Origin: a virus
Virus record (IMG/VR): IMGVR_UViG_3300027763_000026
Direction: 5' to 3' (one strand)
Length of the DNA: 64,000 bases
A program made the translations under genes and the position numbers. Numbering within the stretch: the first letter of the stretch is position 1; every line of letters starts with the position of its first letter. Under the pieces are notes generated by a model that searched no databases, was not told the DNA's origin, and saw only the letters and a program-made list of their open reading frames with translations. Below, piece by piece: positions 1 through 64,000 of this stretch.

Positions 1-403
1 TGCTTTCGCTATTTGTTTTCTTATATGAGAATCCATTTTCTGAAATTTCTAAACTATCAGAATTAGCTGATCCAGTTGTAGCGTTTTCTCCACTGGAAGA
101 AGTATCTTGATTTATTAAATTTAAATTATTAGATTTTCCTATCAATTTTATAATCTGTCTATCATAATAATGTATATTATACATTTTCTTAAAGATTGAT
201 TTTTCTATTATTGTGAACGTTTCTGGACTGATAGCATCTACTTCTAGGTCTAGAGTATTTATGGTGTATTTTTTGTTAATTAAAATATTTAATTTACCCA
301 AATTCGTTCTTAGCCAAAAAGCTATACTAGGGATACTAATATCACTTGGCTCGCCTAATTCGCGATAAATTTCGTCTGATATATCTACAATTTTATTGGT
401 CAT
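1..403 (-). CDS. Partial virion/head-completion-like hypothetical protein (runs off the window edge)
   Basis: Manually read open frame from ATG 403 (MTNKIVDISDEIYRELGEPSDISIPSIAFWLRTNLG...) to the edge; GTGTAA motif at 414-419 upstream. Confidence 0.7.
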   Translation of the reverse strand, partial: MTNKIVDISDEIYRELGEPSDISIPSIAFWLRTNLGKLNILINKKYTINTLDLEVDAISPETFTIIEKSIFKKMYNIHYYDRQIIKLIGKSNNLNLINQDTSSSGENATTGSANSDSLEISENGFSYKKTNSES

Positions 404-462
404 ATAATAGATATTACACTATATAATATTAAAAATTACCAATAACCTAAAGCTAATTTAGA

Positions 463-1683
463 TTAAAAACCATAAGTGGCAGGATTATAGTAATAATATC
501 CTAAACCCTGTGTTGTTTTTGCTATAGTTGGTGCTGAAAAACTAAATGATAGTTCATCCCCCTCTTCGTTTTCTCCAAATTGAATTCTTATTGGATAATA
601 AACTCCAGCAGTTAAACTTATTGGTGAAGATGCGACTTCACTAGGCCCATGTAATCCACCATTATTTACATTAGCATTAGCTGTTGTAAAGCCAGCAAGA
701 GCATTAGAGCCAATCCAAAGATAACTTGCATCATCTGAACTTGTGTAAAAAGTATAATTTTCAGTTGAACTTGCTTTAAAGTATCCAAGCCATTGCCAGC
801 TATAATAATCATCGTAACTAGTAAATCCATTTATTTCAGTTAATTGATTAACATCTCCATGAAGAGTTGCTGTATTAAACCAATTTACGTCATCATCAAA
901 ATATGAAAGGTATCTTTTACCATATAATCCATTAGAATAATTAATAGATGTATTAATTTTATTAATTTTAAATTTTTTGCCAATACTATTATACGTAGAC
1001 ACAGATGTAGCATTAACTACAAAAGTTTTTAGAGCATCAAATAAAGTAGCACTACCAATTTGAACTGCTGGATAATTACTTATTAGGAGATAAAAAGCAG
1101 TAACAGATTGACCATTTAAATTTGAAACATCTATTGTTTCATTTCCATTCTCATCGCCACTTTCAGTATAAGTAAAATTGATAGTTGGCTTGCTATTTGG
1201 ATAATATACAATAAAACATTCTACTATAGATGGGTCGTTCTGATTGTTATCTATGCTTTCACTAATATAAATAGAAAATTTTCTGCCTTGATAATCAAAG
1301 TCTTGTTGATATTGATATTTAGTTTCACTTCCGTCACTTCCATAATTGCCCTGAACACTTAAAGTAAAATTTGAAGTTTGTGTGGTTTTATATATAAAAG
1401 GATATGATGTATAACAAAAGGTATTTGCAGATTCAGTATCATATATTTGCGGCGCTCCATTCAAATAGACTGTATTTCCACCATCATACATATCACCTCC
1501 ACCATCACCAATATCATAGCTACCACCATCATATTCATAATTATAAAAATTAGTTATGCTTGATCTTAATATAGGCAAAACAGTGTTTCTTATGTATGTT
1601 GAATCTCTTATAAATGTTTGCGCATTAATTATTTGTAATTTTTTATTATTTGATGAATTTTTAGTGATTAGTAATTTAGGCAT
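463..1683 (-). CDS. PA14-domain protein, probably a virion carbohydrate-binding protein
   Basis: C-terminal YSWQWLGYFKA..YTFYTSSDDASYLWIG..GGLHG..YYPIRIQFGE motif typical of PA14 domains; GTGTAA upstream. Confidence 0.8.
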   Translation of the reverse strand: MPKLLITKNSSNNKKLQIINAQTFIRDSTYIRNTVLPILRSSITNFYNYEYDGGSYDIGDGGGDMYDGGNTVYLNGAPQIYDTESANTFCYTSYPFIYKTTQTSNFTLSVQGNYGSDGSETKYQYQQDFDYQGRKFSIYISESIDNNQNDPSIVECFIVYYPNSKPTINFTYTESGDENGNETIDVSNLNGQSVTAFYLLISNYPAVQIGSATLFDALKTFVVNATSVSTYNSIGKKFKINKINTSINYSNGLYGKRYLSYFDDDVNWFNTATLHGDVNQLTEINGFTSYDDYYSWQWLGYFKASSTENYTFYTSSDDASYLWIGSNALAGFTTANANVNNGGLHGPSEVASSPISLTAGVYYPIRIQFGENEEGDELSFSFSAPTIAKTTQGLGYYYYNPATYGF

Positions 1684-1746
1684 ATAATAGATATTACACT
1701 ATATATATTTAATTAAAAATAAAGTGTTTAAATTAAAAATAATATG

Positions 1747-2043
1747 CTACTCGTAACGAATAGCATCAATCTCTTCATTTGTTGTGCAATTTAATGCGGC
1801 TGCTTTGCATGCTAAATATTTGTTTCTGCACTCATTAATCCAGTTAAGAATCTGCGCTTTCTTTTCACCATCATAGATTCCATTCGCACAATTACGTTCA
1901 TCTGTTTCTGTGACTTTTGTGCGTATTAGTCTAGTAGTTTGTTCTGCCCACACCTCTTTTCGCTCTTCAATAGCTTCGGTTAATGTTCTGGTATCCTCGA
2001 CTCTTACGAGTTCACCATTTTGATAATATTCTTGGCGTGGCAT
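1747..2043 (-). CDS. Hypothetical protein (possible fibre-associated chaperone)
   Basis: 98-aa ORF in the structural operon. Confidence 0.65.
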   Translation of the reverse strand: MPRQEYYQNGELVRVEDTRTLTEAIEERKEVWAEQTTRLIRTKVTETDERNCANGIYDGEKKAQILNWINECRNKYLACKAAALNCTTNEEIDAIRYE

Positions 2044-2044
2044 A

Positions 2045-2689
2045 TTATTTTAAGAATACTCCAACGTATGAAGCAGCCGTATTACCGCCACCGACACCCG
2101 CATAGTCTATGGTTGTTGAAGTATAGTCAGCAGATAAATCTACATTATTACCAATATATAAATATGGAATTCCAGCATTATTATATTGAGTTGTTGGAGT
2201 TGTTCCATCAAATCCTGCTCCAATAGATCCTAATAATCCGCCTTCTCGCCCAACCCCATCCCAACCTCTAACATAGCAAGTATTATTGTCTGCAGTCCCT
2301 TTATTATTCATACCAAGGAAACTTATTCCTTTAGGGAGAACCCAAGTAGGAGAAAATGTTATAGTTTTTACACCTGTGGTAGTGCCGTCTATTCCTTGTG
2401 TTAAAGTGTTTGCTATTCGAGTGCTTGGGGCAAGTTGATTTGGTCTACAATTATATATTGCAAGTTGAATTAATGGGGTTCCTGTACTTGTTGCTGCAGT
2501 TGTTACTTCAATTTTAAGAGTTGTTATTACTCTTGCGGTGTTTGTGTAAATTGGTGTGAAAGAGACATAAGTACTAACGAGAAATAATCCATTTGCATTA
2601 GATCCATACGCGGCCATAGGGCCGACACATCTAGTTGAAGGAACTGTTAGATCGCCAAAAAGTTTATCTTTAGCTTGGAAAAGTGCCAT
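2045..2689 (-). CDS. Putative virion structural protein
   Basis: 214-aa G/T/N-rich beta-type ORF in the operon; similar in style to the C-terminus of 20751..21758. Confidence 0.65.
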   Translation of the reverse strand: MALFQAKDKLFGDLTVPSTRCVGPMAAYGSNANGLFLVSTYVSFTPIYTNTARVITTLKIEVTTAATSTGTPLIQLAIYNCRPNQLAPSTRIANTLTQGIDGTTTGVKTITFSPTWVLPKGISFLGMNNKGTADNNTCYVRGWDGVGREGGLLGSIGAGFDGTTPTTQYNNAGIPYLYIGNNVDLSADYTSTTIDYAGVGGGNTAASYVGVFLK

Positions 2690-2698
2690 GGCGTTATC

Positions 2699-3010
2699 CT
2701 AGTTTACTTCAGTCACTCTAGCTGTACCAGCTACTGCAAATATGGCCGTATGAATAAGAGTAGTTTGATTTACTGGACATTCCCAGTAGTCCCCTGCTGA
2801 TAAGCGTACCTGATAAACCCCTGTGGTGCATGTTCCTCCAGCTGAAATATGTAAATTTCCAGCCCCTTCATTGAATACTGTTAAAACTTCTCTATTTAAG
2901 TCAGCTGCAACAAGGGTAGCAGAACCTGTATTAGTGAAATTACTAGATATGACTCTTGATCCTTGAACAGCAAAAGCGTTAACTGTGGAGACTGGATTGT
3001 TTGATATCAT
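2699..3010 (-). CDS. Small beta-sandwich virion protein
   Basis: NREVLTVFNEGAGNLHI motif shared with 40684..41022 and the C-terminus of 7191..8045; GTGTAA upstream. Confidence 0.7.
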   Translation of the reverse strand: MISNNPVSTVNAFAVQGSRVISSNFTNTGSATLVAADLNREVLTVFNEGAGNLHISAGGTCTTGVYQVRLSAGDYWECPVNQTTLIHTAIFAVAGTARVTEVN

Positions 3011-3034
3011 ATATATTTTTATTACACTTTTTTA

Positions 3035-3865
3035 TTATGGTAATCCCAAACCTTCGCCCAGTGTAGATTTATAGAGATTCTGTATTTGTAATAATTGAGA
3101 TTGAGTTAATGGTATTCCAGAAAACCATGCTTGAAATGAAGCGATTTCATTTCTTATTGAACCTTGAAAACCAAACAACCAATAAAGATTTGAACCAAAA
3201 GTATAAGGCAAAGTGCCAGAACCAGAAGAAGTTGTATTTCTTGTGAAATTAAGTTGCACAAAACCAGTAGAATTAACAGGATCTGATAAATCTGAAACTC
3301 CTGCAGATGCATAATAAAAACCTATACCAACATTAGTAACATTTTGATTTCCTTTTTGTCGTGTGCCGCCTGTTAAACCAGTAAAATTTATTACTCCATT
3401 TCCAGTTGGTCCATATATGGCATGATTGACTCCTCTGGTTGGATTTGATGATAAATATTGAAATAAACCAAACAAGTGAGAATTGTTATTACTTGCTATT
3501 GTTGAAAGAATAGAAAGAGAAGTAAAATTACCAGCATTAATTGAAGCGCCGCTAAGTGATATATATTGATTTGGATCATTTAAAATAATTCCACTGGCAC
3601 CCCAAGTTGGATTACTTATTAATGTACCATTTAATATACCAAAACCACCAAGTGAATAGGCTATTGTTCCACTTCCAGCATTTTGATTTGCTTTTAACGG
3701 CCAGCAAATCATATTATACCATAAACCCATTTTTTTAATTGAAATTACAAATTGATTTAATTGTCTTAAACTTTGCATGCTTAGACTTTGATTGCCGCCA
3801 GCTACTATTCTAGCGTTATAAGCTAATACATCAAGATCAATGCCATATGTTCTATTAGTTATCAT
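3035..3865 (-). CDS. Tandem paralog 5 of 5, putative LamG/concanavalin-like virion protein
   Basis: Shared N-terminal D.D...Y..R...G...NAGSG motif and C-terminal K.T.GKGL.LP motif. Confidence 0.75.
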   Translation of the reverse strand: MITNRTYGIDLDVLAYNARIVAGGNQSLSMQSLRQLNQFVISIKKMGLWYNMICWPLKANQNAGSGTIAYSLGGFGILNGTLISNPTWGASGIILNDPNQYISLSGASINAGNFTSLSILSTIASNNNSHLFGLFQYLSSNPTRGVNHAIYGPTGNGVINFTGLTGGTRQKGNQNVTNVGIGFYYASAGVSDLSDPVNSTGFVQLNFTRNTTSSGSGTLPYTFGSNLYWLFGFQGSIRNEIASFQAWFSGIPLTQSQLLQIQNLYKSTLGEGLGLP

Positions 3866-4722
3866 GGTAGAGCTATTCCTTTGCCAATTGTATTTTTAAA
3901 TAAACTTTCAAAACTTGCAAAATTAACGTCAATATCAAAAAAACAATTAAAAATTTGAGTTCCTTGGAAACCTACTCCATAATTTCCATTTACGCCTTGC
4001 GTAAGAGGACTCCCATAATTATTTATTCTACCATTAAAAACAAATCCATTATAAATTAATGGCTTTTCAAGATTTGTTCCTGTAGCAGATGTAGTAGTTG
4101 AACTTGAATTTCTACTTTCTACTTTTATTTGAGAAGGATTAAAAGATCCTTTAATTATCTTATACAATGTATTACCTTGTATATTTAAAGCGCTGCTATT
4201 ATCATTAAAGCTTGATGACCAAGTATTTCCATTCTGTCCATAAGATAATATAGAAAAACTAGCGCCAGATTCTGCTGGTCTATAACCATTTAAATTTGTT
4301 AAAGAAAATACATATGGATAACCACTTGTAAAATTCTCCATAGGAGAGTTGCTCATAAAAATAGAAAAAATACTACAATTATTTAATGTATTTGTTTTTA
4401 AATTCCCAGTTATATAATTAGAAAGAGAATTTGTGGCATTTGGTGTACATATTAATCCTCTATCATTCCAAACTGCTGTTGAGATACTATTGATTGTACC
4501 ATTATTAAAACTATCTCTAAAAGAATAAAGAATATTACCACTTCCTGCGTTGTGATTTTTTCTAAAAAACCAAGCTTCTATCATATTGCCATAAATACCA
4601 AGATCTTTTAATCCTCTAATAAATTGATCTACAGAATATATATCAGAAGGAGTTGTAATGCCATTGTAATTAAGGCGCTTTATGTATTTTTTTGTATCGT
4701 TGTCTAATTGATAAAATCTCAT
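3862..4722 (-). CDS. Tandem paralog 4 of 5, putative LamG-like virion protein
   Basis: Same conserved termini; 4-nt start/stop overlaps with neighbours. Confidence 0.75.
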   Translation of the reverse strand: MRFYQLDNDTKKYIKRLNYNGITTPSDIYSVDQFIRGLKDLGIYGNMIEAWFFRKNHNAGSGNILYSFRDSFNNGTINSISTAVWNDRGLICTPNATNSLSNYITGNLKTNTLNNCSIFSIFMSNSPMENFTSGYPYVFSLTNLNGYRPAESGASFSILSYGQNGNTWSSSFNDNSSALNIQGNTLYKIIKGSFNPSQIKVESRNSSSTTTSATGTNLEKPLIYNGFVFNGRINNYGSPLTQGVNGNYGVGFQGTQIFNCFFDIDVNFASFESLFKNTIGKGIALP

Positions 4723-5519
4723 GGTATGTTTAACATCTTTCCGCTAGTGACTTTAATTAAATTATAAATACTTGTAACTTCAGAATCAGAAAGGTTTCTA
4801 TCAAAAAAAAGAGCAGAATGAAGAATTGCACTACTTGGCGACTCATTACCTTTTATTCTATAAAATGCTCTAGTTGTATTAAAACCATCATCTACTGTAG
4901 CATATGAACTTCCTGTAAGAAAAGCGTTATTAAAAGCATATCTTAATGGACCTCTTTTATCTGGCATCACAAAAGATGCAAAATTAAATCTTAAATTTTT
5001 AGCATTACCTGCAGTTTGACTAGAAGAAATAATACCTGTCCAATTTTTTCCGTAGGAGACATAACTCAATCTACTATCTGATAAACTAGTGCTCAATAGA
5101 GCAAATTGATTTCCATTAGTACCAGGTCCTGCTGTATAAAAGATTGTTGGAGCTATTACATTAACTTCAGCATTTGATCTAAATATACATATAAAAGTAC
5201 ATGGCGCAAAAGGCATTAAAAAGTTTGTGTTTATAACGCTACTTGATCCATTGGTTAGTTCTATTCCATCTGTTCTTCTATTATGACCCCCAGAAATAGT
5301 TCCATTATTTAAATTATTTCTAAAACTATAAACTGTTCCACTTCCAGCATTCTGTAAATTAGAATAAAAATAAGCTTCAGTAAAGTCTTGTAAATTTAAA
5401 TCCTTTAATCCAACAATAAAATCATTAACAGAATAAATATCAGCTGGAGTTTTAATTCCATCAACGGCCATTCTTTTTAAATAGGCTTTTGTGTCTCTGT
5501 CTAGTTTATAATATTTCAT
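4719..5519 (-). CDS. Tandem paralog 3 of 5, putative LamG-like virion protein
   Basis: Same conserved termini; 4-nt overlaps. Confidence 0.75.
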   Translation of the reverse strand: MKYYKLDRDTKAYLKRMAVDGIKTPADIYSVNDFIVGLKDLNLQDFTEAYFYSNLQNAGSGTVYSFRNNLNNGTISGGHNRRTDGIELTNGSSSVINTNFLMPFAPCTFICIFRSNAEVNVIAPTIFYTAGPGTNGNQFALLSTSLSDSRLSYVSYGKNWTGIISSSQTAGNAKNLRFNFASFVMPDKRGPLRYAFNNAFLTGSSYATVDDGFNTTRAFYRIKGNESPSSAILHSALFFDRNLSDSEVTSIYNLIKVTSGKMLNIP

Positions 5520-6373
5520 ATCACAACACCTTTTCCTATAGTAGATTTAACTATATTATAAAAAATAACATGCTCTGCTGCGGTTAAAGCCCTTTTGTGT
5601 AAAAATGTGGCGCTATTTTTTAATCCAGTAAATACACTTCCATAATTTTTAAAAGCAGCGCTAGTTCTATCATTAGTCGTAGCTGCGTTAGTAAGAAAAT
5701 CATTTAATTTTGGGCTACCAGAATTATTTGTATAAATAGTTTTTGAGGTACCATTTCTATACATTAATTTTGTATAAGAACCAAAACATTCTTGAGAAAA
5801 AGTTAACATATGGTAATTACTAGAAATCATATTTGGAAATTCTCTTATTTCTGCCGCCGCAATTGCAGAGCCTTCTTGCAAATCAATTGTTATATTGTGG
5901 CTAGTTGCATCAAAATAGATTCTACTCTGAACGGGTGAACGATCTGGACCAGTAGATATTTCTGCATTGGTAAATCCTACAATTCCAAAATATGCTGTGC
6001 TAGCAGTTTTAGAGAGAAATGCTGGTATATACGATATTGTATATCCATCTCCTAATGTTAAATTACTAAAATTATAAAAAAATGCTGCGGAATTAGCTGA
6101 ACTAAAATTCATTCCTGAACTTTCCCAAGTTGGTCCATTTGTTAATGTCGCATTAAATAAATTATTTTTTAAACTATATAATGTCGTTCCACCCCCAGCA
6201 TTATGAATACTTCTCATAAGCCAACAGTCAACAAGATCTATCCATAATCCATAAATTTTTAATGCTTTTACAAAATCACTAACACTATTAATATCAGTTG
6301 GACATTTATATCCAGCATCTACTATGCGCTTTGCATAATTTTTAACATCAATATCAAGATCGTAAAATCTCAT
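5516..6373 (-). CDS. Tandem paralog 2 of 5, putative LamG-like virion protein
   Basis: Same conserved termini; 4-nt overlaps. Confidence 0.75.
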   Translation of the reverse strand: MRFYDLDIDVKNYAKRIVDAGYKCPTDINSVSDFVKALKIYGLWIDLVDCWLMRSIHNAGGGTTLYSLKNNLFNATLTNGPTWESSGMNFSSANSAAFFYNFSNLTLGDGYTISYIPAFLSKTASTAYFGIVGFTNAEISTGPDRSPVQSRIYFDATSHNITIDLQEGSAIAAAEIREFPNMISSNYHMLTFSQECFGSYTKLMYRNGTSKTIYTNNSGSPKLNDFLTNAATTNDRTSAAFKNYGSVFTGLKNSATFLHKRALTAAEHVIFYNIVKSTIGKGVVI

Positions 6374-7191
6374 GGTAAATTTAATCCTTTCCCAATTGTG
6401 CTTTTAACTATACTATAAACTGCGCTTACATTTGCTGCTGAAAGATAATCATTAAAAATAAAACAATGAGAAAAAGTACCTTGATATCCGCCAGCATATC
6501 TACCAAAAGTTAAAGAAGCGTTTGTAGTATTATTAGGTAATTGTTGATATCCTTGGCTTGTGTCCCCTGCTGATGCTGCTCCATTGCTTGCTATTGATGT
6601 TGCATTTCTATAACCAATAGTTCTTTTTCCTACTCCACCAGTACTATTCCACATATTAAAACCTGTGTTTGTATTATCGCTAGTACTTGAATAAGATCCA
6701 TCTGCACCTCCATATCTATATTCACCGCCATAACTTGTTCTTGGGTTAACCCAAATAAAAATATATATTGGACTTTCAGTATTAGCAACTAACATATTAC
6801 CCAAACTACCACTAATAGGACAAGTTCCTATACAAAATGCACTAATTTGTTTTTGAGCAACTAATTTTTTCCAATTTTCATTAGAGTTGCAAATAATATA
6901 ATCATTTGATCCATCAAATATTATTCCAGCTGGACTCCAAAGTGGACCATTTACCATTGTAGCAATATTATTAATATCTTTTAAAGGATACACAATAGTT
7001 CCAGATCCAATATTATGAACGCTTCTAAAAAACCAAGCTTCAGAGAGCGAATTCCACAAATTGTTTTGTTTTAATCTTCTTATAAAATCACTAACACTAC
7101 CTATATCAGACGGAATTCTTCCGCCAGCTTTTACAATATTGTTTGCGTAAGCTTTTGCATCAACATCAATATCATAGTATCTTTTATACAT
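6370..7191 (-). CDS. Tandem paralog 1 of 5, putative LamG-like virion protein
   Basis: Start moved to ATG 7191 (TAATG overlap with the upstream stop); GIIFDGSNDYI LamG-like strand. Confidence 0.75.
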   Translation of the reverse strand: MYKRYYDIDVDAKAYANNIVKAGGRIPSDIGSVSDFIRRLKQNNLWNSLSEAWFFRSVHNIGSGTIVYPLKDINNIATMVNGPLWSPAGIIFDGSNDYIICNSNENWKKLVAQKQISAFCIGTCPISGSLGNMLVANTESPIYIFIWVNPRTSYGGEYRYGGADGSYSSTSDNTNTGFNMWNSTGGVGKRTIGYRNATSIASNGAASAGDTSQGYQQLPNNTTNASLTFGRYAGGYQGTFSHCFIFNDYLSAANVSAVYSIVKSTIGKGLNLP

Positions 7192-8045
7192 TAAACTAGT
7201 TCCCAAGAAATATATTTAATATTAACATTAGGATATTGAGCAACACTAACTGGACCATTATACTTTGGAGTAAAATCAATAAAGCTTCCGCCATTATTAT
7301 CAAATTCAGTATTTCCACCTTTTAATACAATATTAAAACTACTACCAGTTATAACAGATCCAGTTACGCCAAAACTAACGCCAGTTGTTACTGTTGCTCC
7401 TGCGCCAAATTTGAGATAAATATTTCCTGTGCCATAATTAGTAATGCCCCAACCTAATCTACTGTTATTGCCACTTAGTATTGTGCCAACTCCAGTTTGA
7501 ATAGAATAATTACTAGCATAACCACCAACTGGAGGAAATGCTGTGACACTATCAATATCTTTATCAAGATCTGCTTGAAGAGTTAGTGCGCCACCGCCTT
7601 GGGAATCAATGTTTAATACTGCATTTGCATTTCTGCCATATTGAGGGAAAAATCCAGAAGCCACATCAACTGCTCGTCCTCCAACAGACTGATAATCAAA
7701 TCTTATTCCACTTGAATACAACCCAGTGCTTGTTCCAGACCCAGTTATATATCCAGTTAGATAACCACTTGCAAAATCAATATCTTCTGTAGGAGCATCA
7801 TAAAATATCTGAAGTCTATCAGCATTAGCCATTGATGTTGTGTTATAACCAAGTAAAAATCCACTAGTAGAATTAACCGCTCCAGTTGCGGCTGTATCTG
7901 CAAAATTATAAATTATTTGGCCTTTACTTACATTTGTTATTAATAGTAAATTATCAAGAATTACTGGATTAGTTGGGCCGTATTCAGTAAAATTAACTAC
8001 TCTGCTACTTGCTAAGAACTGGTATCCTGTTATAAGTTTTTTCAT
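7191..8045 (-). CDS. Virion structural protein (N-terminal LLLITN..IIYNFAD domain plus C-terminal small beta-sandwich)
   Basis: 284-aa ORF directly downstream of the long fibre gene; GTGTAA upstream. Confidence 0.7.
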   Translation of the reverse strand: MKKLITGYQFLASSRVVNFTEYGPTNPVILDNLLLITNVSKGQIIYNFADTAATGAVNSTSGFLLGYNTTSMANADRLQIFYDAPTEDIDFASGYLTGYITGSGTSTGLYSSGIRFDYQSVGGRAVDVASGFFPQYGRNANAVLNIDSQGGGALTLQADLDKDIDSVTAFPPVGGYASNYSIQTGVGTILSGNNSRLGWGITNYGTGNIYLKFGAGATVTTGVSFGVTGSVITGSSFNIVLKGGNTEFDNNGGSFIDFTPKYNGPVSVAQYPNVNIKYISWELV

Positions 8046-8074
8046 ATATGTTTAAATAGATTACACCTTTTATA

Positions 8075-11000
8075 TTATAGGGCTATAGCATATGCTAATG
8101 CTAATTTTTTTGAGTTCTCAATTTGAGAGTAAATATCATAATTGCCACTAATATTAAGAAATGAAAATATTCCGGTTCCATTTGCTACTGTTAAATTCAT
8201 ACCAGAAACGGTCATTTCATCTACAAATATAGATGTATCAAAAAAAGTACCAGTTCCAGAAACGCTAATGTTATTTATAAATGTTTTATTACCAGAAATA
8301 GTTTGATCACCAAATCTTAAAACTGAAACCCCACTTAAATTATTGATTTTTGTATCAAGAGTAGAGCCTGTACTTGCAAGGTTAGTAATGGTAGAATAAT
8401 TTGAAGTTAATGTTCCGCTCAACGAACCAATACTATTAACTAATGTAGAGCCAGTACTAGCAAGATTAGTGATTGTGGCATAGGAATTGCTAAGATTATT
8501 TATATTTGTTTGAAGTGTTGATCCAGTGCTTGCTAGATTAGTTATAGTTGCATAAGTGCTAGAAGCAGATGAAGTCGTAAGATAATTCCCAGTTAATGTA
8601 CCACTCAATGAATTTATATTAGAATTCAAAGTAGAACCAGTAGAAACTAAATTAGCTGAAGTAGCATAAAGAGCTGGAGTTACTTGTACGCCACTTACTT
8701 GTAGTCCCATTCCATTTTGAAAATTAACATTATTATTATCTATTGAAACAGCAAGTCTTTGAGATGGACTGCCAAAAAAATCGCCTCTTCGATATATGTT
8801 TATATTTTTTGATGATAACGCTGTTCCACCATCTGATGTGCCATTAATATTTATATCACCAAACATATTAATTTTACCGTTGTAACTTGTAGATACTCCT
8901 GCTTCAAGAACAATATTTCCAGCGGCTCCATTCTGATCAATTGAAGGTTTTATAGTTATATCTGCAGTAGCACTAGTCTTTGCGCCGCCAATAGTAATAC
9001 TTGCACCAGTTTTTAATATATTTGGTGCAACTCCACTCAAACTACCACCCATTAAAATGAGATCACTCGCATTAATGCTTGATGCGCCCACGCCTGAACC
9101 TGCTATAATATTTAAAGTTGAGCCAAAAATACCAGAAATATACGAAGTACTTAATCCATTATTAAAAGTTTTAAGTCCAGATATTATTTGATTTCCAGTT
9201 GTAAATACTATATTACTAGATGAGGAATTTATATAACCACTGAGATTATTTATATTAGTTTGTAATGTTGCGCCAGTAGCAGCAAGGTTAGTAGCTAAAG
9301 TACTACCAGTACTGGCAAGATTTGAGATAGTGGCATAAGTAGATGTTAAAGTACCACTTAATGAACTAATACTAGAGTTTAAAGTTGATCCAGTACTAGC
9401 TAAATTCGTAACTAATGTAGTTCCAGTCAAAGCGACATTCGAAATGGTAGCGTAAGTGTTGCTTAAGTTATCGATGTTCGTTTGCAAGGTCGAGCCAGTA
9501 CTCGCAAGATTAGCTGAAGTAGCATAAAGAGCTGGAGTTACAGCAACACCACTAATTCTAAATCCAAAATTATTAGATGGACTTGATACTGGTGGATTAT
9601 TTATCGAAATATTATCATTATCGATAGTAATTGCACTATAAATTCCAGGAAGTCCTATACTACTTATGCCTGTTCTATAAATGTTAATTGATTTAGCAAC
9701 ACGAGGAGAACTAATATTATTAATGTCTATATTGCCAATCGCACTAATTGTTCCATATATTGATGCGCTAGTAAATGGTGCCATGCCTGTCCCTGCGGTT
9801 AAATTAATATTATTTGCTAGCGCAGAGCCAAATCCTGGAACTGCTGTACCAGAAGTAAAAGCGCTTATATTTATATTTTGACTTGGAGGACCAAAAATAT
9901 CAGTAACACCAGTTAATATTGTGTTTCTTAATATACCAGAATTTGTGGCTTGAGAACCTATAATTAAATTATTATTTTGCCAACCAAAAACTCCAAATTC
10001 ACCAGAATTTGTGCCAGTTCTATTAAAAACTCTTAAGCTTTGAGGATTTCCACTATTAATTATATCTATGCCAGTTGCAAAACTTTTTATTCCAGATATA
10101 GTTTGATTTCCAGTTGTATAAACAATATTACTGCTTGAAGAATTTATGTAGCCACTAAGATTATTTATTTTAACATCAAGAGTAGATCCAGTAGTGGCGA
10201 GATTAGTAATAGTAGCGTAAGTAGAAGTCAATGTTCCGCTTAATGAGCTGATACTAGCAACAAGAGTCGATCCAGTATTCGCGAGTTGAATATCGCTAGC
10301 GAAAGTCGTATCAAGATTTCCTGTAAATCCAGTGAACAATCCACTTAAGGAAACGATATTGTTATTTAAAGTTGAACCAGTACTTGCGAGATTTGTTACA
10401 GTAGCATATGGAGTTAAATCAACTCCAGTTAGTACTGCGTTGCCATTAACAAAAAGTCCACTAGTAAAATTACCACTTCCATAAACTGTGAAATTATTAC
10501 CAGAAATAACCAAAAAGTCACCTTGCGCCGAGTCGCCAAATGTTGTGTCTTGAGCAAAACTTTTGACTCCAGAAATAGTTTGATTTCCTGTTGTAAAAAC
10601 AATATTACTAGATGTTGAATTTATATAACCACTTAGATTATTTATTTTTGTATCAAGAGTCAATCCAGTACTTGCAAGATTAGTAACTAAAGTACTTCCA
10701 GTTAAACCGAGATTTGTTATGGTAGCATAAGTGTTGCTAAGATTATTTATATTTGTTTGGAGAGTTGAACCTGTGCTGGCTAGATTTGTAGATAGTGTGC
10801 TTCCAGTTGAAGCAAGATTTATTATGGTTGAGTACTTGCCATCAACAAAACCACTATAAGTAGTAATATCTTGAACTGATGCTATATCAGGTAAAGTTGA
10901 AAGGTCGCTATTTCTGGTACTAACTCCAAATTTAAATTTATTGCTATGATCAAATCCTATAATTGGACCACTATCATTTATTCCAGTTAATCCACTTCCA

Positions 11001-12817
11001 GTAACAAAGAATATTCCACCATCAACTGCTCCACCAGTAAGATTTAAAAGTAGATATGGACTTTGAACGCTAAAATTATTTGTGCTTACAACTGTTTGAG
11101 TTCCAGTAACAAAAAGATTATTAATGTAAACATTATCTCTAAAAGTTTTAACTCCGCCAATGCTTTGATCTCCATAAAGTAGAACTGAACTCCCGCTTAG
11201 AGAATTAATCTTCGTATCAAGATTTAAACCAGTAGAAGCAAGATTCGTGGCCAAAGTACTGCCAGTGCTTGCAAGATTTGAGATAGTAGCATAAGTAGAT
11301 GTTAGATTTCCACTCAATGATCCAATCTTATTGTCTAATGAGCTACCTGTTGAGCTTAAATTATTTGTTAATGTATTTATGTTATTTTGTAATGTAGATC
11401 CAGTGCTTGCAAGATTGCTTATGGTAGCATAAGTGCTAGTAAGAGTTCCGCTTAATGAATTAATGCTAGAATTTAAAGTTGAACCAGTTGAAGCTAGGTT
11501 AGTTATCGTAGCATAAGTAGATGTTAAAGTACCGCTAAGAGAACTGATTTTTTGTTCTAATGTATTTCCAGTACTAGCTAAATTTGTTATTGTAGCATAA
11601 GTTGAACTCGCTGTAGAAGAAGTTAGATAAGAACTAAGATCTACTCCAGTTATAAAACCACTAGGATTAGATTTGAGATAGTAATTTCCTGTTAATGTAC
11701 CGCTTAAACTATTAATGTTTTGAGAGAGTGTAGATCCTGTATTTTGTAATTGATTATCAGTTGCATATGTTGCATCAAGATTTCCAGTAAATCCAGTGAA
11801 AACAGAATTAAGAGAATTTATACTAGAAGTTAAAGTAGCGCCAGTAGATGCAAGATTAGTAATAGTTGCGTAGTTAGAAGTTAAGGTTCCGCTAAGTGAA
11901 TTTATATTATTATTTAATGTAGCGCCAGTTGAAGCTAAGTTTGTAATCGTAGCGTAATTAGATGTTAATGTACCACTTAATGAATTGATTGTACCAACTA
12001 AACTAGAACCCGTATTTGAAAGATTTGTTATTGTAGCGTAATTACTTGTAAGAGTTCCGCTTAAAGAATTAATATTAGAGTTTAAAGTATTTCCTGTAGA
12101 ATTTAAATTTGTTATTGTAGCATAAGTATTAGATGCAACATTTGTTGTGAGATAATTTCCAGTTAAAGTTCCACTAAGTGAAGTTATTTTATTTTCTAAA
12201 TTTGAACCAGTAGAATTTAAATTAGATGAAAGTGTATTTATGTTACTTTGAAGAGAAGATCCAGTTGAAATTAAATTATTTGATAAATTTCTGTCTTGAG
12301 AATTTACATAGCCACTTAGGTTATCTATTTTCGTATCAAGCGTAGAGCCAGTAGCTGTTAAACTACTTATAGTAGAATATGTTGAAGTTAATGTGCCACT
12401 TAATGAATTTATGCTGCTAACAAGAGTTGATCCAGTCGTAGCAAGTTGACTATCAGTTGCGTAAGTTGCGTCTAAAGTTCCAGTGTATCCAGTAAACAAT
12501 CCACTTAAAGAGTTTATTGAAGTATTTAAATTGGCGCCAGTTAAATTTAAATTAGTTGTTAATGAGTTTATTGCTGATTGGAAATACCCACTATTACCAG
12601 AAACAAATATAGTATTTATTCCGCTATTAAAAACTCTGACTCCATCCGTTCCGCTTATATAAATGTATTCGTTGGAAATCCCATTGATTGCTGTGGGCAA
12701 ACCCCTTGGTCCTTGAGGCCCAGGAATTGAAATATTTGTAGCTAAAGCTTGTGTTGGTGATGCTATATCAACATTTATTGCACTTGGCAAATTAACATCT
12801 ACATTAATATCTGCCAT
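8075..12817 (-). CDS. Long fibre protein with repeated coiled-coil-like stalk units and inserted modules
   Basis: 1580 aa; many TYATITNLASTGSTL..INSLSG repeats, GNQTISG.KTF motifs, short GPQGPRG collagen-like piece. Confidence 0.8.
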   Translation of the reverse strand: MADINVDVNLPSAINVDIASPTQALATNISIPGPQGPRGLPTAINGISNEYIYISGTDGVRVFNSGINTIFVSGNSGYFQSAINSLTTNLNLTGANLNTSINSLSGLFTGYTGTLDATYATDSQLATTGSTLVSSINSLSGTLTSTYSTISSLTATGSTLDTKIDNLSGYVNSQDRNLSNNLISTGSSLQSNINTLSSNLNSTGSNLENKITSLSGTLTGNYLTTNVASNTYATITNLNSTGNTLNSNINSLSGTLTSNYATITNLSNTGSSLVGTINSLSGTLTSNYATITNLASTGATLNNNINSLSGTLTSNYATITNLASTGATLTSSINSLNSVFTGFTGNLDATYATDNQLQNTGSTLSQNINSLSGTLTGNYYLKSNPSGFITGVDLSSYLTSSTASSTYATITNLASTGNTLEQKISSLSGTLTSTYATITNLASTGSTLNSSINSLSGTLTSTYATISNLASTGSTLQNNINTLTNNLSSTGSSLDNKIGSLSGNLTSTYATISNLASTGSTLATNLASTGLNLDTKINSLSGSSVLLYGDQSIGGVKTFRDNVYINNLFVTGTQTVVSTNNFSVQSPYLLLNLTGGAVDGGIFFVTGSGLTGINDSGPIIGFDHSNKFKFGVSTRNSDLSTLPDIASVQDITTYSGFVDGKYSTIINLASTGSTLSTNLASTGSTLQTNINNLSNTYATITNLGLTGSTLVTNLASTGLTLDTKINNLSGYINSTSSNIVFTTGNQTISGVKSFAQDTTFGDSAQGDFLVISGNNFTVYGSGNFTSGLFVNGNAVLTGVDLTPYATVTNLASTGSTLNNNIVSLSGLFTGFTGNLDTTFASDIQLANTGSTLVASISSLSGTLTSTYATITNLATTGSTLDVKINNLSGYINSSSSNIVYTTGNQTISGIKSFATGIDIINSGNPQSLRVFNRTGTNSGEFGVFGWQNNNLIIGSQATNSGILRNTILTGVTDIFGPPSQNINISAFTSGTAVPGFGSALANNINLTAGTGMAPFTSASIYGTISAIGNIDINNISSPRVAKSINIYRTGISSIGLPGIYSAITIDNDNISINNPPVSSPSNNFGFRISGVAVTPALYATSANLASTGSTLQTNIDNLSNTYATISNVALTGTTLVTNLASTGSTLNSSISSLSGTLTSTYATISNLASTGSTLATNLAATGATLQTNINNLSGYINSSSSNIVFTTGNQIISGLKTFNNGLSTSYISGIFGSTLNIIAGSGVGASSINASDLILMGGSLSGVAPNILKTGASITIGGAKTSATADITIKPSIDQNGAAGNIVLEAGVSTSYNGKINMFGDININGTSDGGTALSSKNINIYRRGDFFGSPSQRLAVSIDNNNVNFQNGMGLQVSGVQVTPALYATSANLVSTGSTLNSNINSLSGTLTGNYLTTSSASSTYATITNLASTGSTLQTNINNLSNSYATITNLASTGSTLVNSIGSLSGTLTSNYSTITNLASTGSTLDTKINNLSGVSVLRFGDQTISGNKTFINNISVSGTGTFFDTSIFVDEMTVSGMNLTVANGTGIFSFLNISGNYDIYSQIENSKKLALAYAIAL

Positions 12818-12821
12818 AAAA

Positions 12822-13166
12822 TTATCTCGTTACTTCTGGTAAAATTGTAAATTTTCCTTGCATTAGTTTTATGCTATTTCCATTTAATATTCCAGATGGA
12901 TATCTTTCAATATCATAAACGTGATCAGATATTGGAATATCTGCAGAGATATATGAGTTGATATTAATAGCCATCGTTCCAGCTGACACGCTTATTATGG
13001 TTGGATTTAAATCCAATAAAACTCCTGTAGAGCCATAACTAGACCTAACCTGCCCACGGACACCATAGCCGTCTAAACTAAGTGCTGTTCCATTACTATC
13101 TTTTAAATTTAATGTTAATTGTATATGGTCGCCTTGATAACCAGTGATATTATAAAATGTTGCCAT
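12822..13166 (-). CDS. BppU-N-like / adaptor beta-sandwich structural protein
   Basis: QGD...L.L.LKD..G..L.L.GY..RGQVR..HVYDIE pattern; start at 13166 placed by the GTGTAA motif. Confidence 0.6.
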   Translation of the reverse strand: MATFYNITGYQGDHIQLTLNLKDSNGTALSLDGYGVRGQVRSSYGSTGVLLDLNPTIISVSAGTMAININSYISADIPISDHVYDIERYPSGILNGNSIKLMQGKFTILPEVTR

Positions 13167-13206
13167 GTAAAATATTACACAGAACAATTATTTTATCGAA
13201 ATAGAA

Positions 13207-13545
13207 TTAACGACCTTCGGAAAGAGTATCTTTTGCAGCTTTAGAAAGAGGCTTGTTTGTTTGAATATTTTTTTTAACTGTATACTGAGAAGAGTATTTT
13301 AAAAATTCTCTTTTTAATCTCAAGCACAAAGAAGTTCTGTCGTCAATTGGCATAAGACCAATTTTAACTGCATGGGCTTGAAGATCAGTTTTATTTAAAT
13401 TAGTAAGATACTCAGAATATTTTTCTGGGTCTAAAGTACCATACTTACTTTTACCACTATCACCCCAGATTTGATCAAGAGTAACTGGATTTTCTATTTT
13501 TCCGTGCGTTTGATGTAGTTTGTCTAATTTTAATTTTTTTGCCAT
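13207..13545 (-). CDS. Hypothetical protein
   Basis: 112-aa basic ORF downstream of the capsid gene terminator. Confidence 0.65.
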   Translation of the reverse strand: MAKKLKLDKLHQTHGKIENPVTLDQIWGDSGKSKYGTLDPEKYSEYLTNLNKTDLQAHAVKIGLMPIDDRTSLCLRLKREFLKYSSQYTVKKNIQTNKPLSKAAKDTLSEGR

Positions 13546-13595
13546 AATATTGTCCTTAATAGATTATATCAGATAAAACATCATATCTCTAATAA

Positions 13596-13633
13596 AAAAG
13601 AAAAACCCAAGGGGATAAACCCTTGGGCTTTTC
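13596..13633 (-). terminator. Intrinsic terminator after the major capsid gene
   Basis: CCCAAGGG/CCCTTGGG hairpin with an A-run on the plus strand (U-tract on the minus strand). Confidence 0.75.
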
Positions 13634-13653
13634 AATTTTCTAATATTTAAATA

Positions 13654-14745
13654 TTAGTCGTTTGCTACGATTAGTCCTGCAACTGCACGACCATCGAGAC
13701 ATACGCGGCCTTCTTCGAGGGATCCATAGAATCCGACTTTGTCAGCGCGAGTTGTGAATTGATCGTCTGGAAGAGCAGTGAATGTTCCACCAGTTTCGCT
13801 ATTGCGAGCAACTGGACGAACAAATGCATCTTTAGATAGATCAAGACCAACTAGAATCTCGTCACCATCTGTACCAGAAGCTTCATTAAAGTTTGGTGTA
13901 CCGCCTTCAGTACCATTATAGAAGCTATTGAATAGGGTGTTATATTTTCTTGCAACACCAAACTCAACGAGCTCATGAATGGATATACCATAGATCTCTT
14001 GAGTTCCAGCATTACGATAAATATCTTCACGAACACCAGCTGGAAGATCTGTACTTTGTGATGCTCCTACTGGGTTATAAGCGAATGCACGGATGTCAGC
14101 TTTGATCTCAGGACTTACAAACAAGTCAGTTAGACCATAGGAACTATCAGTTGTACCCGCAGCATAAGAGGTATTGATTCTCTTCACTAGGGTCATTAGA
14201 CTGTTTAATCCGCCAAGCGTTAGTGCGCCGCCAGTGACTCTCTCTATTTGAGTAGAACCATTGCTTCGTGCTTCAGCGAGTGCTTTTAGAACTACTGCCC
14301 AAGCATTACGTTCTTGTTTTACAAGAATTTCATTGGTCATACGCTCTACGGCTTTGCTAACAACATCGAGACGAGCACGACGAACATATCTTTTTAGCAT
14401 TGAAACTGCGCTATCCAAACGATAGGTTGACACCTTCAATTCGCTAAAGCCTTCTACGTTAGAAGTGGGAAGACCACCTGCAACATTTTGGCTCCATACG
14501 GTTGTGTAGCCTTCGCCTTCTCCAACCCAAAGGTCTAGAGGAATAGAAGGATTATCATCTTCGTCAAAAGCAAGATCGGTATAAACTGCACTAGCAGTTC
14601 CAGCTTGCATTAGCACTTTGCTAACGACTGGTCCGATAAATGCTGCGAACGCTTGAGTTGCTTCTCTGGCTACATTGGTATCTTTACTACCCATAGCTTT
14701 GATTAGTTCAACTTGTTCTGGAGTATTTTTTAATTTTAATTTCAT
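13654..14745 (-). CDS. Major capsid protein
   Basis: 363 aa; position after protease/scaffold and a small head gene, followed by a terminator; C-terminal VGFYGSLEEGRVCLDGRA resembles HK97-fold capsid ends. Confidence 0.75.
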   Translation of the reverse strand: MKLKLKNTPEQVELIKAMGSKDTNVAREATQAFAAFIGPVVSKVLMQAGTASAVYTDLAFDEDDNPSIPLDLWVGEGEGYTTVWSQNVAGGLPTSNVEGFSELKVSTYRLDSAVSMLKRYVRRARLDVVSKAVERMTNEILVKQERNAWAVVLKALAEARSNGSTQIERVTGGALTLGGLNSLMTLVKRINTSYAAGTTDSSYGLTDLFVSPEIKADIRAFAYNPVGASQSTDLPAGVREDIYRNAGTQEIYGISIHELVEFGVARKYNTLFNSFYNGTEGGTPNFNEASGTDGDEILVGLDLSKDAFVRPVARNSETGGTFTALPDDQFTTRADKVGFYGSLEEGRVCLDGRAVAGLIVAND

Positions 14746-14765
14746 TTTAATTTTCCTTTATAAAA

Positions 14766-15311
14766 TTAGAGTTCAATCTTGAGAAGAGCAACGCCATTAG
14801 CGTCACGATCACCAAGAAGTTTTCCTACTCTTGTACCGCCAGTGTTTGTGGTTGACAAATCACCTGCGACAGTAGCATGTAGATAAACATTATCACCAGC
14901 TGAACCAGCAGCTAGTCCACTAAATAGAACTACGCCACGAGTTAAAACTGGAACTGCTTGACCACTTATTACAACGCCCATTTCAGCGGCTTTGCGTGGA
15001 TTGAAAACTAGTTTTTCACCATTTTCATCTAATTCACGAACGTCCATAAGTGTCAATCCGATAACTTTATCACCAGAAACAGCAGCAGCTACTTTTGGTA
15101 CTACGCCATAACGTTGTGATACAGTATTTGAGTAAGAAGCACCAGGTCCGCCTAGCATTTCTACTGGATTAGCTGAATCGGCTTTGAAGCCAGCGCCTGC
15201 GATTTTAACTGCGGCACCTTTTTGAACAAGAGTACTATCTCCGCTATATGCGAAGAAGTTAATAACATCATGTTCGTTATATTGTGTCAATGGTCTTAAA
15301 TTATGAGCCAT
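14766..15311 (-). CDS. Head decoration/cement protein
   Basis: 181-aa G/A/V-rich protein between scaffold and capsid genes. Confidence 0.6.
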   Translation of the reverse strand: MAHNLRPLTQYNEHDVINFFAYSGDSTLVQKGAAVKIAGAGFKADSANPVEMLGGPGASYSNTVSQRYGVVPKVAAAVSGDKVIGLTLMDVRELDENGEKLVFNPRKAAEMGVVISGQAVPVLTRGVVLFSGLAAGSAGDNVYLHATVAGDLSTTNTGGTRVGKLLGDRDANGVALLKIEL

Positions 15312-15327
15312 ATTGTTTTCTCCTTAT

Positions 15328-16881
15328 TTATTTTTTGATGTCAAATCCTTCCAAACTAAAGGCTTTAGCATACTTTTCTTGTACACTTTGCTCTGTAGCA
15401 GGGCTGGAATTTGGTATTTCAACGGAAGCTTTGGTTCCATTGTCAACAGCTTGTTCTACAACTTCTTGGGTTGTAGGAACTTGTGTTACTTCTTCGGAAG
15501 CTTTTACTTCTTCGGAAATTGTTGAAGCTTTCATGGCTTCTTTTTCTTTAGAATCTTCTTTGTCCATTTTTGCTTTTTTGGCAGCTTTATTCTTTTCTTT
15601 CATTAGGACGGATATTTTATTTTTATAAGCAGAGAAAGATTCATCATTCATGTCTTTGATATCTGCTGCTAAAACTTTACGCTCTTCATCGTCAAGTTCA
15701 TATTCTTCATCAAGAGCGGCCATACGCATACTAAATGCTTCTTCTTTAGCTTTAGCTTCTTGCTCTGCTTGAATTGCTGCGAGCTTTTCATTTAGTTCTT
15801 GAACTTGCTTTTTAACAACTTCATGTTCTGCTGTTACGGTAGCAATTTTTTCACCAGCAGCTTTAAGTTCATTTTCTTTTTCTGCTTTTTCTGCTAAGAA
15901 TGTATCGTTAGCTTTCTTGATTTCCTCTGAAATAAATTCGACCACAGAACTAGCTGTAGCTTCTTTAAGCAGGGAATCAGTAATATCTTCAATTTTAGTT
16001 ATTTTCATATATATCCTCTCTTTTTTTACATTCAATTTTTCCTCTTGGGAAGTATTATTTTCTGAAGCTACCATAGGCTGTTGGCCTATTTCAGCAACAT
16101 TTTCTTGAGCTTTTACACCTATTTGAATTGTTTCTTCTGAAGGAGTGGCTATTCCCTGAACATCGGCCGCAGGATTTAATGTAAATCCAACACCTAGAGG
16201 AACAACGTTGCCCGAAACTTGTCTATAAATTGATTTGTTATTATCTAGTTTTCCAGATCCACCAAAACCGCGAAGATTATTTTTATATTTTTCAATCTCA
16301 ACCGAGTCTGATATAATTTCGCCATTCTCTATATTTTTTTCTGCACTATCTAGAACAATAAGGTTATAATCATTAAATCCTAATTCCCAAGAAGCAGATA
16401 TACTCATGTAGCTATTACTAGTTGGATCATTAGATTCTTCAATTTGATCTGCAAGGTCTTGATTTACTATCTTCCAAATAACGCCACCTAAAGTAATATT
16501 AAATGGCTCTTTCATAGTCTTGACTTCTTCTGCTGCAAGGCTTTCGTTACTACCAAATTTGCTGAAGCTAGCAGACAATATACAACCTATTACTTGGTTT
16601 CTATTATGTTCGATGTTAATTGGTTTGTTAGCAAAATTTTTAGCTATTCTTGCTGCGGTTTGGCTATCAATAACATCGCCATTTTTATTGACTCTATTAA
16701 CAACGCAAGCATCAAAAGCTACAGGAAGAAGATCTACGTTCTCTTCTGTATTAATATTAGGCAAGAATTTTTTTAATTTTTCTAATGAAGCTACAGAAAG
16801 ATATTTATCTTTTTCTTCACTCACAACTGGTCTAATTTTAATGTTAGAAAATGTAGTTAAAAATTTTGTTTGTTTTTTCAT
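15328..16881 (-). CDS. Prohead protease fused to a coiled-coil scaffold
   Basis: NKNGD..D, KPINIEH, SASWE protease-type motifs, then a long charged helical C-terminal half. Confidence 0.75.
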   Translation of the reverse strand: MKKQTKFLTTFSNIKIRPVVSEEKDKYLSVASLEKLKKFLPNINTEENVDLLPVAFDACVVNRVNKNGDVIDSQTAARIAKNFANKPINIEHNRNQVIGCILSASFSKFGSNESLAAEEVKTMKEPFNITLGGVIWKIVNQDLADQIEESNDPTSNSYMSISASWELGFNDYNLIVLDSAEKNIENGEIISDSVEIEKYKNNLRGFGGSGKLDNNKSIYRQVSGNVVPLGVGFTLNPAADVQGIATPSEETIQIGVKAQENVAEIGQQPMVASENNTSQEEKLNVKKERIYMKITKIEDITDSLLKEATASSVVEFISEEIKKANDTFLAEKAEKENELKAAGEKIATVTAEHEVVKKQVQELNEKLAAIQAEQEAKAKEEAFSMRMAALDEEYELDDEERKVLAADIKDMNDESFSAYKNKISVLMKEKNKAAKKAKMDKEDSKEKEAMKASTISEEVKASEEVTQVPTTQEVVEQAVDNGTKASVEIPNSSPATEQSVQEKYAKAFSLEGFDIKK

Positions 16882-16884
16882 AAT

Positions 16885-17370
16885 TTATATTATATTTGTG
16901 TCTAAGCCGTAGATTACACTATCTTCTTCATCATCTAAATATAATTCGTCAATTGAAGTAAATTCAAAATCGTTTAAATTAAAATTATTAATATCTTCGT
17001 TTGCTTTATTTACATCTTCCATAGAGGGATTAAAGCTAGCTTCAATAATATATTTATTATTAATCGCTTTTGAAAGATTAATGTTAGATCCAACATAAGC
17101 AGAGATTCCGCTAACCATTCTTAGAAACATATTAACTCTGGCTAAAGCTAATTGATTGAAATTTTTATCTGATGGAGTATTTCGGTATACTTTTTTAACT
17201 TGATTTATATTTACTTTTTTATTATTTTGTGAATTATGAGATTTTACTTTATCTTGAAGAGTAGCTAATATTTTTTTAGAGAACTCAACTGTTTTATCAT
17301 TTTTAATTACGTCTTTTGGTCCTGAGACAATATTAGACTCAAAACCAAGCTTATCTTGATTGATGCTCAT
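16885..17370 (-). CDS. Hypothetical head-region protein
   Basis: 161-aa ORF with LARVNMFLRM motif; GTGTAT variant motif upstream. Confidence 0.65.
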   Translation of the reverse strand: MSINQDKLGFESNIVSGPKDVIKNDKTVEFSKKILATLQDKVKSHNSQNNKKVNINQVKKVYRNTPSDKNFNQLALARVNMFLRMVSGISAYVGSNINLSKAINNKYIIEASFNPSMEDVNKANEDINNFNLNDFEFTSIDELYLDDEEDSVIYGLDTNII

Positions 17371-17409
17371 CTATATATTATACACTAGAAAAGATATATA
17401 TGATTAAAA

Positions 17410-17559
17410 TTACTTCTTATAAAGCTCTTTACTAACATCATCAGCAGAACCCATAGTTGGTGTTTCTGGGTATTTAGTTGGTAATTCTCGACTATCAATA
17501 TTTTGTTCTGAACAAGATATTAATAAAAATAGCGGCAATATTAATATCAATTTTTTCAT
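17410..17559 (-). CDS. Small lipoprotein (not in ORF track), possible spanin-like
   Basis: Manually read MKKLILILPLFLLISC|SEQN..., 49 aa, with lipobox; GTGTAA 8 nt upstream. Confidence 0.7.
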   Translation of the reverse strand: MKKLILILPLFLLISCSEQNIDSRELPTKYPETPTMGSADDVSKELYKK

Positions 17560-17567
17560 AAAGATTA

Positions 17568-18191
17568 TTACACTAATGATTGTTCTATTAATTTAGCTTC
17601 TGCGTCTCTTCTTCTGCTCATTCCTTTTTCTATACTTCCGCCAATCCAGATTCTTTTCATACTTCTTATTTGATTAGCGATAAAGGTTAATGCTTTTTGA
17701 TCATAATTAGATACTAATTTCATACCATCTCTTATTAATTTCATCTCGCGGCGACGATCACCTTCTAAAGCTGCTCCTCTATTAAATACAAGACTAACTA
17801 ATCCACCTTTTGCATCTTCTGGAAGATTATCAAAATTCGGAAAAGTTTGGCGCGTTAAATTATAGAACTTAGTTACTGTTTTGTTATTAAATACTTTAAG
17901 TGCAAGATCCCAAGGAATAGTTATATCTTTTAATCCTCTAATAAGATTCTTTGCGTTGTATCCTTTGATACCAACAACTTTATATAATCTATCAAAAATT
18001 TCTTTAGGAAGATCTTTCCAGTCTTCGCTAAATTCAGTTTTATTTACATAACCCAAATCATAACCAACACCAATTGTAACTCCGCTTTGACCTTCGGGCC
18101 AAGCTGGATTTTTTAAAAATTTATTATAATAGTTTTCTCCACCACCAACTTCAAATTCTAATATAAGATCTAAGGATTTTTTACTTAACAT
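17568..18191 (-). CDS. Endolysin, lysozyme-like (pesticin/GH24-type)
   Basis: FEVGG..SGVTIGVGYDLG and LVSLVFNRG..GL.RRR.AEA-like motifs. Confidence 0.8.
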   Translation of the reverse strand: MLSKKSLDLILEFEVGGGENYYNKFLKNPAWPEGQSGVTIGVGYDLGYVNKTEFSEDWKDLPKEIFDRLYKVVGIKGYNAKNLIRGLKDITIPWDLALKVFNNKTVTKFYNLTRQTFPNFDNLPEDAKGGLVSLVFNRGAALEGDRRREMKLIRDGMKLVSNYDQKALTFIANQIRSMKRIWIGGSIEKGMSRRRDAEAKLIEQSLV

Positions 18192-18198
18192 AATTTAA

Positions 18199-19383
18199 TT
18201 AAACTGCATTTACAATGAATCTAATTGTATAGTTTACTGATGTAGCTGTTGAATTAGTTATTTTTAAAGTATATGTTCCTGCAGCATAAGGATGTGCGCT
18301 GCTTAATATATATTGACCTTGTTGATTTTGGCCAAAATTTTGTTGAGATAATATATTAGATTCTACCCATGTACTTCCAGATCTAATAGCAATAGATGAA
18401 TCTATGTTTGAAGGTGAATATCCACCTGAATCCAAAGCAAAATATATTTTATAACCATTGGCAATTGTAAATGTCCAATAATGATTAGTGTTAGTTAAAA
18501 AATTTAATATATATCCAATTCGATCTAAAGGATTACCAAGATATGAAATAGTTTGCGGCATTCCAGGAGATTCAGAATTACCAGAATAAACATTAAAACC
18601 AATACCTAACGGAGTGGCTATAAGAGAAGGAGCAGGAGCTATGCTAGATTTAAATAAATTTATTTTTCCACTATTATATTTTTGTATAATTGCTCCGCCA
18701 CCAACTGGTACTGAAGTTATATTATCTGTTGTTATTTCTATAATAGAATTATTTGGTATAATGTAATTATTAGCATTTGGGCTAAAATCGCTATAAATCC
18801 ATTCTGATCCATCAAAATAAAAAGATAGTTGTTCTCCATTTGGGGTATAAATATTAAGTATATCTTGATATGGAGCATTAAATAAACTTGGATTAAATAC
18901 TATTCCTAAAAGATTAGTTGTTGCTGATTTAAATATATAACGATTATTTGGGTATACATCAATTTCAATTTGAAATGGAATTAATATACTTAAGTTTTGT
19001 TTTTTAATAGTAGTTCTACCTAGACCAGTATATTTTTGAACTAAATTTGTGCCTTGCATTGTAAAGGTTTTAGTACTTACAGACTGAAGAACTATGATTG
19101 AATTATTTGGTATAATAGTATTATTTTCAGCAGTTACACCTCCAGCTTTTCTCCAAGTCACTCCATCTCCTCGAAGAAAGTAAGTAAGAAAAGCGTTGAC
19201 ATTTATATCATATATCAAAATACTATCAGCTAATGCAAAATTATTATTTCCAGTAAGTTCTGCTGAATTTAAAAATATGCTGATTGTATTATTGCTACCT
19301 CCAAGAAAAATATGAGCATCCGATCCAGAAACAGAAGCTCTTATATTTGTAATATATTTTTTATTTAAACTTAAACGACCCAT
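18199..19383 (-). CDS. Hypothetical, probably virion protein with an internal duplicated module
   Basis: 394 aa; IIPNNSII motif occurs twice. Confidence 0.65.
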   Translation of the reverse strand: MGRLSLNKKYITNIRASVSGSDAHIFLGGSNNTISIFLNSAELTGNNNFALADSILIYDINVNAFLTYFLRGDGVTWRKAGGVTAENNTIIPNNSIIVLQSVSTKTFTMQGTNLVQKYTGLGRTTIKKQNLSILIPFQIEIDVYPNNRYIFKSATTNLLGIVFNPSLFNAPYQDILNIYTPNGEQLSFYFDGSEWIYSDFSPNANNYIIPNNSIIEITTDNITSVPVGGGAIIQKYNSGKINLFKSSIAPAPSLIATPLGIGFNVYSGNSESPGMPQTISYLGNPLDRIGYILNFLTNTNHYWTFTIANGYKIYFALDSGGYSPSNIDSSIAIRSGSTWVESNILSQQNFGQNQQGQYILSSAHPYAAGTYTLKITNSTATSVNYTIRFIVNAV

Positions 19384-19388
19384 TTTAT

Positions 19389-19805
19389 TTAATTATTAAT
19401 TTTATCTATGGTCTTGTCTATGATGTTATCTGCTGGGACTTTTTCTTTTAACCAACTATTAAGTACTCCAAAATAAACAAGATGTTCACTACTAATAAGG
19501 AACAATTCATTGCCAAAATTATCTTTGTAAGGAGTGATTCCAGCGTCTTCAGTTAGATCAATTGCTTTTTCTTTTTTGAATTTGATTCTATACATTTTAA
19601 TTAGATTATTATATCGTTCGCGCGCTTGACGAGTAATAAGAGCATCATCACCAACAAAAGAAATTAATCCACCATTATCTTTATCATATTGCTTTGGAGT
19701 AGTTGCATCATAAGATGATTTGTCATCTTGTATTTTATTTGGTGTCACGGTAACACATCCAACAAGAAAAAAATTAAGAACTAATATGCTTGCGAGCTTG
19801 TTCAA
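19389..19805 (-). CDS. Lipoprotein, putative o-spanin
   Basis: Signal peptide with LVGC lipobox; overlaps the preceding small gene. Confidence 0.6.
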   Translation of the reverse strand: MNKLASILVLNFFLVGCVTVTPNKIQDDKSSYDATTPKQYDKDNGGLISFVGDDALITRQARERYNNLIKMYRIKFKKEKAIDLTEDAGITPYKDNFGNELFLISSEHLVYFGVLNSWLKEKVPADNIIDKTIDKINN

Positions 19806-19974
19806 GGTCTTTGTCCTTTACTGCATGTTCAATTCCACTTTGATGGTCAACTTCTTTTTGAGCTTCTTGACGATCTTTCATTTCTTTTGTGTTCTTTGCT
19901 CCGAACACGTTATTGATTGCTGCGAATATTCCAGATACTGCCGAAAGTAAAGCTTGGAGTATTCCAGTTGGCAT
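19774..19974 (-). CDS. Putative i-spanin-like protein
   Basis: N-terminal hydrophobic helix (MPTGILQALLSAVSGIFAAI) followed by a charged coiled segment. Confidence 0.5.
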   Translation of the reverse strand: MPTGILQALLSAVSGIFAAINNVFGAKNTKEMKDRQEAQKEVDHQSGIEHAVKDKDLEQARKHISS

Positions 19975-19976
19975 AA

Positions 19977-20426
19977 TTACTCTACGTAACTTGCTGTTGC
20001 ATCTTTGCATCCAGAAGCAATAGCGTTAAGTACCTTTACTGCAAGAGCACCATTTCCATTTAGTCTAGCAAATTGTTGAGCATAAAGATCTTTGATTACA
20101 GTAACATAATTTGCCCAATGAGTTTTTTCTGCTGGAAGATAATCATTAAGAGCTTTTTGTAGTTGTTCTGGAGTTGGAGTATTTCCAGCTGTTAATCCTT
20201 CTACAATTGCTGCAACATGATTAATCATCTTAGCTTTTTCAATTCTATCATTACCAGAAACTGCTTGATCAAGAACAACAGTACAAGCTAATACTACTGC
20301 TGGCTTAACATAAGGAAGAGTATTTTCAACACTTGTTGCAACATCAACTTTTCCAGTATTGGTTGTGGCACAAGCTCCAAGAAATACGCTCAAAAGAGCA
20401 ACTGCGGCTAATTGTAATTTATTCAT
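19977..20426 (-). CDS. Lipoprotein
   Basis: MNKLQLAAVALLSVFLGAC lipobox. Confidence 0.7.
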   Translation of the reverse strand: MNKLQLAAVALLSVFLGACATTNTGKVDVATSVENTLPYVKPAVVLACTVVLDQAVSGNDRIEKAKMINHVAAIVEGLTAGNTPTPEQLQKALNDYLPAEKTHWANYVTVIKDLYAQQFARLNGNGALAVKVLNAIASGCKDATASYVE

Positions 20427-20704
20427 ATATTTTCTCCAGTTCTTTTTTCTGCTTCGATTGTTTGAGCTACTGTTCCACCAGTAACTGCTGAGTCTTTTAC
20501 TGTGAGTGCAAAAACTATACCAGAAACGACGGCAACTAATTTTGAAATTCCAATAATATAAACTTCTGCGATATCTGGAAGAAATGCTACCAATGAAGGA
20601 TCAGAGTGAATTGCTATTGCAGTGGTAATTGCTACTACTGTGGTAACTCCAGAAGTGGAAGATCTCCAATTGGCGCCAAAGATTTTAGATAGCATAGTTT
20701 TCAT
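20423..20704 (-). CDS. Putative holin
   Basis: 93 aa, two hydrophobic segments, charged C-terminus, first gene of the lysis-like cluster. Confidence 0.6.
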   Translation of the reverse strand: MKTMLSKIFGANWRSSTSGVTTVVAITTAIAIHSDPSLVAFLPDIAEVYIIGISKLVAVVSGIVFALTVKDSAVTGGTVAQTIEAEKRTGENI

Positions 20705-20750
20705 AAAGGATTACACTATATTATATAGTTATAATTTTAAAATCTAATAA

Positions 20751-21758
20751 TTAATATTCTAAAAATACTAATGGACTTAACACGGTGCTTGATGAAACAT
20801 ACCACTCTCCTAATCCTATGTTTTGTGGTAAAATGGAGCGTCCAGTTTCAGCTAATATATGAGTAAGAGCTGTACTGTTTAATCCATGTAAAGTGCTAGA
20901 GCCAGTATTTATGCCAAAATGCTCTCTAAATCCGTGAGAGGCAAGTATTCTAAAAGTACTCCCTTCCCCAGTGCTAAGCATAGAAGCAACTATATATGGA
21001 CCTTTATTAAAAGTTCCATTTAATTTAGTTCTATAAATTCCAGTATTAAGAATGCTGCCAGTTATAGACCCACTAGCAATTAGTTTTGCATTTTGAAAAC
21101 CATAATCTCCAGAATATATACCTATATCAATTTTTGGATCAAAGGTCGAGTAGTTTGTCATCTCAATACAAGCCACAGGATCAACAACATCCTTCTTGAT
21201 TAAAAAAGGAAAATAATTTACTGTTCCAGAAGCAGTAGTATTAGTAGTAGCACTTAGGAAATCTAACGGAGGATATCTTCTTACTCCTGTCCAAGCTGAA
21301 AATTGATCTGCAACAATATTATTAATAATTCTTCCACTAACAGTTAAATTTCCACTAACATATAATTTAGTTGTTCCTGTATTTGGAAGTCCTCCTATGC
21401 CAACAGAATTTCCAGTTATTATAAAATCATTTCTATTAAAAGCTCCCATAACAACTGTATTATCATCAAAAGCTTCTATGATTGGAAGACCAGCTATATC
21501 ATTAACACTAAAAATAGATCCAGAAAGATTATCTGTTACAGAAAACAATCTACCATTTACGCCATCGACACTAAATCTATCTTGACCAGATGCACTTCCT
21601 GTAACATAACTAGTTAAATTTAAACCACCAAGATTATCATAATTTAATCTTGTAGCAAAGTTGCCGCTATTAAAATTAGAATTAAATGAACTACTCCCAG
21701 CAATTCCTGTGCTAAATTCAATAAGCCCCGAATTTGGATTTATTAGTATGTTGGGCAT
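20751..21758 (-). CDS. Putative virion structural/fibre protein
   Basis: 335 aa beta-rich; GTGTAA upstream. Confidence 0.65.
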   Translation of the reverse strand: MPNILINPNSGLIEFSTGIAGSSSFNSNFNSGNFATRLNYDNLGGLNLTSYVTGSASGQDRFSVDGVNGRLFSVTDNLSGSIFSVNDIAGLPIIEAFDDNTVVMGAFNRNDFIITGNSVGIGGLPNTGTTKLYVSGNLTVSGRIINNIVADQFSAWTGVRRYPPLDFLSATTNTTASGTVNYFPFLIKKDVVDPVACIEMTNYSTFDPKIDIGIYSGDYGFQNAKLIASGSITGSILNTGIYRTKLNGTFNKGPYIVASMLSTGEGSTFRILASHGFREHFGINTGSSTLHGLNSTALTHILAETGRSILPQNIGLGEWYVSSSTVLSPLVFLEY

Positions 21759-21773
21759 ATAGACGAATTACAC

Positions 21774-22460
21774 TTATGTTAATCTAAATCGACTTTTTAG
21801 ATTTTGATAATTTTGAAGAATTTGAAGTTGAGATAACTCTGTGTTATGCATAGAAAGATGACCCAATATAAGACTAGTTGAAGTACCATTTAATGTACTA
21901 TTAAATGCAAAAGAATTTGCTGTTGGAGCAATTAATGTTGCACCAGCTTGAGAAGCTAATAAAATTCCATTTTTATATATTCTTGCTGTTCCTGTAGAAG
22001 AATTAAATGAAATAGTAACGTAAAATGGATTAGGACTAACTAAAAATGTATTAGATGGAGATTCAAAATAAAAATTTCCACCACTTTCACTTGACCAAAA
22101 AGCTAATTTATTATTAGTAAAACCACATCTAAATCCATTAGTATTATAAACTTCACTTCCGATAAACCATGATTGATTTGGCCCAGTTACAGAAATTAAT
22201 TCAATAAAAAGATTAATTGTAAAAGTGTTTGTTATTCCAAGGCTTGGAAATGAACTTCCAGTAAAACCATTTCCAGAACTATATGTTAATGATCCATTAT
22301 ATTTATTAGAATAAGTCCCTGATCCTATGCCTCCTATATATTTTTTTGTAATACCATCGTATAAATTACTTGATCCAACAATATAAGTATATCTATTAGA
22401 TATATCTAAAGATAAAACCATACCATTTGTGACTAAATCTGTTCCACCTGATGCGCTCAT
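21774..22460 (-). CDS. LamG/concanavalin-like domain protein
   Basis: LVTNGMVLSLD..ARIYKNG..LS..QILQNY pattern. Confidence 0.75.
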   Translation of the reverse strand: MSASGGTDLVTNGMVLSLDISNRYTYIVGSSNLYDGITKKYIGGIGSGTYSNKYNGSLTYSSGNGFTGSSFPSLGITNTFTINLFIELISVTGPNQSWFIGSEVYNTNGFRCGFTNNKLAFWSSESGGNFYFESPSNTFLVSPNPFYVTISFNSSTGTARIYKNGILLASQAGATLIAPTANSFAFNSTLNGTSTSLILGHLSMHNTELSQLQILQNYQNLKSRFRLT

Positions 22461-23122
22461 AAATTAAATCTTCTTTTCAAAGTAGTGTAGTTTTGAAAAA
22501 CTTCTGTTTGTGATAATACTCTATTATAAATTCTGTAAATACTTCCATTACCGTTAAAATAAGCGGAATTGGCCCATCTACCAATTAAAATACTGCCTGT
22601 GCCAATAAAAGAACCAATACTGCCTGTTCCTTGTAGTATGCCATTTTTAAATATTTGACATAAATTATTTGTTACATTATAAGTAAAAACTATTTGATAC
22701 CAATTGTTAATTTCTACTGTTCCTGTACCAAAATCAGAACCAAAATGACCTTGGTATATTTCTGCACTTCTAAAAACTAAATGAAGACCTTGTCTGCCAC
22801 CAATAGCATCTGTTCCGAACATTGTTTTATCACCATCTAAAGCTTTTAGGTAAACCCAAGCTTCCATAGTATAACTTGCATCATAAAATCCTAATTGTGC
22901 AGATGTTTTTTGGGTATCTACAAAATTATTTGTACCATTAAACATAATAGTTCCGCCATTTAAAGAACTAAAAGTTGGACTATTTGTAAGTATTGCATGA
23001 TTATTTTTTCCACTTAAATCGCGCCAAACTGTTCCACTTCCAGAATAGCTTTTCTTATTAGCTGCATCTAAGCACAGCGCTAACCCATCAGTAACTATTT
23101 TAGGAGAATGATGAAGGCTCAT
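22457..23122 (-). CDS. LamG/concanavalin-like domain protein
   Basis: IVTDGLALCLDAAN..SY.GSGTVWRDLSG..WYQIVFTY..RIYNRVLS; start moved to MSLHHSPK. Confidence 0.85.
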   Translation of the reverse strand: MSLHHSPKIVTDGLALCLDAANKKSYSGSGTVWRDLSGKNNHAILTNSPTFSSLNGGTIMFNGTNNFVDTQKTSAQLGFYDASYTMEAWVYLKALDGDKTMFGTDAIGGRQGLHLVFRSAEIYQGHFGSDFGTGTVEINNWYQIVFTYNVTNNLCQIFKNGILQGTGSIGSFIGTGSILIGRWANSAYFNGNGSIYRIYNRVLSQTEVFQNYTTLKRRFNL

Positions 23123-23709
23123 ATAAAATAAATATTTTTTAATGTAGTTAATGCAGATGCTCCTGTATCTGTGCAAGATTTAACCACTAGTATTCCAGCC
23201 GGATTATTTTTAATATTTTTTGTTCTTATCATTTTAAATTTTCTATACTGTGTTATATTTTGATTGCCCCAATTTGCTGCTGCATCGCCGCAGTTATAAA
23301 CATATTGACCTGGATTAGTAATTACGACTGTTGGTAATTCATAAGTATATTTAAAATCATATACTCGGTCTTTATTCGAAGCGCTAAAACCTAATAAATT
23401 ATTTAAACTTGTAAAACCTAATGGTATAGACATACCAGAATCAAGAGCTGTACCGCTTCCTATTGACCAACATCCTACGTCACCAAGAAAATTAAATTCT
23501 ATTTCTATTCTATCATATTGAATTTCATTTTTAAATTCTACAGCAAAAGAACTTGGAATTCCGCCACATCCATAATTATCTGCCCTAAAAGTTAACTCTA
23601 GTCCACCATCTTTATCTCCATTAAATAAAACTGTACTACCGACTGTACCGATTCTATTTACATCAGAAAACTTAACGCGTCTTTTGACTTTTCCGTATTG
23701 AGTTGCCAT
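23119..23709 (-). CDS. Hypothetical virion-associated protein
   Basis: 196-aa ORF overlapping the next gene by 4 nt. Confidence 0.6.
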   Translation of the reverse strand: MATQYGKVKRRVKFSDVNRIGTVGSTVLFNGDKDGGLELTFRADNYGCGGIPSSFAVEFKNEIQYDRIEIEFNFLGDVGCWSIGSGTALDSGMSIPLGFTSLNNLLGFSASNKDRVYDFKYTYELPTVVITNPGQYVYNCGDAAANWGNQNITQYRKFKMIRTKNIKNNPAGILVVKSCTDTGASALTTLKNIYFI

Positions 23710-23710
23710 A

Positions 23711-26401
23711 TTAAAACTCTACGGTTAATTTAGGAATATCTTTTCTTTCTCCGTATACTGTATAAAAATAATCATTTCCGTTGTTACCATCTACAACTAT
23801 TCTTTTATTATTGTATTCAAAAACATAAATATTAGAGAATGCATCCATTGGCGTTAAATTAACTGAAATACTATTCTCGTCAACTAAAGATGCCCAGTAA
23901 TCTGGAAGGTCGATTATATTCCTATTAGTTTTTCCTCTTACGAATACCCCGTGCTCTGGACCTTCTAAACTGCCGTATTGGAGTTTTTTACCAACTTGCG
24001 TTGGGTGATCTATTAAGAATGATTTAGAAGCTGCAGAAAGGTGACCAGTTATTGTTGTATTACCACTTACCGTAAGATCTCCTTGTAAAATGCTATTTCC
24101 ACTAACATAAAATCTACTCGGCACAGAAGATATGCCACTACCAATACCAAAGTTACCATTTGAATCTAATAAAACTCTATTTGCATTTGCTCCACCACCT
24201 ATAAATCTAACACTTCTTGTTCCTCCTCCACCATAATAAAAATCAAAATTATCATCTCCTCTACTTCCGATATTAGAAGAATAAATATAATTAGAAAATA
24301 AAGCCCCAGCATTTCCATTCGTAGTAGGATCAAAAGATACCGAAGTATGATTATTAGGAGATTTCAAAATAAAAGGTGCTCCTAACCCACTTATAACAAG
24401 TCCTCCAGCGGTAATATTTCCTGTTCCAATATCTATAGTTGCAGATGGACTAACTACATTAACTCCTAATTTTCCACTAACAATATTAATATATGATTCA
24501 TTTGTAGCGCCAATTCTAACGCTATCTGTATTATAATTCTCTTGATGAGCTCCATAAGCATGACTATTAAAACCATAAGCTTTATTATTAAATCCAAGAG
24601 CAGAAGTTGATCCGCTCTCTACTCTATTCAATCCTCCGACAGCAACTCTTGTAATAACTCCTGCTGGAACATTTAATACGCTTGCATCAACATTTCTAAA
24701 TCCTGCGAAAACATTATGCGCCCAATAATTTCTATGAACTGCATCTGATGCTCCACGATAAATCTGCATTCCAGTAATAAGATCTTCTGAACTTATAAAA
24801 CCACTTCCAGTAGTTAATGGTGGATTATGAAAAGCTCCAGGTCTTCCAACCCCACCTAAAGATCCAAAGTTCATTAAAGAAAGAGTAATTTCTAATCCAG
24901 TAGAACTTAAAACTTTTGAAACATATCCGTCATATCTTGCTTGTGTTAATGTAATTCCAGAAGCTATAAAAGTTCCTGCTCCTCTATTAAAAACATCTAC
25001 TACAACACTTTCACCAGTATATCCTGTGATTGGAGATCTATAAAAAACATTAAATTGATCTAAATATTGACCACTATTTCTTTCTATTCTAGTAATTCCA
25101 GTAAAAGCATTTGATGTTGTAGTTCTAGTTAATGTCCAAGCGTCTGTTTGAGTTGACGTACCTTTTTGCGCTGAATTAAAATTATTATTGATTCCTAAAG
25201 CGCCAAGAGCAATTCCAACTTTATAAACGTTTGTTGAGCCATATGTTGGATCAAGTCCAGTAGCTCTTGTTACAACTGTTCCATTATAAGTATTAGCGAC
25301 AATTCCAGCAACTCCAGGAAATACTCTTAGATAAACTGTATCTCCAGTTGCATGTAAATATTGAGAAGTTGCTTGGCTATTTACTGCGTAACCTAATTCT
25401 ACTAAACCTGTTCCTGGAGGTGTTACTACCGTTGTGCCAGTTGTTGTTAAATACAATTCTGTGAGATTAGAAGTAGGGAATGTTTGATCACCCGCACCTT
25501 TTGCTTCTAATGTTGTTAAGTGAATTAAATCTCTTAGGTTGTCGTTTCCATTTGGTCTTGTTGTAGGAGAAAATTGATAGCTTTTATAATTTGTATTTGT
25601 ATCTGTTGAGTACCTGCCGTTAAATGATCCTGGATTATTAGGTCCAGCTGAAAAAAATAAGTGAAAATGATCTGAAGCGCTTGTAAAATTATTGCTTCCT
25701 GCATCTAGTGATAAACCATGAACCAATCTTCCTCGACCTTCAATATTTAATGGAGTATTTGGGTCAACTCCACTATTTAAAGCATATGTAAATCCTGCTC
25801 CCAATGAAGAAGTTACATTAGTATTAATTCTAACTATTCCACTTTGACTATTTATATTTAATCCAGTGCCAAGATCAAATGCTCTTCCAGATGGCTCTAT
25901 TCTAAATAAATCAAATATTTTATTTCCACTAATGGTTTGATTACCAGTTGTATAAACTACAGTATTTGGCAAATTTCCAGCTTCACCACTTAATAAAACT
26001 CCAGTGCCATTTACTGTTGGGCGATTTGTTAGAGTTACATTCCCACTTGTTATAGCTATATCTACTCCAGAAAGACTTAGATTATCAATGTTATTTAAAT
26101 CAATAGCATTAAAAATCCCAGTTCCAGAAACTTGAATATTATTAGCAAAAGTTTTAATCCCAGATATAGTTTGATTTCCTGTGGTATAAACAATTGAATT
26201 TGGAGATCCAGTAAATACAGGATTTCCATTTACAAAAAGTCCACTAGTAAAATTACCACTCCCGTAGACTGTAAAATTATTTCCAGAAATAACTAAAAAA
26301 TCACCTTGCGCCGAGTCGCCAAATGTCGTATCTTGAGCAAAATTTTTGACCCCAGATATAGTTTGATTGCCTTGATCTGTTATGTGAATTGTTGTTGGCA
26401 T
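23711..26401 (-). CDS. Fibre protein with C-terminal chaperone-like domain
   Basis: 896 aa; GNQTISG.KTF repeats; C-terminal KSFLIDHP..KLQYGSLEGPE domain common at phage fibre ends. Confidence 0.75.
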   Translation of the reverse strand: MPTTIHITDQGNQTISGVKNFAQDTTFGDSAQGDFLVISGNNFTVYGSGNFTSGLFVNGNPVFTGSPNSIVYTTGNQTISGIKTFANNIQVSGTGIFNAIDLNNIDNLSLSGVDIAITSGNVTLTNRPTVNGTGVLLSGEAGNLPNTVVYTTGNQTISGNKIFDLFRIEPSGRAFDLGTGLNINSQSGIVRINTNVTSSLGAGFTYALNSGVDPNTPLNIEGRGRLVHGLSLDAGSNNFTSASDHFHLFFSAGPNNPGSFNGRYSTDTNTNYKSYQFSPTTRPNGNDNLRDLIHLTTLEAKGAGDQTFPTSNLTELYLTTTGTTVVTPPGTGLVELGYAVNSQATSQYLHATGDTVYLRVFPGVAGIVANTYNGTVVTRATGLDPTYGSTNVYKVGIALGALGINNNFNSAQKGTSTQTDAWTLTRTTTSNAFTGITRIERNSGQYLDQFNVFYRSPITGYTGESVVVDVFNRGAGTFIASGITLTQARYDGYVSKVLSSTGLEITLSLMNFGSLGGVGRPGAFHNPPLTTGSGFISSEDLITGMQIYRGASDAVHRNYWAHNVFAGFRNVDASVLNVPAGVITRVAVGGLNRVESGSTSALGFNNKAYGFNSHAYGAHQENYNTDSVRIGATNESYINIVSGKLGVNVVSPSATIDIGTGNITAGGLVISGLGAPFILKSPNNHTSVSFDPTTNGNAGALFSNYIYSSNIGSRGDDNFDFYYGGGGTRSVRFIGGGANANRVLLDSNGNFGIGSGISSVPSRFYVSGNSILQGDLTVSGNTTITGHLSAASKSFLIDHPTQVGKKLQYGSLEGPEHGVFVRGKTNRNIIDLPDYWASLVDENSISVNLTPMDAFSNIYVFEYNNKRIVVDGNNGNDYFYTVYGERKDIPKLTVEF

Positions 26402-26494
26402 ATTATTGGTTTTCTAATTGAATTTTCTTATCTTGTATTACACTATGTAATTTGGGGTTATTTTTAATGAAATTAAATATGTTTTTCATAAGTT

Positions 26495-28030
26495 TTATGC
26501 TGTTGGATCAGTTACTACTAGTTGGTCACTACTGTTGAAATATCTTAATCTCATAGAGTTTGCTGAATTTTTAAATAGTGTTGTGTTGTAAGAGTTGTAT
26601 ACATGTGTTGAAGATGAAAAATCAATACTATAAAAATTACTTTCAGATGTGTTAGCGTTAAAACTGTTGCGAATAGTGTTAAACGCGAAACCGATGCCAA
26701 TAGTGTTAGCGTTAAAACCGTTGCCAATAGTGTTAGCGTTAAAACTGTTGCCAATAGTGTTAGAGTGGAAATTGTTGCCAATAGTGTTAGAGTAGAAAAG
26801 GTTGCCAATAGTGTTAGAGTAGAAATTGTTGCCAATAGTGTTAGAGTTAAAACTGTTGCTAATAAAGTCGGAACCGTTACTAATAGTGTTAGACTTGAAA
26901 TCGTTGCTAATAGTGTTAGAGTAGAAATTGTTGCCAATAGTGTTATAGGAGAAAAAGTCGCCAATAGCGTTAGCGTTAAAACCGTTGCCAATAGTGTTAG
27001 CGTTAAAACCGTTGCCAATAGTGTTAGCGTTAAAACTGTTGCCAATAGTGTTAGAGTGGAAATTGTTGCCAATTATCACATTACTATAGCCACCTTCTAT
27101 TTTTATATTTTTTACATCATTTAATGTAAAAGTTCCTAATCCAGTAAGAGTAGAAGTAAAAGTTGGTTGTTGAATTCTTGAAGAGGTTAAAGCTGGTAAA
27201 TTTATAATAAAATCTCCAAGGTTTGCATCATCATAAAGCGCTCTAAATCCATAACTTTCATCTGTGCTAAAAAAAGTCCCACTCTCAACAAAATTTGATA
27301 CTGGATGCCAAAAATTAGTATTACTTAAAGCATTTCCGCTATTGCCTGTAACAAGTGAATAATACAACTTGCCGCGATTGCTATTATTACCAGTTTCTTT
27401 AACATAATCTAATCTAGAGTATTGATGATTACTGGAATAGCTTGGCACAGAAATAATATTTGGCTTGCAACAATTAACCGTTATGTTTCTCCAATCATAG
27501 GGTATATCAATGTTCAGAAGATTATCTACTCTTCTATAAATCCAGCCCTTGAAATCTGATATAGCTAAATTATTATTAATTTCGCCCCAAGAATAAGAAC
27601 TACGTGCATCTATATTGTAATAAATTGTATCTTGAGGATAAATTTCTGATTGCGCTAAGTGATATATTTGTTTATTAGAAATAGCAGTAACAATTAGAGG
27701 TTCTCCAGAAGCTGCTGTTCTGACTGTTGAATCATTGATTGATTGATTTCTCCATTTGAGAACAAAATCTGAAATTCTATATAATTGACCGCTCAATAAT
27801 CCGCTAATAGCTTTTAAGCCTGTTAAGTTTGAATATGTGGTATTTAAAATTTGATTTGGTGCAGGCAAATCATCGCCAATTAATAATACGCCACTTCCAT
27901 TTACAAAAGGTCTTTTATTAAAAGTTTTAATTCCACTAATAATCTCATCGCCAATTAAACCTACTGTTCTTAGGGTTTGTCTTATCCCTGATAATTGCAG
28001 ATCTGATGCTGTCGTTAGTTCTAATGACAT
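26495..28030 (-). CDS. Fibre-associated protein with a C-terminal 9-aa repeat beta-solenoid
   Basis: 511 aa; about 16 NTIGNxFxx repeats. Confidence 0.75.
   Translation of the reverse strand: MSLELTTASDLQLSGIRQTLRTVGLIGDEIISGIKTFNKRPFVNGSGVLLIGDDLPAPNQILNTTYSNLTGLKAISGLLSGQLYRISDFVLKWRNQSINDSTVRTAASGEPLIVTAISNKQIYHLAQSEIYPQDTIYYNIDARSSYSWGEINNNLAISDFKGWIYRRVDNLLNIDIPYDWRNITVNCCKPNIISVPSYSSNHQYSRLDYVKETGNNSNRGKLYYSLVTGNSGNALSNTNFWHPVSNFVESGTFFSTDESYGFRALYDDANLGDFIINLPALTSSRIQQPTFTSTLTGLGTFTLNDVKNIKIEGGYSNVIIGNNFHSNTIGNSFNANTIGNGFNANTIGNGFNANAIGDFFSYNTIGNNFYSNTISNDFKSNTISNGSDFISNSFNSNTIGNNFYSNTIGNLFYSNTIGNNFHSNTIGNSFNANTIGNGFNANTIGIGFAFNTIRNSFNANTSESNFYSIDFSSSTHVYNSYNTTLFKNSANSMRLRYFNSSDQLVVTDPTA
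26650..27070 (-). repeat. 27-nt coding tandem repeat, about 16 units (AAC ACT ATT GGC AAC NNT TTY NNC NNT)
   Basis: Read directly from the sequence. Confidence 0.9.
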
Positions 28031-28106
28031 ATTATAAAATAATTACACCTATTATTTAGGTAATTTAATTTGTTTTATTTTTTATCTAACCCAATTAATC
28101 TATTAA

Positions 28107-30797
28107 TTAAATTCCTGTGGTTCCCATAAGAAATGCTACTAATCCTTTTGCACGAAGCTTTAGTGTTTTATAAAAAGCTACATCATTTATAGATGGGTCT
28201 CTCATATGGGGCATTGTTGTAAGTACTGAGGAGTAATTACCAACAACTGGCTGCTGGTTTGAATAACGGACATGTGTAAAAGTGGTTGGATTAATTACTG
28301 TAATAGCTGACGTAACACTCTTTACATTAGCACTATTATTCAAATCATTAACGCTTATTGCCTGGGTTCCAACAGCACCATAAACATGAATAAAATCATT
28401 TGTAGTAAATCCATGATTGACACTTGTTGTTATTGTTTGTTGAATGCCTTGCCGAGGAGCATTTGCATTACCATTTGTAAGTCTACCCTGATTGAATGGT
28501 TGATCTAAAACATTAACTGTTCCGCTATTAGTTGTTGCTCCAGCTGATCCATTTACAGGAATTGTAAACGTGGTTGAACTTGTTCCTGTAGCAACCCAAG
28601 ATCCATTTAATGCTGCATTTGAACAACCTTCTATTACAACAGTAAATACTTCAGATCCAGATCCACCATGGGCCTGCGAACATACAATGACAGCTGGATT
28701 CGCAGCTGATGTAGACGCAATAGATACACTTTGTGGTGTGTGCAGATAGTCTACACTTGCTGCAGTTACCCCCGTGTATTGAGATGGCGAGTTTACCCAA
28801 CGCTTTTTTGTTGTGTCATACCATAGATCGAATCCATTTTCCGTGCATGAATATTTTGGAAAACCATTTGTTGTGCCGTTTCTATTATAAATTCCTGCAG
28901 AAAAAATTGGTAAAAGTGCTCCATTGTCACTATTTCTCAATTGAGTAGTGCTAAGAAATATATGAGAATCGTGTGCTGCGCCTACTATAGTTGCTGCAGA
29001 TATTGGAGCGCTTCCTGAGAATTGAGGGCTTGAATTTGTGAGTCTCATAATTCCTTCGCCCACAACACCATTTAAATCTGTTGGTACAGGCGCTGTGAGA
29101 GTGGTTAATCCAGTTGAAGTCGCAGTCCACACACCATTATATCTAAGAGCAACGCCAGTGCATCCAGAAATTGCAACTTGTGTGCCAGTTGTTATTCCGT
29201 GGTTTGTTGCGGTTGTAATTGTAGCAACCCCAGCTGATGTAGTAATAGAGTTGATAGTAAGTAAGCTGGTTGGTCCAATGGTTATAACTCGATTAGCGCC
29301 ATAGGTAGTTGTTCCATTTGTTCCATCTAAAGCATCTAATCTTGATAAGATATTAGACAAGGATAACTCAGAGCAAGTCCAAGTTACAGTACCATCTACA
29401 ACAGTATTTCCAATTGTCGTGGGCCAAGTAGGTTGTGAAACGCCAGAAGTTCCTGCGGTTGTGCAAATATATTTTCTTCCATTTTTAGTTATAGGTGTAA
29501 CAGCGACTTCTTGTCTTTGGATTGTTGCTGTGCCTGCGGCAATCTGCGTAGTTGCAATAATTGTATATGTGAATTGATTAGCAGTAATTCGAGTAACTGG
29601 GACAGCTGATACATTAAAATTGTGAACTGATACTGACGTTCCTGTAATACCAGAAACTGTGATTATATCACCAGTTTGAAGTCCATGGTCTTGAATATCT
29701 ACAGTGCATGTTGTTCCTGTTGTAGTTGAAGAAAAAGCTGATGCAGGTGCTGTGAATAACCTATATGATGGATAATATGTGCTTGCTGACCATGCATTGT
29801 GTCTATCAAGACCTACATCTCCACTATTAAAATTTCCATTTATATGTTTCAAAGTAGAACCTATTAAAAGAGTAGTGAAAGAGTTCATTGAAGCGGTCGA
29901 ACTATAAATCGTAAAGACCCCCCCAACATTAGCTAGAGCAGGAAGTCTAATAGTGGTAATACTGTTTGCGTTACTAGAATTAAATTGAATTGCCCCTGCA
30001 ACATTAGCTAGAGCAGGCAAGTTAACAACTGTAAGAGCTTGCGCATTGCTTGAAATTAGTACAAAATTACCAACTACAGAAGCTAAAGCAGGAAAGCTAA
30101 TAGTAGTAAGAGAATTACCAACACCTGCCACCACGGTAGCAGCCCCACCAATAGAAGCGAGAACAGGGAATTCAATTGTACTTATAAGATTTAAGCTAGC
30201 GGTGCTAGCGATAAATGTGAAAGCTCCACCAACAGAAACTAAAGCAGGAAAACTAACAGTGGTTAGAGAATTTGCGCTAAAACTAGTGCCAGTAAATCCA
30301 AAAGATCCACCAATAGAAACTAGAGCAGGAAAACTAATACTGGTTAGAGAATTTACAGTAGTAGTAGCGCTACTATTAAAAGACGAGCCAATAGAGGCTA
30401 GATTAGGAAAGCTAAGACTGGTTAGAGAATTCATACTACCATTAAAAGGAGAGAAAGATAAACCAACAGAAGTTAGAACAGGAAAGCTAAGATTAGTTAA
30501 CTTAGACAAATTTTGTATGGTGAAAGAATCTCTAACTCCTACTATATTTGTAGAAGATAAAGATGTGAGGTTATCGAAGTTTAAGTTATTATACCCCGTA
30601 ATAAAAAGACTTGTGATCCATTTTCCATAGAGAAGAGCTGCGGTTTGAGAACCAGATAAACCCAATAAAGCGCCTCTTAATGGATTAGTTGTAAAAATAG
30701 GAATGCGAGGTATTGGTAAAGTACCAGCATATGAAAGATCAAAAGAGTCTGTTGGTAAATTTGATCTTGCTTCTGTTAAATTTTTTAAACTTCCCAT
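28107..30797 (-). CDS. Large multidomain surface protein (LRR-like SLTxxSFPxL repeats, T.T..HG...G repeats, short AW..Y carbohydrate-binding-like module)
   Basis: Repeats visible in the translation; start moved to 30797 by the GTGTAA motif. Confidence 0.7.
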   Translation of the reverse strand: MGSLKNLTEARSNLPTDSFDLSYAGTLPIPRIPIFTTNPLRGALLGLSGSQTAALLYGKWITSLFITGYNNLNFDNLTSLSSTNIVGVRDSFTIQNLSKLTNLSFPVLTSVGLSFSPFNGSMNSLTSLSFPNLASIGSSFNSSATTTVNSLTSISFPALVSIGGSFGFTGTSFSANSLTTVSFPALVSVGGAFTFIASTASLNLISTIEFPVLASIGGAATVVAGVGNSLTTISFPALASVVGNFVLISSNAQALTVVNLPALANVAGAIQFNSSNANSITTIRLPALANVGGVFTIYSSTASMNSFTTLLIGSTLKHINGNFNSGDVGLDRHNAWSASTYYPSYRLFTAPASAFSSTTTGTTCTVDIQDHGLQTGDIITVSGITGTSVSVHNFNVSAVPVTRITANQFTYTIIATTQIAAGTATIQRQEVAVTPITKNGRKYICTTAGTSGVSQPTWPTTIGNTVVDGTVTWTCSELSLSNILSRLDALDGTNGTTTYGANRVITIGPTSLLTINSITTSAGVATITTATNHGITTGTQVAISGCTGVALRYNGVWTATSTGLTTLTAPVPTDLNGVVGEGIMRLTNSSPQFSGSAPISAATIVGAAHDSHIFLSTTQLRNSDNGALLPIFSAGIYNRNGTTNGFPKYSCTENGFDLWYDTTKKRWVNSPSQYTGVTAASVDYLHTPQSVSIASTSAANPAVIVCSQAHGGSGSEVFTVVIEGCSNAALNGSWVATGTSSTTFTIPVNGSAGATTNSGTVNVLDQPFNQGRLTNGNANAPRQGIQQTITTSVNHGFTTNDFIHVYGAVGTQAISVNDLNNSANVKSVTSAITVINPTTFTHVRYSNQQPVVGNYSSVLTTMPHMRDPSINDVAFYKTLKLRAKGLVAFLMGTTGI

Positions 30798-30805
30798 ATA
30801 TGCCT

Positions 30806-31516
30806 TTACACTATTCTCCATCCGTAAATTCCACCAACAAAAACGCTTTTCATACTTAAACCTGCTGCATCTCCTGTAAATGGAGAATTTTCGCCTTCTA
30901 TATTATTTCCGTTTCCACTCAAAATAAAATTATTTCCACTCCAAGTATAAAATGGATCAACAAATTCAAGATAATTTCCTGTTGATGGAGACGCAGGAAG
31001 ATTAAATGCAAATGAAGTACTTCTTGTGTCTGCAAGATATTTTGTTCCATTTACAATTGAAGTTTGGTTGCCTGTTATATGAATATAAACGTCTTCTCCG
31101 ATCAAGCTCACTGCTGTTCCATTTACCCTAGGTCTAGCATTTAGATTAAAATTTCCTGTTTTATAAGTTAAACTAAGAACGTCCGCAACTCTACTAGCGT
31201 CATCTACTAAATAAGCCGTACCCAAATTCATTTTAAATGATTGGTTTGGAGAAGCTTGCAAAATTGTAATTGTGCTTGGTGTAGTATTCCTACCTAGAGA
31301 TATAGTATGCCTATCATTTGCAACAACCAACTCTTTATTTCCAAAATCTAAAGCTGTGAAAGGGTGCGCTGGATTTATTCCAGATATCACATTTATTGAC
31401 TCTACTCCATAATTTGTAATTCCACTAAGGATCAAAGTCCCTGCAGAACTGGAATCTTCTTGATTGAACGAAATTGAAGTGTTTGGAAGATGCGATACTA
31501 TATCTAGCTTTTTCAT
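30806..31516 (-). CDS. Putative virion protein
   Basis: 236 aa; C-terminal YLADT..FAFNLPASP..G...EFVD..GNGNNI module. Confidence 0.65.
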   Translation of the reverse strand: MKKLDIVSHLPNTSISFNQEDSSSAGTLILSGITNYGVESINVISGINPAHPFTALDFGNKELVVANDRHTISLGRNTTPSTITILQASPNQSFKMNLGTAYLVDDASRVADVLSLTYKTGNFNLNARPRVNGTAVSLIGEDVYIHITGNQTSIVNGTKYLADTRSTSFAFNLPASPSTGNYLEFVDPFYTWSGNNFILSGNGNNIEGENSPFTGDAAGLSMKSVFVGGIYGWRIV

Positions 31517-32346
31517 TGCGTTACATCATTTTCGCAATTTATATATGACCCATTATTTATCCCCGCATCTATTCCAAAACTTTTCTGATTCGCTTTGCAA
31601 TTTATAAATTTTCCAGTAACTATGATTGCGCAGGCTCCAAACGAGTAATTATTCGCTTTGCAGTTTTCAAAGTAACCATTAGCTTCTCCAGCGTATGAGC
31701 CAAAAGCGTAACTGCTTCCTATACAATTTATAAATTTACCATTTGCTCTTCCTTTAAAACCAAAAGAAAATTTTCCAGCTGAAACATTTTTATAAGTTCC
31801 ATTATAGCTTACTCTATTTCTCATACTTTGGATAGATTCAGTCAAACTAATAAAATCGACATTCTCGATATAAGTCTGACCAAAATTTTGCCCAGGGCTA
31901 AGATTCAAATAATACGCAGCAGGTAAATTACCCAGTCTATCATCATAATAAATTCTGTCTTCTTCTGTTAAAGTTAGCGTATGCCATGGTGACGCAAACG
32001 ACGTATTAGTGTTTTTTACTACTAAATTCGCAAGAGAAATATAATCAAGCAATTGATTGATTGTCCCATTGTTCGGTAGGCTAATATCAGAAGTAATAAT
32101 TGATTTATTTACTTCGTTTAAACCGACAATATCAATAAAATTTTTATTTAAAATTAATGACGAGGAACCTAAGTCGAATGTTCCTGGCTCTAGATATATA
32201 ATGTATCTATTATTTTCATTTAAACCAATCGCAGAGAGTTCTGAATATTTTTTTAATAGATCTTTACCATTTTGAATTTGATCTGCCGTATTTTTAATTA
32301 TAAAACTTTTATAATTTTTTCTTTGTAATAAATTGAGATAATTCAT
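31513..32346 (-). CDS. Putative virion protein with short beta-helix-like G..F.NC repeats
   Basis: 277-aa ORF; C-terminal repeats. Confidence 0.6.
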   Translation of the reverse strand: MNYLNLLQRKNYKSFIIKNTADQIQNGKDLLKKYSELSAIGLNENNRYIIYLEPGTFDLGSSSLILNKNFIDIVGLNEVNKSIITSDISLPNNGTINQLLDYISLANLVVKNTNTSFASPWHTLTLTEEDRIYYDDRLGNLPAAYYLNLSPGQNFGQTYIENVDFISLTESIQSMRNRVSYNGTYKNVSAGKFSFGFKGRANGKFINCIGSSYAFGSYAGEANGYFENCKANNYSFGACAIIVTGKFINCKANQKSFGIDAGINNGSYINCENDVTQ

Positions 32347-32347
32347 A

Positions 32348-32734
32348 TTAAAGTCCTGGATTACTAATTATGGTCGCCCATCCTGAGTAATATGAGTTAT
32401 TTACACCTAATAACTCTATCGATTCATTTTTTTGCATAGATATTGAATCCAGTTGATCTATGTTAGCCGAACCTGATATAACCAATAATCCTTCTCCTAA
32501 ATTCTTGATATTAAACCTTAATCCATTCGATACTGGAGGTAGGTATCCAGTCACTCCAGAAGGACTACTCACTAAATTTAAATAATAATTTGAAATATTA
32601 AAATTACCGATATGGTAATTGAATTGACTAGTTGCGCTACTCGATCCCCCGCTACTCGATCCAATAAAAGATTGATTGATATATCCAGAAAGTTCAGTTA
32701 AATCTAATTGCTTTAAACGAATTAAATTTGCCAT
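32348..32734 (-). CDS. Putative virion protein
   Basis: 128-aa ORF directly after the portal gene. Confidence 0.6.
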   Translation of the reverse strand: MANLIRLKQLDLTELSGYINQSFIGSSSGGSSSATSQFNYHIGNFNISNYYLNLVSSPSGVTGYLPPVSNGLRFNIKNLGEGLLVISGSANIDQLDSISMQKNESIELLGVNNSYYSGWATIISNPGL

Positions 32735-32735
32735 A

Positions 32736-34676
32736 TTAATTTACCTTGCTATGATATAAAATACTTGCTAAGTAAGTGTCAATTTGATGATCGCAAGCTA
32801 TGTTATTTATGGTTGAAATTAATTCTTGATTTTTATCAAAAGGTTGATTTATATAATCTTCTATTTTTACATTCCAATTTTCTGGAGACTCATTAGCAAT
32901 GATTAATTTTGAAATTTGGTTGGCTACGTCTTTTTGACTAAAACTTAACTTTTTAATATTATGTTTTTTTCTTAATAACGCGGCAACTTCTTCTTCTAAT
33001 TTTTGAGCAGAAATAAGGTTTTCTTTTATTTTATAAACGCTATATTTCTCTTCTAAAGAAGCCTTGGATTGTTTTCCTTGACCAATTGGCTCAACATTTT
33101 TTGTCGACTGAGGAACTCCTGTTGTTCCGTTTGGTCTTCCAACATCTCCGCCTATTTTAGTTCCGCCAATTAATGGTTGATAAAGACCTTGATCTCTTAA
33201 TTCTTTATACTTTTTTTGAGAAATCAATGAATCTTCTGGTTGCGGAAGTCTTCCAGTATCAATTGCTTTTAATCCCTCTTCTGGAGTTAAGATCCCAAGC
33301 TCCATTAATCTATTATATATTCTAGAATATTGGACATCGTCTTTTAAATCAATATCATCAAATTCTGCTGTTGGATAATTTTTAAAACCTAATTCTTTAC
33401 TTATTCTTCTCACTTCTGGTATTATAAATTCATTTATAAACGTTTGTCTTGCTTGCTTTAACCTTTCTATAAATACTTGGACTTTAATTGTCGTATTAGC
33501 AAATTTTTCATTTCCTATAAGGATATTATTCAATCCCACTTGAATATCTCTATCGACAACTTCATATTTTTCTGGACCAAGCAAATTACCGATATTAGGA
33601 ATAACAAATTCTGCCTTTGTTGTATAATCTGCAATCAACACTCTACCGACGCTTTGGTTTTGAAATAAATTTTGCATTGCTTCTAGATTTTTTTGATTAA
33701 CTCCGCCCTTTTCTGGATCTGTACCCATAGTGACAAGAAGAATAGCTTGTTGCATTGTACGAGTTATAGCCATATCCATCTTTTTCATTTCTGCTTTCCA
33801 ATTAATATCATCTAATACTGGAAAACCCATAGGGACAGCGAATGGTTCATAATCTTGCTTTTTATAAAAAACCGCGCAAAGCCTTTCAGCCTCTAATGGT
33901 AGCGTTAAAATTCCAACTGTTCTTTTTTTGATAAGCTCTTGAGTCTCTGGAGGTAGGCCTTTTAAGACTTCTCTATCTTCATCTGTTTTAGGAGTCTTTA
34001 ATCTTTCTAATTCGTAATCGCTCAAAACCTTGTAAAACCTTCCAGAAGAAAAATTTATAGTTCCACCAATTTGAATATCTGAAGGGTTTAATATTAAATA
34101 TCTTGATGGTAAATTAACTGAAGCTTTTGCGGATGTTAATCCAAACGCTTGAGTAATTTTGCTGATATCTGAATCTGAAACTTTTGTATCAAACCTATAT
34201 AAAAATACGTTCCCACTTCTATAGTACTCACGAAAAAATTTATCTTGCAAATCATATATATTTATTTTTTTAAACAAAGCTTCAAAAAAATCTCTACTTT
34301 TTTGACTACCGCCTTTAAAGTAAAGGGTACTACAAGAAAACTCAGTCATTAAATCTATGGTATTCCTAAATATAGCAAAATTATAATACGCTTTTTGGCA
34401 TAATATGACCGCATCTCTAACATTCATATTAGAGGAATTCTTTACCCCAGTTGAATATCTAAAAGGTATTAGTCCTTCGTCAATATTCTTATATCGATCT
34501 GTTCTTACGATTCCACCAGCTGTATTTCTACGCATTTGAGTACTCGACTGGTCGGATAAATCAGAGCCTGCATATGATGAACCTCTGCTTTCGTAGCTTG
34601 AAGCTTGACTAACCATCAGAGGCCCACTTTCCTCATTTTTGATTATTTTTGATTTATTTTTAATTTTTTTAGCCAT
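32736..34676 (-). CDS. Portal protein
   Basis: 646 aa directly after terL; AIFRNTIDLMTEF, FFREYYRSGNVFLY and YKKQDYE.FA.P portal-like segments. Confidence 0.75.
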   Translation of the reverse strand: MAKKIKNKSKIIKNEESGPLMVSQASSYESRGSSYAGSDLSDQSSTQMRRNTAGGIVRTDRYKNIDEGLIPFRYSTGVKNSSNMNVRDAVILCQKAYYNFAIFRNTIDLMTEFSCSTLYFKGGSQKSRDFFEALFKKINIYDLQDKFFREYYRSGNVFLYRFDTKVSDSDISKITQAFGLTSAKASVNLPSRYLILNPSDIQIGGTINFSSGRFYKVLSDYELERLKTPKTDEDREVLKGLPPETQELIKKRTVGILTLPLEAERLCAVFYKKQDYEPFAVPMGFPVLDDINWKAEMKKMDMAITRTMQQAILLVTMGTDPEKGGVNQKNLEAMQNLFQNQSVGRVLIADYTTKAEFVIPNIGNLLGPEKYEVVDRDIQVGLNNILIGNEKFANTTIKVQVFIERLKQARQTFINEFIIPEVRRISKELGFKNYPTAEFDDIDLKDDVQYSRIYNRLMELGILTPEEGLKAIDTGRLPQPEDSLISQKKYKELRDQGLYQPLIGGTKIGGDVGRPNGTTGVPQSTKNVEPIGQGKQSKASLEEKYSVYKIKENLISAQKLEEEVAALLRKKHNIKKLSFSQKDVANQISKLIIANESPENWNVKIEDYINQPFDKNQELISTINNIACDHQIDTYLASILYHSKVN

Positions 34677-34696
34677 TGATATTAATTATTACACCT

Positions 34697-36541
34697 TTAT
34701 TTAAGCATTATAGGCGAAAAAGTCGCTATTTCTATTGTTTCTGGTTGTTCCATCATGTCATTATAGCATTTTAAACCCCAATTCGCTAACATAAGTGCAG
34801 AATAATTATCTTTTCTTGCTTTGTTCGCCGAAGAGCTCCTTTTGAGATGCTGTGGAAGATCGAAAGTCTGAGTACCCCTGCTTGTAGAAGAATGCTCTAC
34901 TAGAGCACATTGTTTTTTTGTTTGGTATATAAAATCGTCTTGGTTTTCTATAAAATCAAGAATAGTCCAATCTTTTTTATCTTCACTTTTCATTAAATCT
35001 ATTGGTGCGCTTTTGTTTATAACCTCATTAAAAAATGATTCATGCGCGCCTGTTCTACTAGCAAACCATATTTTTTTATAATCAATGCAGGCCTGTAAAT
35101 ATTCATTTGCTTTTCTAATAAATGTGCCAGTAAATACTTGATTAAAGGCTATTCGTTTATCTTCTACGTTATATTTTTTTCTAGCGTTACGAATCATAAA
35201 TTCATATTCTGGTCCATCAAGATCTGAGTCTATATCAAATGTTTTTATTTCTAGTTTTTGTTTTTTGAATAATTCTGATTCATTACATGCAGATAAAAAT
35301 ACATCTGCTCCAGCGTTATCGACAATCATTAATACTATATTAAAATTTGTCATTATATAATATAAATAGGCTACGTGATTTTTAAGATTGCCTAATCCAG
35401 AATAAGTATGAACTAATATTCCTTGTTTTTTCTCTTCATCAAGCTCTAGAACAGCCATAGCAAAATAATCTGCATTTGGACTATCGCTCATATTAGGATC
35501 AATACCAAGAATATATTTTTTCTTTGGATCTCCTTTCAATAAAGTATGTGGTTTTTCGCCTAATTTCAAAGTACAATCTTCCATTTTTTTACCATTGAAA
35601 TAACTATCGCTACCATCAGTAAATCTAGCACAATATTCTCTTAAAAAGCTACTATGACTTGCCCCTCCGTTTTGTGCTTCTTCAATAATAGTTTTATCTA
35701 TCATTTCTTCTGGAAGAGCTTCGTAACTAAGTTGACTTACGAAGTATGTTGCTTCTGTTTTTTCATTATTTATAATTTTTTCAGACCATTCTTTATAAGT
35801 TTTATATAAATTTTCAAAAGTATAACTCGCAGAAGAAAACGCCAACATTTTACTTGTGTTTCCAAAAACCTCTCGGTCTTCTTCTTTCATTGAACCTTCT
35901 TGAATGAGCTTATCTTCTAGCTCTCTGATCTCCATTCTTTCTTTGATGTTCTGTGGAGCCACAAGGAAAGGCATAAGTACATTTTTAATAATTTCTTCTG
36001 GCAAAAGCAAGAACTCATCCAATACTAGAACGTTCGCTCTAAATCCTCGAATTTTTTCTCCGTTTAATGGGATCGCTACAATACTTCCTCCATTAATATG
36101 CCATTCAAATTGATCATTTCTTTTAGCTTTTGCTCCAAAGCATTGAGCTAGTAATTCTGCACCTGGGCTATTAACTATTTTTTCTAAATTATTAAATATA
36201 AATCGCGCAGTTCTAAAGGTAGGCCCAGCAATCAAAATTTTTGTGTTAGGCTCAAATATACATTGTAGAAAACAAAATACTGCAGCTATAAAACTCTTAC
36301 CACATCCTCGACCAAACACACACATATTAAAATTCCTATTGAAGAAAGCTTTAAGATGTATCTCTTGATATGGCGCGAGCTTAACTCCGCTTATCAACTC
36401 TGTAGTAAAGCCTATATTTGCTCTTAAAAATTTAGCCAAAGATATCTTTGCTTCTTTATCGTTTAAAAAACCTTTAAGTAGCGCTAATTCAGCATTAACG
36501 TCTTTAATTTCTTTTACGTATTTTTCTGGACATTCTATCAT
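34697..36541 (-). CDS. terL: Terminase large subunit
   Basis: Walker A GRGCGKS, Walker B VLVLDE, C-terminal nuclease YILGIDP...KDNYSA. Confidence 0.9.
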   Translation of the reverse strand: MIECPEKYVKEIKDVNAELALLKGFLNDKEAKISLAKFLRANIGFTTELISGVKLAPYQEIHLKAFFNRNFNMCVFGRGCGKSFIAAVFCFLQCIFEPNTKILIAGPTFRTARFIFNNLEKIVNSPGAELLAQCFGAKAKRNDQFEWHINGGSIVAIPLNGEKIRGFRANVLVLDEFLLLPEEIIKNVLMPFLVAPQNIKERMEIRELEDKLIQEGSMKEEDREVFGNTSKMLAFSSASYTFENLYKTYKEWSEKIINNEKTEATYFVSQLSYEALPEEMIDKTIIEEAQNGGASHSSFLREYCARFTDGSDSYFNGKKMEDCTLKLGEKPHTLLKGDPKKKYILGIDPNMSDSPNADYFAMAVLELDEEKKQGILVHTYSGLGNLKNHVAYLYYIMTNFNIVLMIVDNAGADVFLSACNESELFKKQKLEIKTFDIDSDLDGPEYEFMIRNARKKYNVEDKRIAFNQVFTGTFIRKANEYLQACIDYKKIWFASRTGAHESFFNEVINKSAPIDLMKSEDKKDWTILDFIENQDDFIYQTKKQCALVEHSSTSRGTQTFDLPQHLKRSSSANKARKDNYSALMLANWGLKCYNDMMEQPETIEIATFSPIMLK

Positions 36542-37473
36542 AAAATTTTTAAATCATAAGCCAACTGCAAATCTATTTTTTTATAAAAACATTTAGAGCT
36601 AAAAATAGACTCTATCACTCTTTTCATTTCATTTTTACCATCTACGAAAAGAAATTGCAAATTATCATAATCCTGTATAAGTTGTCTCACATTATGAAAA
36701 ATATATTCTGGTGTAGCTTTTATTTTTTTGCTAATGTGTGGCAGATATTGAAAGCTTAACGCATTACTCAACTTCTCTTCAACAACTACTATAAGGTAAG
36801 CATTATTTTTTTTCGCTTTGCTTATTTCATTTTTAAATCTATCTAAATTGCCTATGCTCAAGGTACTAATAAAATCACTAAGACTTTTTCGCTCAATATA
36901 ACAATCACAGTTATCATTAGAGCAGGAATAATCTCCAAAAGGTAGCGTCTTTATTTCAAAAGGTATGTCAAACTTAAGCCAACTTTGTTCTCTAGTATCA
37001 ACATATATGGTATCTCTTACTGTTAATTTCTTTTGAAATTGGTTGGTTATATTTTTAGGATGCACAAACTTATTTTCTAAGCCTACTTGGGAGCAAATAT
37101 CATAATAATCATTAAAAATTTTATTATAAAAGACAACAGATGGACTCATAATAGTTCTTAGCTCTACTTGCGTTGGAGAGTATACTATATTCTTATCTGC
37201 TTTGCGTTTAACTAGCAATGACTTGCAATATTCTTGGGCTTTTTCTATTGGCTGATCTTTTAGCCATTTTTTCATATTGTTCTTATCATTAAAGTCGCTA
37301 TTAAAATATTGTTCTTTGTTTTTAAAGTTAATAGTCTCTCCAGAGAATAAATCTTTCTTGGGATAATAAGTATGATAATATTTTTCTTTATTTAAACCAT
37401 ATCCTCTAAGCGCAAGATGAAGGCTTTTTTCATCTTTGAACTCTTTACCATCTACTTTGCATATGACACTCAT
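36538..37473 (-). CDS. ERCC4/XPF-type nuclease domain protein
   Basis: YVDTREQ...GDY...IERKSLSDF motif in the C-terminal half. Confidence 0.8.
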   Translation of the reverse strand: MSVICKVDGKEFKDEKSLHLALRGYGLNKEKYYHTYYPKKDLFSGETINFKNKEQYFNSDFNDKNNMKKWLKDQPIEKAQEYCKSLLVKRKADKNIVYSPTQVELRTIMSPSVVFYNKIFNDYYDICSQVGLENKFVHPKNITNQFQKKLTVRDTIYVDTREQSWLKFDIPFEIKTLPFGDYSCSNDNCDCYIERKSLSDFISTLSIGNLDRFKNEISKAKKNNAYLIVVVEEKLSNALSFQYLPHISKKIKATPEYIFHNVRQLIQDYDNLQFLFVDGKNEMKRVIESIFSSKCFYKKIDLQLAYDLKIL

Positions 37474-38564
37474 CCATTTAAAATCTCATCTCTAGAGATT
37501 CCTAATATCTTACATTTTATTTCTTCCATAGATGAAAGCCGATCTATTTCTTTTTCTAAACTCTTTTTTCTAAGATCTGCCATTTTAATAAGCTTAGTTC
37601 TATTCTCCTCTTCTTTCCACATCTGCACAAGATTAATAATTGAAGCAGTTTCCTTGACTTGCTTGCTTAATTTTTCGCTTCTTTTAACTTTTAAATCATT
37701 GTTTAATTTTTGTTGTCTATTTACGCAATCATTGTATTCTTTTCTAGCTGTGTTGCTTGCTTCAACTAGAGCCATAGGAATCTTACCATCATCTTGCAAT
37801 GATAAATCTATTTGATTTTGCAATACGCTAATAGTTTGTTGAATACTAGAAGAAATAAGGACTTCTGTGCAGAGCACTATATATTGATCTACCTCTTCTT
37901 GCGTTAAATCACCTTTATTATAAGTATATCTTACAAAACTACTCTCAAAAAGTTCGCGGTCGTTCTCGTTATCATAAATATTAATTTGATGTATGAACCT
38001 ATGAGTATTCATGTAACTTATTACCGCAGCAACTTCTCTTTTTTGACCATGAGTGATTTTGCTTTTATCTATTCCATCTAAAACATATTTATTAATCTTA
38101 GCTATCATTCTTTCTTCGCTGCGCGGAGGTTTATAATCTCCAGTCGAGGCTTCTTCATTTTCGGCGTTATTATATTTTATATTTGTGGGTATGCTTTTCA
38201 TGTACTCTAAAACGCTTCTGCTTTCTTGGCAAAGGTTTGTTAGAGTTTCATCTTTAAATAATATTTTTGCCATTTCCAATCCAGTCATAGCATTGCAATT
38301 ATTGCTAATATACTCTTTTTGTTCACTAGATAATTCTAAAATACCTTTGGCTTCGTATTCATGACTTTTTCTAGGTTTAATTTGTCTAGAAGCTAAAAAT
38401 TGTTTGACTGCTTTTCCCTCTTTGCTTCTGCCGTCCAGATCTTCTCTGTTAAAAGCAAGTTTAACTAGTTCGGCTAACGAGGGTGGATCATCTACGCGAT
38501 CATTCCATTCTTTTAATAAAACCAATTGTTGCTCTTCTGTTAAAATTAAAATATCTTCGCTCAT
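37470..38564 (-). CDS. Hypothetical helical protein (terminase small subunit candidate)
   Basis: 364 aa, translationally coupled upstream of the nuclease and terL; function inferred from position only. Confidence 0.5.
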   Translation of the reverse strand: MSEDILILTEEQQLVLLKEWNDRVDDPPSLAELVKLAFNREDLDGRSKEGKAVKQFLASRQIKPRKSHEYEAKGILELSSEQKEYISNNCNAMTGLEMAKILFKDETLTNLCQESRSVLEYMKSIPTNIKYNNAENEEASTGDYKPPRSEERMIAKINKYVLDGIDKSKITHGQKREVAAVISYMNTHRFIHQINIYDNENDRELFESSFVRYTYNKGDLTQEEVDQYIVLCTEVLISSSIQQTISVLQNQIDLSLQDDGKIPMALVEASNTARKEYNDCVNRQQKLNNDLKVKRSEKLSKQVKETASIINLVQMWKEEENRTKLIKMADLRKKSLEKEIDRLSSMEEIKCKILGISRDEILNG

Positions 38565-39244
38565 ATAATATCAATATCTCCGTTATAAAGATGTTTTTTA
38601 ACTTTAATCATAATTGATTTTTTTAAATTCTTAATTTGCTTATATCCAGCTGCTCTATTTTTCTCTGTGGTTCTATATCCCATTAATTTAGCAACCTGCT
38701 CTTCGTTTTTATGTTCAATATATAAGTATGTATAAATTTTCCATTCTATTGGTTTTAAAATCTTTTGCATTTTAAAATGAATGTTTTCTGCTGTTTTTTC
38801 TAAATCAACTGTATCATTTTTTATATCATATACTTCGTTCAAATGATTCTCCATCGCTACAGGCAGCTTGGTATCGTGAGCATTCTTTTTGCTTTTCACC
38901 CAATTTGCGTATAGTGGACAATCCACACATTGTTTTCCGTAAATACTACAGCCATCGTCGCTTTCTGCTGCGGCACATTTTAAACATGGTCTTGCATAAT
39001 TGCTATAAGTATTGCGTATTAAATTTTTAATTTGGTTACTTATGATACGATTAACCCATGGAGCTAATGGTTTAGTTTGATTATATAAATGCCATTTTTT
39101 GTAAATATGAATTCTTAAAATTTGAGAAACATCTGAAAAATCCATCCAAGATATGGCTGTCAGGTTCCATTTATTTCTCCTTTTAAAGATTTCATTGTCT
39201 ATTTGAGCTATACATCCTTCAAAATTGAGTTTTTGATTAGGCAT
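38561..39244 (-). CDS. Phage RNA polymerase sigma factor (late sigma candidate)
   Basis: Region-2-like D..Q..RIHI..KWHLY...LAPWVNRII.NQIKNLIR and C-terminal HTH. Confidence 0.7.
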   Translation of the reverse strand: MPNQKLNFEGCIAQIDNEIFKRRNKWNLTAISWMDFSDVSQILRIHIYKKWHLYNQTKPLAPWVNRIISNQIKNLIRNTYSNYARPCLKCAAAESDDGCSIYGKQCVDCPLYANWVKSKKNAHDTKLPVAMENHLNEVYDIKNDTVDLEKTAENIHFKMQKILKPIEWKIYTYLYIEHKNEEQVAKLMGYRTTEKNRAAGYKQIKNLKKSIMIKVKKHLYNGDIDII

Positions 39245-39261
39245 TTTATTATTTAAAAAGA

Positions 39262-39696
39262 CTATTGCTTCTTACGATTTCGACTTTTTGGTTTTAATGC
39301 AGAGCCTTCTTTACGTAGGCTTTCTAGTTGTTCTTTTTTATTAATTACTATTTTGGACCGATTTTGTCTTAAAGTATTTTGTTGGTTGGACGAACCGACG
39401 ATATCTCCTATTTTTTCAACAACATCTCGTTGAATATTAATATCGAAATCTAAATTATCAATATCTGGCACTTCATTTACTTCTGTGATTTCAGTATCAT
39501 CATCCTCGTAATCTTCTGGTTCAATATTTGGCCTTTTCGCTTTGGTTATAGTTGGTTTTTGCATTTGCACTGGTAAAGCTACTTTTTCTTCTTTTTTAAC
39601 GCCTGAAAATGAATTTCCACAATTTGTGCAAAATTTAGGCTTACTTAGGGAATATTCAGTTGGCGAACCACATTCAGAACAATAAATTTTTAACAT
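39262..39696 (-). CDS. Zinc-ribbon protein
   Basis: CSECG...KFCTNCG. Confidence 0.7.
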   Translation of the reverse strand: MLKIYCSECGSPTEYSLSKPKFCTNCGNSFSGVKKEEKVALPVQMQKPTITKAKRPNIEPEDYEDDDTEITEVNEVPDIDNLDFDINIQRDVVEKIGDIVGSSNQQNTLRQNRSKIVINKKEQLESLRKEGSALKPKSRNRKKQ

Positions 39697-39768
39697 ATAA
39701 TATTATATGCTAAATGAAGAGTATATTCTAAATATTTAAATTTAATTTAAAATAACGATATATCGTAT

Positions 39769-40668
39769 TTATGCGGGGCATACTCTATGACCTTTGCTAA
39801 CAGTATCATAAAATAATTTACCAGATAAATCTGAAGTGAATGTGTCTGATCCTGGAGGCATATAATCAAAGATTAAAACTCCTTCGCCTGCGGGTCCATT
39901 ACCAAATTCAACTGTTAATGGATAATAAGAGTTTGCAACCATTGTGAATGTACCAGGTGGATCTGTGTGATAAGGCCCATGAAGTCCAGGTAGAGATACT
40001 ACAGCGTTAGTAGCAGTTACATTACCATTCCCATCCCTAGTAATACTTCTATTTCCGTCAAGAGCATTAGTTCCAAACCATAGGTAGCTACCGTCATCTG
40101 AGTATAATCTAAATTTGTACACTCCATTTACTGTAGGCTTAAAGTAGCCTTTGATAATAAGACTTTTATTATTTTGTCCTTGAGCTGAAGAATAATTATC
40201 ATCAATCTGAGAAGTAACTTCCTCAGACACAACAACAGGACTTACGCTTGCAGTTCCTGGGTTCTGGATAAAACCAAAACCAAAAAAAGTAACGCCTTTA
40301 CCTATCGATGGAAATGGCGAACCTATAGCTTCTGGTGTATCATATTGGGGTTGTGGAAAAAATCCCCAATTATACCAATCTTGCTCAGTTGTACTTCCAA
40401 CGTTACTTATTATATAATTTGCAGTGTTATAGTCATCAATAAATTCGCTTACTAATCTAGTATTAAAAAAGTCATCATTTTCATAAAAATAACCTTCATA
40501 TTTTTTCTTATATAATCCAGCTGCTAAAGTTAAACATGCTACATTGCTATTTTCTGGTTCGGATGGGGGAGGTGGCCCATTGTTAATTATTTTTCTTTTA
40601 GGATTTTTTACAATAACTCCGCGTTTATTATTACCAAAAGCTGTAGAGTATGGATTTTTGACTATCAT
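39769..40668 (-). CDS. PA14-domain protein
   Basis: IIKGYFKP..G.YKFRLYSDDGSYLW..PGLHG..YYPLTVEFGN. Confidence 0.8.
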   Translation of the reverse strand: MIVKNPYSTAFGNNKRGVIVKNPKRKIINNGPPPPSEPENSNVACLTLAAGLYKKKYEGYFYENDDFFNTRLVSEFIDDYNTANYIISNVGSTTEQDWYNWGFFPQPQYDTPEAIGSPFPSIGKGVTFFGFGFIQNPGTASVSPVVVSEEVTSQIDDNYSSAQGQNNKSLIIKGYFKPTVNGVYKFRLYSDDGSYLWFGTNALDGNRSITRDGNGNVTATNAVVSLPGLHGPYHTDPPGTFTMVANSYYPLTVEFGNGPAGEGVLIFDYMPPGSDTFTSDLSGKLFYDTVSKGHRVCPA

Positions 40669-40683
40669 ATAGTCAGAAAAAAA

Positions 40684-41022
40684 TTAACTTCTTTCCCAGC
40701 AAATATAATTTGGGCTCACTCCACTAACACTAACTACTCCTGTATAATTAAGATCACTTAAACTTCCGCCATCACCACCTCCAGAAGCAGTACTTGATGC
40801 TAGAACAAAATTAAATGAATTACCAGCAGCAGAAGCTCCATATTTTACATGAAGATGAGATGTTGATAAATTTTGAATATAAAGTTCTTCACGATTAGCA
40901 TTTGCTTCTAAAACTGTGCCGTTTGTTCCGCTTACTGTAAAATTAGATATTGTGTCTAATGGAGTGGCATCATAAACTAAATTTAATCTTTTTTCAGTAG
41001 GATCTGTTGTGATGTTAGACAT
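40684..41022 (-). CDS. Small beta-sandwich protein, paralog of 2699..3010
   Basis: ANANREELYIQNLSTSHLHVKYG motif; GTGTAA upstream. Confidence 0.7.
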   Translation of the reverse strand: MSNITTDPTEKRLNLVYDATPLDTISNFTVSGTNGTVLEANANREELYIQNLSTSHLHVKYGASAAGNSFNFVLASSTASGGGDGGSLSDLNYTGVVSVSGVSPNYICWERS

Positions 41023-41045
41023 ATTAAATATGATTACACATTAAA

Positions 41046-41771
41046 TTAATGTAATTCCTCAAATTTCTCAATAATATAAGCTAAGATATCATTTCTCATA
41101 ATATCTTCTGTTCCAAATTTAAAAGTAATAATACCTTTGTTTTTACTTTTTTCGTCATCAAATAGTTTATATATTCTTTCGAATCCGCTATTCTTAATAT
41201 CTGATTGACGAATATCTCCAATAAATATTAATTTACTAAACTTGCCCATCCTAGTACTAACTAATAAAAGGTCATGAATACTTAAATTTTGAGCTTCATC
41301 GCAAATAATATAACTAGCGTTAATACTGAGCCCTCTTAGGAATCCCAATGGAAGTCCTTTGACTCTTTCTTGCTTTAATAATAATTCTGCTTGTCCTTTA
41401 GGTAATAGTTCATGGAGTTTGTCCATTAAAGGCTGTAGATATGGATCTAATTTTTCATGAAGGTCACCTTTAAGAAATCCTAGATTATGAGTGCTACTTT
41501 CCACAGGGTTACGAATATAAAATATCTCTCCTACCTTCTTGTTATTAATTGCATGAAGAGCACAATAAACGCTTAACAAGCTTTTGGCTGTTCCTGCTGG
41601 TCCTTTACAGAACATCATCTTAGTAGATTTATCTTGTAAGATTTGAATAAACTTCTTTTGGTTTTCTGTCCAATTGAGATCCCTAATATTCAAGGGTTGT
41701 TGAATTTTATCTCTTTGAGGAACTACTGGCGATTTGTCCTCTTTTCGTTCTTTTCGATGTTTTTTAGACAT
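41046..41771 (-). CDS. phoH: PhoH-like ATPase
   Basis: GPAGTAKS, LGFLKGDL.EK.DPY, FLRG, IICDEAQN, GD.RQSD. Confidence 0.92.
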   Translation of the reverse strand: MSKKHRKERKEDKSPVVPQRDKIQQPLNIRDLNWTENQKKFIQILQDKSTKMMFCKGPAGTAKSLLSVYCALHAINNKKVGEIFYIRNPVESSTHNLGFLKGDLHEKLDPYLQPLMDKLHELLPKGQAELLLKQERVKGLPLGFLRGLSINASYIICDEAQNLSIHDLLLVSTRMGKFSKLIFIGDIRQSDIKNSGFERIYKLFDDEKSKNKGIITFKFGTEDIMRNDILAYIIEKFEELH

Positions 41772-41826
41772 GAGGTTTCCACAATGGTTTACACTATATT
41801 TTGAATTAAGTGTAAATAAAAGAACC

Positions 41827-42465
41827 GTGGCGTACTTAAATGCAAATATTCCTCCAATCGAAGCCTTTGTAAGAGGGAATTATTTAAGAAATCAAGAAGA
41901 TAGTTTTGATAAAAAATATAAATGTTTAATTTTCGGTGTCACAAGTCTTCCTAGCCAAGTCCCTCTTTTTAATTTTCTTATGGAAGACGGAGGGATTTGG
42001 TGGCATGCTCCCATAAGTGCATTCTGTTCTAAAGAAGACGCGCCAGATATGGAATTAGACGAATTAGAATTATGGGATAGTTTTAGTTATCATATTGCTG
42101 TAACAACTTTTTACTTATTAGAAAATAAAATAGTTAAATACACTGGCCGAACTGGGCAAGAGTACACTGGTCGCTATTTATTTACTTTTGATTGGGCGCA
42201 TAGTGATTATAATGAATTAAATTTTGGATTTAGTCAAAAGCCAGACCAACATAAAGCTGGTCATGTTATAAAACTGGACAATGGTAATTTCGCAATACAA
42301 CCCAACAACAGAATCAAAGTATTCGATCCAAGCTTCGCAACTAAAACAAATGAATTATTGTTGCAAAGAAAAATAAACTCTCATATTTATACAGCTGAAA
42401 ATAGCCCCAAATGGGTTACTGAAGATAGCGATAATTATGATTACAAAATACAGGAAATAAAATGA
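41827..42465 (+). CDS. Conserved hypothetical phage protein
   Basis: GTG start 41827 placed by plus-strand GTGTAA at 41810-41815; YLNANIPPI...YLFTFDW...GNFAIQPNNR. Confidence 0.75.
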   Translation: MAYLNANIPPIEAFVRGNYLRNQEDSFDKKYKCLIFGVTSLPSQVPLFNFLMEDGGIWWHAPISAFCSKEDAPDMELDELELWDSFSYHIAVTTFYLLENKIVKYTGRTGQEYTGRYLFTFDWAHSDYNELNFGFSQKPDQHKAGHVIKLDNGNFAIQPNNRIKVFDPSFATKTNELLLQRKINSHIYTAENSPKWVTEDSDNYDYKIQEIK

Positions 42466-42743
42466 ATAGAACCATAAAAATAACACAACAAAATATATTT
42501 GAAGGAGAAATGGCAAATCCTCAAAACTGCGCAATCGCTAGAGCAATAAAAAGAAATATGAAAGGTAAATTAATGAGCGTTTCTGTATTACCTTCTCATA
42601 TAACATTAAACATAAACAATAAAATGTTCTTTGCTAAAATGCCAAAGATTGGTGCATCTTTTATTAAAAGATTTGATCATCGTAAAAGCACTAATCCTTT
42701 TGAACTAAATTTAAAATTTAAAAAAGGCTACTCTTTAGTTTAA
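42462..42743 (+). CDS. Hypothetical protein
   Basis: 93 aa, 4-nt overlap with the preceding gene. Confidence 0.65.
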   Translation: MNRTIKITQQNIFEGEMANPQNCAIARAIKRNMKGKLMSVSVLPSHITLNINNKMFFAKMPKIGASFIKRFDHRKSTNPFELNLKFKKGYSLV

Positions 42744-43714
42744 TTTTTTATATTTGGGTCTGCGAGATCGGGGTTATGCTTTTGTTTAGTGCCTCTTTTA
42801 AAGGGGCCTAAGAAAGTTTTTATAATTTTGATTGGTTTTTCTATCATCTTTTCTTTTAAGATATCTTTTGTAATTTCAATTTCTTCAAATTTTTTGTTAT
42901 TTACAATATTATAAGCTAAAAGCAAACATATAGATAACGGGTCAAAAACGAAAACTATAATTAATATAAAATATTTTACTACTGTCTCTATATTCGTATT
43001 AAAAGCTTGAGCAATAAATTTATAAGTACCTATATCAGAAGATGTCATTTGTTTGTTTAACGTAATAATATTATTATCAATAGAATTAATCTGTTGATTT
43101 TTTTCCTCGTTACTTAGGCTAATTTTTTCTACATTAGACTCTAGAGTGGATATGCTAGACTGCACAGTATTTAATGCTTGAGTTTTAAATTCTACTGATT
43201 TTTTATCTATAACTTTTTCTTGAGTATCATTACTGAACAGACCGCCAGATTTCGTAACCGTGGTGGTCGTTGTCTGATCTAAAGCTTTTGTTAAATTATT
43301 CTCTTGATTTTTACGAGTATCAGTAAGAGATTTAATTCTTTCGGTGTTAGAGAGAACTTGAGAAGTTAATGTATTTTTCTTTTCTTGCAATAGATTAATT
43401 TGAGACTCAATCAAATCCATACTACTTTTTGTTGAATAAAAAGCTTGGCTTAAAAACCCGAATATACCTAAGCTAGTTATACCCATCAAAACTATAACAG
43501 CTGATGTTAAATATATTTTAATCAATTTATTGATTTTATGCCAGTATCTATACAAAAAACTGGTTGCCATTATTTTTCCAAGCTCTAAACTGCTGGCCAT
43601 AATAATTGCTGGCCAAAAACTACCAGAGAATAGTAATCCTATTCCTTTAACAGAAAAGAATGCTCCACAAGATGCTAAAAATAAAGCTGACAAACCTAAT
43701 AATAATTTAAACAT
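42740..43714 (-). CDS. Membrane protein with a long coiled coil
   Basis: Three N-terminal hydrophobic helices, coiled coil, C-terminal TM (IVFVFDPL). Confidence 0.75.
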   Translation of the reverse strand: MFKLLLGLSALFLASCGAFFSVKGIGLLFSGSFWPAIIMASSLELGKIMATSFLYRYWHKINKLIKIYLTSAVIVLMGITSLGIFGFLSQAFYSTKSSMDLIESQINLLQEKKNTLTSQVLSNTERIKSLTDTRKNQENNLTKALDQTTTTTVTKSGGLFSNDTQEKVIDKKSVEFKTQALNTVQSSISTLESNVEKISLSNEEKNQQINSIDNNIITLNKQMTSSDIGTYKFIAQAFNTNIETVVKYFILIIVFVFDPLSICLLLAYNIVNNKKFEEIEITKDILKEKMIEKPIKIIKTFLGPFKRGTKQKHNPDLADPNIKN

Positions 43715-43715
43715 A

Positions 43716-44174
43716 TTAAATATAAAGGAACCAAATACTATCTTTTTCTTGTTGAGTTAAATTTAGTATTCTGCCGTTTTGAGGTTCTAAGAAAACTACT
43801 TGTAAATTGTTATTGTCATTTACAATCAAAGTATTTATAGCGTGTCCACCGCTTGTGTTATCTTCTGCTCTTAAAATAGCTTTGTAATGGACTATGCCTA
43901 TACCTATACCTTCTGAATTAGACTCTATTTGCTGTTGGTAGTATCCACATGCGAATAGATGAAATGCTTCTGCAAAATTATCACAATCCCATCTGTGAAC
44001 CCATTTCGTTAATTTTAAAGATTTCAGCCATTGCCAGTACTTGGGGAATATTTCTTTATTGACCATATCTAAAGTTGGTAAGAAGTATGTTTTATCTGAC
44101 ACAGCTATATTTCTAGGTATCTTTAACCCTTTATTATTCCAACCAAGTATCATATTTGGTGCAGTTATATCCAT
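43716..44174 (-). CDS. Papain/transglutaminase-like cysteine-protease fold protein
   Basis: WDCDNFA...GHAIN...FLEPQ motif. Confidence 0.6.
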   Translation of the reverse strand: MDITAPNMILGWNNKGLKIPRNIAVSDKTYFLPTLDMVNKEIFPKYWQWLKSLKLTKWVHRWDCDNFAEAFHLFACGYYQQQIESNSEGIGIGIVHYKAILRAEDNTSGGHAINTLIVNDNNNLQVVFLEPQNGRILNLTQQEKDSIWFLYI

Positions 44175-44202
44175 AGATATAATTACACAAACCTAAATGC
44201 TA

Positions 44203-44526
44203 TTAATCAAATATATTAGGGTCTAGCTCTGGCTCGGTTTGTTCTTGTTTTTTGCTAGGGAACAAGTTGACTAATTTGACATCGCTACTTTTGTTAAGCT
44301 TTTTAGGTGCATAATTTTCTACTATTTGTTGTGTCGTCACAGTATTCTCATGAACTATATATATGTTTTTGGTATTAGGCCCTGGAACAATCTCTTGGTT
44401 GTTAAGATAAACTCTGTGGTCTGGCTTCTTATCAAATAATCCAAAGTTCATGCCAAAGGCTTTAAACATGAATAATAGGCAGTACGTGAATCCCAACCAT
44501 GAGGCTAATTGAAATATAAAGTCCAT
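44203..44526 (-). CDS. Hypothetical membrane-anchored protein
   Basis: N-terminal hydrophobic helix. Confidence 0.6.
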   Translation of the reverse strand: MDFIFQLASWLGFTYCLLFMFKAFGMNFGLFDKKPDHRVYLNNQEIVPGPNTKNIYIVHENTVTTQQIVENYAPKKLNKSSDVKLVNLFPSKKQEQTEPELDPNIFD

Positions 44527-44535
44527 TTGTCTATA

Positions 44536-45078
44536 TTATGATGATTTTTCAATATAGTCAAGTAGATATTGTTTAAAATAAAGAAAATCTGCCTTATCTT
44601 GTGCTCTTATATTTTTGGTTATTTTGTTGGAGTAAAGGAGTTTAACGTAAAACACTTTGATAGGCTCATATATATGAATATTTAAATCTTTTATATCCAC
44701 TGTAATGTTGTCTTCGTTAATAAGCCCATCCTTGAGAAAGATCATTTCTATTAAGACCGCGTCTTGCGATAAGAAAACTTTTTTCTTGTTTTTCAAAGGA
44801 AAGCTCGGGCCATCTTTTATAAAGTCAAATCCATTTTTTTCTAAAAAATCAATCCAGGCTTGTTCTTGATTGATGTCAACGGATATTTCTAAATCGTTGT
44901 TATCCCTATAGATGCCTTTATTAAAAATTGCAAGGGCTGTTCCACCACAAATATAATACTTAAGATTATTTTTATTTGCAAACCGTATTAGAAGTTCCAT
45001 CGCATTATATAAATGCTCCATTGAGGTGGTTTTCGGGACTGCAGAATCAGAAGGTTTATTTAACTCTTCGTATAGCAT
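44536..45078 (-). CDS. Nucleotidyltransferase-like protein
   Basis: ICGGTAL.....R...DLEI motif (Pol-beta-type GG..R...D.D variant). Confidence 0.65.
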   Translation of the reverse strand: MLYEELNKPSDSAVPKTTSMEHLYNAMELLIRFANKNNLKYYICGGTALAIFNKGIYRDNNDLEISVDINQEQAWIDFLEKNGFDFIKDGPSFPLKNKKKVFLSQDAVLIEMIFLKDGLINEDNITVDIKDLNIHIYEPIKVFYVKLLYSNKITKNIRAQDKADFLYFKQYLLDYIEKSS

Positions 45079-45082
45079 ATAT

Positions 45083-45661
45083 TTAATATTTTATTAGCGA
45101 TTTGTCTAGATACAAAAGCTTTTGTATTGTTGGACTTTTATTCTGTTCTTGTTTAAAATGACGAGTAGCACCCGCTAATCTAACTGGCTGACTAGGACGC
45201 ATTGAAGCCGAGCAAAAACCATGAATTAAGTAAAATTTTCTCCAATATTCTGCGCGATCATCATTTGGGATCCATCCATGAATAGATTTATTGCCTGAAT
45301 CGACTACTGCTACGAGTTTCATTCCTTTTTTCTGACTATCCATGAATATTTTAGCAACACCGTCTTTACTCATTCCGTCATGCTCTAAGACGACGTATTT
45401 ATTTTTTTCTATATTGATTACTTTTCTTCTCCCCTCTTTATTTTTATAAGAACTAGGACTAATATAAGTCCCATGTGCTATTGGTAAATTCTCTAACCAT
45501 TCTTGAGTTTTATAAAAAGACGTATGTTGAATATCATAAACGTCTTTCGCAACCCAGATTAAATCATTTGGAGCAAACAACGATATATGAGACCCCATCA
45601 TCTCTTCTGGGGTTAAGTTTTCTACTGAATCTGGAGAGGCTTTAATTAGATCTTGAACCAT
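45083..45661 (-). CDS. AEP-superfamily primase/RepB-like catalytic domain protein
   Basis: YVVLEHD..AVVDSGNKSIHGW..SQPVRLAG motifs. Confidence 0.65.
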   Translation of the reverse strand: MVQDLIKASPDSVENLTPEEMMGSHISLFAPNDLIWVAKDVYDIQHTSFYKTQEWLENLPIAHGTYISPSSYKNKEGRRKVINIEKNKYVVLEHDGMSKDGVAKIFMDSQKKGMKLVAVVDSGNKSIHGWIPNDDRAEYWRKFYLIHGFCSASMRPSQPVRLAGATRHFKQEQNKSPTIQKLLYLDKSLIKY

Positions 45662-45670
45662 ATTGATTTA

Positions 45671-45886
45671 TCATTTACTTTTCCAATTGCTCCCCACCTC
45701 TAATCCGTTTTGGGGCAAAATAGAAATATTAACCTTGGGCGCTGGTGAAATTGATGATTTTTTATCAATAAGAATGATCCTTTCTGGTTCTATTGGTGAA
45801 CTATTATTGCTTTTTTTATTAAATAAGAGATAACTTAATAGCGCCAAGAACACAAGAGATATTGATATTACTGTTTTGTTTTTCAT
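45671..45886 (-). CDS. Small membrane-anchored protein
   Basis: N-terminal TM helix; GTGTAA upstream. Confidence 0.6.
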   Translation of the reverse strand: MKNKTVISISLVFLALLSYLLFNKKSNNSSPIEPERIILIDKKSSISPAPKVNISILPQNGLEVGSNWKSK

Positions 45887-46221
45887 TCTGATGGTATTAC
45901 ACCTGATACAAGAAGCATATATAAAAAGAGATATATAAAAAAATAGGTTCCTGGATTTTTTTACTTTGGTTTATTTATGATTTTAAATGATTTTATATAG
46001 ATTTTAAAAAAGGGGGGGGTATAAAGAGATAGATTATAGATATATATATTGATTTATTATATAGAATAATAGATTATTGTTATTGGGGAGAATGATTTTG
46101 CTCCCCCCGCGAGTGTTTAGTCTGAAAAATTGATTCGATTTTTTCAAAAATGGGGTACCTAATGATAGGTTTATGTCTATAAGTCGTTACCTATCAATGA
46201 AATTTAACTTGAAGATATCTC

Positions 46222-46249
46222 TTGTACCTTTCCTATAATATGATAGACT
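46222..46249 (+). promoter_or_regulatory. Sigma70-like early promoter
   Basis: TTGTAC-N16-(TGA)TAGACT, ATG 8 nt downstream. Confidence 0.65.
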
Positions 46250-46257
46250 ACTCTTAT

Positions 46258-46431
46258 ATGAAAAACAAATTGAGTAAGTTCGAAACCCTGTTAGCTAACC
46301 TTGAGAAAGCCTCTGCGAATCACGCTAAGGCTTGCGAGTCTTTCCTTAAAGTCTCTGAGGCGTACTCCTCTAAGCGTGCGGAGATGCTTAAGATATACGA
46401 GCCTAGTGACCTTCACCACGCTTGCGAATAA
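46258..46431 (+). CDS. Small coiled-coil early protein, paralog of 47393..47605
   Basis: MKNKLSKFETLLANLEKAS; start placed by the promoter. Confidence 0.7.
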   Translation: MKNKLSKFETLLANLEKASANHAKACESFLKVSEAYSSKRAEMLKIYEPSDLHHACE

Positions 46432-46470
46432 CCATTGACACAACCAATCGAAAAGGATAATATAACCACT

Positions 46471-46890
46471 ATGAAAAACCAACTAAACATCACTAAACAA
46501 TCATTCGGCGATACAACTGCTTTCCTCTTGGAAGGTGGCAAAGGTCGCATCACCTCGTTCCACAATGCCCTATACAACTGGGGTGCAACCAATGGGCAGT
46601 TGCACGATATGGGTAACGGCAAAGCGTTTTACTTCTACGCTAACCCCGACGCAGTGCTACACGCTCTCGTTAAGATTGCTCTGCACTCCTTATGCAATAA
46701 GATCAACGCAAAGGGAATGAAGGGCGGATTGATGAGCCTTGCGAAGATCAAGGCACAAGGTCAATTCGATAACATCATTGACGGGCGATTCCTCAGTGCC
46801 TCTGTCTCTAATGATACCTACGGATTCGGTACGATCACAGCAGAGAAACCTAGTGACTACTGCGGTGCAGTCAGTAACGGAAGGGACTAA
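46471..46890 (+). CDS. Hypothetical early protein, paralog of 52777..53163
   Basis: Shared FHN..YNWG.TNG and GTI.AEK motifs. Confidence 0.75.
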   Translation: MKNQLNITKQSFGDTTAFLLEGGKGRITSFHNALYNWGATNGQLHDMGNGKAFYFYANPDAVLHALVKIALHSLCNKINAKGMKGGLMSLAKIKAQGQFDNIIDGRFLSASVSNDTYGFGTITAEKPSDYCGAVSNGRD

Positions 46891-46894
46891 TAGT

Positions 46895-47272
46895 ATGACA
46901 GCAGAACTATTCATCGTAGCATTAACAATCCTTGGTGAAGCGAGGGGTGAAACCTTCGAGGGTATGGCAGGTGTTGCTAGTGTGATACAGACACGCACCA
47001 TAGAGCGTAAGCAAACGCCTAGCCAAGTGTGCCTATCGCCTAAGCAATTCAGCTTCTGGAATGGTGGAGTAAGTGAAGCCACCAAGAAGAAGCTACTGGC
47101 AACAGCACAAGGCAAGAACGCTCTATACCTTGCTGATCTAGTCATCCATAAACAGATGCCAGACATCGTGAAGGGTGCAAACCATTACCACGCCGTCAGC
47201 GTCGCTCCTAAGTGGGCTAGGGACACAAGGCTAGTAGCTACAATACGCAACCACAAGTTTTATAAGTTGTAA
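46895..47272 (+). CDS. Cell wall hydrolase, SleB/Hydrolase_2 family
   Basis: LTILGEARGE..GM..VA.VI..R...QFS.WN...ANHYHA..P.W...I.NH.FY. Confidence 0.85.
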   Translation: MTAELFIVALTILGEARGETFEGMAGVASVIQTRTIERKQTPSQVCLSPKQFSFWNGGVSEATKKKLLATAQGKNALYLADLVIHKQMPDIVKGANHYHAVSVAPKWARDTRLVATIRNHKFYKL

Positions 47273-47358
47273 GTAGCTGAATACCAAAGACTTGTAGGAG
47301 GGCCCTCCCTTGCGTTGTAACTCCTTGATGGTCAATGAAATTTAAATGAAGAAATATG

Positions 47359-47386
47359 TTGCATTTCTTCTGAAATATGCTAAACT
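47359..47386 (+). promoter_or_regulatory. Sigma70-like early promoter, leaderless
   Basis: TTGCAT-N16-(TGC)TAAACT-N6-ATG. Confidence 0.75.
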
Positions 47387-47392
47387 GTATCT

Positions 47393-47605
47393 ATGAATAA
47401 GAAATTAACCAAGTATGAAATCCTAATCGCAAATCTCGAAAAAGCCTCTGCTGACTTAAAAAAAGCTAGCGAAGAATCTCAAAAAAGATTGAATGAAAGT
47501 TTCGCAAAATATCAAGAAAAAGTTTCAGTCGCTCATCATAACTCTATGATGGTCAACGAAAAACAAATTGAAGAAATCACTTGCAATTCCGCTGAAATAT
47601 GCTAA
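47393..47605 (+). CDS. Small coiled-coil early protein
   Basis: MNKKLTKYEILIANLEKAS. Confidence 0.7.
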   Translation: MNKKLTKYEILIANLEKASADLKKASEESQKRLNESFAKYQEKVSVAHHNSMMVNEKQIEEITCNSAEIC

Positions 47606-47658
47606 ACTATACTTATAACAATAAAAGATAACAAATAACAAAGAAAGAAAAAAATAAA

Positions 47659-47931
47659 ATGACTCATAGAATGATAAATTGGAATTTTCACCGCAAACAA
47701 ATGCGTGAAAATATGCGTAAAAATACGGATTCTTCTGAATCCATAATCACTAACTCTAACAATACACCAACATACTTTGGTGAAATATACCTTTACGAAG
47801 GAACTCTAGTAAAAGTTTCTTACAAAACTTCTGCAAATACTGCGGTTGTAACCTTCCTTGAAGGTATAGACAAAGATAAGGTTGGAACTATCAACCTTAA
47901 CAATGCTAAACTAGTAAAGGAAAATAAATAA
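47659..47931 (+). CDS. Hypothetical early protein
   Basis: ORF track; preceded by TTGCAA-N16-TAAACT at 47581-47608. Confidence 0.6.
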   Translation: MTHRMINWNFHRKQMRENMRKNTDSSESIITNSNNTPTYFGEIYLYEGTLVKVSYKTSANTAVVTFLEGIDKDKVGTINLNNAKLVKENK

Positions 47932-48120
47932 ATGAATAACGATAATAAAAAACAATTAACTTCCCAAGAATGGGAAATTCAACGTTGGGAAAATAACAAC
48001 AAGAAATGGGCTAGACTCAAAAAAAGTTGGTCTGATTGGAAAAAGAATAATCCTGAAAAGGCTAAAGCTCACGCCTTACTAAAGGCAAAACTTAATGGAA
48101 AAAGTCCTAAGTCGTTGTAA
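47932..48120 (+). CDS. Hypothetical early protein
   Basis: ORF track; stop codon lies within the palindrome at 48107. Confidence 0.6.
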   Translation: MNNDNKKQLTSQEWEIQRWENNNKKWARLKKSWSDWKKNNPEKAKAHALLKAKLNGKSPKSL

Positions 48121-48183
48121 GTCAACGAAATTTAACTAAAGAAATAGCTTGCAAAAAACTCAATCTGTGATAAACTAAATAGT

Positions 48184-48462
48184 ATGAAAGATAAAGAAAT
48201 GAAAAACATAATAGAAACCCTCGTAGTGGGTAAATACTACCAAATCCAAAACCATATCGCAATCTGCGAGATGCTCAATTCAACCTCTAACAAAAAATGC
48301 CTTTCCAGAATCTCTGGTGTTGGAAGTGTCCTAGCTTTTTATGATGAAGTGACCGAAGTCGAAATGACTCCAGAACTTCTTAAAGAGTGTGAAGCTCGAA
48401 AGAATGGAACGATGAACTTCATTGGAAGTTTCAACGCATCCTCAAAATATAAAGGAGACTAA
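48184..48462 (+). CDS. Hypothetical early protein
   Basis: TTGCAA-N16-TAAACT-N7-ATG promoter at 48149-48176. Confidence 0.7.
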   Translation: MKDKEMKNIIETLVVGKYYQIQNHIAICEMLNSTSNKKCLSRISGVGSVLAFYDEVTEVEMTPELLKECEARKNGTMNFIGSFNASSKYKGD

Positions 48463-48600
48463 ATGAAAAAGATTCTTTTCAAACTAAATAAAAAAACTTA
48501 TAGGCTCGCTATGAAAAATGGTGAACAGAAAAACTTTTTGCGAGAGAGATTTTTTTACTACATCTCTGCGGGTTGTTTGAATCTTCGAGACCTCTTGTAA
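48463..48600 (+). CDS. Small hypothetical protein (not in ORF track)
   Basis: Manually read 45-aa ORF; TAA falls in the GTAAG arm of the palindrome at 48597. Confidence 0.4.
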   Translation: MKKILFKLNKKTYRLAMKNGEQKNFLRERFFYYISAGCLNLRDLL

Positions 48601-48748
48601 GTCTCTAAGCATCAACGACTTGCAAGCGCAGGGAGGTGCCCCGCGCAAGTCCTTAACTATCAACGACTTGCAAAGATTAGATTTTCTACTATCTTTTTTT
48701 TCTAAAAATAAACCTTGCGCTAAAGTTAATCTGTGATATATTCTAACT

Positions 48749-48913
48749 ATGAGAAACGAAATCACATCCCTAGCGACGGAAACCTGCGAGGAAACCTATG
48801 TGGACGCTAATGCGTTCTTTGACTACATCAATTCCAATGATGTGGTCAACTCAATGCTCGATGCGTTGTCTGGAGTCTATGACTCCAACGAAACTCTTGT
48901 GGAGGTCGTCTAA
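48749..48913 (+). CDS. Small acidic hypothetical protein (not in ORF track)
   Basis: MRNEITSLATETCEETYVD..., 54 aa; TTGCGC-N16-TATATT-N6-ATG promoter at 48715-48742. Confidence 0.7.
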   Translation: MRNEITSLATETCEETYVDANAFFDYINSNDVVNSMLDALSGVYDSNETLVEVV

Positions 48914-48914
48914 T

Positions 48915-49199
48915 ATGGACTACAAAGCGTCTCTCAAGGAATGGATGAGCCAGCATATGCTGGGTGTGCTAGATGTGCGTGATATCTTGAAAGATATTCG
49001 TGAGGAGAATATGGCTAACAATATTGTGCATCGGTCTTACTCTGAGCAAAGTGACCCTCTTATCATTGGCTCTTCAGAATCATCTTGTGAACCTGATGAG
49101 TCGATGGATGGTGATCACGATTCAGCTATGGCTTCTGCTGGCCACGGCACTGATGAGGACTATGGTTACTTCGGCGATCCAGAAATTTGTGGAGAATAA
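48915..49199 (+). CDS. Acidic hypothetical protein with DESMDGDHDSAMASAGHGTDEDYG motif
   Basis: Start moved to ATG 48915, 1 nt after the previous stop. Confidence 0.7.
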   Translation: MDYKASLKEWMSQHMLGVLDVRDILKDIREENMANNIVHRSYSEQSDPLIIGSSESSCEPDESMDGDHDSAMASAGHGTDEDYGYFGDPEICGE

Positions 49200-49201
49200 T
49201 T

Positions 49202-49297
49202 ATGGAAATTTTTTTAACCTGTGTTTGGGCATACTTTGGTTTGGTTTTTGTGCAATTAATTTATGCTTTAATAAGGTCAATTATAGAGCGTCGCTAA
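49202..49297 (+). CDS. 31-aa single-TM peptide
   Basis: MEIFLTCVWAYFGLVFVQLIYALIRSIIERR; TAA within the palindrome at 49294. Confidence 0.5.
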   Translation: MEIFLTCVWAYFGLVFVQLIYALIRSIIERR

Positions 49298-49377
49298 GTC
49301 TCTAAGTATCAACGACTTACACCGCAGGGCAGCGAATTTTTGTAAATCCTTGAATATCAAAGACTTACAAAATTTTA

Positions 49378-49527
49378 TTACATACTCGCTCGCCAACCTT
49401 CAAACACTTCGTCAATCTCTCTCTGTCTTTGCACAAAATTTTTGTTTGTGTCGAGTGGAGGATTATCAGAATCGTTCCAAGGATAAAAAGATTCTAAGTT
49501 TTCGTTTAATAGTTTTTCTATGTTCAT
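49378..49527 (-). CDS. Small hypothetical protein
   Basis: MNIEKLLNENLESFYPW..., shorter start than in the ORF track. Confidence 0.5.
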   Translation of the reverse strand: MNIEKLLNENLESFYPWNDSDNPPLDTNKNFVQRQREIDEVFEGWRASM

Positions 49528-49591
49528 TGTTTTTTTAATAATAAAATTGTGATTATAATTCCCACTAGAATTGTTATGAGCATAACTCATC

Positions 49592-50227
49592 TTAATGCTT
49601 TTTATAGTCGATTGCAAACTCATTTTTGTCCCAACACTTTCGACAATCGCCGCACTTGTTGCCTTGCTTAGAAGATGGGCAGTTAAAGTTTCCTAGCTTG
49701 CTCGCACCGCTAACGCACAAGCCAAGGCGTTGTGCAATTCCTACTGGTGCGGGGCCATCCATCATCAGAGCAGACAAACGGATGGTAAGATTGCTAGGCA
49801 CTTCACCGCCTTTTTCAATATAGGTTGAGACAAAGGCATACTCTCTTGTGGGCAACCAAAAAGAAATATGCGGAAGATTCTTTGCAATCTTCACAATCTT
49901 TTCAATATGCCACACGCCTTGCAAGTCTCCTGAATCGTGCCACCTGAAATGTGGATTCTTAACCTTGCCGATTAAATAAGTCATAGCATCTACCCACAAA
50001 TCATTGGTAAGAGAAGCGAAACGCTTTTCCATAGCTTTCTGAACATTGGGGAAAACATAACGCCCTTTAAGGGCGTAGCAAAAAGCACAAATGCTTCCTA
50101 CAACATTCCGCATTTTCTGCCCAATAAGACAACGCTTTGCGGGTGTTGAATAAGCAAATCCTGGCATCTTCGAAGGTTTTGAGAGTGTTCCGACAATCTC
50201 CTCGGCTTGTTTTTTGTTTTTGAACAT
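49592..50227 (-). CDS. Gp88-like Cys-rich phage protein (possible Fe-S / radical-SAM-like)
   Basis: LSKPSKMPG..C...C.FCYA.KG.Y..FRWHDSGD..FWLPTRE..C...KC..CR.CW; leaderless promoter TTGCAT-N16-TAAGCT-N5-ATG. Confidence 0.75.
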   Translation of the reverse strand: MFKNKKQAEEIVGTLSKPSKMPGFAYSTPAKRCLIGQKMRNVVGSICAFCYALKGRYVFPNVQKAMEKRFASLTNDLWVDAMTYLIGKVKNPHFRWHDSGDLQGVWHIEKIVKIAKNLPHISFWLPTREYAFVSTYIEKGGEVPSNLTIRLSALMMDGPAPVGIAQRLGLCVSGASKLGNFNCPSSKQGNKCGDCRKCWDKNEFAIDYKKH

Positions 50228-50355
50228 AAGAAAGCTTAACATAAATTAAGTTTGATGCAAGTTTTTTTACCATTTAAATCTCACTGATAGTCAACGACTT
50301 GCAACCGCAGGGAGGGTGCTTGCGTAAGTCTTTAATACTTAAGCACTTGCAACTC

Positions 50356-51186
50356 TTAATAATTCATATGCAATTCTTCACTGTCTTTTTTATCAAGGAA
50401 AGCGTCAAATCTTTTTTGTGCTTTGCTAGAAGCTGAGATAATAAAGTTCATGTCTTTCTTTAATACTCCCAGCCAGTTGGAGAGATAGCTGGCAGAATTG
50501 TTGAAACATTTTTCAGAATCAATTCCGCAGAAGTTAAGACAGAGGCTAGCAAAAATCTCTGCGGTCAATTCTTCTTTGCTATAATTCTGAGAACCAAAAC
50601 CATTTTTGATATCGTCGCTGGTGCTTTTATGCATAGCGTGACCAATCTCGTGAAATGCTGTGGAATAATACTCTTCAACGCTGTTGAAATTTTCTTTCAA
50701 AGGCAAATCAATCTTGTGATCTTGTGGATAGTAACAGGCACGACTGCCACCATACTTAATCTGAATCACGCACTTCTTAATCAACTTCTCTGCTTCTTCT
50801 ATTGGTGAAAATTCTAACTTAGGAGTCTCTGGTTGCTTCCATTTGATTCCCTCGACATCGCTCAACCCAAAAACTTTATAATATCTCATCATCGGGAAAG
50901 TTCTGGTCAATTCATTCTTAGCTTCTGTCTGCAGTAATTTATAGTAAACTACCATGTGAGATTTTGCACCAGCTTTGATCCTTCCGCCTAGTTCCTTGAT
51001 CTGATTAAATGTAAAAAAGAAATCGTCAGAGGAAACCATCCGAAGCAAAAATTGATTGATGCCTCTGTAATTCTTTTTTGAAACGCCGTTGCAAATTTCA
51101 AATACTTTCCAAGGCTTCTGCCAAGGGCATACTCCTTTGTTGAGGGCTTCGATGAACTTTTCTGTGATAATTTCGTTTACTTTCAT
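50356..51186 (-). CDS. ardC: ArdC-like antirestriction protein (ssDNA-binding N-terminus plus zincin-like domain)
   Basis: PWQKPW..YRGIN..FFTFNQ..GG.IK.G.K; YYST.FHEIGH; YSKEELTAE. Confidence 0.88.
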   Translation of the reverse strand: MKVNEIITEKFIEALNKGVCPWQKPWKVFEICNGVSKKNYRGINQFLLRMVSSDDFFFTFNQIKELGGRIKAGAKSHMVVYYKLLQTEAKNELTRTFPMMRYYKVFGLSDVEGIKWKQPETPKLEFSPIEEAEKLIKKCVIQIKYGGSRACYYPQDHKIDLPLKENFNSVEEYYSTAFHEIGHAMHKSTSDDIKNGFGSQNYSKEELTAEIFASLCLNFCGIDSEKCFNNSASYLSNWLGVLKKDMNFIISASSKAQKRFDAFLDKKDSEELHMNY

Positions 51187-51343
51187 AGCTTAAATATATC
51201 AGTTTTTTTCTTTTTGTCTACTAATAAATCTCACTGACCATCAAGGACTTAGAACTACAGGGAGGTTGCTTTTGCAACTTGTTGGTGTAGAATAACTTAC
51301 ATACTATAAAAACTTTTGTGTAATATACTTTGCAGTTTATTAT

Positions 51344-51541
51344 ATGAGTGATAATATTAAACAAGATATGGATCGCATATTGAGCCATTCATTATTATAT
51401 AAAAACTTCTTAAGCGAAAGAGAAGAAATCTTAAAACACAAATGGCTCGAAAGTGAAAAAGCTGGTAAAGATATTGGTTTTGAAAAAGCTTTATTAAGTT
51501 GGGTTTGTTACCACAGAGATAAGTGGCGTAATAAAAGATAA
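51344..51541 (+). CDS. DUF4032-like small protein
   Basis: EREEILKHKWLESEKAGKDIGFEKALLSW; plus-strand GTGTAA at 51318. Confidence 0.75.
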   Translation: MSDNIKQDMDRILSHSLLYKNFLSEREEILKHKWLESEKAGKDIGFEKALLSWVCYHRDKWRNKR

Positions 51542-51545
51542 ACTA

Positions 51546-51706
51546 TACTCGATGGTGTTGGACGCTACCCCCAACTCGTCTACGCCTTTCGGCTCAGACA
51601 GAAATCTTTGGATGATAGTCTCCTAAAGTTGTTTCTGTTGCGTGTCTCCAGTTTCTACCTAAGTTATTATTGCAAACTCACAGCTACCACGCCGATCCAT
51701 CAAGTA
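51546..51706 (-). ncRNA. Candidate structured ncRNA with tRNA-like closing
   Basis: 10-bp terminal helix, several internal hairpins including GCC-GAAA-GGC, own promoter TTGACT-N16-TACCAT at 51753-51726, no ATG at +1. Confidence 0.6.
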
Positions 51707-51755
51707 ATAGAAAAGAACTATCTGTATGGTATCATAACTAAACTATAAGTCAAAT

Positions 51756-51783
51756 AAAAAAGGCGAGGATTTTACTCCTCGCC
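51756..51783 (-). terminator. Intrinsic terminator
   Basis: GGCGAGGA/TCCTCGCC hairpin plus U6 on the minus strand. Confidence 0.8.
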
Positions 51784-51824
51784 CTTTCTATATGAAGGGG
51801 TGAATAAGCCCCATCTCTCTATTG

Positions 51825-52091
51825 TTAGACTGGCGAGAGACCACCAGCGATTCGATCATAGCGGAATTGCTTCACGCCAGAATCCATACGACCAGAAAAG
51901 CAGAAGCTAGTGAATAGCTTATTCCCTGCCTTGCTGATGGTATGAGAAGAAGGCTTGCTGATGATGTAGGTATAAACATCATCCTTGCCGTAAGGTTTGT
52001 ATTCGATTAAATACCTTTTCCCCAAGAGGAAAAGGACGAAGTGTTTCAGATATGAGGTTGCGTATATGATTGCGTTTTTGATTTTGTTCAT
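51825..52091 (-). CDS. Hypothetical early protein
   Basis: TTGTTA-N16-TATATT-N5-ATG at 52124-52097 places the start at 52091. Confidence 0.7.
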   Translation of the reverse strand: MNKIKNAIIYATSYLKHFVLFLLGKRYLIEYKPYGKDDVYTYIISKPSSHTISKAGNKLFTSFCFSGRMDSGVKQFRYDRIAGGLSPV

Positions 52092-52224
52092 ACTTAAATA
52101 TACCACAGCTTTGTTTTTTAACAAGAAATATCTTTAGTTAAATCTCGTTGACCATCAACGACTTACGATTCGAGGGAGGGCGCTTTTGCAACTCTTTGTG
52201 CGCCAGATACTTATAACAGTTTAA

Positions 52225-52386
52225 TTATTCTTCTGTCTCTTTCCAATTAGGATGAGATTTAGACCATTTAGCGAAAACAACTTCTAGATTATTTAGAAAC
52301 TTTTCTATTTCAGCAATAAGTTTTGGATCTTCATCTTTTAAGATTTGTCTTTCCAATATTTTACTTAATCTATTTTGGTGTTTCAT
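52225..52386 (-). CDS. Small hypothetical protein (not in ORF track)
   Basis: MKHQNRLSKILERQILKDEDP..., 53 aa. Confidence 0.5.
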   Translation of the reverse strand: MKHQNRLSKILERQILKDEDPKLIAEIEKFLNNLEVVFAKWSKSHPNWKETEE

Positions 52387-52616
52387 ATCTACTATATATT
52401 ACATCTATTTGCTATTAATATCAATTAAATTCTATTTGTATAATTATTAATTGTTTTTTTATTTAAGATGTGTAATAACTATTTTAATCAGCGATTCTAT
52501 TGCGCTCGAGCTAATCACAAACATTATTGTTAAAATTAAAAATTCTGGAAAATATTTAACAAAAAAGTTATTCACATAATGGCTTACATTTTATTTATTA
52601 TTTAGAGAAAATAATT

Positions 52617-52690
52617 CGCTCCTAGCAGGAATCGAACCTGCAACCTACAGTTTAGAAAACTGTTACTCTATCCAGTTGAGTTATAGGAAC
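52617..52690 (-). tRNA. trnR: tRNA-Arg(UCU)
   Basis: Cloverleaf; anticodon arm ACAGT-TTTCTAA-ACTGT; T-arm GCAGG-TTCGATT-CCTGC; no encoded CCA. Confidence 0.92.
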
Positions 52691-52701
52691 GACATTTTAC
52701 T

Positions 52702-52774
52702 TCGCCTAGGTCAGACTCGAACTGACACTTGAACGATTTTAAGTCGTTTTTCTCTGCCATTGGAATACTAGGCG
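52702..52774 (-). tRNA. trnL: tRNA-Leu(UAA) with short variable loop
   Basis: CGCCTAG/CTAGGCG acceptor, A73, AACGA-CTTAAAA-TCGTT, 5-nt variable loop. Confidence 0.88.
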
Positions 52775-52776
52775 AA

Positions 52777-53163
52777 TCAACTATCAGTATCTAGCTTTTC
52801 AGCAGAGATTGTTCCAAGAGAATAGAAGTCTTGAGATTGTGCTGTATGCATAAAAGATTCTACTGGAATGTTCGCAATCGCAGTTTTCATTCTGTGCATC
52901 GCAACCGCTTTCATCCCGCCCTTCTTTCCTCTAAACTTTTTACCAAGCTTATCAGTCATTCCATTAAGCATATACTTAAACATAACTCGCTCCAACTTTT
53001 CCATAGTAATCCAAAAATATCCAAAGCTAGCACTCATCCATTGAATACTTCCGTTTGTGCCACCCCAATTATATATGCGGTTGTGAAACTGCTCAATGTC
53101 CTCTACTTTACCTTTCATTCCAATAACCCAATGTGCTCCAAGATTTTGTTTAATTAATGTCAT
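52777..53163 (-). CDS. Hypothetical early protein, paralog of 46471..46890
   Basis: FHNRIYNWGGTNG..GTISAEK; TTGACA-N16-TAAACT-N6-ATG. Confidence 0.75.
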   Translation of the reverse strand: MTLIKQNLGAHWVIGMKGKVEDIEQFHNRIYNWGGTNGSIQWMSASFGYFWITMEKLERVMFKYMLNGMTDKLGKKFRGKKGGMKAVAMHRMKTAIANIPVESFMHTAQSQDFYSLGTISAEKLDTDS

Positions 53164-53289
53164 AGTTTTAGTTTATCCTATCTTTGTTTGTTGTCAATTC
53201 TTTTTGTTTGAAATACCAATCTACATCTTCTTGAGTTGTTTCGGTATACTTGCTATAAGAGTTAAGCATCCAATCCGCACAAGGAGAAG

Positions 53290-53361
53290 TGGGCAAGGCT
53301 GGACTCGAACCAGCACTAGGAGCATTATGAGTACTCTGTTTCACCTTTAAACTACTTGCCC
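53290..53361 (-). tRNA. tRNA with CAU anticodon, probably Ile2 (elongator Met not excluded)
   Basis: GAGTA-CTCATAA-TGCTC arm; G1:C72 paired and no GGG/CCC anticodon stem, so not an initiator. Confidence 0.88.
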
Positions 53362-53553
53362 CACTTTAGAAGGAAAGCTGGAAGGTTTCGGCACTTGGAA
53401 AAACTCTACTGCAAAAGCCTTGGAGATGTTCTCCAAATCTTTGAGTGAGCAAGTTTCCTTGGGCGTACACATACGGATTGCTGAGTTTAGGATAACGGCT
53501 CGGTCTTGACCGAACACATTCATCACATAGAATGGTGCTGTTTGTTTTGTCAT
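53347..53553 (-). CDS. Hypothetical early protein; 3' end overlaps the CAU tRNA
   Basis: TTGACA-N16-TATTCT-N6-ATG at 53587-53560. Confidence 0.6.
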   Translation of the reverse strand: MTKQTAPFYVMNVFGQDRAVILNSAIRMCTPKETCSLKDLENISKAFAVEFFQVPKPSSFPSKVGQVV

Positions 53554-53616
53554 AATGTAAGAATACCACAACTTGAGTTTTTGTCAATAAAAGAATCTCG
53601 TTGACTATCAGTAACT

Positions 53617-53707
53617 TACTAGAGGTAGGATTCGAACCTACATTACGCTCAAATCTAGAGCTTCACGAATATAAATCGTGGGTCTTAACCAGTTAGACGA
53701 CTCTAGT
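53617..53707 (-). tRNA. tRNA with UAU anticodon (Ile) and long variable arm
   Basis: ACTAGAG/CTCTAGT acceptor, CACGA-TTTATAT-TCGTG, 22-nt variable region with GCTC/GAGC stem, GTAGG-TTCGAAT-CCTAC. Confidence 0.85.
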
Positions 53708-53728
53708 ATGTAGTGTCAGCCTCCGAAG

Positions 53729-53887
53729 TTACTCGCCAATTTTCTTAATCACTACTTTTGTTCCGTCTGGCCAACGCTTGATGATTTCTCTCCAATGGTT
53801 TGCCTCGACTTCTGCTTCTGCTTGGCTGTTGTGCATATCGTAACTAACCCGAATACCATCTCTCAAAACAATATACTTAACATTCAT
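53729..53887 (-). CDS. Small hypothetical protein (not in ORF track)
   Basis: MNVKYIVLRDGIRVS...WPDGTKV, 52 aa, overlaps the upstream gene end. Confidence 0.6.
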   Translation of the reverse strand: MNVKYIVLRDGIRVSYDMHNSQAEAEVEANHWREIIKRWPDGTKVVIKKIGE

Positions 53888-54113
53888 TTTCTACCTCCAT
53901 TACTACTGAGTTGTCAAATAATGAGCCACCATCTACTGCGTCACAGATAACAATATCATTACTGCCATCGTCACCAGCATAGACGGCTCGGAGTTTCTTT
54001 ACTTGACTATGTTTAATGTTTGTCCATTTACTTTCTGGAATGCCAAGGACTTGCAGAGCCTCGACTCTCTCTGGTGAAAGTGCTTCACCGCTTACTGAAC
54101 ATTTGTATGTCAT
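53877..54113 (-). CDS. Hypothetical protein, weak DksA/TraR-like C..GE.L..ER.EAL motif
   Basis: TTGACA-N16-TAGTAT-N6-ATG. Confidence 0.65.
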   Translation of the reverse strand: MTYKCSVSGEALSPERVEALQVLGIPESKWTNIKHSQVKKLRAVYAGDDGSNDIVICDAVDGGSLFDNSVVMEVENEC

Positions 54114-54117
54114 AACT

Positions 54118-54504
54118 TTATACTACTACTAATTCTGTTTTTGTCAAATCAATTTTACGAGGTCGGCCACGACCACGCTTCTCGCCATTAGCCAAAGTCG
54201 ATGTCGCAACATAAGCTGATAGTTTTTCTTTTAATTGGACGAATCGCTTGTCTGCATCTTCACGATTAGTACAAGTGAATGCCCAATCGCCCCATTGACT
54301 ATCGGATGGATACATTTCAGCAGGAGGCATCTTGACACCTGCAATCTCGTAACCATTGTGGCGTTTGATAGCGATAACTTCGTAGTTAAAAGCCTCGCTG
54401 TCTACTTCATCAAGTTGCTTTTTATAGATTGCAACATCGCCATCACGCCCAACCATCGTGAACTTAAAGCCTCTGCTAGTAAATGTTTCTTCAAGAATTT
54501 TCAA
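54118..54504 (-). CDS. Hypothetical protein with C-terminal AT-hook (KRGRGRPRK)
   Basis: TTG start; AT-hook visible in the translation. Confidence 0.7.
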   Translation of the reverse strand: MKILEETFTSRGFKFTMVGRDGDVAIYKKQLDEVDSEAFNYEVIAIKRHNGYEIAGVKMPPAEMYPSDSQWGDWAFTCTNREDADKRFVQLKEKLSAYVATSTLANGEKRGRGRPRKIDLTKTELVVV

Positions 54505-54649
54505 TTTTTACTCCTTCTGGAAGCCAACCCTTGATGTCGAGTCCGTCTCCGATATAACCAACTTGCATTTCACTTTTAGTTTTGGGGTCTACTGCATAAA
54601 TAGCGTAGCCACCTTCAGCGAGTTTTTTGATTTTAGTTATGTTGTCCAT
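54491..54649 (-). CDS. Small hypothetical protein (not in ORF track)
   Basis: MDNITKIKKLAEGGYAIY..., 52 aa; TTGAAT-N16-TATAAT-N6-ATG. Confidence 0.65.
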   Translation of the reverse strand: MDNITKIKKLAEGGYAIYAVDPKTKSEMQVGYIGDGLDIKGWLPEGVKIENS

Positions 54650-54674
54650 CTAAAGATTATACTATACTTTCTTT

Positions 54675-55016
54675 TTAATTCAAGACAAATATATCACGAT
54701 TAATAACTCCAACCCATTTTGCTTTATATACTGGCTCAAGGTTATCAGCATAAACAAAGCTATTATACTTATAAGGATTGTAGGTAACTTTTCTTTCTAC
54801 TTGATCTACTGGCCAACCATCATCTGGCGTACCACAAACAAAAGCATGGACATTCTTTCTTTGTTCTTTTAAAACCCTGGAACGACCTGCTTGACTCACC
54901 CTAAACTCAACATCTTTAAGAAAGAATTCTGTGCTATGCTGTAATACTTTTCCTTTAAGCATAATAGAAAGACACTTCTTATGTAAATTATAATAAACCT
55001 TATGTTTTGCTTTCAT
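54675..55016 (-). CDS. Conserved hypothetical phage protein (Y.NLHK..S..KNVHAFV.G family)
   Basis: Recognisable motif; TTGACA-N16-TATAGT-N6-ATG. Confidence 0.75.
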   Translation of the reverse strand: MKAKHKVYYNLHKKCLSIMLKGKVLQHSTEFFLKDVEFRVSQAGRSRVLKEQRKNVHAFVCGTPDDGWPVDQVERKVTYNPYKYNSFVYADNLEPVYKAKWVGVINRDIFVLN

Positions 55017-55148
55017 CTCATAACTATAACATAAATAATATAAATGTCAAGCCATGTAAACCTTTGATAGATAAGGAGTTGCAAAAGCGGATTGCCCCCG
55101 CGCGTAACTCCTTGATAATCAGAGACTTATGCATGATGCAATTTGAGC

Positions 55149-55177
55149 AAAAAGAAGCGGAGGGTTTTGCCCTCCGC
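55149..55177 (-). terminator. Intrinsic terminator after the DUF932 gene
   Basis: GCGGAGGG/CCCTCCGC hairpin plus U-tract. Confidence 0.8.
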
Positions 55178-55200
55178 CTCTGTTAAAGTTTCGTTTTAGT

Positions 55201-56058
55201 TTAGGCGACTAACTTCAAAAGCTCTTCGTCGCGGGTTTTTCCGCTGAAGACTTTGAGCAAGTCAGTGCTGACCCTCTCGCTATACTCATACCGCTCATCC
55301 GCAACGTTACGAGTCAGGAACTGCGTAGTAGCGTTGTAGAGGTTGTACAAGTTGCGATCATGATCCGCCTCGTAAGAGGGATTGCGCCAAACTGCTTCGA
55401 TGCCTTCGCGCACCTTAGCAGAGATCACGCTCTTCTCTTCCAACTTGGTGAGTAAGGTCAAACCCTGCTCATCAGTGATTGCTCTCTGCGCCAACCTGTT
55501 GAAGATTGCCACAGAGTTGTCAACGCTGGAGATTGCATTCGCCAACGCATCACCAATGAAATCCAGATTAACGGCGAGGGTGTGCCTCTTCGTCATGCTG
55601 AACTCCTTGGTCAACGACTTCATTCCGTTCAAACAAACCAAACGGAGGAAACCAAGCGAGAGGGAGACACGACTGGAGCGATCATAACTGTTGTTCACAG
55701 TTAATCTCAAACCAAGCACATCACCAACTGCACGCTTGCCAACTGGCTTCAACTGAGTTTTAAACTCAGGGAAGTCATAGCTAGCATAGAAACGGGATCC
55801 ATCACGAACCACAAACTTTTTGGAGCTGTGATTAGCGAGCATACTGTTCTGCGCTAGCGACTCTTCGACCATCGTCACGAGGTCTGCATTCTTCACCACA
55901 CCATACTGCTCGGTGCAAACTCCGAGCGTCATGGGTTCGGGGGTATCACGGCGTACCATCCCGAAGTATCCTGTCCTCTTGCCGTCTGTTGTGAGGAGTG
56001 GCTCTTGGTGTACATCGAAATCGTATACACTTTGAGCGGGTTTTGTTGTTCTAGCCAT
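55201..56058 (-). CDS. DUF932/DUF945-family protein
   Basis: Y.VV.N.DL..NSYDRSS..LG.LRLVC.NGM..RHT..N.YNLYNA.TQF; TTGTCA-N16-TATGAT-N6-ATG. Confidence 0.82.
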   Translation of the reverse strand: MARTTKPAQSVYDFDVHQEPLLTTDGKRTGYFGMVRRDTPEPMTLGVCTEQYGVVKNADLVTMVEESLAQNSMLANHSSKKFVVRDGSRFYASYDFPEFKTQLKPVGKRAVGDVLGLRLTVNNSYDRSSRVSLSLGFLRLVCLNGMKSLTKEFSMTKRHTLAVNLDFIGDALANAISSVDNSVAIFNRLAQRAITDEQGLTLLTKLEEKSVISAKVREGIEAVWRNPSYEADHDRNLYNLYNATTQFLTRNVADERYEYSERVSTDLLKVFSGKTRDEELLKLVA

Positions 56059-56241
56059 ATGTTAATCATACCACACTTTTAAAGTATGACAAGAACTTTT
56101 TTCATGTCATAAGATTCTGATAATCATGGAGTTGCCAATCCTGTGAAAGTTTTTTTAGGATTGTTGTAACTGCTTATTCATTAAGGACTTGCAGCGCGGC
56201 GCGGGGCCCCAACGTAAATATATAATAAACAACAACTTATG

Positions 56242-56694
56242 TCAAACCAAATTTAATTTATAATTACCTTTTCTATACTCTCTTACTTTTCTTTTAGCAT
56301 ATAAAGAGGCATCTACTTCACATAATTTAGCTCGTGTACCCATGTTATATTTTCTTATCTTTTTTATACCATGAAAGAACTTATTCTTTTTATATTGATA
56401 TAAGTGTCTTAATTCATGAGCAATTAATTCAATTAAACCTTCTTCCCAGCTATATGTTTCAACATTAAGATAGCCTCTTCTGCCTCCAGTATTATATGGT
56501 CTAAGATACTTGCCATATCTAGGCACACCAATATGCACTCTCATGCTACCCCAAGCCCTGCCATGCCAATTTAATTTAGTATTACCAAAATCTATTTTAC
56601 GGATGTCTTTAAGGAATACGCCTTCTGGCATACACCATTTAATAATTTCTTTTAACTTTTCAGAACAATAAGAGGTGCTATTGATTAACTTCAT
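56242..56694 (-). CDS. SprT-like/zincin motif protein (AHELRH)
   Basis: HExxH motif with downstream E.DA; TTGACA-N16-TATTAT-N6-ATG. Confidence 0.65.
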   Translation of the reverse strand: MKLINSTSYCSEKLKEIIKWCMPEGVFLKDIRKIDFGNTKLNWHGRAWGSMRVHIGVPRYGKYLRPYNTGGRRGYLNVETYSWEEGLIELIAHELRHLYQYKKNKFFHGIKKIRKYNMGTRAKLCEVDASLYAKRKVREYRKGNYKLNLV

Positions 56695-56985
56695 CTACCC
56701 ATAATATAGTAAATTAAAATTATGTCAATCATCATTTATCATATCACTTAATAATATCAAAGGAAATAATAAAAAAAATAAAACTATATTAACTAGACTC
56801 TTTAGTATCTTCACTATCTCTTATTACACTATTATCTATTTCATATTTAGCTAATAGTAATTCATCAAATGATATTACTGGTTTCTCTGTTAGTATTTCA
56901 ATGCAAAATAAGTTATTCATTGTAGCTAAAGTATATATAAATAGCAAAAGCAATACTTAATATAATAGCAAAAATTAAAGGTGCA

Positions 56986-57141
56986 TTACTCATTAATCCA
57001 TCTTAATAGATGATCTAGTTCATGAATTGCACTTTCTAATTCATCTACTGCACTTTGATTATTATTATGCTCAACCATGAGGACTTTATATTCATCAATC
57101 CTGTCACTGATTTCTTTTGCAATTTCCTCACTCGACTTCAT
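56986..57141 (-). CDS. Small hypothetical protein
   Basis: MKSSEEIAKEISDRID..., start moved; overlaps the upstream gene end. Confidence 0.55.
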   Translation of the reverse strand: MKSSEEIAKEISDRIDEYKVLMVEHNNNQSAVDELESAIHELDHLLRWINE

Positions 57142-57367
57142 CTTCGTCCTCCTCTTCTTCCTCGACATCAATAGCTTCGAAGTTATAATCAACCTCATCC
57201 CACTCAAGGGCAAAGCCATTAGCATCAGTACAATTCTCGGCCATCTCTGTTGCTTTATCAACCGCTTCCTCATCTGATGTGGCCTCCACCTCGATGTCCA
57301 CTTCTGCGATTTGGTTGCGTTGCATACGAATCGTGAATTTCTTTAGGGGTTTTTCGATGTTGTTCAT
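57128..57367 (-). CDS. Highly acidic small protein
   Basis: D/E-rich; TTGACA-N16-TATATT-N6-ATG. Confidence 0.7.
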   Translation of the reverse strand: MNNIEKPLKKFTIRMQRNQIAEVDIEVEATSDEEAVDKATEMAENCTDANGFALEWDEVDYNFEAIDVEEEEEDEDEVE

Positions 57368-57404
57368 AGTTTTAATATACTCCTTTTATATTTATTGTCA
57401 ATTA

Positions 57405-57614
57405 TTATTCGCCTTCAACTAATAAAATTAAACTATTAGCTTCTTCCATAGCTAGTTCAGTTTGATATTCATATTCTGCTTTCTTAATTTCTTTGTGATG
57501 ATAAGAATAATATAAATCAGTTAATTCGCTTAATAGCTTAAAGGCTTCTACTTTAGCTTCTGTTTCTGTATAGTAAGGTTGAGCAGTTTCAGGATTAATC
57601 ATTGGTGAGTTCAT
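57405..57614 (-). CDS. Hypothetical early protein
   Basis: TTGACA-N16-TATAGT-N6-ATG. Confidence 0.7.
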   Translation of the reverse strand: MNSPMINPETAQPYYTETEAKVEAFKLLSELTDLYYSYHHKEIKKAEYEYQTELAMEEANSLILLVEGE

Positions 57615-57649
57615 AGATTAACTATAAGATAAATTAAATTATTGTCAAA

Positions 57650-57928
57650 TTATATTTTGGCTAATTGACTTTGCCAGCTTTTATTAATCCATGCTAGTAT
57701 TTGATCTGACCAGTAACCACTTACTATTTGAAACAAATCTCTTTCGATTCTAATCCTATCAAAGCTATAATAGATATACTGATTAATTAAGTATGGTGCA
57801 TCACACGAACCTCTGGTAATATGATTAGTAGAAATAACATCTATCTTAATAGTAGTTAATGTTTTAGGAATAACTACTTTGATAGTTCCGCCAAGTGCTG
57901 TCTCGCCTATTTTGAATGTTTTAGTCAT
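57650..57928 (-). CDS. Hypothetical early protein
   Basis: TTGACA-N16-TATATT-N6-ATG. Confidence 0.7.
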   Translation of the reverse strand: MTKTFKIGETALGGTIKVVIPKTLTTIKIDVISTNHITRGSCDAPYLINQYIYYSFDRIRIERDLFQIVSGYWSDQILAWINKSWQSQLAKI

Positions 57929-57962
57929 AACTTAAATATAACTTAGATTATTATATTGTCAA

Positions 57963-58136
57963 TTATACTCTGCAAATAAATGGATGTTCGCTATCTAAAA
58001 TATCATTGGTTTCTCTATTAGCAAATAGTAATTTAGCTTGATAGAACTCATTATTACCTTCTAATATAGTTAAGTCACTATTTAATTGAGACTCATTCAT
58101 ATTATTTAGATTGTTTAGTAGTTCTTTATATGTCAT
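57963..58136 (-). CDS. Small hypothetical protein (not in ORF track)
   Basis: MTYKELLNNLNNMNESQLNSD...EHP, 57 aa. Confidence 0.6.
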   Translation of the reverse strand: MTYKELLNNLNNMNESQLNSDLTILEGNNEFYQAKLLFANRETNDILDSEHPFICRV

Positions 58137-58140
58137 AGTA

Positions 58141-58392
58141 TTAAACCCTTTCCCACTTCGCGCCCCATCTATTTAATGTATCTTTTGCTTCTTTGAATGT
58201 TTTGAAATAAGTATATTGAGTTGGTTCACAATGAGGAAACACTTGTTTAGCCATCCATACTTTCTTGTTTAGTAATTTTTTATTATACTCGCCAGTAAAC
58301 AAATAAGGATTGTTATTTACTACGCGATCTAAAATATAACAAAATATAGTAGGTTTATTTATATAGTCTGCTATGTATTTATATGTGGTCAT
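58141..58392 (-). CDS. Hypothetical early protein
   Basis: TTTACT-N16-TATATT-N6-ATG. Confidence 0.65.
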   Translation of the reverse strand: MTTYKYIADYINKPTIFCYILDRVVNNNPYLFTGEYNKKLLNKKVWMAKQVFPHCEPTQYTYFKTFKEAKDTLNRWGAKWERV

Positions 58393-58423
58393 CTAATAAA
58401 TATAACCTAAATTAAAAATAAGT

Positions 58424-58615
58424 AAAGAAAAGAAAGTTGGTTTCTGCGATACCAACAAACGCTCAAGGGATATATGGTAGTAGAGTTATTTCGCAATATC
58501 TACTACATCCAATCCTTGATCTAGGTGCGAAAGTTTCGTAGAAGGAACGGAAAAGATATACGGCGCCTCGCTCTTTTCCATTACATCCTCTCGCAACCGA
58601 GAGTTTGCCTTCTAC
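58424..58615 (-). ncRNA. Candidate multi-hairpin structured RNA ending in an intrinsic terminator
   Basis: 8-bp stem closing a 3-way junction, GCGA-capped long hairpin, terminal hairpin plus U-tract. Confidence 0.55.
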
Positions 58616-58625
58616 TATTACTATA

Positions 58626-58757
58626 TTACTTTGAATCTTCTTTCTTGTCAACTTCTATCTTTCCTCCGACCATCTCTTTAAAAATATTACCGAAAAAACA
58701 CAAAAGATTATTGCAATCGCCATAGTTTAGTTCTTTCTCCATTTGTTTCTTGCTCAT
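58626..58757 (-). CDS. Small hypothetical protein (not in ORF track)
   Basis: MSKKQMEKELNYGDC..., 43 aa; TATAAT 7 nt before the ATG. Confidence 0.45.
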   Translation of the reverse strand: MSKKQMEKELNYGDCNNLLCFFGNIFKEMVGGKIEVDKKEDSK

Positions 58758-58803
58758 ATGCTCTATTATACATCAAATACAACAGATTGTAGAACAAAAA
58801 AAA

Positions 58804-58971
58804 TTAGTTATCTAAAAAAATTTCTGACCATTTTTTATTTGGCAAAGCTTCTTGAACAACAAAGATCGCTGTACCAAGGGCTTTGTTGAACTCCTCGGAT
58901 CTTTGATCGTCTGGTATATCATTAGAATACCTTACCAAGTTTATTAATGATTTTAAAATTTTTTCATTCAT
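58804..58971 (-). CDS. Small hypothetical protein (not in ORF track)
   Basis: MNEKILKSLINLVRYSND..., 55 aa. Confidence 0.5.
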   Translation of the reverse strand: MNEKILKSLINLVRYSNDIPDDQRSEEFNKALGTAIFVVQEALPNKKWSEIFLDN

Positions 58972-59053
58972 AATAGTTGCGGTTTACGATACCACAAAAC
59001 GATTTGCTGTTAACGGAAGCAACCACCGATGACCAAAACCACCTCACCAAACT

Positions 59054-59404
59054 TTATGCGACATTTAACTCAACTTCAAGTTTTTTCGTTTTACCCATCC
59101 AAGGTTCTGGCATAATATGTTTAAGCCAATCTTGCATAGATGGAATAAAGCCCAAGTCCTCTGCTATGTGCTGTTCGCCAACCCAACGAGTAGGAATCTT
59201 TTTACCATTAGATAGTGTGATGGTATTACCAAATATCCTCTCACACATAAAGATACCTTCGGCGTGATGTCGTAAAGCACGATGGCGAAAGTCTGCCATC
59301 ATCATCTTACTCTCATCAAACCAATCGTGAATCTTCTGGTAATCTTCTGCTGAACCGCCCCACTTCTTTGCTGACGATAATGAATGGTGATATGGATTAG
59401 CCAT
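59054..59404 (-). CDS. DUF6915-like protein
   Basis: MANPYHHSLSSAKKWGG..IHDWFDESK..RHRALRHHAEGIF..E..FG..EQHIAEDLG.IPS..DWL. Confidence 0.8.
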   Translation of the reverse strand: MANPYHHSLSSAKKWGGSAEDYQKIHDWFDESKMMMADFRHRALRHHAEGIFMCERIFGNTITLSNGKKIPTRWVGEQHIAEDLGFIPSMQDWLKHIMPEPWMGKTKKLEVELNVA

Positions 59405-59922
59405 TAGAAACTCTCCTCACTAGTCCGAACCTCTTCTATCCTCTCATTGTATTCGAGATTCACCTTGCGACCAGCAACATCAAAGTGAAATGTTCCGTAA
59501 CTACCTTCGTTGATTTCCCAACCGCCGTGGCTTGCACCTAACTTATCATAACATATCTCTTCAATAATCTCTCTGACATTTCCTTCTGTGGCTTCTGTCT
59601 TGACTAGCTTTTTTGTCTTTTCATCCCATTTGTGATAGGATGTTTTAGCTGAACCTTTAACAATAACCTTATCAAGATATGCTTCGTCTATGCCCTTGCC
59701 ATTAGCGTCTGTATAATCTACTGATTCGATTTGTCCAGAGTCTCCGCAACCTTCAAAAGATACTTCAATAGAAGAGACTTTTGTTTGTGCTAGGGTATCG
59801 AATAATAGGTTAGCATGATACTTTACTCTATCTGCTTTCTTTAGTTGGTCTGCTTTAATTTGTGCCATGATGTCATCCATCTTTGGCAATTTGATTTTTT
59901 TAGATTTAGATGTTTTGCTCAT
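59404..59922 (-). CDS. DUF6878-like protein
   Basis: V.F.G.GDSGQIE...GWEINEGSYG.F.FDV; TTGCGT-N16-TATGCT-N6-ATG. Confidence 0.78.
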   Translation of the reverse strand: MSKTSKSKKIKLPKMDDIMAQIKADQLKKADRVKYHANLLFDTLAQTKVSSIEVSFEGCGDSGQIESVDYTDANGKGIDEAYLDKVIVKGSAKTSYHKWDEKTKKLVKTEATEGNVREIIEEICYDKLGASHGGWEINEGSYGTFHFDVAGRKVNLEYNERIEEVRTSEESF

Positions 59923-59947
59923 ATAAAGAGCATAACCGATATTCTAA

Positions 59948-60133
59948 TTAACGCAACTTCTTTTTACTATTCTTTTTCTTTTTATTAAACTTACCAAAGA
60001 TATCACATCCATTATCATACAACATAGAACAAACATAGTTAACACTATAGTACATAATGCCAATAGCAATTCCTAATCCAATCATCCTTATTTCGCTAGT
60101 TCCAATTAAATTTTCAGTTACAATTAAAAACAT
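59948..60133 (-). CDS. Small membrane protein
   Basis: Hydrophobic segment followed by a basic tail. Confidence 0.45.
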   Translation of the reverse strand: MFLIVTENLIGTSEIRMIGLGIAIGIMYYSVNYVCSMLYDNGCDIFGKFNKKKKNSKKKLR

Positions 60134-60138
60134 ATTAT

Positions 60139-60321
60139 TTAAACCTTATTTGCTACTAATCTACTAATCTTTGCTTTTTCTAGTAAAGCTTCTAGACGCT
60201 CAACTTGTTCCTCGTACCCCCAAGATTGTCTACCCTTAAGATAAGATATCTGATCAACAATAGCATCTTGAATTAATTCCCAATCTTCTCTTTTAAAATT
60301 TTCATCTGTATATTGACTCAT
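60139..60321 (-). CDS. Hypothetical early protein
   Basis: TTGACA-N16-TATACT-N6-ATG. Confidence 0.7.
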   Translation of the reverse strand: MSQYTDENFKREDWELIQDAIVDQISYLKGRQSWGYEEQVERLEALLEKAKISRLVANKV

Positions 60322-60337
60322 ATATTTAGTATAACCT

Positions 60338-60574
60338 TTATTTATGTGATGTCAATTTGTATTTATTTATAACTGCAAGATAGCTATTTCGCTTTTTAGC
60401 TTTATATTTTCTAAGAGTCTTATATCTTTTCTTTACTTTTTGCTTTCTATTTGACCAATAGTGAATCGGATTTGTATCATAGCTTACATATTTAGCTCTA
60501 AAGAATTTATAAATAACATATAGCCCCGAACTAAATGCTGAGAGTACCACTATTAAAGCTGTTAAATGATTCAT
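60338..60574 (-). CDS. Membrane-anchored basic protein
   Basis: N-terminal TM; 4-nt overlap with the upstream gene. Confidence 0.6.
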   Translation of the reverse strand: MNHLTALIVVLSAFSSGLYVIYKFFRAKYVSYDTNPIHYWSNRKQKVKKRYKTLRKYKAKKRNSYLAVINKYKLTSHK

Positions 60575-60807
60575 ATATTTCCTTCTAATTTCTTTAGTAT
60601 TTCCATAGTAATACCTTTATTTTCATCTGTCAAGTTCGCACTATATTTATTTAGAATATTTTGAATCACATTATTTTTAAATGATCTTAGAGCATACCAA
60701 TCAAAGTCATAGCCCATATTTAAAGAGTTCCATTCAGTATTTAAAGCATAATAAAGATAAGCCAATTCATTTTCGGTCATTGCTTTTATTTGGTTGTCTG
60801 TTATCAT
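60571..60807 (-). CDS. Hypothetical protein
   Basis: ORF track, 78 aa. Confidence 0.6.
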   Translation of the reverse strand: MITDNQIKAMTENELAYLYYALNTEWNSLNMGYDFDWYALRSFKNNVIQNILNKYSANLTDENKGITMEILKKLEGNI

Positions 60808-61019
60808 TGTTTCACTTAATGTGGTTCGAAAAATGAAGAAGTGCTATGCAACCTAGCATACATAATAGTGTTATAGTTATTTGGGACATATTGATTAATC
60901 TGTGGTTTTTGCAAATCGAAAGAGGTCTAACTATTTGCTAGGAACACCACAAACCTTACTTCCTTGGGCTTCACGGTTTATTTATTATATCTTTTGTTTG
61001 CGAAAAGTCTAAAGTATAA

Positions 61020-61048
61020 TAGGACACTGGGATTGAACCAATGTCCTA
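61020..61048 (-). other. tRNA minihelix-like hairpin with a TTCAATC loop
   Basis: TAGGACATTGG-TTCAATC-CCAGTGTCCTA. Confidence 0.55.
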
Positions 61049-61056
61049 CTATTACA

Positions 61057-61218
61057 TTACTTGGCTGAAACAGAAACTACTGAACCGCCAGTCTTGTTTG
61101 CGAATCGCTTACTAGCGATCTTTGCACCACGAAGAGTTGGGTAACTCTTGGGAGCAACAACAAGCTGACCAGTTGTAGCTTTAACAGACCAAGTATATTG
61201 CGTGTTAGTTATATTCAT
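61057..61218 (-). CDS. Small basic protein (not in ORF track)
   Basis: MNITNTQYTWSVKATTGQ..., 53 aa; TTGACT-N17-TAATAT-N6-ATG. Confidence 0.65.
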   Translation of the reverse strand: MNITNTQYTWSVKATTGQLVVAPKSYPTLRGAKIASKRFANKTGGSVVSVSAK

Positions 61219-61256
61219 AAGTTAATATTAGTATATATTTAAGATATAGTCAACTA

Positions 61257-61463
61257 TTATCTTCGATTATTTTTTTGAATCTTTTCTATCTTTGGAATGC
61301 CAACAGCATCTTCTTTGTTAAAGACGCTCTTCTTGCTTTTGCCCATATGAAGTTCTCGTACATCCTTACCACGCTTCTGATTACCCCAAGGGTTCATACC
61401 AGAGTTTTTAATGTTATCAGCAAAGTTTTTAATAGCTTTGATTTCTTTATTTGTTAATGCCAT
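61257..61463 (-). CDS. Small basic protein
   Basis: TTGACT-N17-TAGTAT-N7-ATG. Confidence 0.65.
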   Translation of the reverse strand: MALTNKEIKAIKNFADNIKNSGMNPWGNQKRGKDVRELHMGKSKKSVFNKEDAVGIPKIEKIQKNNRR

Positions 61464-61531
61464 ATTTATAATACTACAAAGGATTTATTAATAAGTCAAT
61501 AAGTTTATTAATATCCTAATATAGTTTAAAA

Positions 61532-61954
61532 TTAAACAAAATAATCTAAAAAAGCCTTTGCCCCTTTGCCTAGCTTCCAGTTAAATAATTTCCTTATTTC
61601 TTGAAATGAAGGACATTCTGGAAGGTTATCTTTGATTGGATATAATACATCTTCATTTATAGCTAACATTTTATAGTTATCAGATAATAAATTATATTCA
61701 TTATCGCTCTCTCTATAACATATATATTTGGGGCTATATTTAATTGCTATGTATTTATCTTTGCTTTCTACTAGAGCTATACTATCATTTAAACCAATAT
61801 CAATATGAGCTATATAACATATAGTTAATTTATTTTTTAATTTAATATAAAGATCATTGTCTGTTACTATCCAATTACCTAATTTGTATTTAGGATTTTT
61901 TATAGTATCATAATAACTCTCTAGAGTAGCTTCTAGATTATTTGAGTTTTTCAT
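61532..61954 (-). CDS. Hypothetical protein
   Basis: ORF track, 140 aa. Confidence 0.55.
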   Translation of the reverse strand: MKNSNNLEATLESYYDTIKNPKYKLGNWIVTDNDLYIKLKNKLTICYIAHIDIGLNDSIALVESKDKYIAIKYSPKYICYRESDNEYNLLSDNYKMLAINEDVLYPIKDNLPECPSFQEIRKLFNWKLGKGAKAFLDYFV

Positions 61955-62066
61955 CCTTATACATAGATTACATTAAGATAAAGATAAAATAAAGATATAT
62001 TTTTTTATAATAATTGTGCTTGACTTTGTAGATATATATTTTATATACCACCAATTAAACTATACT

Positions 62067-62279
62067 CTATCCTAATCTATTATACTTCTTTCTATTCTTA
62101 TCTATGTTATTTAGTGTTATCTCTAGAGTATTTCTTAAAAACAAGACCATATATAGAGTTCCTAACAAACTCAATAACACTAGAAAGTATAATACTCCTA
62201 ATAACAAGTAAAATGGCTTAAATATATACCCTTGTATATCAAAATCTATACCTAATAAAGACATAATCTTACTTTTCAC
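62067..62279 (-). CDS. Small membrane protein
   Basis: Hydrophobic stretch. Confidence 0.5.
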   Translation of the reverse strand: MKSKIMSLLGIDFDIQGYIFKPFYLLLGVLYFLVLLSLLGTLYMVLFLRNTLEITLNNIDKNRKKYNRLG

Positions 62280-62460
62280 CTCTCTTTTTAATATACTGCC
62301 TTATTCTCTTTGCTTCAAGTAAAATAAGAAGGTTAAATAAGAATAGTGCCACGAAACTGCACAAGAATATACCAAGATCAAGGCTAATAGTAGGGTTTAG
62401 GTCAGTATAAGCCAAAGTATCATTAATTATAAGAAACATATTATAGGTCTTTATATTCAA
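62269..62460 (-). CDS. Small membrane protein
   Basis: Hydrophobic stretch plus basic tail. Confidence 0.5.
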   Translation of the reverse strand: MNIKTYNMFLIINDTLAYTDLNPTISLDLGIFLCSFVALFLFNLLILLEAKRIRQYIKKRGEK

Positions 62461-62525
62461 TATAAACGGCTATCAATGCTATCGCTATAAATCCAATAAA
62501 TACTAATTTCATATTATGGAATACT

Positions 62526-62831
62526 TTATACTTGAGAATCTTGCCAAAGGTTCTTTTTAGGAATAGTATCTTCTACAAATCTAGTAGCTTCTTCTCTAAC
62601 ATACCATTCCCAAGGAGTTCCATTCCTATCAACCACAACGCAATAATGCTCGCTATTTGGCACATAACCAATCCTACCATAGTATTGAGTTCCATCTTCA
62701 ATCTGAAACATTACTTCTCTGCCTTCGTTTCGTTCCATCACAAAAATCTTGGCATCATCATTTGCCGATTCTGCTACTTGAGGATATGTAGCGTCATAAT
62801 CTAATGGGTTAGCTCCAAGTATAGGACTCAT
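62526..62831 (-). CDS. Hypothetical protein
   Basis: 4-nt overlap with mazG. Confidence 0.6.
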   Translation of the reverse strand: MSPILGANPLDYDATYPQVAESANDDAKIFVMERNEGREVMFQIEDGTQYYGRIGYVPNSEHYCVVVDRNGTPWEWYVREEATRFVEDTIPKKNLWQDSQV

Positions 62832-63163
62832 CTTTTATCTCCACTTCCTTTTATTTTACCTCTTTTTAATCTATCTGCAAGTTTATTTATATTATTTATT
62901 GCAACATCTTCAAGATTAACTCCAAGTTCATCTGCTAAACTAGCACAATACCATAATACATCACCAAGTTCATCAAATATGTCTGCTTTGTTTATTTTGG
63001 TAAGTTTTCCATTGTTATCTCTCATTATCTTCTTAACTTTATTAGCAATCTCACCAGCTTCGCCAACAAGCCCTAAAGTAGTATAGTATAATCCATCGTT
63101 AGCTAAATATCTTGGATAAAAAGCAGTTCTACTAGCATTAGTCTGAAAATTATTAAATGTCAT
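62828..63163 (-). CDS. mazG: MazG-like nucleotide pyrophosphohydrolase
   Basis: LGLVGEAGEIANKVKK..ELGDVLWY..N..KL..R...G.I.GSGD.R. Confidence 0.9.
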   Translation of the reverse strand: MTFNNFQTNASRTAFYPRYLANDGLYYTTLGLVGEAGEIANKVKKIMRDNNGKLTKINKADIFDELGDVLWYCASLADELGVNLEDVAINNINKLADRLKRGKIKGSGDKR

Positions 63164-63351
63164 TTCTTTTTACTTTTGCTTTTCTTTTTAGGTTTGACAT
63201 ATTTCCAAACCTTTCCATTCTGGTCTAAATCAACACTCCAGAGCATAATCTTATTATAAACTTTCCAACCATAGCCATTTCCAAGCCTCATAGTAGTTAA
63301 ACTAATAATATCACCAATATGATATAGAAATTTACTTAAAAGTAGCTTCAT
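63160..63351 (-). CDS. Hypothetical protein
   Basis: LLSK.LY.IGD.IS..YN.IM.WS..LD motif; coupled to its neighbours. Confidence 0.65.
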   Translation of the reverse strand: MKLLLSKFLYHIGDIISLTTMRLGNGYGWKVYNKIMLWSVDLDQNGKVWKYVKPKKKSKSKKK

Positions 63352-63758
63352 TTTCTTTTGCTTTTAGTCTTTTTAGCCTCGCCCAAGCCTTTAATTAGTG
63401 CATAGTTAAAACCAATATTAATAAACTCATCTTCTGTAATTACCCTTCTGCCCAAGCCAAGGAAAAAATCTTTCATACGATCTCCCATATCCACTTGAGT
63501 ATCAAATACATTCTTTTTCTTAAACTTACCTACTTTAAGATGGTAAGGGTCAGTAGATTTATTTTTTGTTTTTATAACTTCAATCTCCTCATAAAACATT
63601 CTACAATTTTCTAATGCAAAATCAATATCTTTTGTTGGATAACCATTCTTTTTTAAGAAAGTTTTTAAGTGTCCATCTTTTTTCTCATCGTATGGTTTAG
63701 GAAAGCCATATTTCCAACCAGAAGGCGGGTCAATCATAAGTTGAGTTTTATTCTTCAT
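63348..63758 (-). CDS. Hypothetical protein
   Basis: IDPPSGWKYGFPK motif; C-terminal VITE.E.I.IG segment shared with 63755..63988. Confidence 0.7.
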   Translation of the reverse strand: MKNKTQLMIDPPSGWKYGFPKPYDEKKDGHLKTFLKKNGYPTKDIDFALENCRMFYEEIEVIKTKNKSTDPYHLKVGKFKKKNVFDTQVDMGDRMKDFFLGLGRRVITEDEFINIGFNYALIKGLGEAKKTKSKRK

Positions 63759-63988
63759 CTCTTTTTAGATTTTAACTTTTTATTAATGGAAGTCAATTCA
63801 AATTTATTATTCTTTGATTTTGAGAATATATGTCTAAAACCTATCATAATATATTCTTCTTCTGTGATTACCTTCTTGCCAACATTCTTTAGTATTTTAA
63901 ATGCTTTCTCGTCTCCTTGTAAATCTGCAACATAAGATGTAATAGATTTAAGATTGCTATATTTAATCTGTGGAATCTGTTTTTTCAT
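63755..63988 (-). CDS. Hypothetical protein
   Basis: GKKVITEEEYIMIGF, similar to the C-terminus of 63348..63758. Confidence 0.6.
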   Translation of the reverse strand: MKKQIPQIKYSNLKSITSYVADLQGDEKAFKILKNVGKKVITEEEYIMIGFRHIFSKSKNNKFELTSINKKLKSKKR

Positions 63989-64000
63989 TTAACAACCTTG

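Follow-up and report, generated by a model that had tools for sequence, protein, structure and literature searches.

The feature described here is a family of 27-letter palindromes, often arranged in pairs, that lie at the gene boundaries of the anti-restriction island of an uncultured lake phage. A symmetric weight matrix derived from the palindrome copies was run over the whole stretch of DNA analysed (64 kb, hereafter called the window), and it identifies 21-22 copies at 13 loci, all of them in positions 46179-56240. Twenty-one positions score 15-33 bits, compared with a best background of about 12 bits in the remaining 54 kb, and the strict palindrome consensus with at most three mismatches has 5 matches against 0.00 expected. 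The preliminary description of this DNA had listed 20 copies at 11 loci; these are real, but the count rises with the additional single copies at 47538 and 56109. Its statement that the palindrome is confined to this region holds, since the weight matrix finds no comparable score in the other 54 kb, and all eight of the pairs that it listed have a start-to-start distance of exactly 48 bp. The copies precede ArdC-like, DUF932, GP88-like and L5 gp82-like genes as well as several genes of no assigned function.

The first element of the island is a single promoter-side copy with a variant arm (46179-46205, plus strand; score 17.2), and its -35 box, 16 bp downstream, leads to a leaderless ATG at 46258. 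The next is a promoter-linked pair (47269-47343, plus strand; scores 23.7 and 23.5) that consists of a distal copy (47269-47295), a 21-bp linker and a promoter-side copy (47317-47343). The stop codon of the gene at 46739-47272 forms positions 2-4 of the distal copy, and the -35 box lies 15 bp downstream of the pair, before the ATG at 47393. The gene that begins there (47393-47605) contains within its 3' end the first of the two newly found single copies (47538-47564, plus strand; score 15.7), which is promoter-side, with a -35 box 16 bp downstream. Another single promoter-side copy with a variant arm (48107-48133, plus strand; score 19.8) contains the stop of the gene at 47932-48120, and a -35 box 15 bp downstream precedes the ATG at 48184. 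Two pairs in which both palindromes are full follow, neither of them assigned to a strand. In the pair at 48597-48671 (scores 30.7 and 33.3), the linker runs opposite to the plus-strand genes on both sides, the stop of a 45-aa gene (48463-48600) falls in positions 2-4, and the next promoter is 43 bp off on the other side. The pair at 49294-49368 (scores 27.7 and 28.5) lies between converging plus- and minus-strand genes with no promoter on either side, and is the best-folding element of the window (z = -7).

The remaining elements are on the minus strand. The promoter-linked pair at 50276-50350 (scores 26.6 and 24.8) separates the ArdC-like gene (50356-51186) from the GP88-like gene (49592-50227), with a -35 box about 15 bp past the promoter-side copy and the ATG at 50227. 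Upstream of the ArdC-like gene is the promoter-linked pair at 51226-51300 (scores 23.6 and 15.4), whose -35 box is 5 bp away and leads to a leaderless ATG at 51186. The promoter-linked pair at 52140-52214 (scores 29.8 and 20.4) has its -35 box 15 bp away and the ATG at 52091. Directly after a tRNA (53616-53708) comes a single promoter-side copy (53593-53619; score 25.1) with a -35 box 5 bp away and the ATG at 53553. The pair at 55056-55130 (scores 21.5 and 30.4), the linker of which has no conserved core, is flanked by an ordinary intrinsic terminator (55181-55153) on one side and by the promoter of the gene at 54675-55016 on the other; the -35 box is 5 bp from copy 55056, and the ATG is at 55016. 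The second newly found single copy (56109-56135; score 16.1) is promoter-side and upstream of the DUF932 gene (55201-56058), with a -35 box 16 bp away and the ATG at 56058. The last pair (56166-56240; scores 23.9 and 12.6) includes the weak copy at 56214 (12.6 bits), which is overlapped by a promoter-like site (56245-56217).

At ten of the 13 loci, a -35 box with its -10 partner thus follows a copy at a distance of 5 or 14-16 bp (46179, 47269, 47538, 48107, 50276, 51226, 52140, 53593, 55056 and 56109); the adjacency reported earlier is confirmed, but as 10/13 instead of 10/11. The loci lacking an adjacent promoter are 48597, 49294 and 56166, the last of which is upstream of 56109. The promoters are of the sigma-70 type and are predicted to be leaderless, with mRNA starting at the ATG; most cassettes have their own, and both orientations are present. 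Judging only from the promoter type, the genes of the island would be expressed early. Among 101 non-identical promoters in relatives, the distance from the end of the copy to the -35 box is 5/6 bp (n = 28), 15/16 bp (n = 59) or 26 bp (n = 9), so the steps between preferred distances equal one helical turn; the other spacing classes, in which few promoters were scored, again show distances of 5 and 15-16 bp, plus some larger ones. Note that the promoter modules share descent and effectively represent three module types, for which the chance of sharing a phase is about 0.08, so that the counts overstate the evidence for phasing. The promoters that have the site are the weaker ones: a perfect -35 box is found in 3% of the promoters with a copy at 15/16 bp versus 40% of those without a copy. 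The variant arm at the promoter side, which had also been pointed out previously, is indeed a discrete class, and it holds the only strongly covarying columns of the element (positions 71/72/74/75).

Dozens of related uncultured phage contigs also have the conserved element, in every case within a single island of 6-15 kb. Searches of other genomes, which the preliminary description had called for, find the motif in one island in each of seven other records (40-134 kb), and no true element in 596 Gb of prokaryote genomes. In total, 152 pairs were collected over all loci, and 122 non-identical pairs are in loci with at least 3 pairs. The half-site consensus is unchanged in phages with terminases only 41-56% identical. 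Along the element, invariant bases alternate with free ones, and this base-by-base pattern of conservation holds across 41-86% terminase identity and 29-41% GC, while neighbouring positions vary. Both the pairing of copies and the promoter adjacency are kept in relatives, as a check proposed earlier had envisaged, but not always at a spacing of 48 bp: the copy-to-copy distance is constant within a genome and differs between genomes, from 48 to 52-54 bp. In fact, 115 of the 122 pairs are at the modal spacing of their own locus (48, 49, 50, 51 or 52 bp); for example, 10 of 10 pairs are at 50 bp in G004, and 7 of 7 are at 49 bp in L125.

Linker sequences differ even within one genome. The constancy of the spacing within genomes despite this variation points to a protein that measures distance. 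In the window, a G-rich linker motif is present on the plus strand in the pairs at 48597, 49294, 50276, 51226 and 52140 and on the minus strand in the pair at 47269, and it is absent from those at 55056 and 56166; its description as frequent is correct for six of the eight pairs and fails for these two. In the 48-bp class, the conserved linker core is oriented (41:4 on the promoter-sense strand), and the lineages with a spacing of 49-52 bp lack this core motif.

We estimate a probability of roughly 0.55 that the palindromes are operator pairs of one putative regulator of the ArdC/DUF932 island and that they double as recombination joints. On this reading, the 27-bp palindromes would be double-stranded operators for one sequence-specific, probably dimeric, putative protein. 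The basic unit would be a promoter module in which one copy, with its outer arm replaced by an A/T-rich stretch, is placed in helical register upstream of a sigma-70-like promoter whose mRNA would start at the ATG. In many units a second full palindrome would be added beyond a GC-rich spacer of genome-fixed length; both sites are probably spanned at once, either by the protein or by two of its dimers in complex, which would gauge the distance between them. The sites would bring anti-restriction and other "establishment"-type genes (ArdC-like, DUF932 and others) under one control, as the Reg576 and ArdK operators do. Control of promoters cannot be their sole role, since the pair at 49294 has no promoter. 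With the same conserved sequence at every gene boundary, the elements are also the points where cassettes are gained, lost and exchanged between related phages. The binding of a dimeric protein at two sites of fixed geometry, proposed in the preliminary description, fits the non-covarying pairing, the promoter phasing and the genome-specific spacing. Two observations count against the operator-pair reading: 48 bp corresponds to 4.5 helical turns, which puts the dimers on opposite faces and is unusual for cooperative binding, and the oriented core of the 48-bp class is not explained by a symmetric dimer. No regulator or DNA-binding fold was identified by Pfam among the approximately 60 window proteins, in agreement with the earlier statement that the window has no identifiable binding protein or recombinase; HTH_3, RHH_1 and HU/IHF were not found in the three relatives searched. 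The structure predicted for one candidate, the 45-aa protein encoded at 48463-48600, is a two-helix hairpin rather than a ribbon-helix-helix.

Repeated operator/promoter cassettes are already known from phage early regions and plasmid establishment regions, and the closest analogues are the PeSL cassettes of T4 and, among plasmids, the operators through which Reg576 and ArdK control establishment genes. A PeSL consists of a short GC-rich terminator stem-loop and a promoter, and, like the present element, it is a repeated composite element bounding small accessory genes in a hypervariable region (PMC2839356, PMC4122927). The two are also alike in having a host-type early promoter inside the element (here at 10/13 loci, with the 101 promoters in relatives) and in the insertions, deletions and replacements that occur at the elements between relatives. 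In place of a GC-rich stem-loop, however, the present element has a 27-bp palindrome, usually doubled, the pairing of which is unselected, and it differs further in its base-specific conservation, -35 phasing, genome-specific spacer length and leaderless mRNAs. The operators of Reg576 in plasmid p576 are dual 7-bp direct repeats (TTATCCC heptamer) repeated before ardC576 and other establishment genes, and the ribbon-helix-helix repressor is encoded in the same region (PMC6294495). The likeness lies in one repeated operator before several entry or establishment promoters, including that of an ArdC gene, in one or two operators per promoter with one just upstream of the -35 box, and possibly in the cooperative binding of two dimers (PMC6294495). 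The present elements differ in the motif and symmetry of their 27-bp palindrome, in a second site 48-54 bp away, in being also cassette joints, in being carried by a phage, and in that Pfam found no repressor gene in the window. The CUP repeats, under ArdK/KorA control in IncN/IncW leading regions, are repeated promoter-containing elements upstream of anti-restriction genes and other genes of the leading region; they share repressors and have been linked to the acquisition of genes. However, a CUP measures several hundred bp and has no double palindrome, and no sequence relatedness is shown here. The PeSL and CUP analogies drawn previously are apt for the way of working, but the element belongs to neither family. 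At deoP2-type promoters of E. coli (CRP-CytR-CRP), one dimeric factor has two palindromic sites about 50 bp apart upstream of the promoter, with a different, asymmetric recognition element in between; this is an analogy of layout only, and the positions differ, with sites there at -41/-93 and here at about -53/-63/-74 and 48 bp further upstream.

An unlikely alternative is that the protein-bound palindromes mainly stop or insulate transcription between cassettes, including convergent genes, any effect on promoters being secondary; such insulation would matter where translation needs an mRNA that starts exactly at the ATG. The pairs lie at gene 3' ends, with several stop codons in positions 2-4 of the distal copy, the promoterless pair at 49294 separates the ends of two converging genes, and the distal copy and linker move with the upstream gene in cassette exchanges. 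Terminator-like sites, moreover, are no more common than in shuffled sequences (9 versus 8.5), and only one of them (55181-55153) is listed beside an element. This last site also argues the other way: an ordinary terminator already precedes the pair at 55056, so that the pair is not itself the terminator. Furthermore, every single copy is a promoter-side copy at a phased distance from the -35 box, and the orientation of the element at 48597 is opposite to that of the genes on both sides.

Exchange of cassettes at the elements, which the preliminary description had suggested, is seen directly when the gene contents of relatives are compared. Homology blocks shared with relatives break at elements, and a single downstream module follows as many as 12 different upstream contexts, the combinations of flanks being many-to-many. 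For example, the promoter-side copy of the pair at 51226 and its flank are identical to L088:1275, with no relation on the distal side. Where the downstream flank is shared and the upstream flank differs, about 10 comparisons show mismatches that extend over positions 1-48 and end at 43-48; in others, the element as a whole remains joined to the upstream flank and the break falls past position 69, so that no single crossover point is seen among the relatives compared. The route is most likely homology-driven recombination, as proposed for the T4 PeSL.

Slightly less likely again than insulation is an integron-like system, in which a recombinase would bind the four half-sites and exchange strands close to, or right at, the junction of the spacer with the promoter-side copy, allowing precise excision and insertion of cassettes. 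The cassette content of relatives does differ exactly at the elements, the stop of mismatches at positions 43-48 would suit such a boundary, each genome keeps to one spacer length, the core lacks symmetry and has a direction, and the orientation of the element flips along with that of the gene. Nevertheless, the break points are not unique, no core known for a tyrosine or serine recombinase is matched by the 21-26 bp spacer, the 49-52 bp lineages do without the core motif, most cassettes have their own promoter, and the single copies are promoter-linked. Neither a resolvase (PF00239) nor a tyrosine integrase (PF00589) was found in three relatives (100-118 kb; records 64-77% complete), and Pfam identified no recombinase family among the approximately 60 window proteins. 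Integron attC sites are imperfect palindromes at cassette 3' ends, with a cassette content that varies between relatives; their structure is conserved over sequence, they act as a folded single strand and need IntI, and their cassettes are mostly promoterless and co-oriented. Here, in contrast, sequence is conserved and pairing is not, and most cassettes have their own leaderless promoter, with both orientations present. Serine-recombinase res/hix sites are accompanied by an element-encoded resolvase or invertase, whereas PF00239 was not found in the three relatives, nor anything of the kind in the window.

Less probable still, and already disfavoured, is that the elements function as structured nucleic acid, that is, as RNA hairpins (terminators, RNase III-type processing sites or 3' UTR stabilisers), cruciforms or ssDNA hairpins, the last likened to the single-strand promoters of plasmid leading regions. 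Each copy is near-palindromic, the island has genes typical of such regions (ArdC, DUF932), and good folding is seen for three pairs of the window that have two full copies (z = -2.3, -4.0 and -7.0). However, the other five of the eight pairs fold no better than shuffles, and linker hairpins have z of about 0. Over 70 non-identical elements, the Watson-Crick fraction equals that expected from column composition, both within and between copies, so that neither a selected pairing of the arms between copies nor a functional hairpin or cruciform, as suggested earlier, is supported. Only about 67% of positions pair, the variable positions (5/23, 7/21, 8/20 and 11/17 among them) show no compensatory change within or between copies in either element class, and G-U and A-C mismatches are equally numerous (73 versus 73), with no strand bias. 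In the Frpo/ssi single-strand promoters, moreover, the -35 and -10 boxes are inside the hairpin stem; here both boxes belong to ordinary duplex DNA beyond the palindrome, at a distance of 5-26 bp. These comparisons of sequence suggest that, most likely, a protein reads the element as double-stranded DNA and no hairpin is involved.

Least credible of all is a functionless selfish repeat, a promoter-containing sequence spread by duplication whose copies are alike through recent ancestry only: the similar spacer sequence of the promoter modules with the 15-bp distance does point to common descent, but the same base pattern persists across 41-86% terminase identity and 29-41% GC with its neighbours free to vary, and within genomes it is the length of the spacer, not its sequence, that is constant.

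With a symmetric weight matrix, 21 copies of the 27-bp palindrome are found at scores of 15-33 bits, and every one of them lies within 46179-56240 (hereafter, the island); in the rest of the window, the background of the same matrix peaks near 12 bits. Eight pairs have a spacing of exactly 48 bp. This confirms the array of paired palindromes reported in the preliminary description, except for the number of loci, which is 13 rather than 11, the single copies at 47538 and 56109 having been overlooked. Read in the sense of transcription, a typical unit consists of the end of the upstream gene, a full palindrome (the distal copy), a 21-bp GC-rich linker, and a promoter-side copy in which an A/T-rich stretch takes the place of the outer arm. 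This copy is followed, after 5 or 14-16 bp, by a -35 box, which a 16-bp spacer separates from the -10 box; the ATG lies 6 bp further on. Single copies are without exception of the promoter-side kind. The pairs at 48597 and 49294 each consist of two full palindromes, and one of the two sits between convergent gene ends and has no promoter. Stop codons of upstream genes lie within palindromes at 47270-47272, 48598-48600, 49295-49297 and 48118-48120; such stop codons are often the invariant TAA at palindrome positions 2-4.

The least expected and distinctive feature is the length of the spacer, which is fixed within a genome and variable between genomes. Start-to-start distances between the two copies are 48 bp in the window and in L092, L123, L130, L143 and L181 (L and G numbers designate contigs or records of related uncultured phages that bear the elements), 49 bp in L125 (7/7), 50 bp in L117, G004 (10/10), G007, L165, L149 and L200, 51 bp in L115 and L175, and 52-54 bp in G005. 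In total, 115 of 122 pairs have the modal spacing of their own locus. The linkers of one genome differ widely in sequence while their length and high GC content (69-84%) are kept, which makes homogenisation by gene conversion unlikely. The simplest reading of the constant spacing is that a trans-acting protein or complex spanning both sites would set the distance. The spacing class does not track the terminase in a comparison of only three genomes: one with 50-bp spacing shares 83% identity with the window, and one with 48-bp spacing 78%. The island may travel as a block. Linkers of the 48-bp class share an asymmetric core of five bases, nearly invariant in sequence and constant in position, which is on the promoter-sense strand in 41 cases versus 4 and is missing from the other spacing classes.

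Conservation of the element is base-specific: invariant A/T positions are interleaved with free ones, and the strongest conservation is in the two inner half-sites beside the linker. Such a pattern is the hallmark of a protein reading double-stranded DNA and supports the protein binding proposed at the outset. Five tests speak against the alternative proposed there, in which the arms form a cruciform or single-stranded hairpins. Across the 70 non-identical elements of the 48-bp class, Watson-Crick pairs are as frequent at every arm position as expected for independent columns, both within each copy and between copies, and no compensation is found at the variable pairs 5/23, 7/21, 8/20 and 11/17. 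This outcome is unchanged when the two-full-palindrome and promoter-linked elements are shuffled separately. The only signals in mutual information come from the promoter-side copy, with its two alternative outer arms, and from neighbouring-base effects. G-U and A-C mismatches are equally frequent (73 each), and therefore neither strand is favoured as RNA. Finally, RNAfold z-scores indicate that five of the eight window pairs do not fold better than their shuffles. A terminator hairpin in the linker is also rejected, with no excess folding in any spacing class. We know of no match between the palindrome and the FNR, Fur, loxP or sigma-54 consensus sequences, which we compared by eye.

The position of the site relative to the promoter is also constrained. 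Among 101 non-identical leaderless promoters with an upstream copy, the gap between the copy and the -35 box is 5/6 bp in 28, 15/16 bp in 59 and 26 bp in 9, counts that are less independent than they look, since the promoter modules share descent and effectively form three types. The gaps differ by steps of one helical turn and place the centre of the site near -53, -63 or -74; the chance that three module types share the same phase is about 0.08. Promoters with the 15/16-bp arrangement frequently have an extended -10 box, and only 3% of them have a perfect -35 box, versus 40% of the promoters without a copy. A copy is missing from about half of the islands' promoter-like sites and from the consensus promoters of the window at 56.7-64 kb; the site therefore marks a subset of the transcription units. 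Over 46258-61463, nearly every small gene has the same arrangement of -35 box, 16-bp spacer, -10 box and exactly 6 bp to the ATG (for example, the minus-strand ATGs at 55016, 56058, 56694, 57367, 57614, 57928 and 60321). This leaves no space for a ribosome-binding site before the ATG. Expression is leaderless throughout, including from palindrome-free promoters. A 65-aa gene with a weak DUF4032 match (51344-51541, plus strand) lies among minus-strand cassettes, begins 43 bp from the distal copy of the ArdC element and is followed by a terminator at 51762-51783. Judging by its position, some pairs may serve divergent promoters.

Blocks of homology between the window and its relatives begin and end at the elements, and the DNA between them is unrelated. 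When the flanks of 120 elements are clustered, 50 types emerge on the upstream side and 32 on the downstream side, in 65 combinations, a result that supports the cassette shuffling suggested previously. One downstream module occurs with 12 upstream contexts, in part through paralogues. Where the downstream sequence is nearly identical and the upstream sequence unrelated, mismatches extend across the distal copy and the linker as far as positions 43-48, a pattern that assigns both of these parts to the upstream gene and the promoter-side copy to the downstream gene. In other comparisons, the break lies past position 69, so that the flank comparisons contain two break locations instead of one fixed crossover point. 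Searches of three relatives found neither a resolvase nor a tyrosine integrase. Since the breaks are not unique and no recombinase was found there, homology-driven exchange at a conserved repeat is more likely than the action of a dedicated recombinase. It is conceivable, if rather improbable, that the 75-80 bp unit, with its two palindromes and a spacer of a length particular to each genome, is recognised by a new machine for DNA bridging or strand exchange that is specific to the lineage, co-evolves with the spacer length and both controls and moves anti-defence cassettes in a lytic phage; this would in effect be a cassette system like that of integrons, but working with no known recombinase.

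Homology-driven exchange at a repeat was also proposed for the PeSL elements of T4-type phages, which share the layout and the cassette exchange; the PeSL stem-loop is absent here. The elements fail the defining tests of integron attC sites, of single-strand promoters and of resolvase sites. Their logic is akin to that of the ArdK/CUP system of IncN/IncW plasmids. Reg576 of plasmid p576 has a similar logic, with repeated operators ahead of ardC576 and other establishment genes; one or two Reg576 operators per promoter provide timed expression after DNA entry (PMC6294495). The present elements carry the concepts of PeSL and of control in plasmid leading regions over to a new group of phages, one in which expression is leaderless.

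The window comes from a large, uncultured, AT-rich tailed phage (about 32% GC), whose large terminase (34697-36541, minus strand) has only about 25% identity to those of Bacillus and Clostridium phages. The GC content is 36-43% at 46-56 kb and 29-35% in the surroundings. The island contains an ArdC-like anti-restriction gene (50356-51186), a DUF932 gene (55201-56058), a GP88-like gene, an L5 gp82-like gene, a cell-wall hydrolase domain, four tRNAs and many small genes without assigned function. DUF6915 and DUF6878 genes lie just beyond it at 59054-59922; together with the ArdC-like and DUF932 genes, they make up a gene set that conjugative plasmids and ICEs typically have in their leading regions and that occurs here in a tailed phage. 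Rfam gave nothing in the region besides the four tRNAs. One of these, with anticodon TAT (53616-53708, minus strand), is 93 nt long, which is unusual for an Ile-type tRNA, and its 3' end contains the start of a palindrome copy. The most conserved family of the island is represented by a 139-aa gene at 46471-46890 (plus strand) and a second window paralogue at 52777-53163 (minus strand), with no relatives in searches of PDB and Atlas. The former overlaps the cell-wall hydrolase frame (46739-47272, plus strand) by about 150 nt in a different frame, and relatives keep both frames.

No binding protein was identified among the window proteins or in the three relatives searched. Because the half-site is unchanged over deep divergence, the binder is expected to be either conserved among the phages or supplied by the host. 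Pfam identified no regulator among about 60 window proteins, and HTH_3, HU/IHF and RHH_1 domains were not found in three relatives. A 45-aa gene (48463-48600), whose stop codon lies within the palindrome at 48597, resembled CopG/Arc-type ribbon-helix-helix proteins by eye; this was rejected, as AlphaFold2 gives a two-helix hairpin (pLDDT 73), and a PDB profile search and Pfam gave zero matches. A PhoH-like ATPase (41046-41771, minus strand) is the sole family found in all eight element-bearing records. A sigma-factor-like protein and its 364-aa neighbour occur in 7/8, and a Zn-ribbon protein, an ERCC4-type nuclease and a 62-aa protein in 6/8. The sigma-factor-like protein (38561-39244, minus strand) has a Sigma70 region 2 match, a cysteine cluster and a C-terminal helix-turn-helix-like tail, and its gene is flanked, on the same strand, by those of the Zn-ribbon protein (39262-39696) and the conserved 364-aa protein (37470-38564), the latter matching only unnamed viral clusters. 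These three may be the phage's own transcription set. The ERCC4/XPF-type structure-specific nuclease (36538-37473, minus strand) and the PhoH-like ATPase are encoded between the terminase and the island. A 128-aa protein with the C-terminal AT-hook GRGRPRK (54118-54504, minus strand) might bind the A/T-rich promoter arms in the minor groove. Matching spacing classes to protein variants offers a route to the binding protein, and the classes are a means of studying how a DNA-binding complex and the geometry of its site co-evolve.

By terminase, 189 related IMG/VR stretches of 78-99% identity were retrieved, and a motif scan found islands in many contigs. A scan of viral contigs with a loose 14-base pattern produced chance matches for the most part and required filtering by the weight matrix. 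Seven records of 40-134 kb each contain one island of 6-15 kb, and the island-bearing records include phages of 37-41% GC with terminases 41% and 56% identical. A near-identity search of the 10.5-kb region against 50,697 phage records gave zero matches. When 596 Gb of prokaryote genomes were scanned for the paired-site pattern, 10 matches were obtained, about the number expected by chance and none palindromic by the matrix, and thus no clue to the host; with no true element among them, the element appears to be restricted to this phage group, as far as a scan of this sensitivity can tell. In a widespread lineage of large, uncultured freshwater phages, an island of ArdC-like, DUF932 and other genes of anti-restriction or establishment type is apparently under one common control site, and the same sites apparently keep it fluid through cassette swaps. 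A further box, 28 bp long and containing GATC, of which the window has no copy with up to 8 mismatches allowed, occurs as two direct copies between back-to-back inverted elements that lie 159-160 bp apart in relatives (L093:2840-2930, L130:7205-7290 and 9690-9775, and L124:3700-3790).
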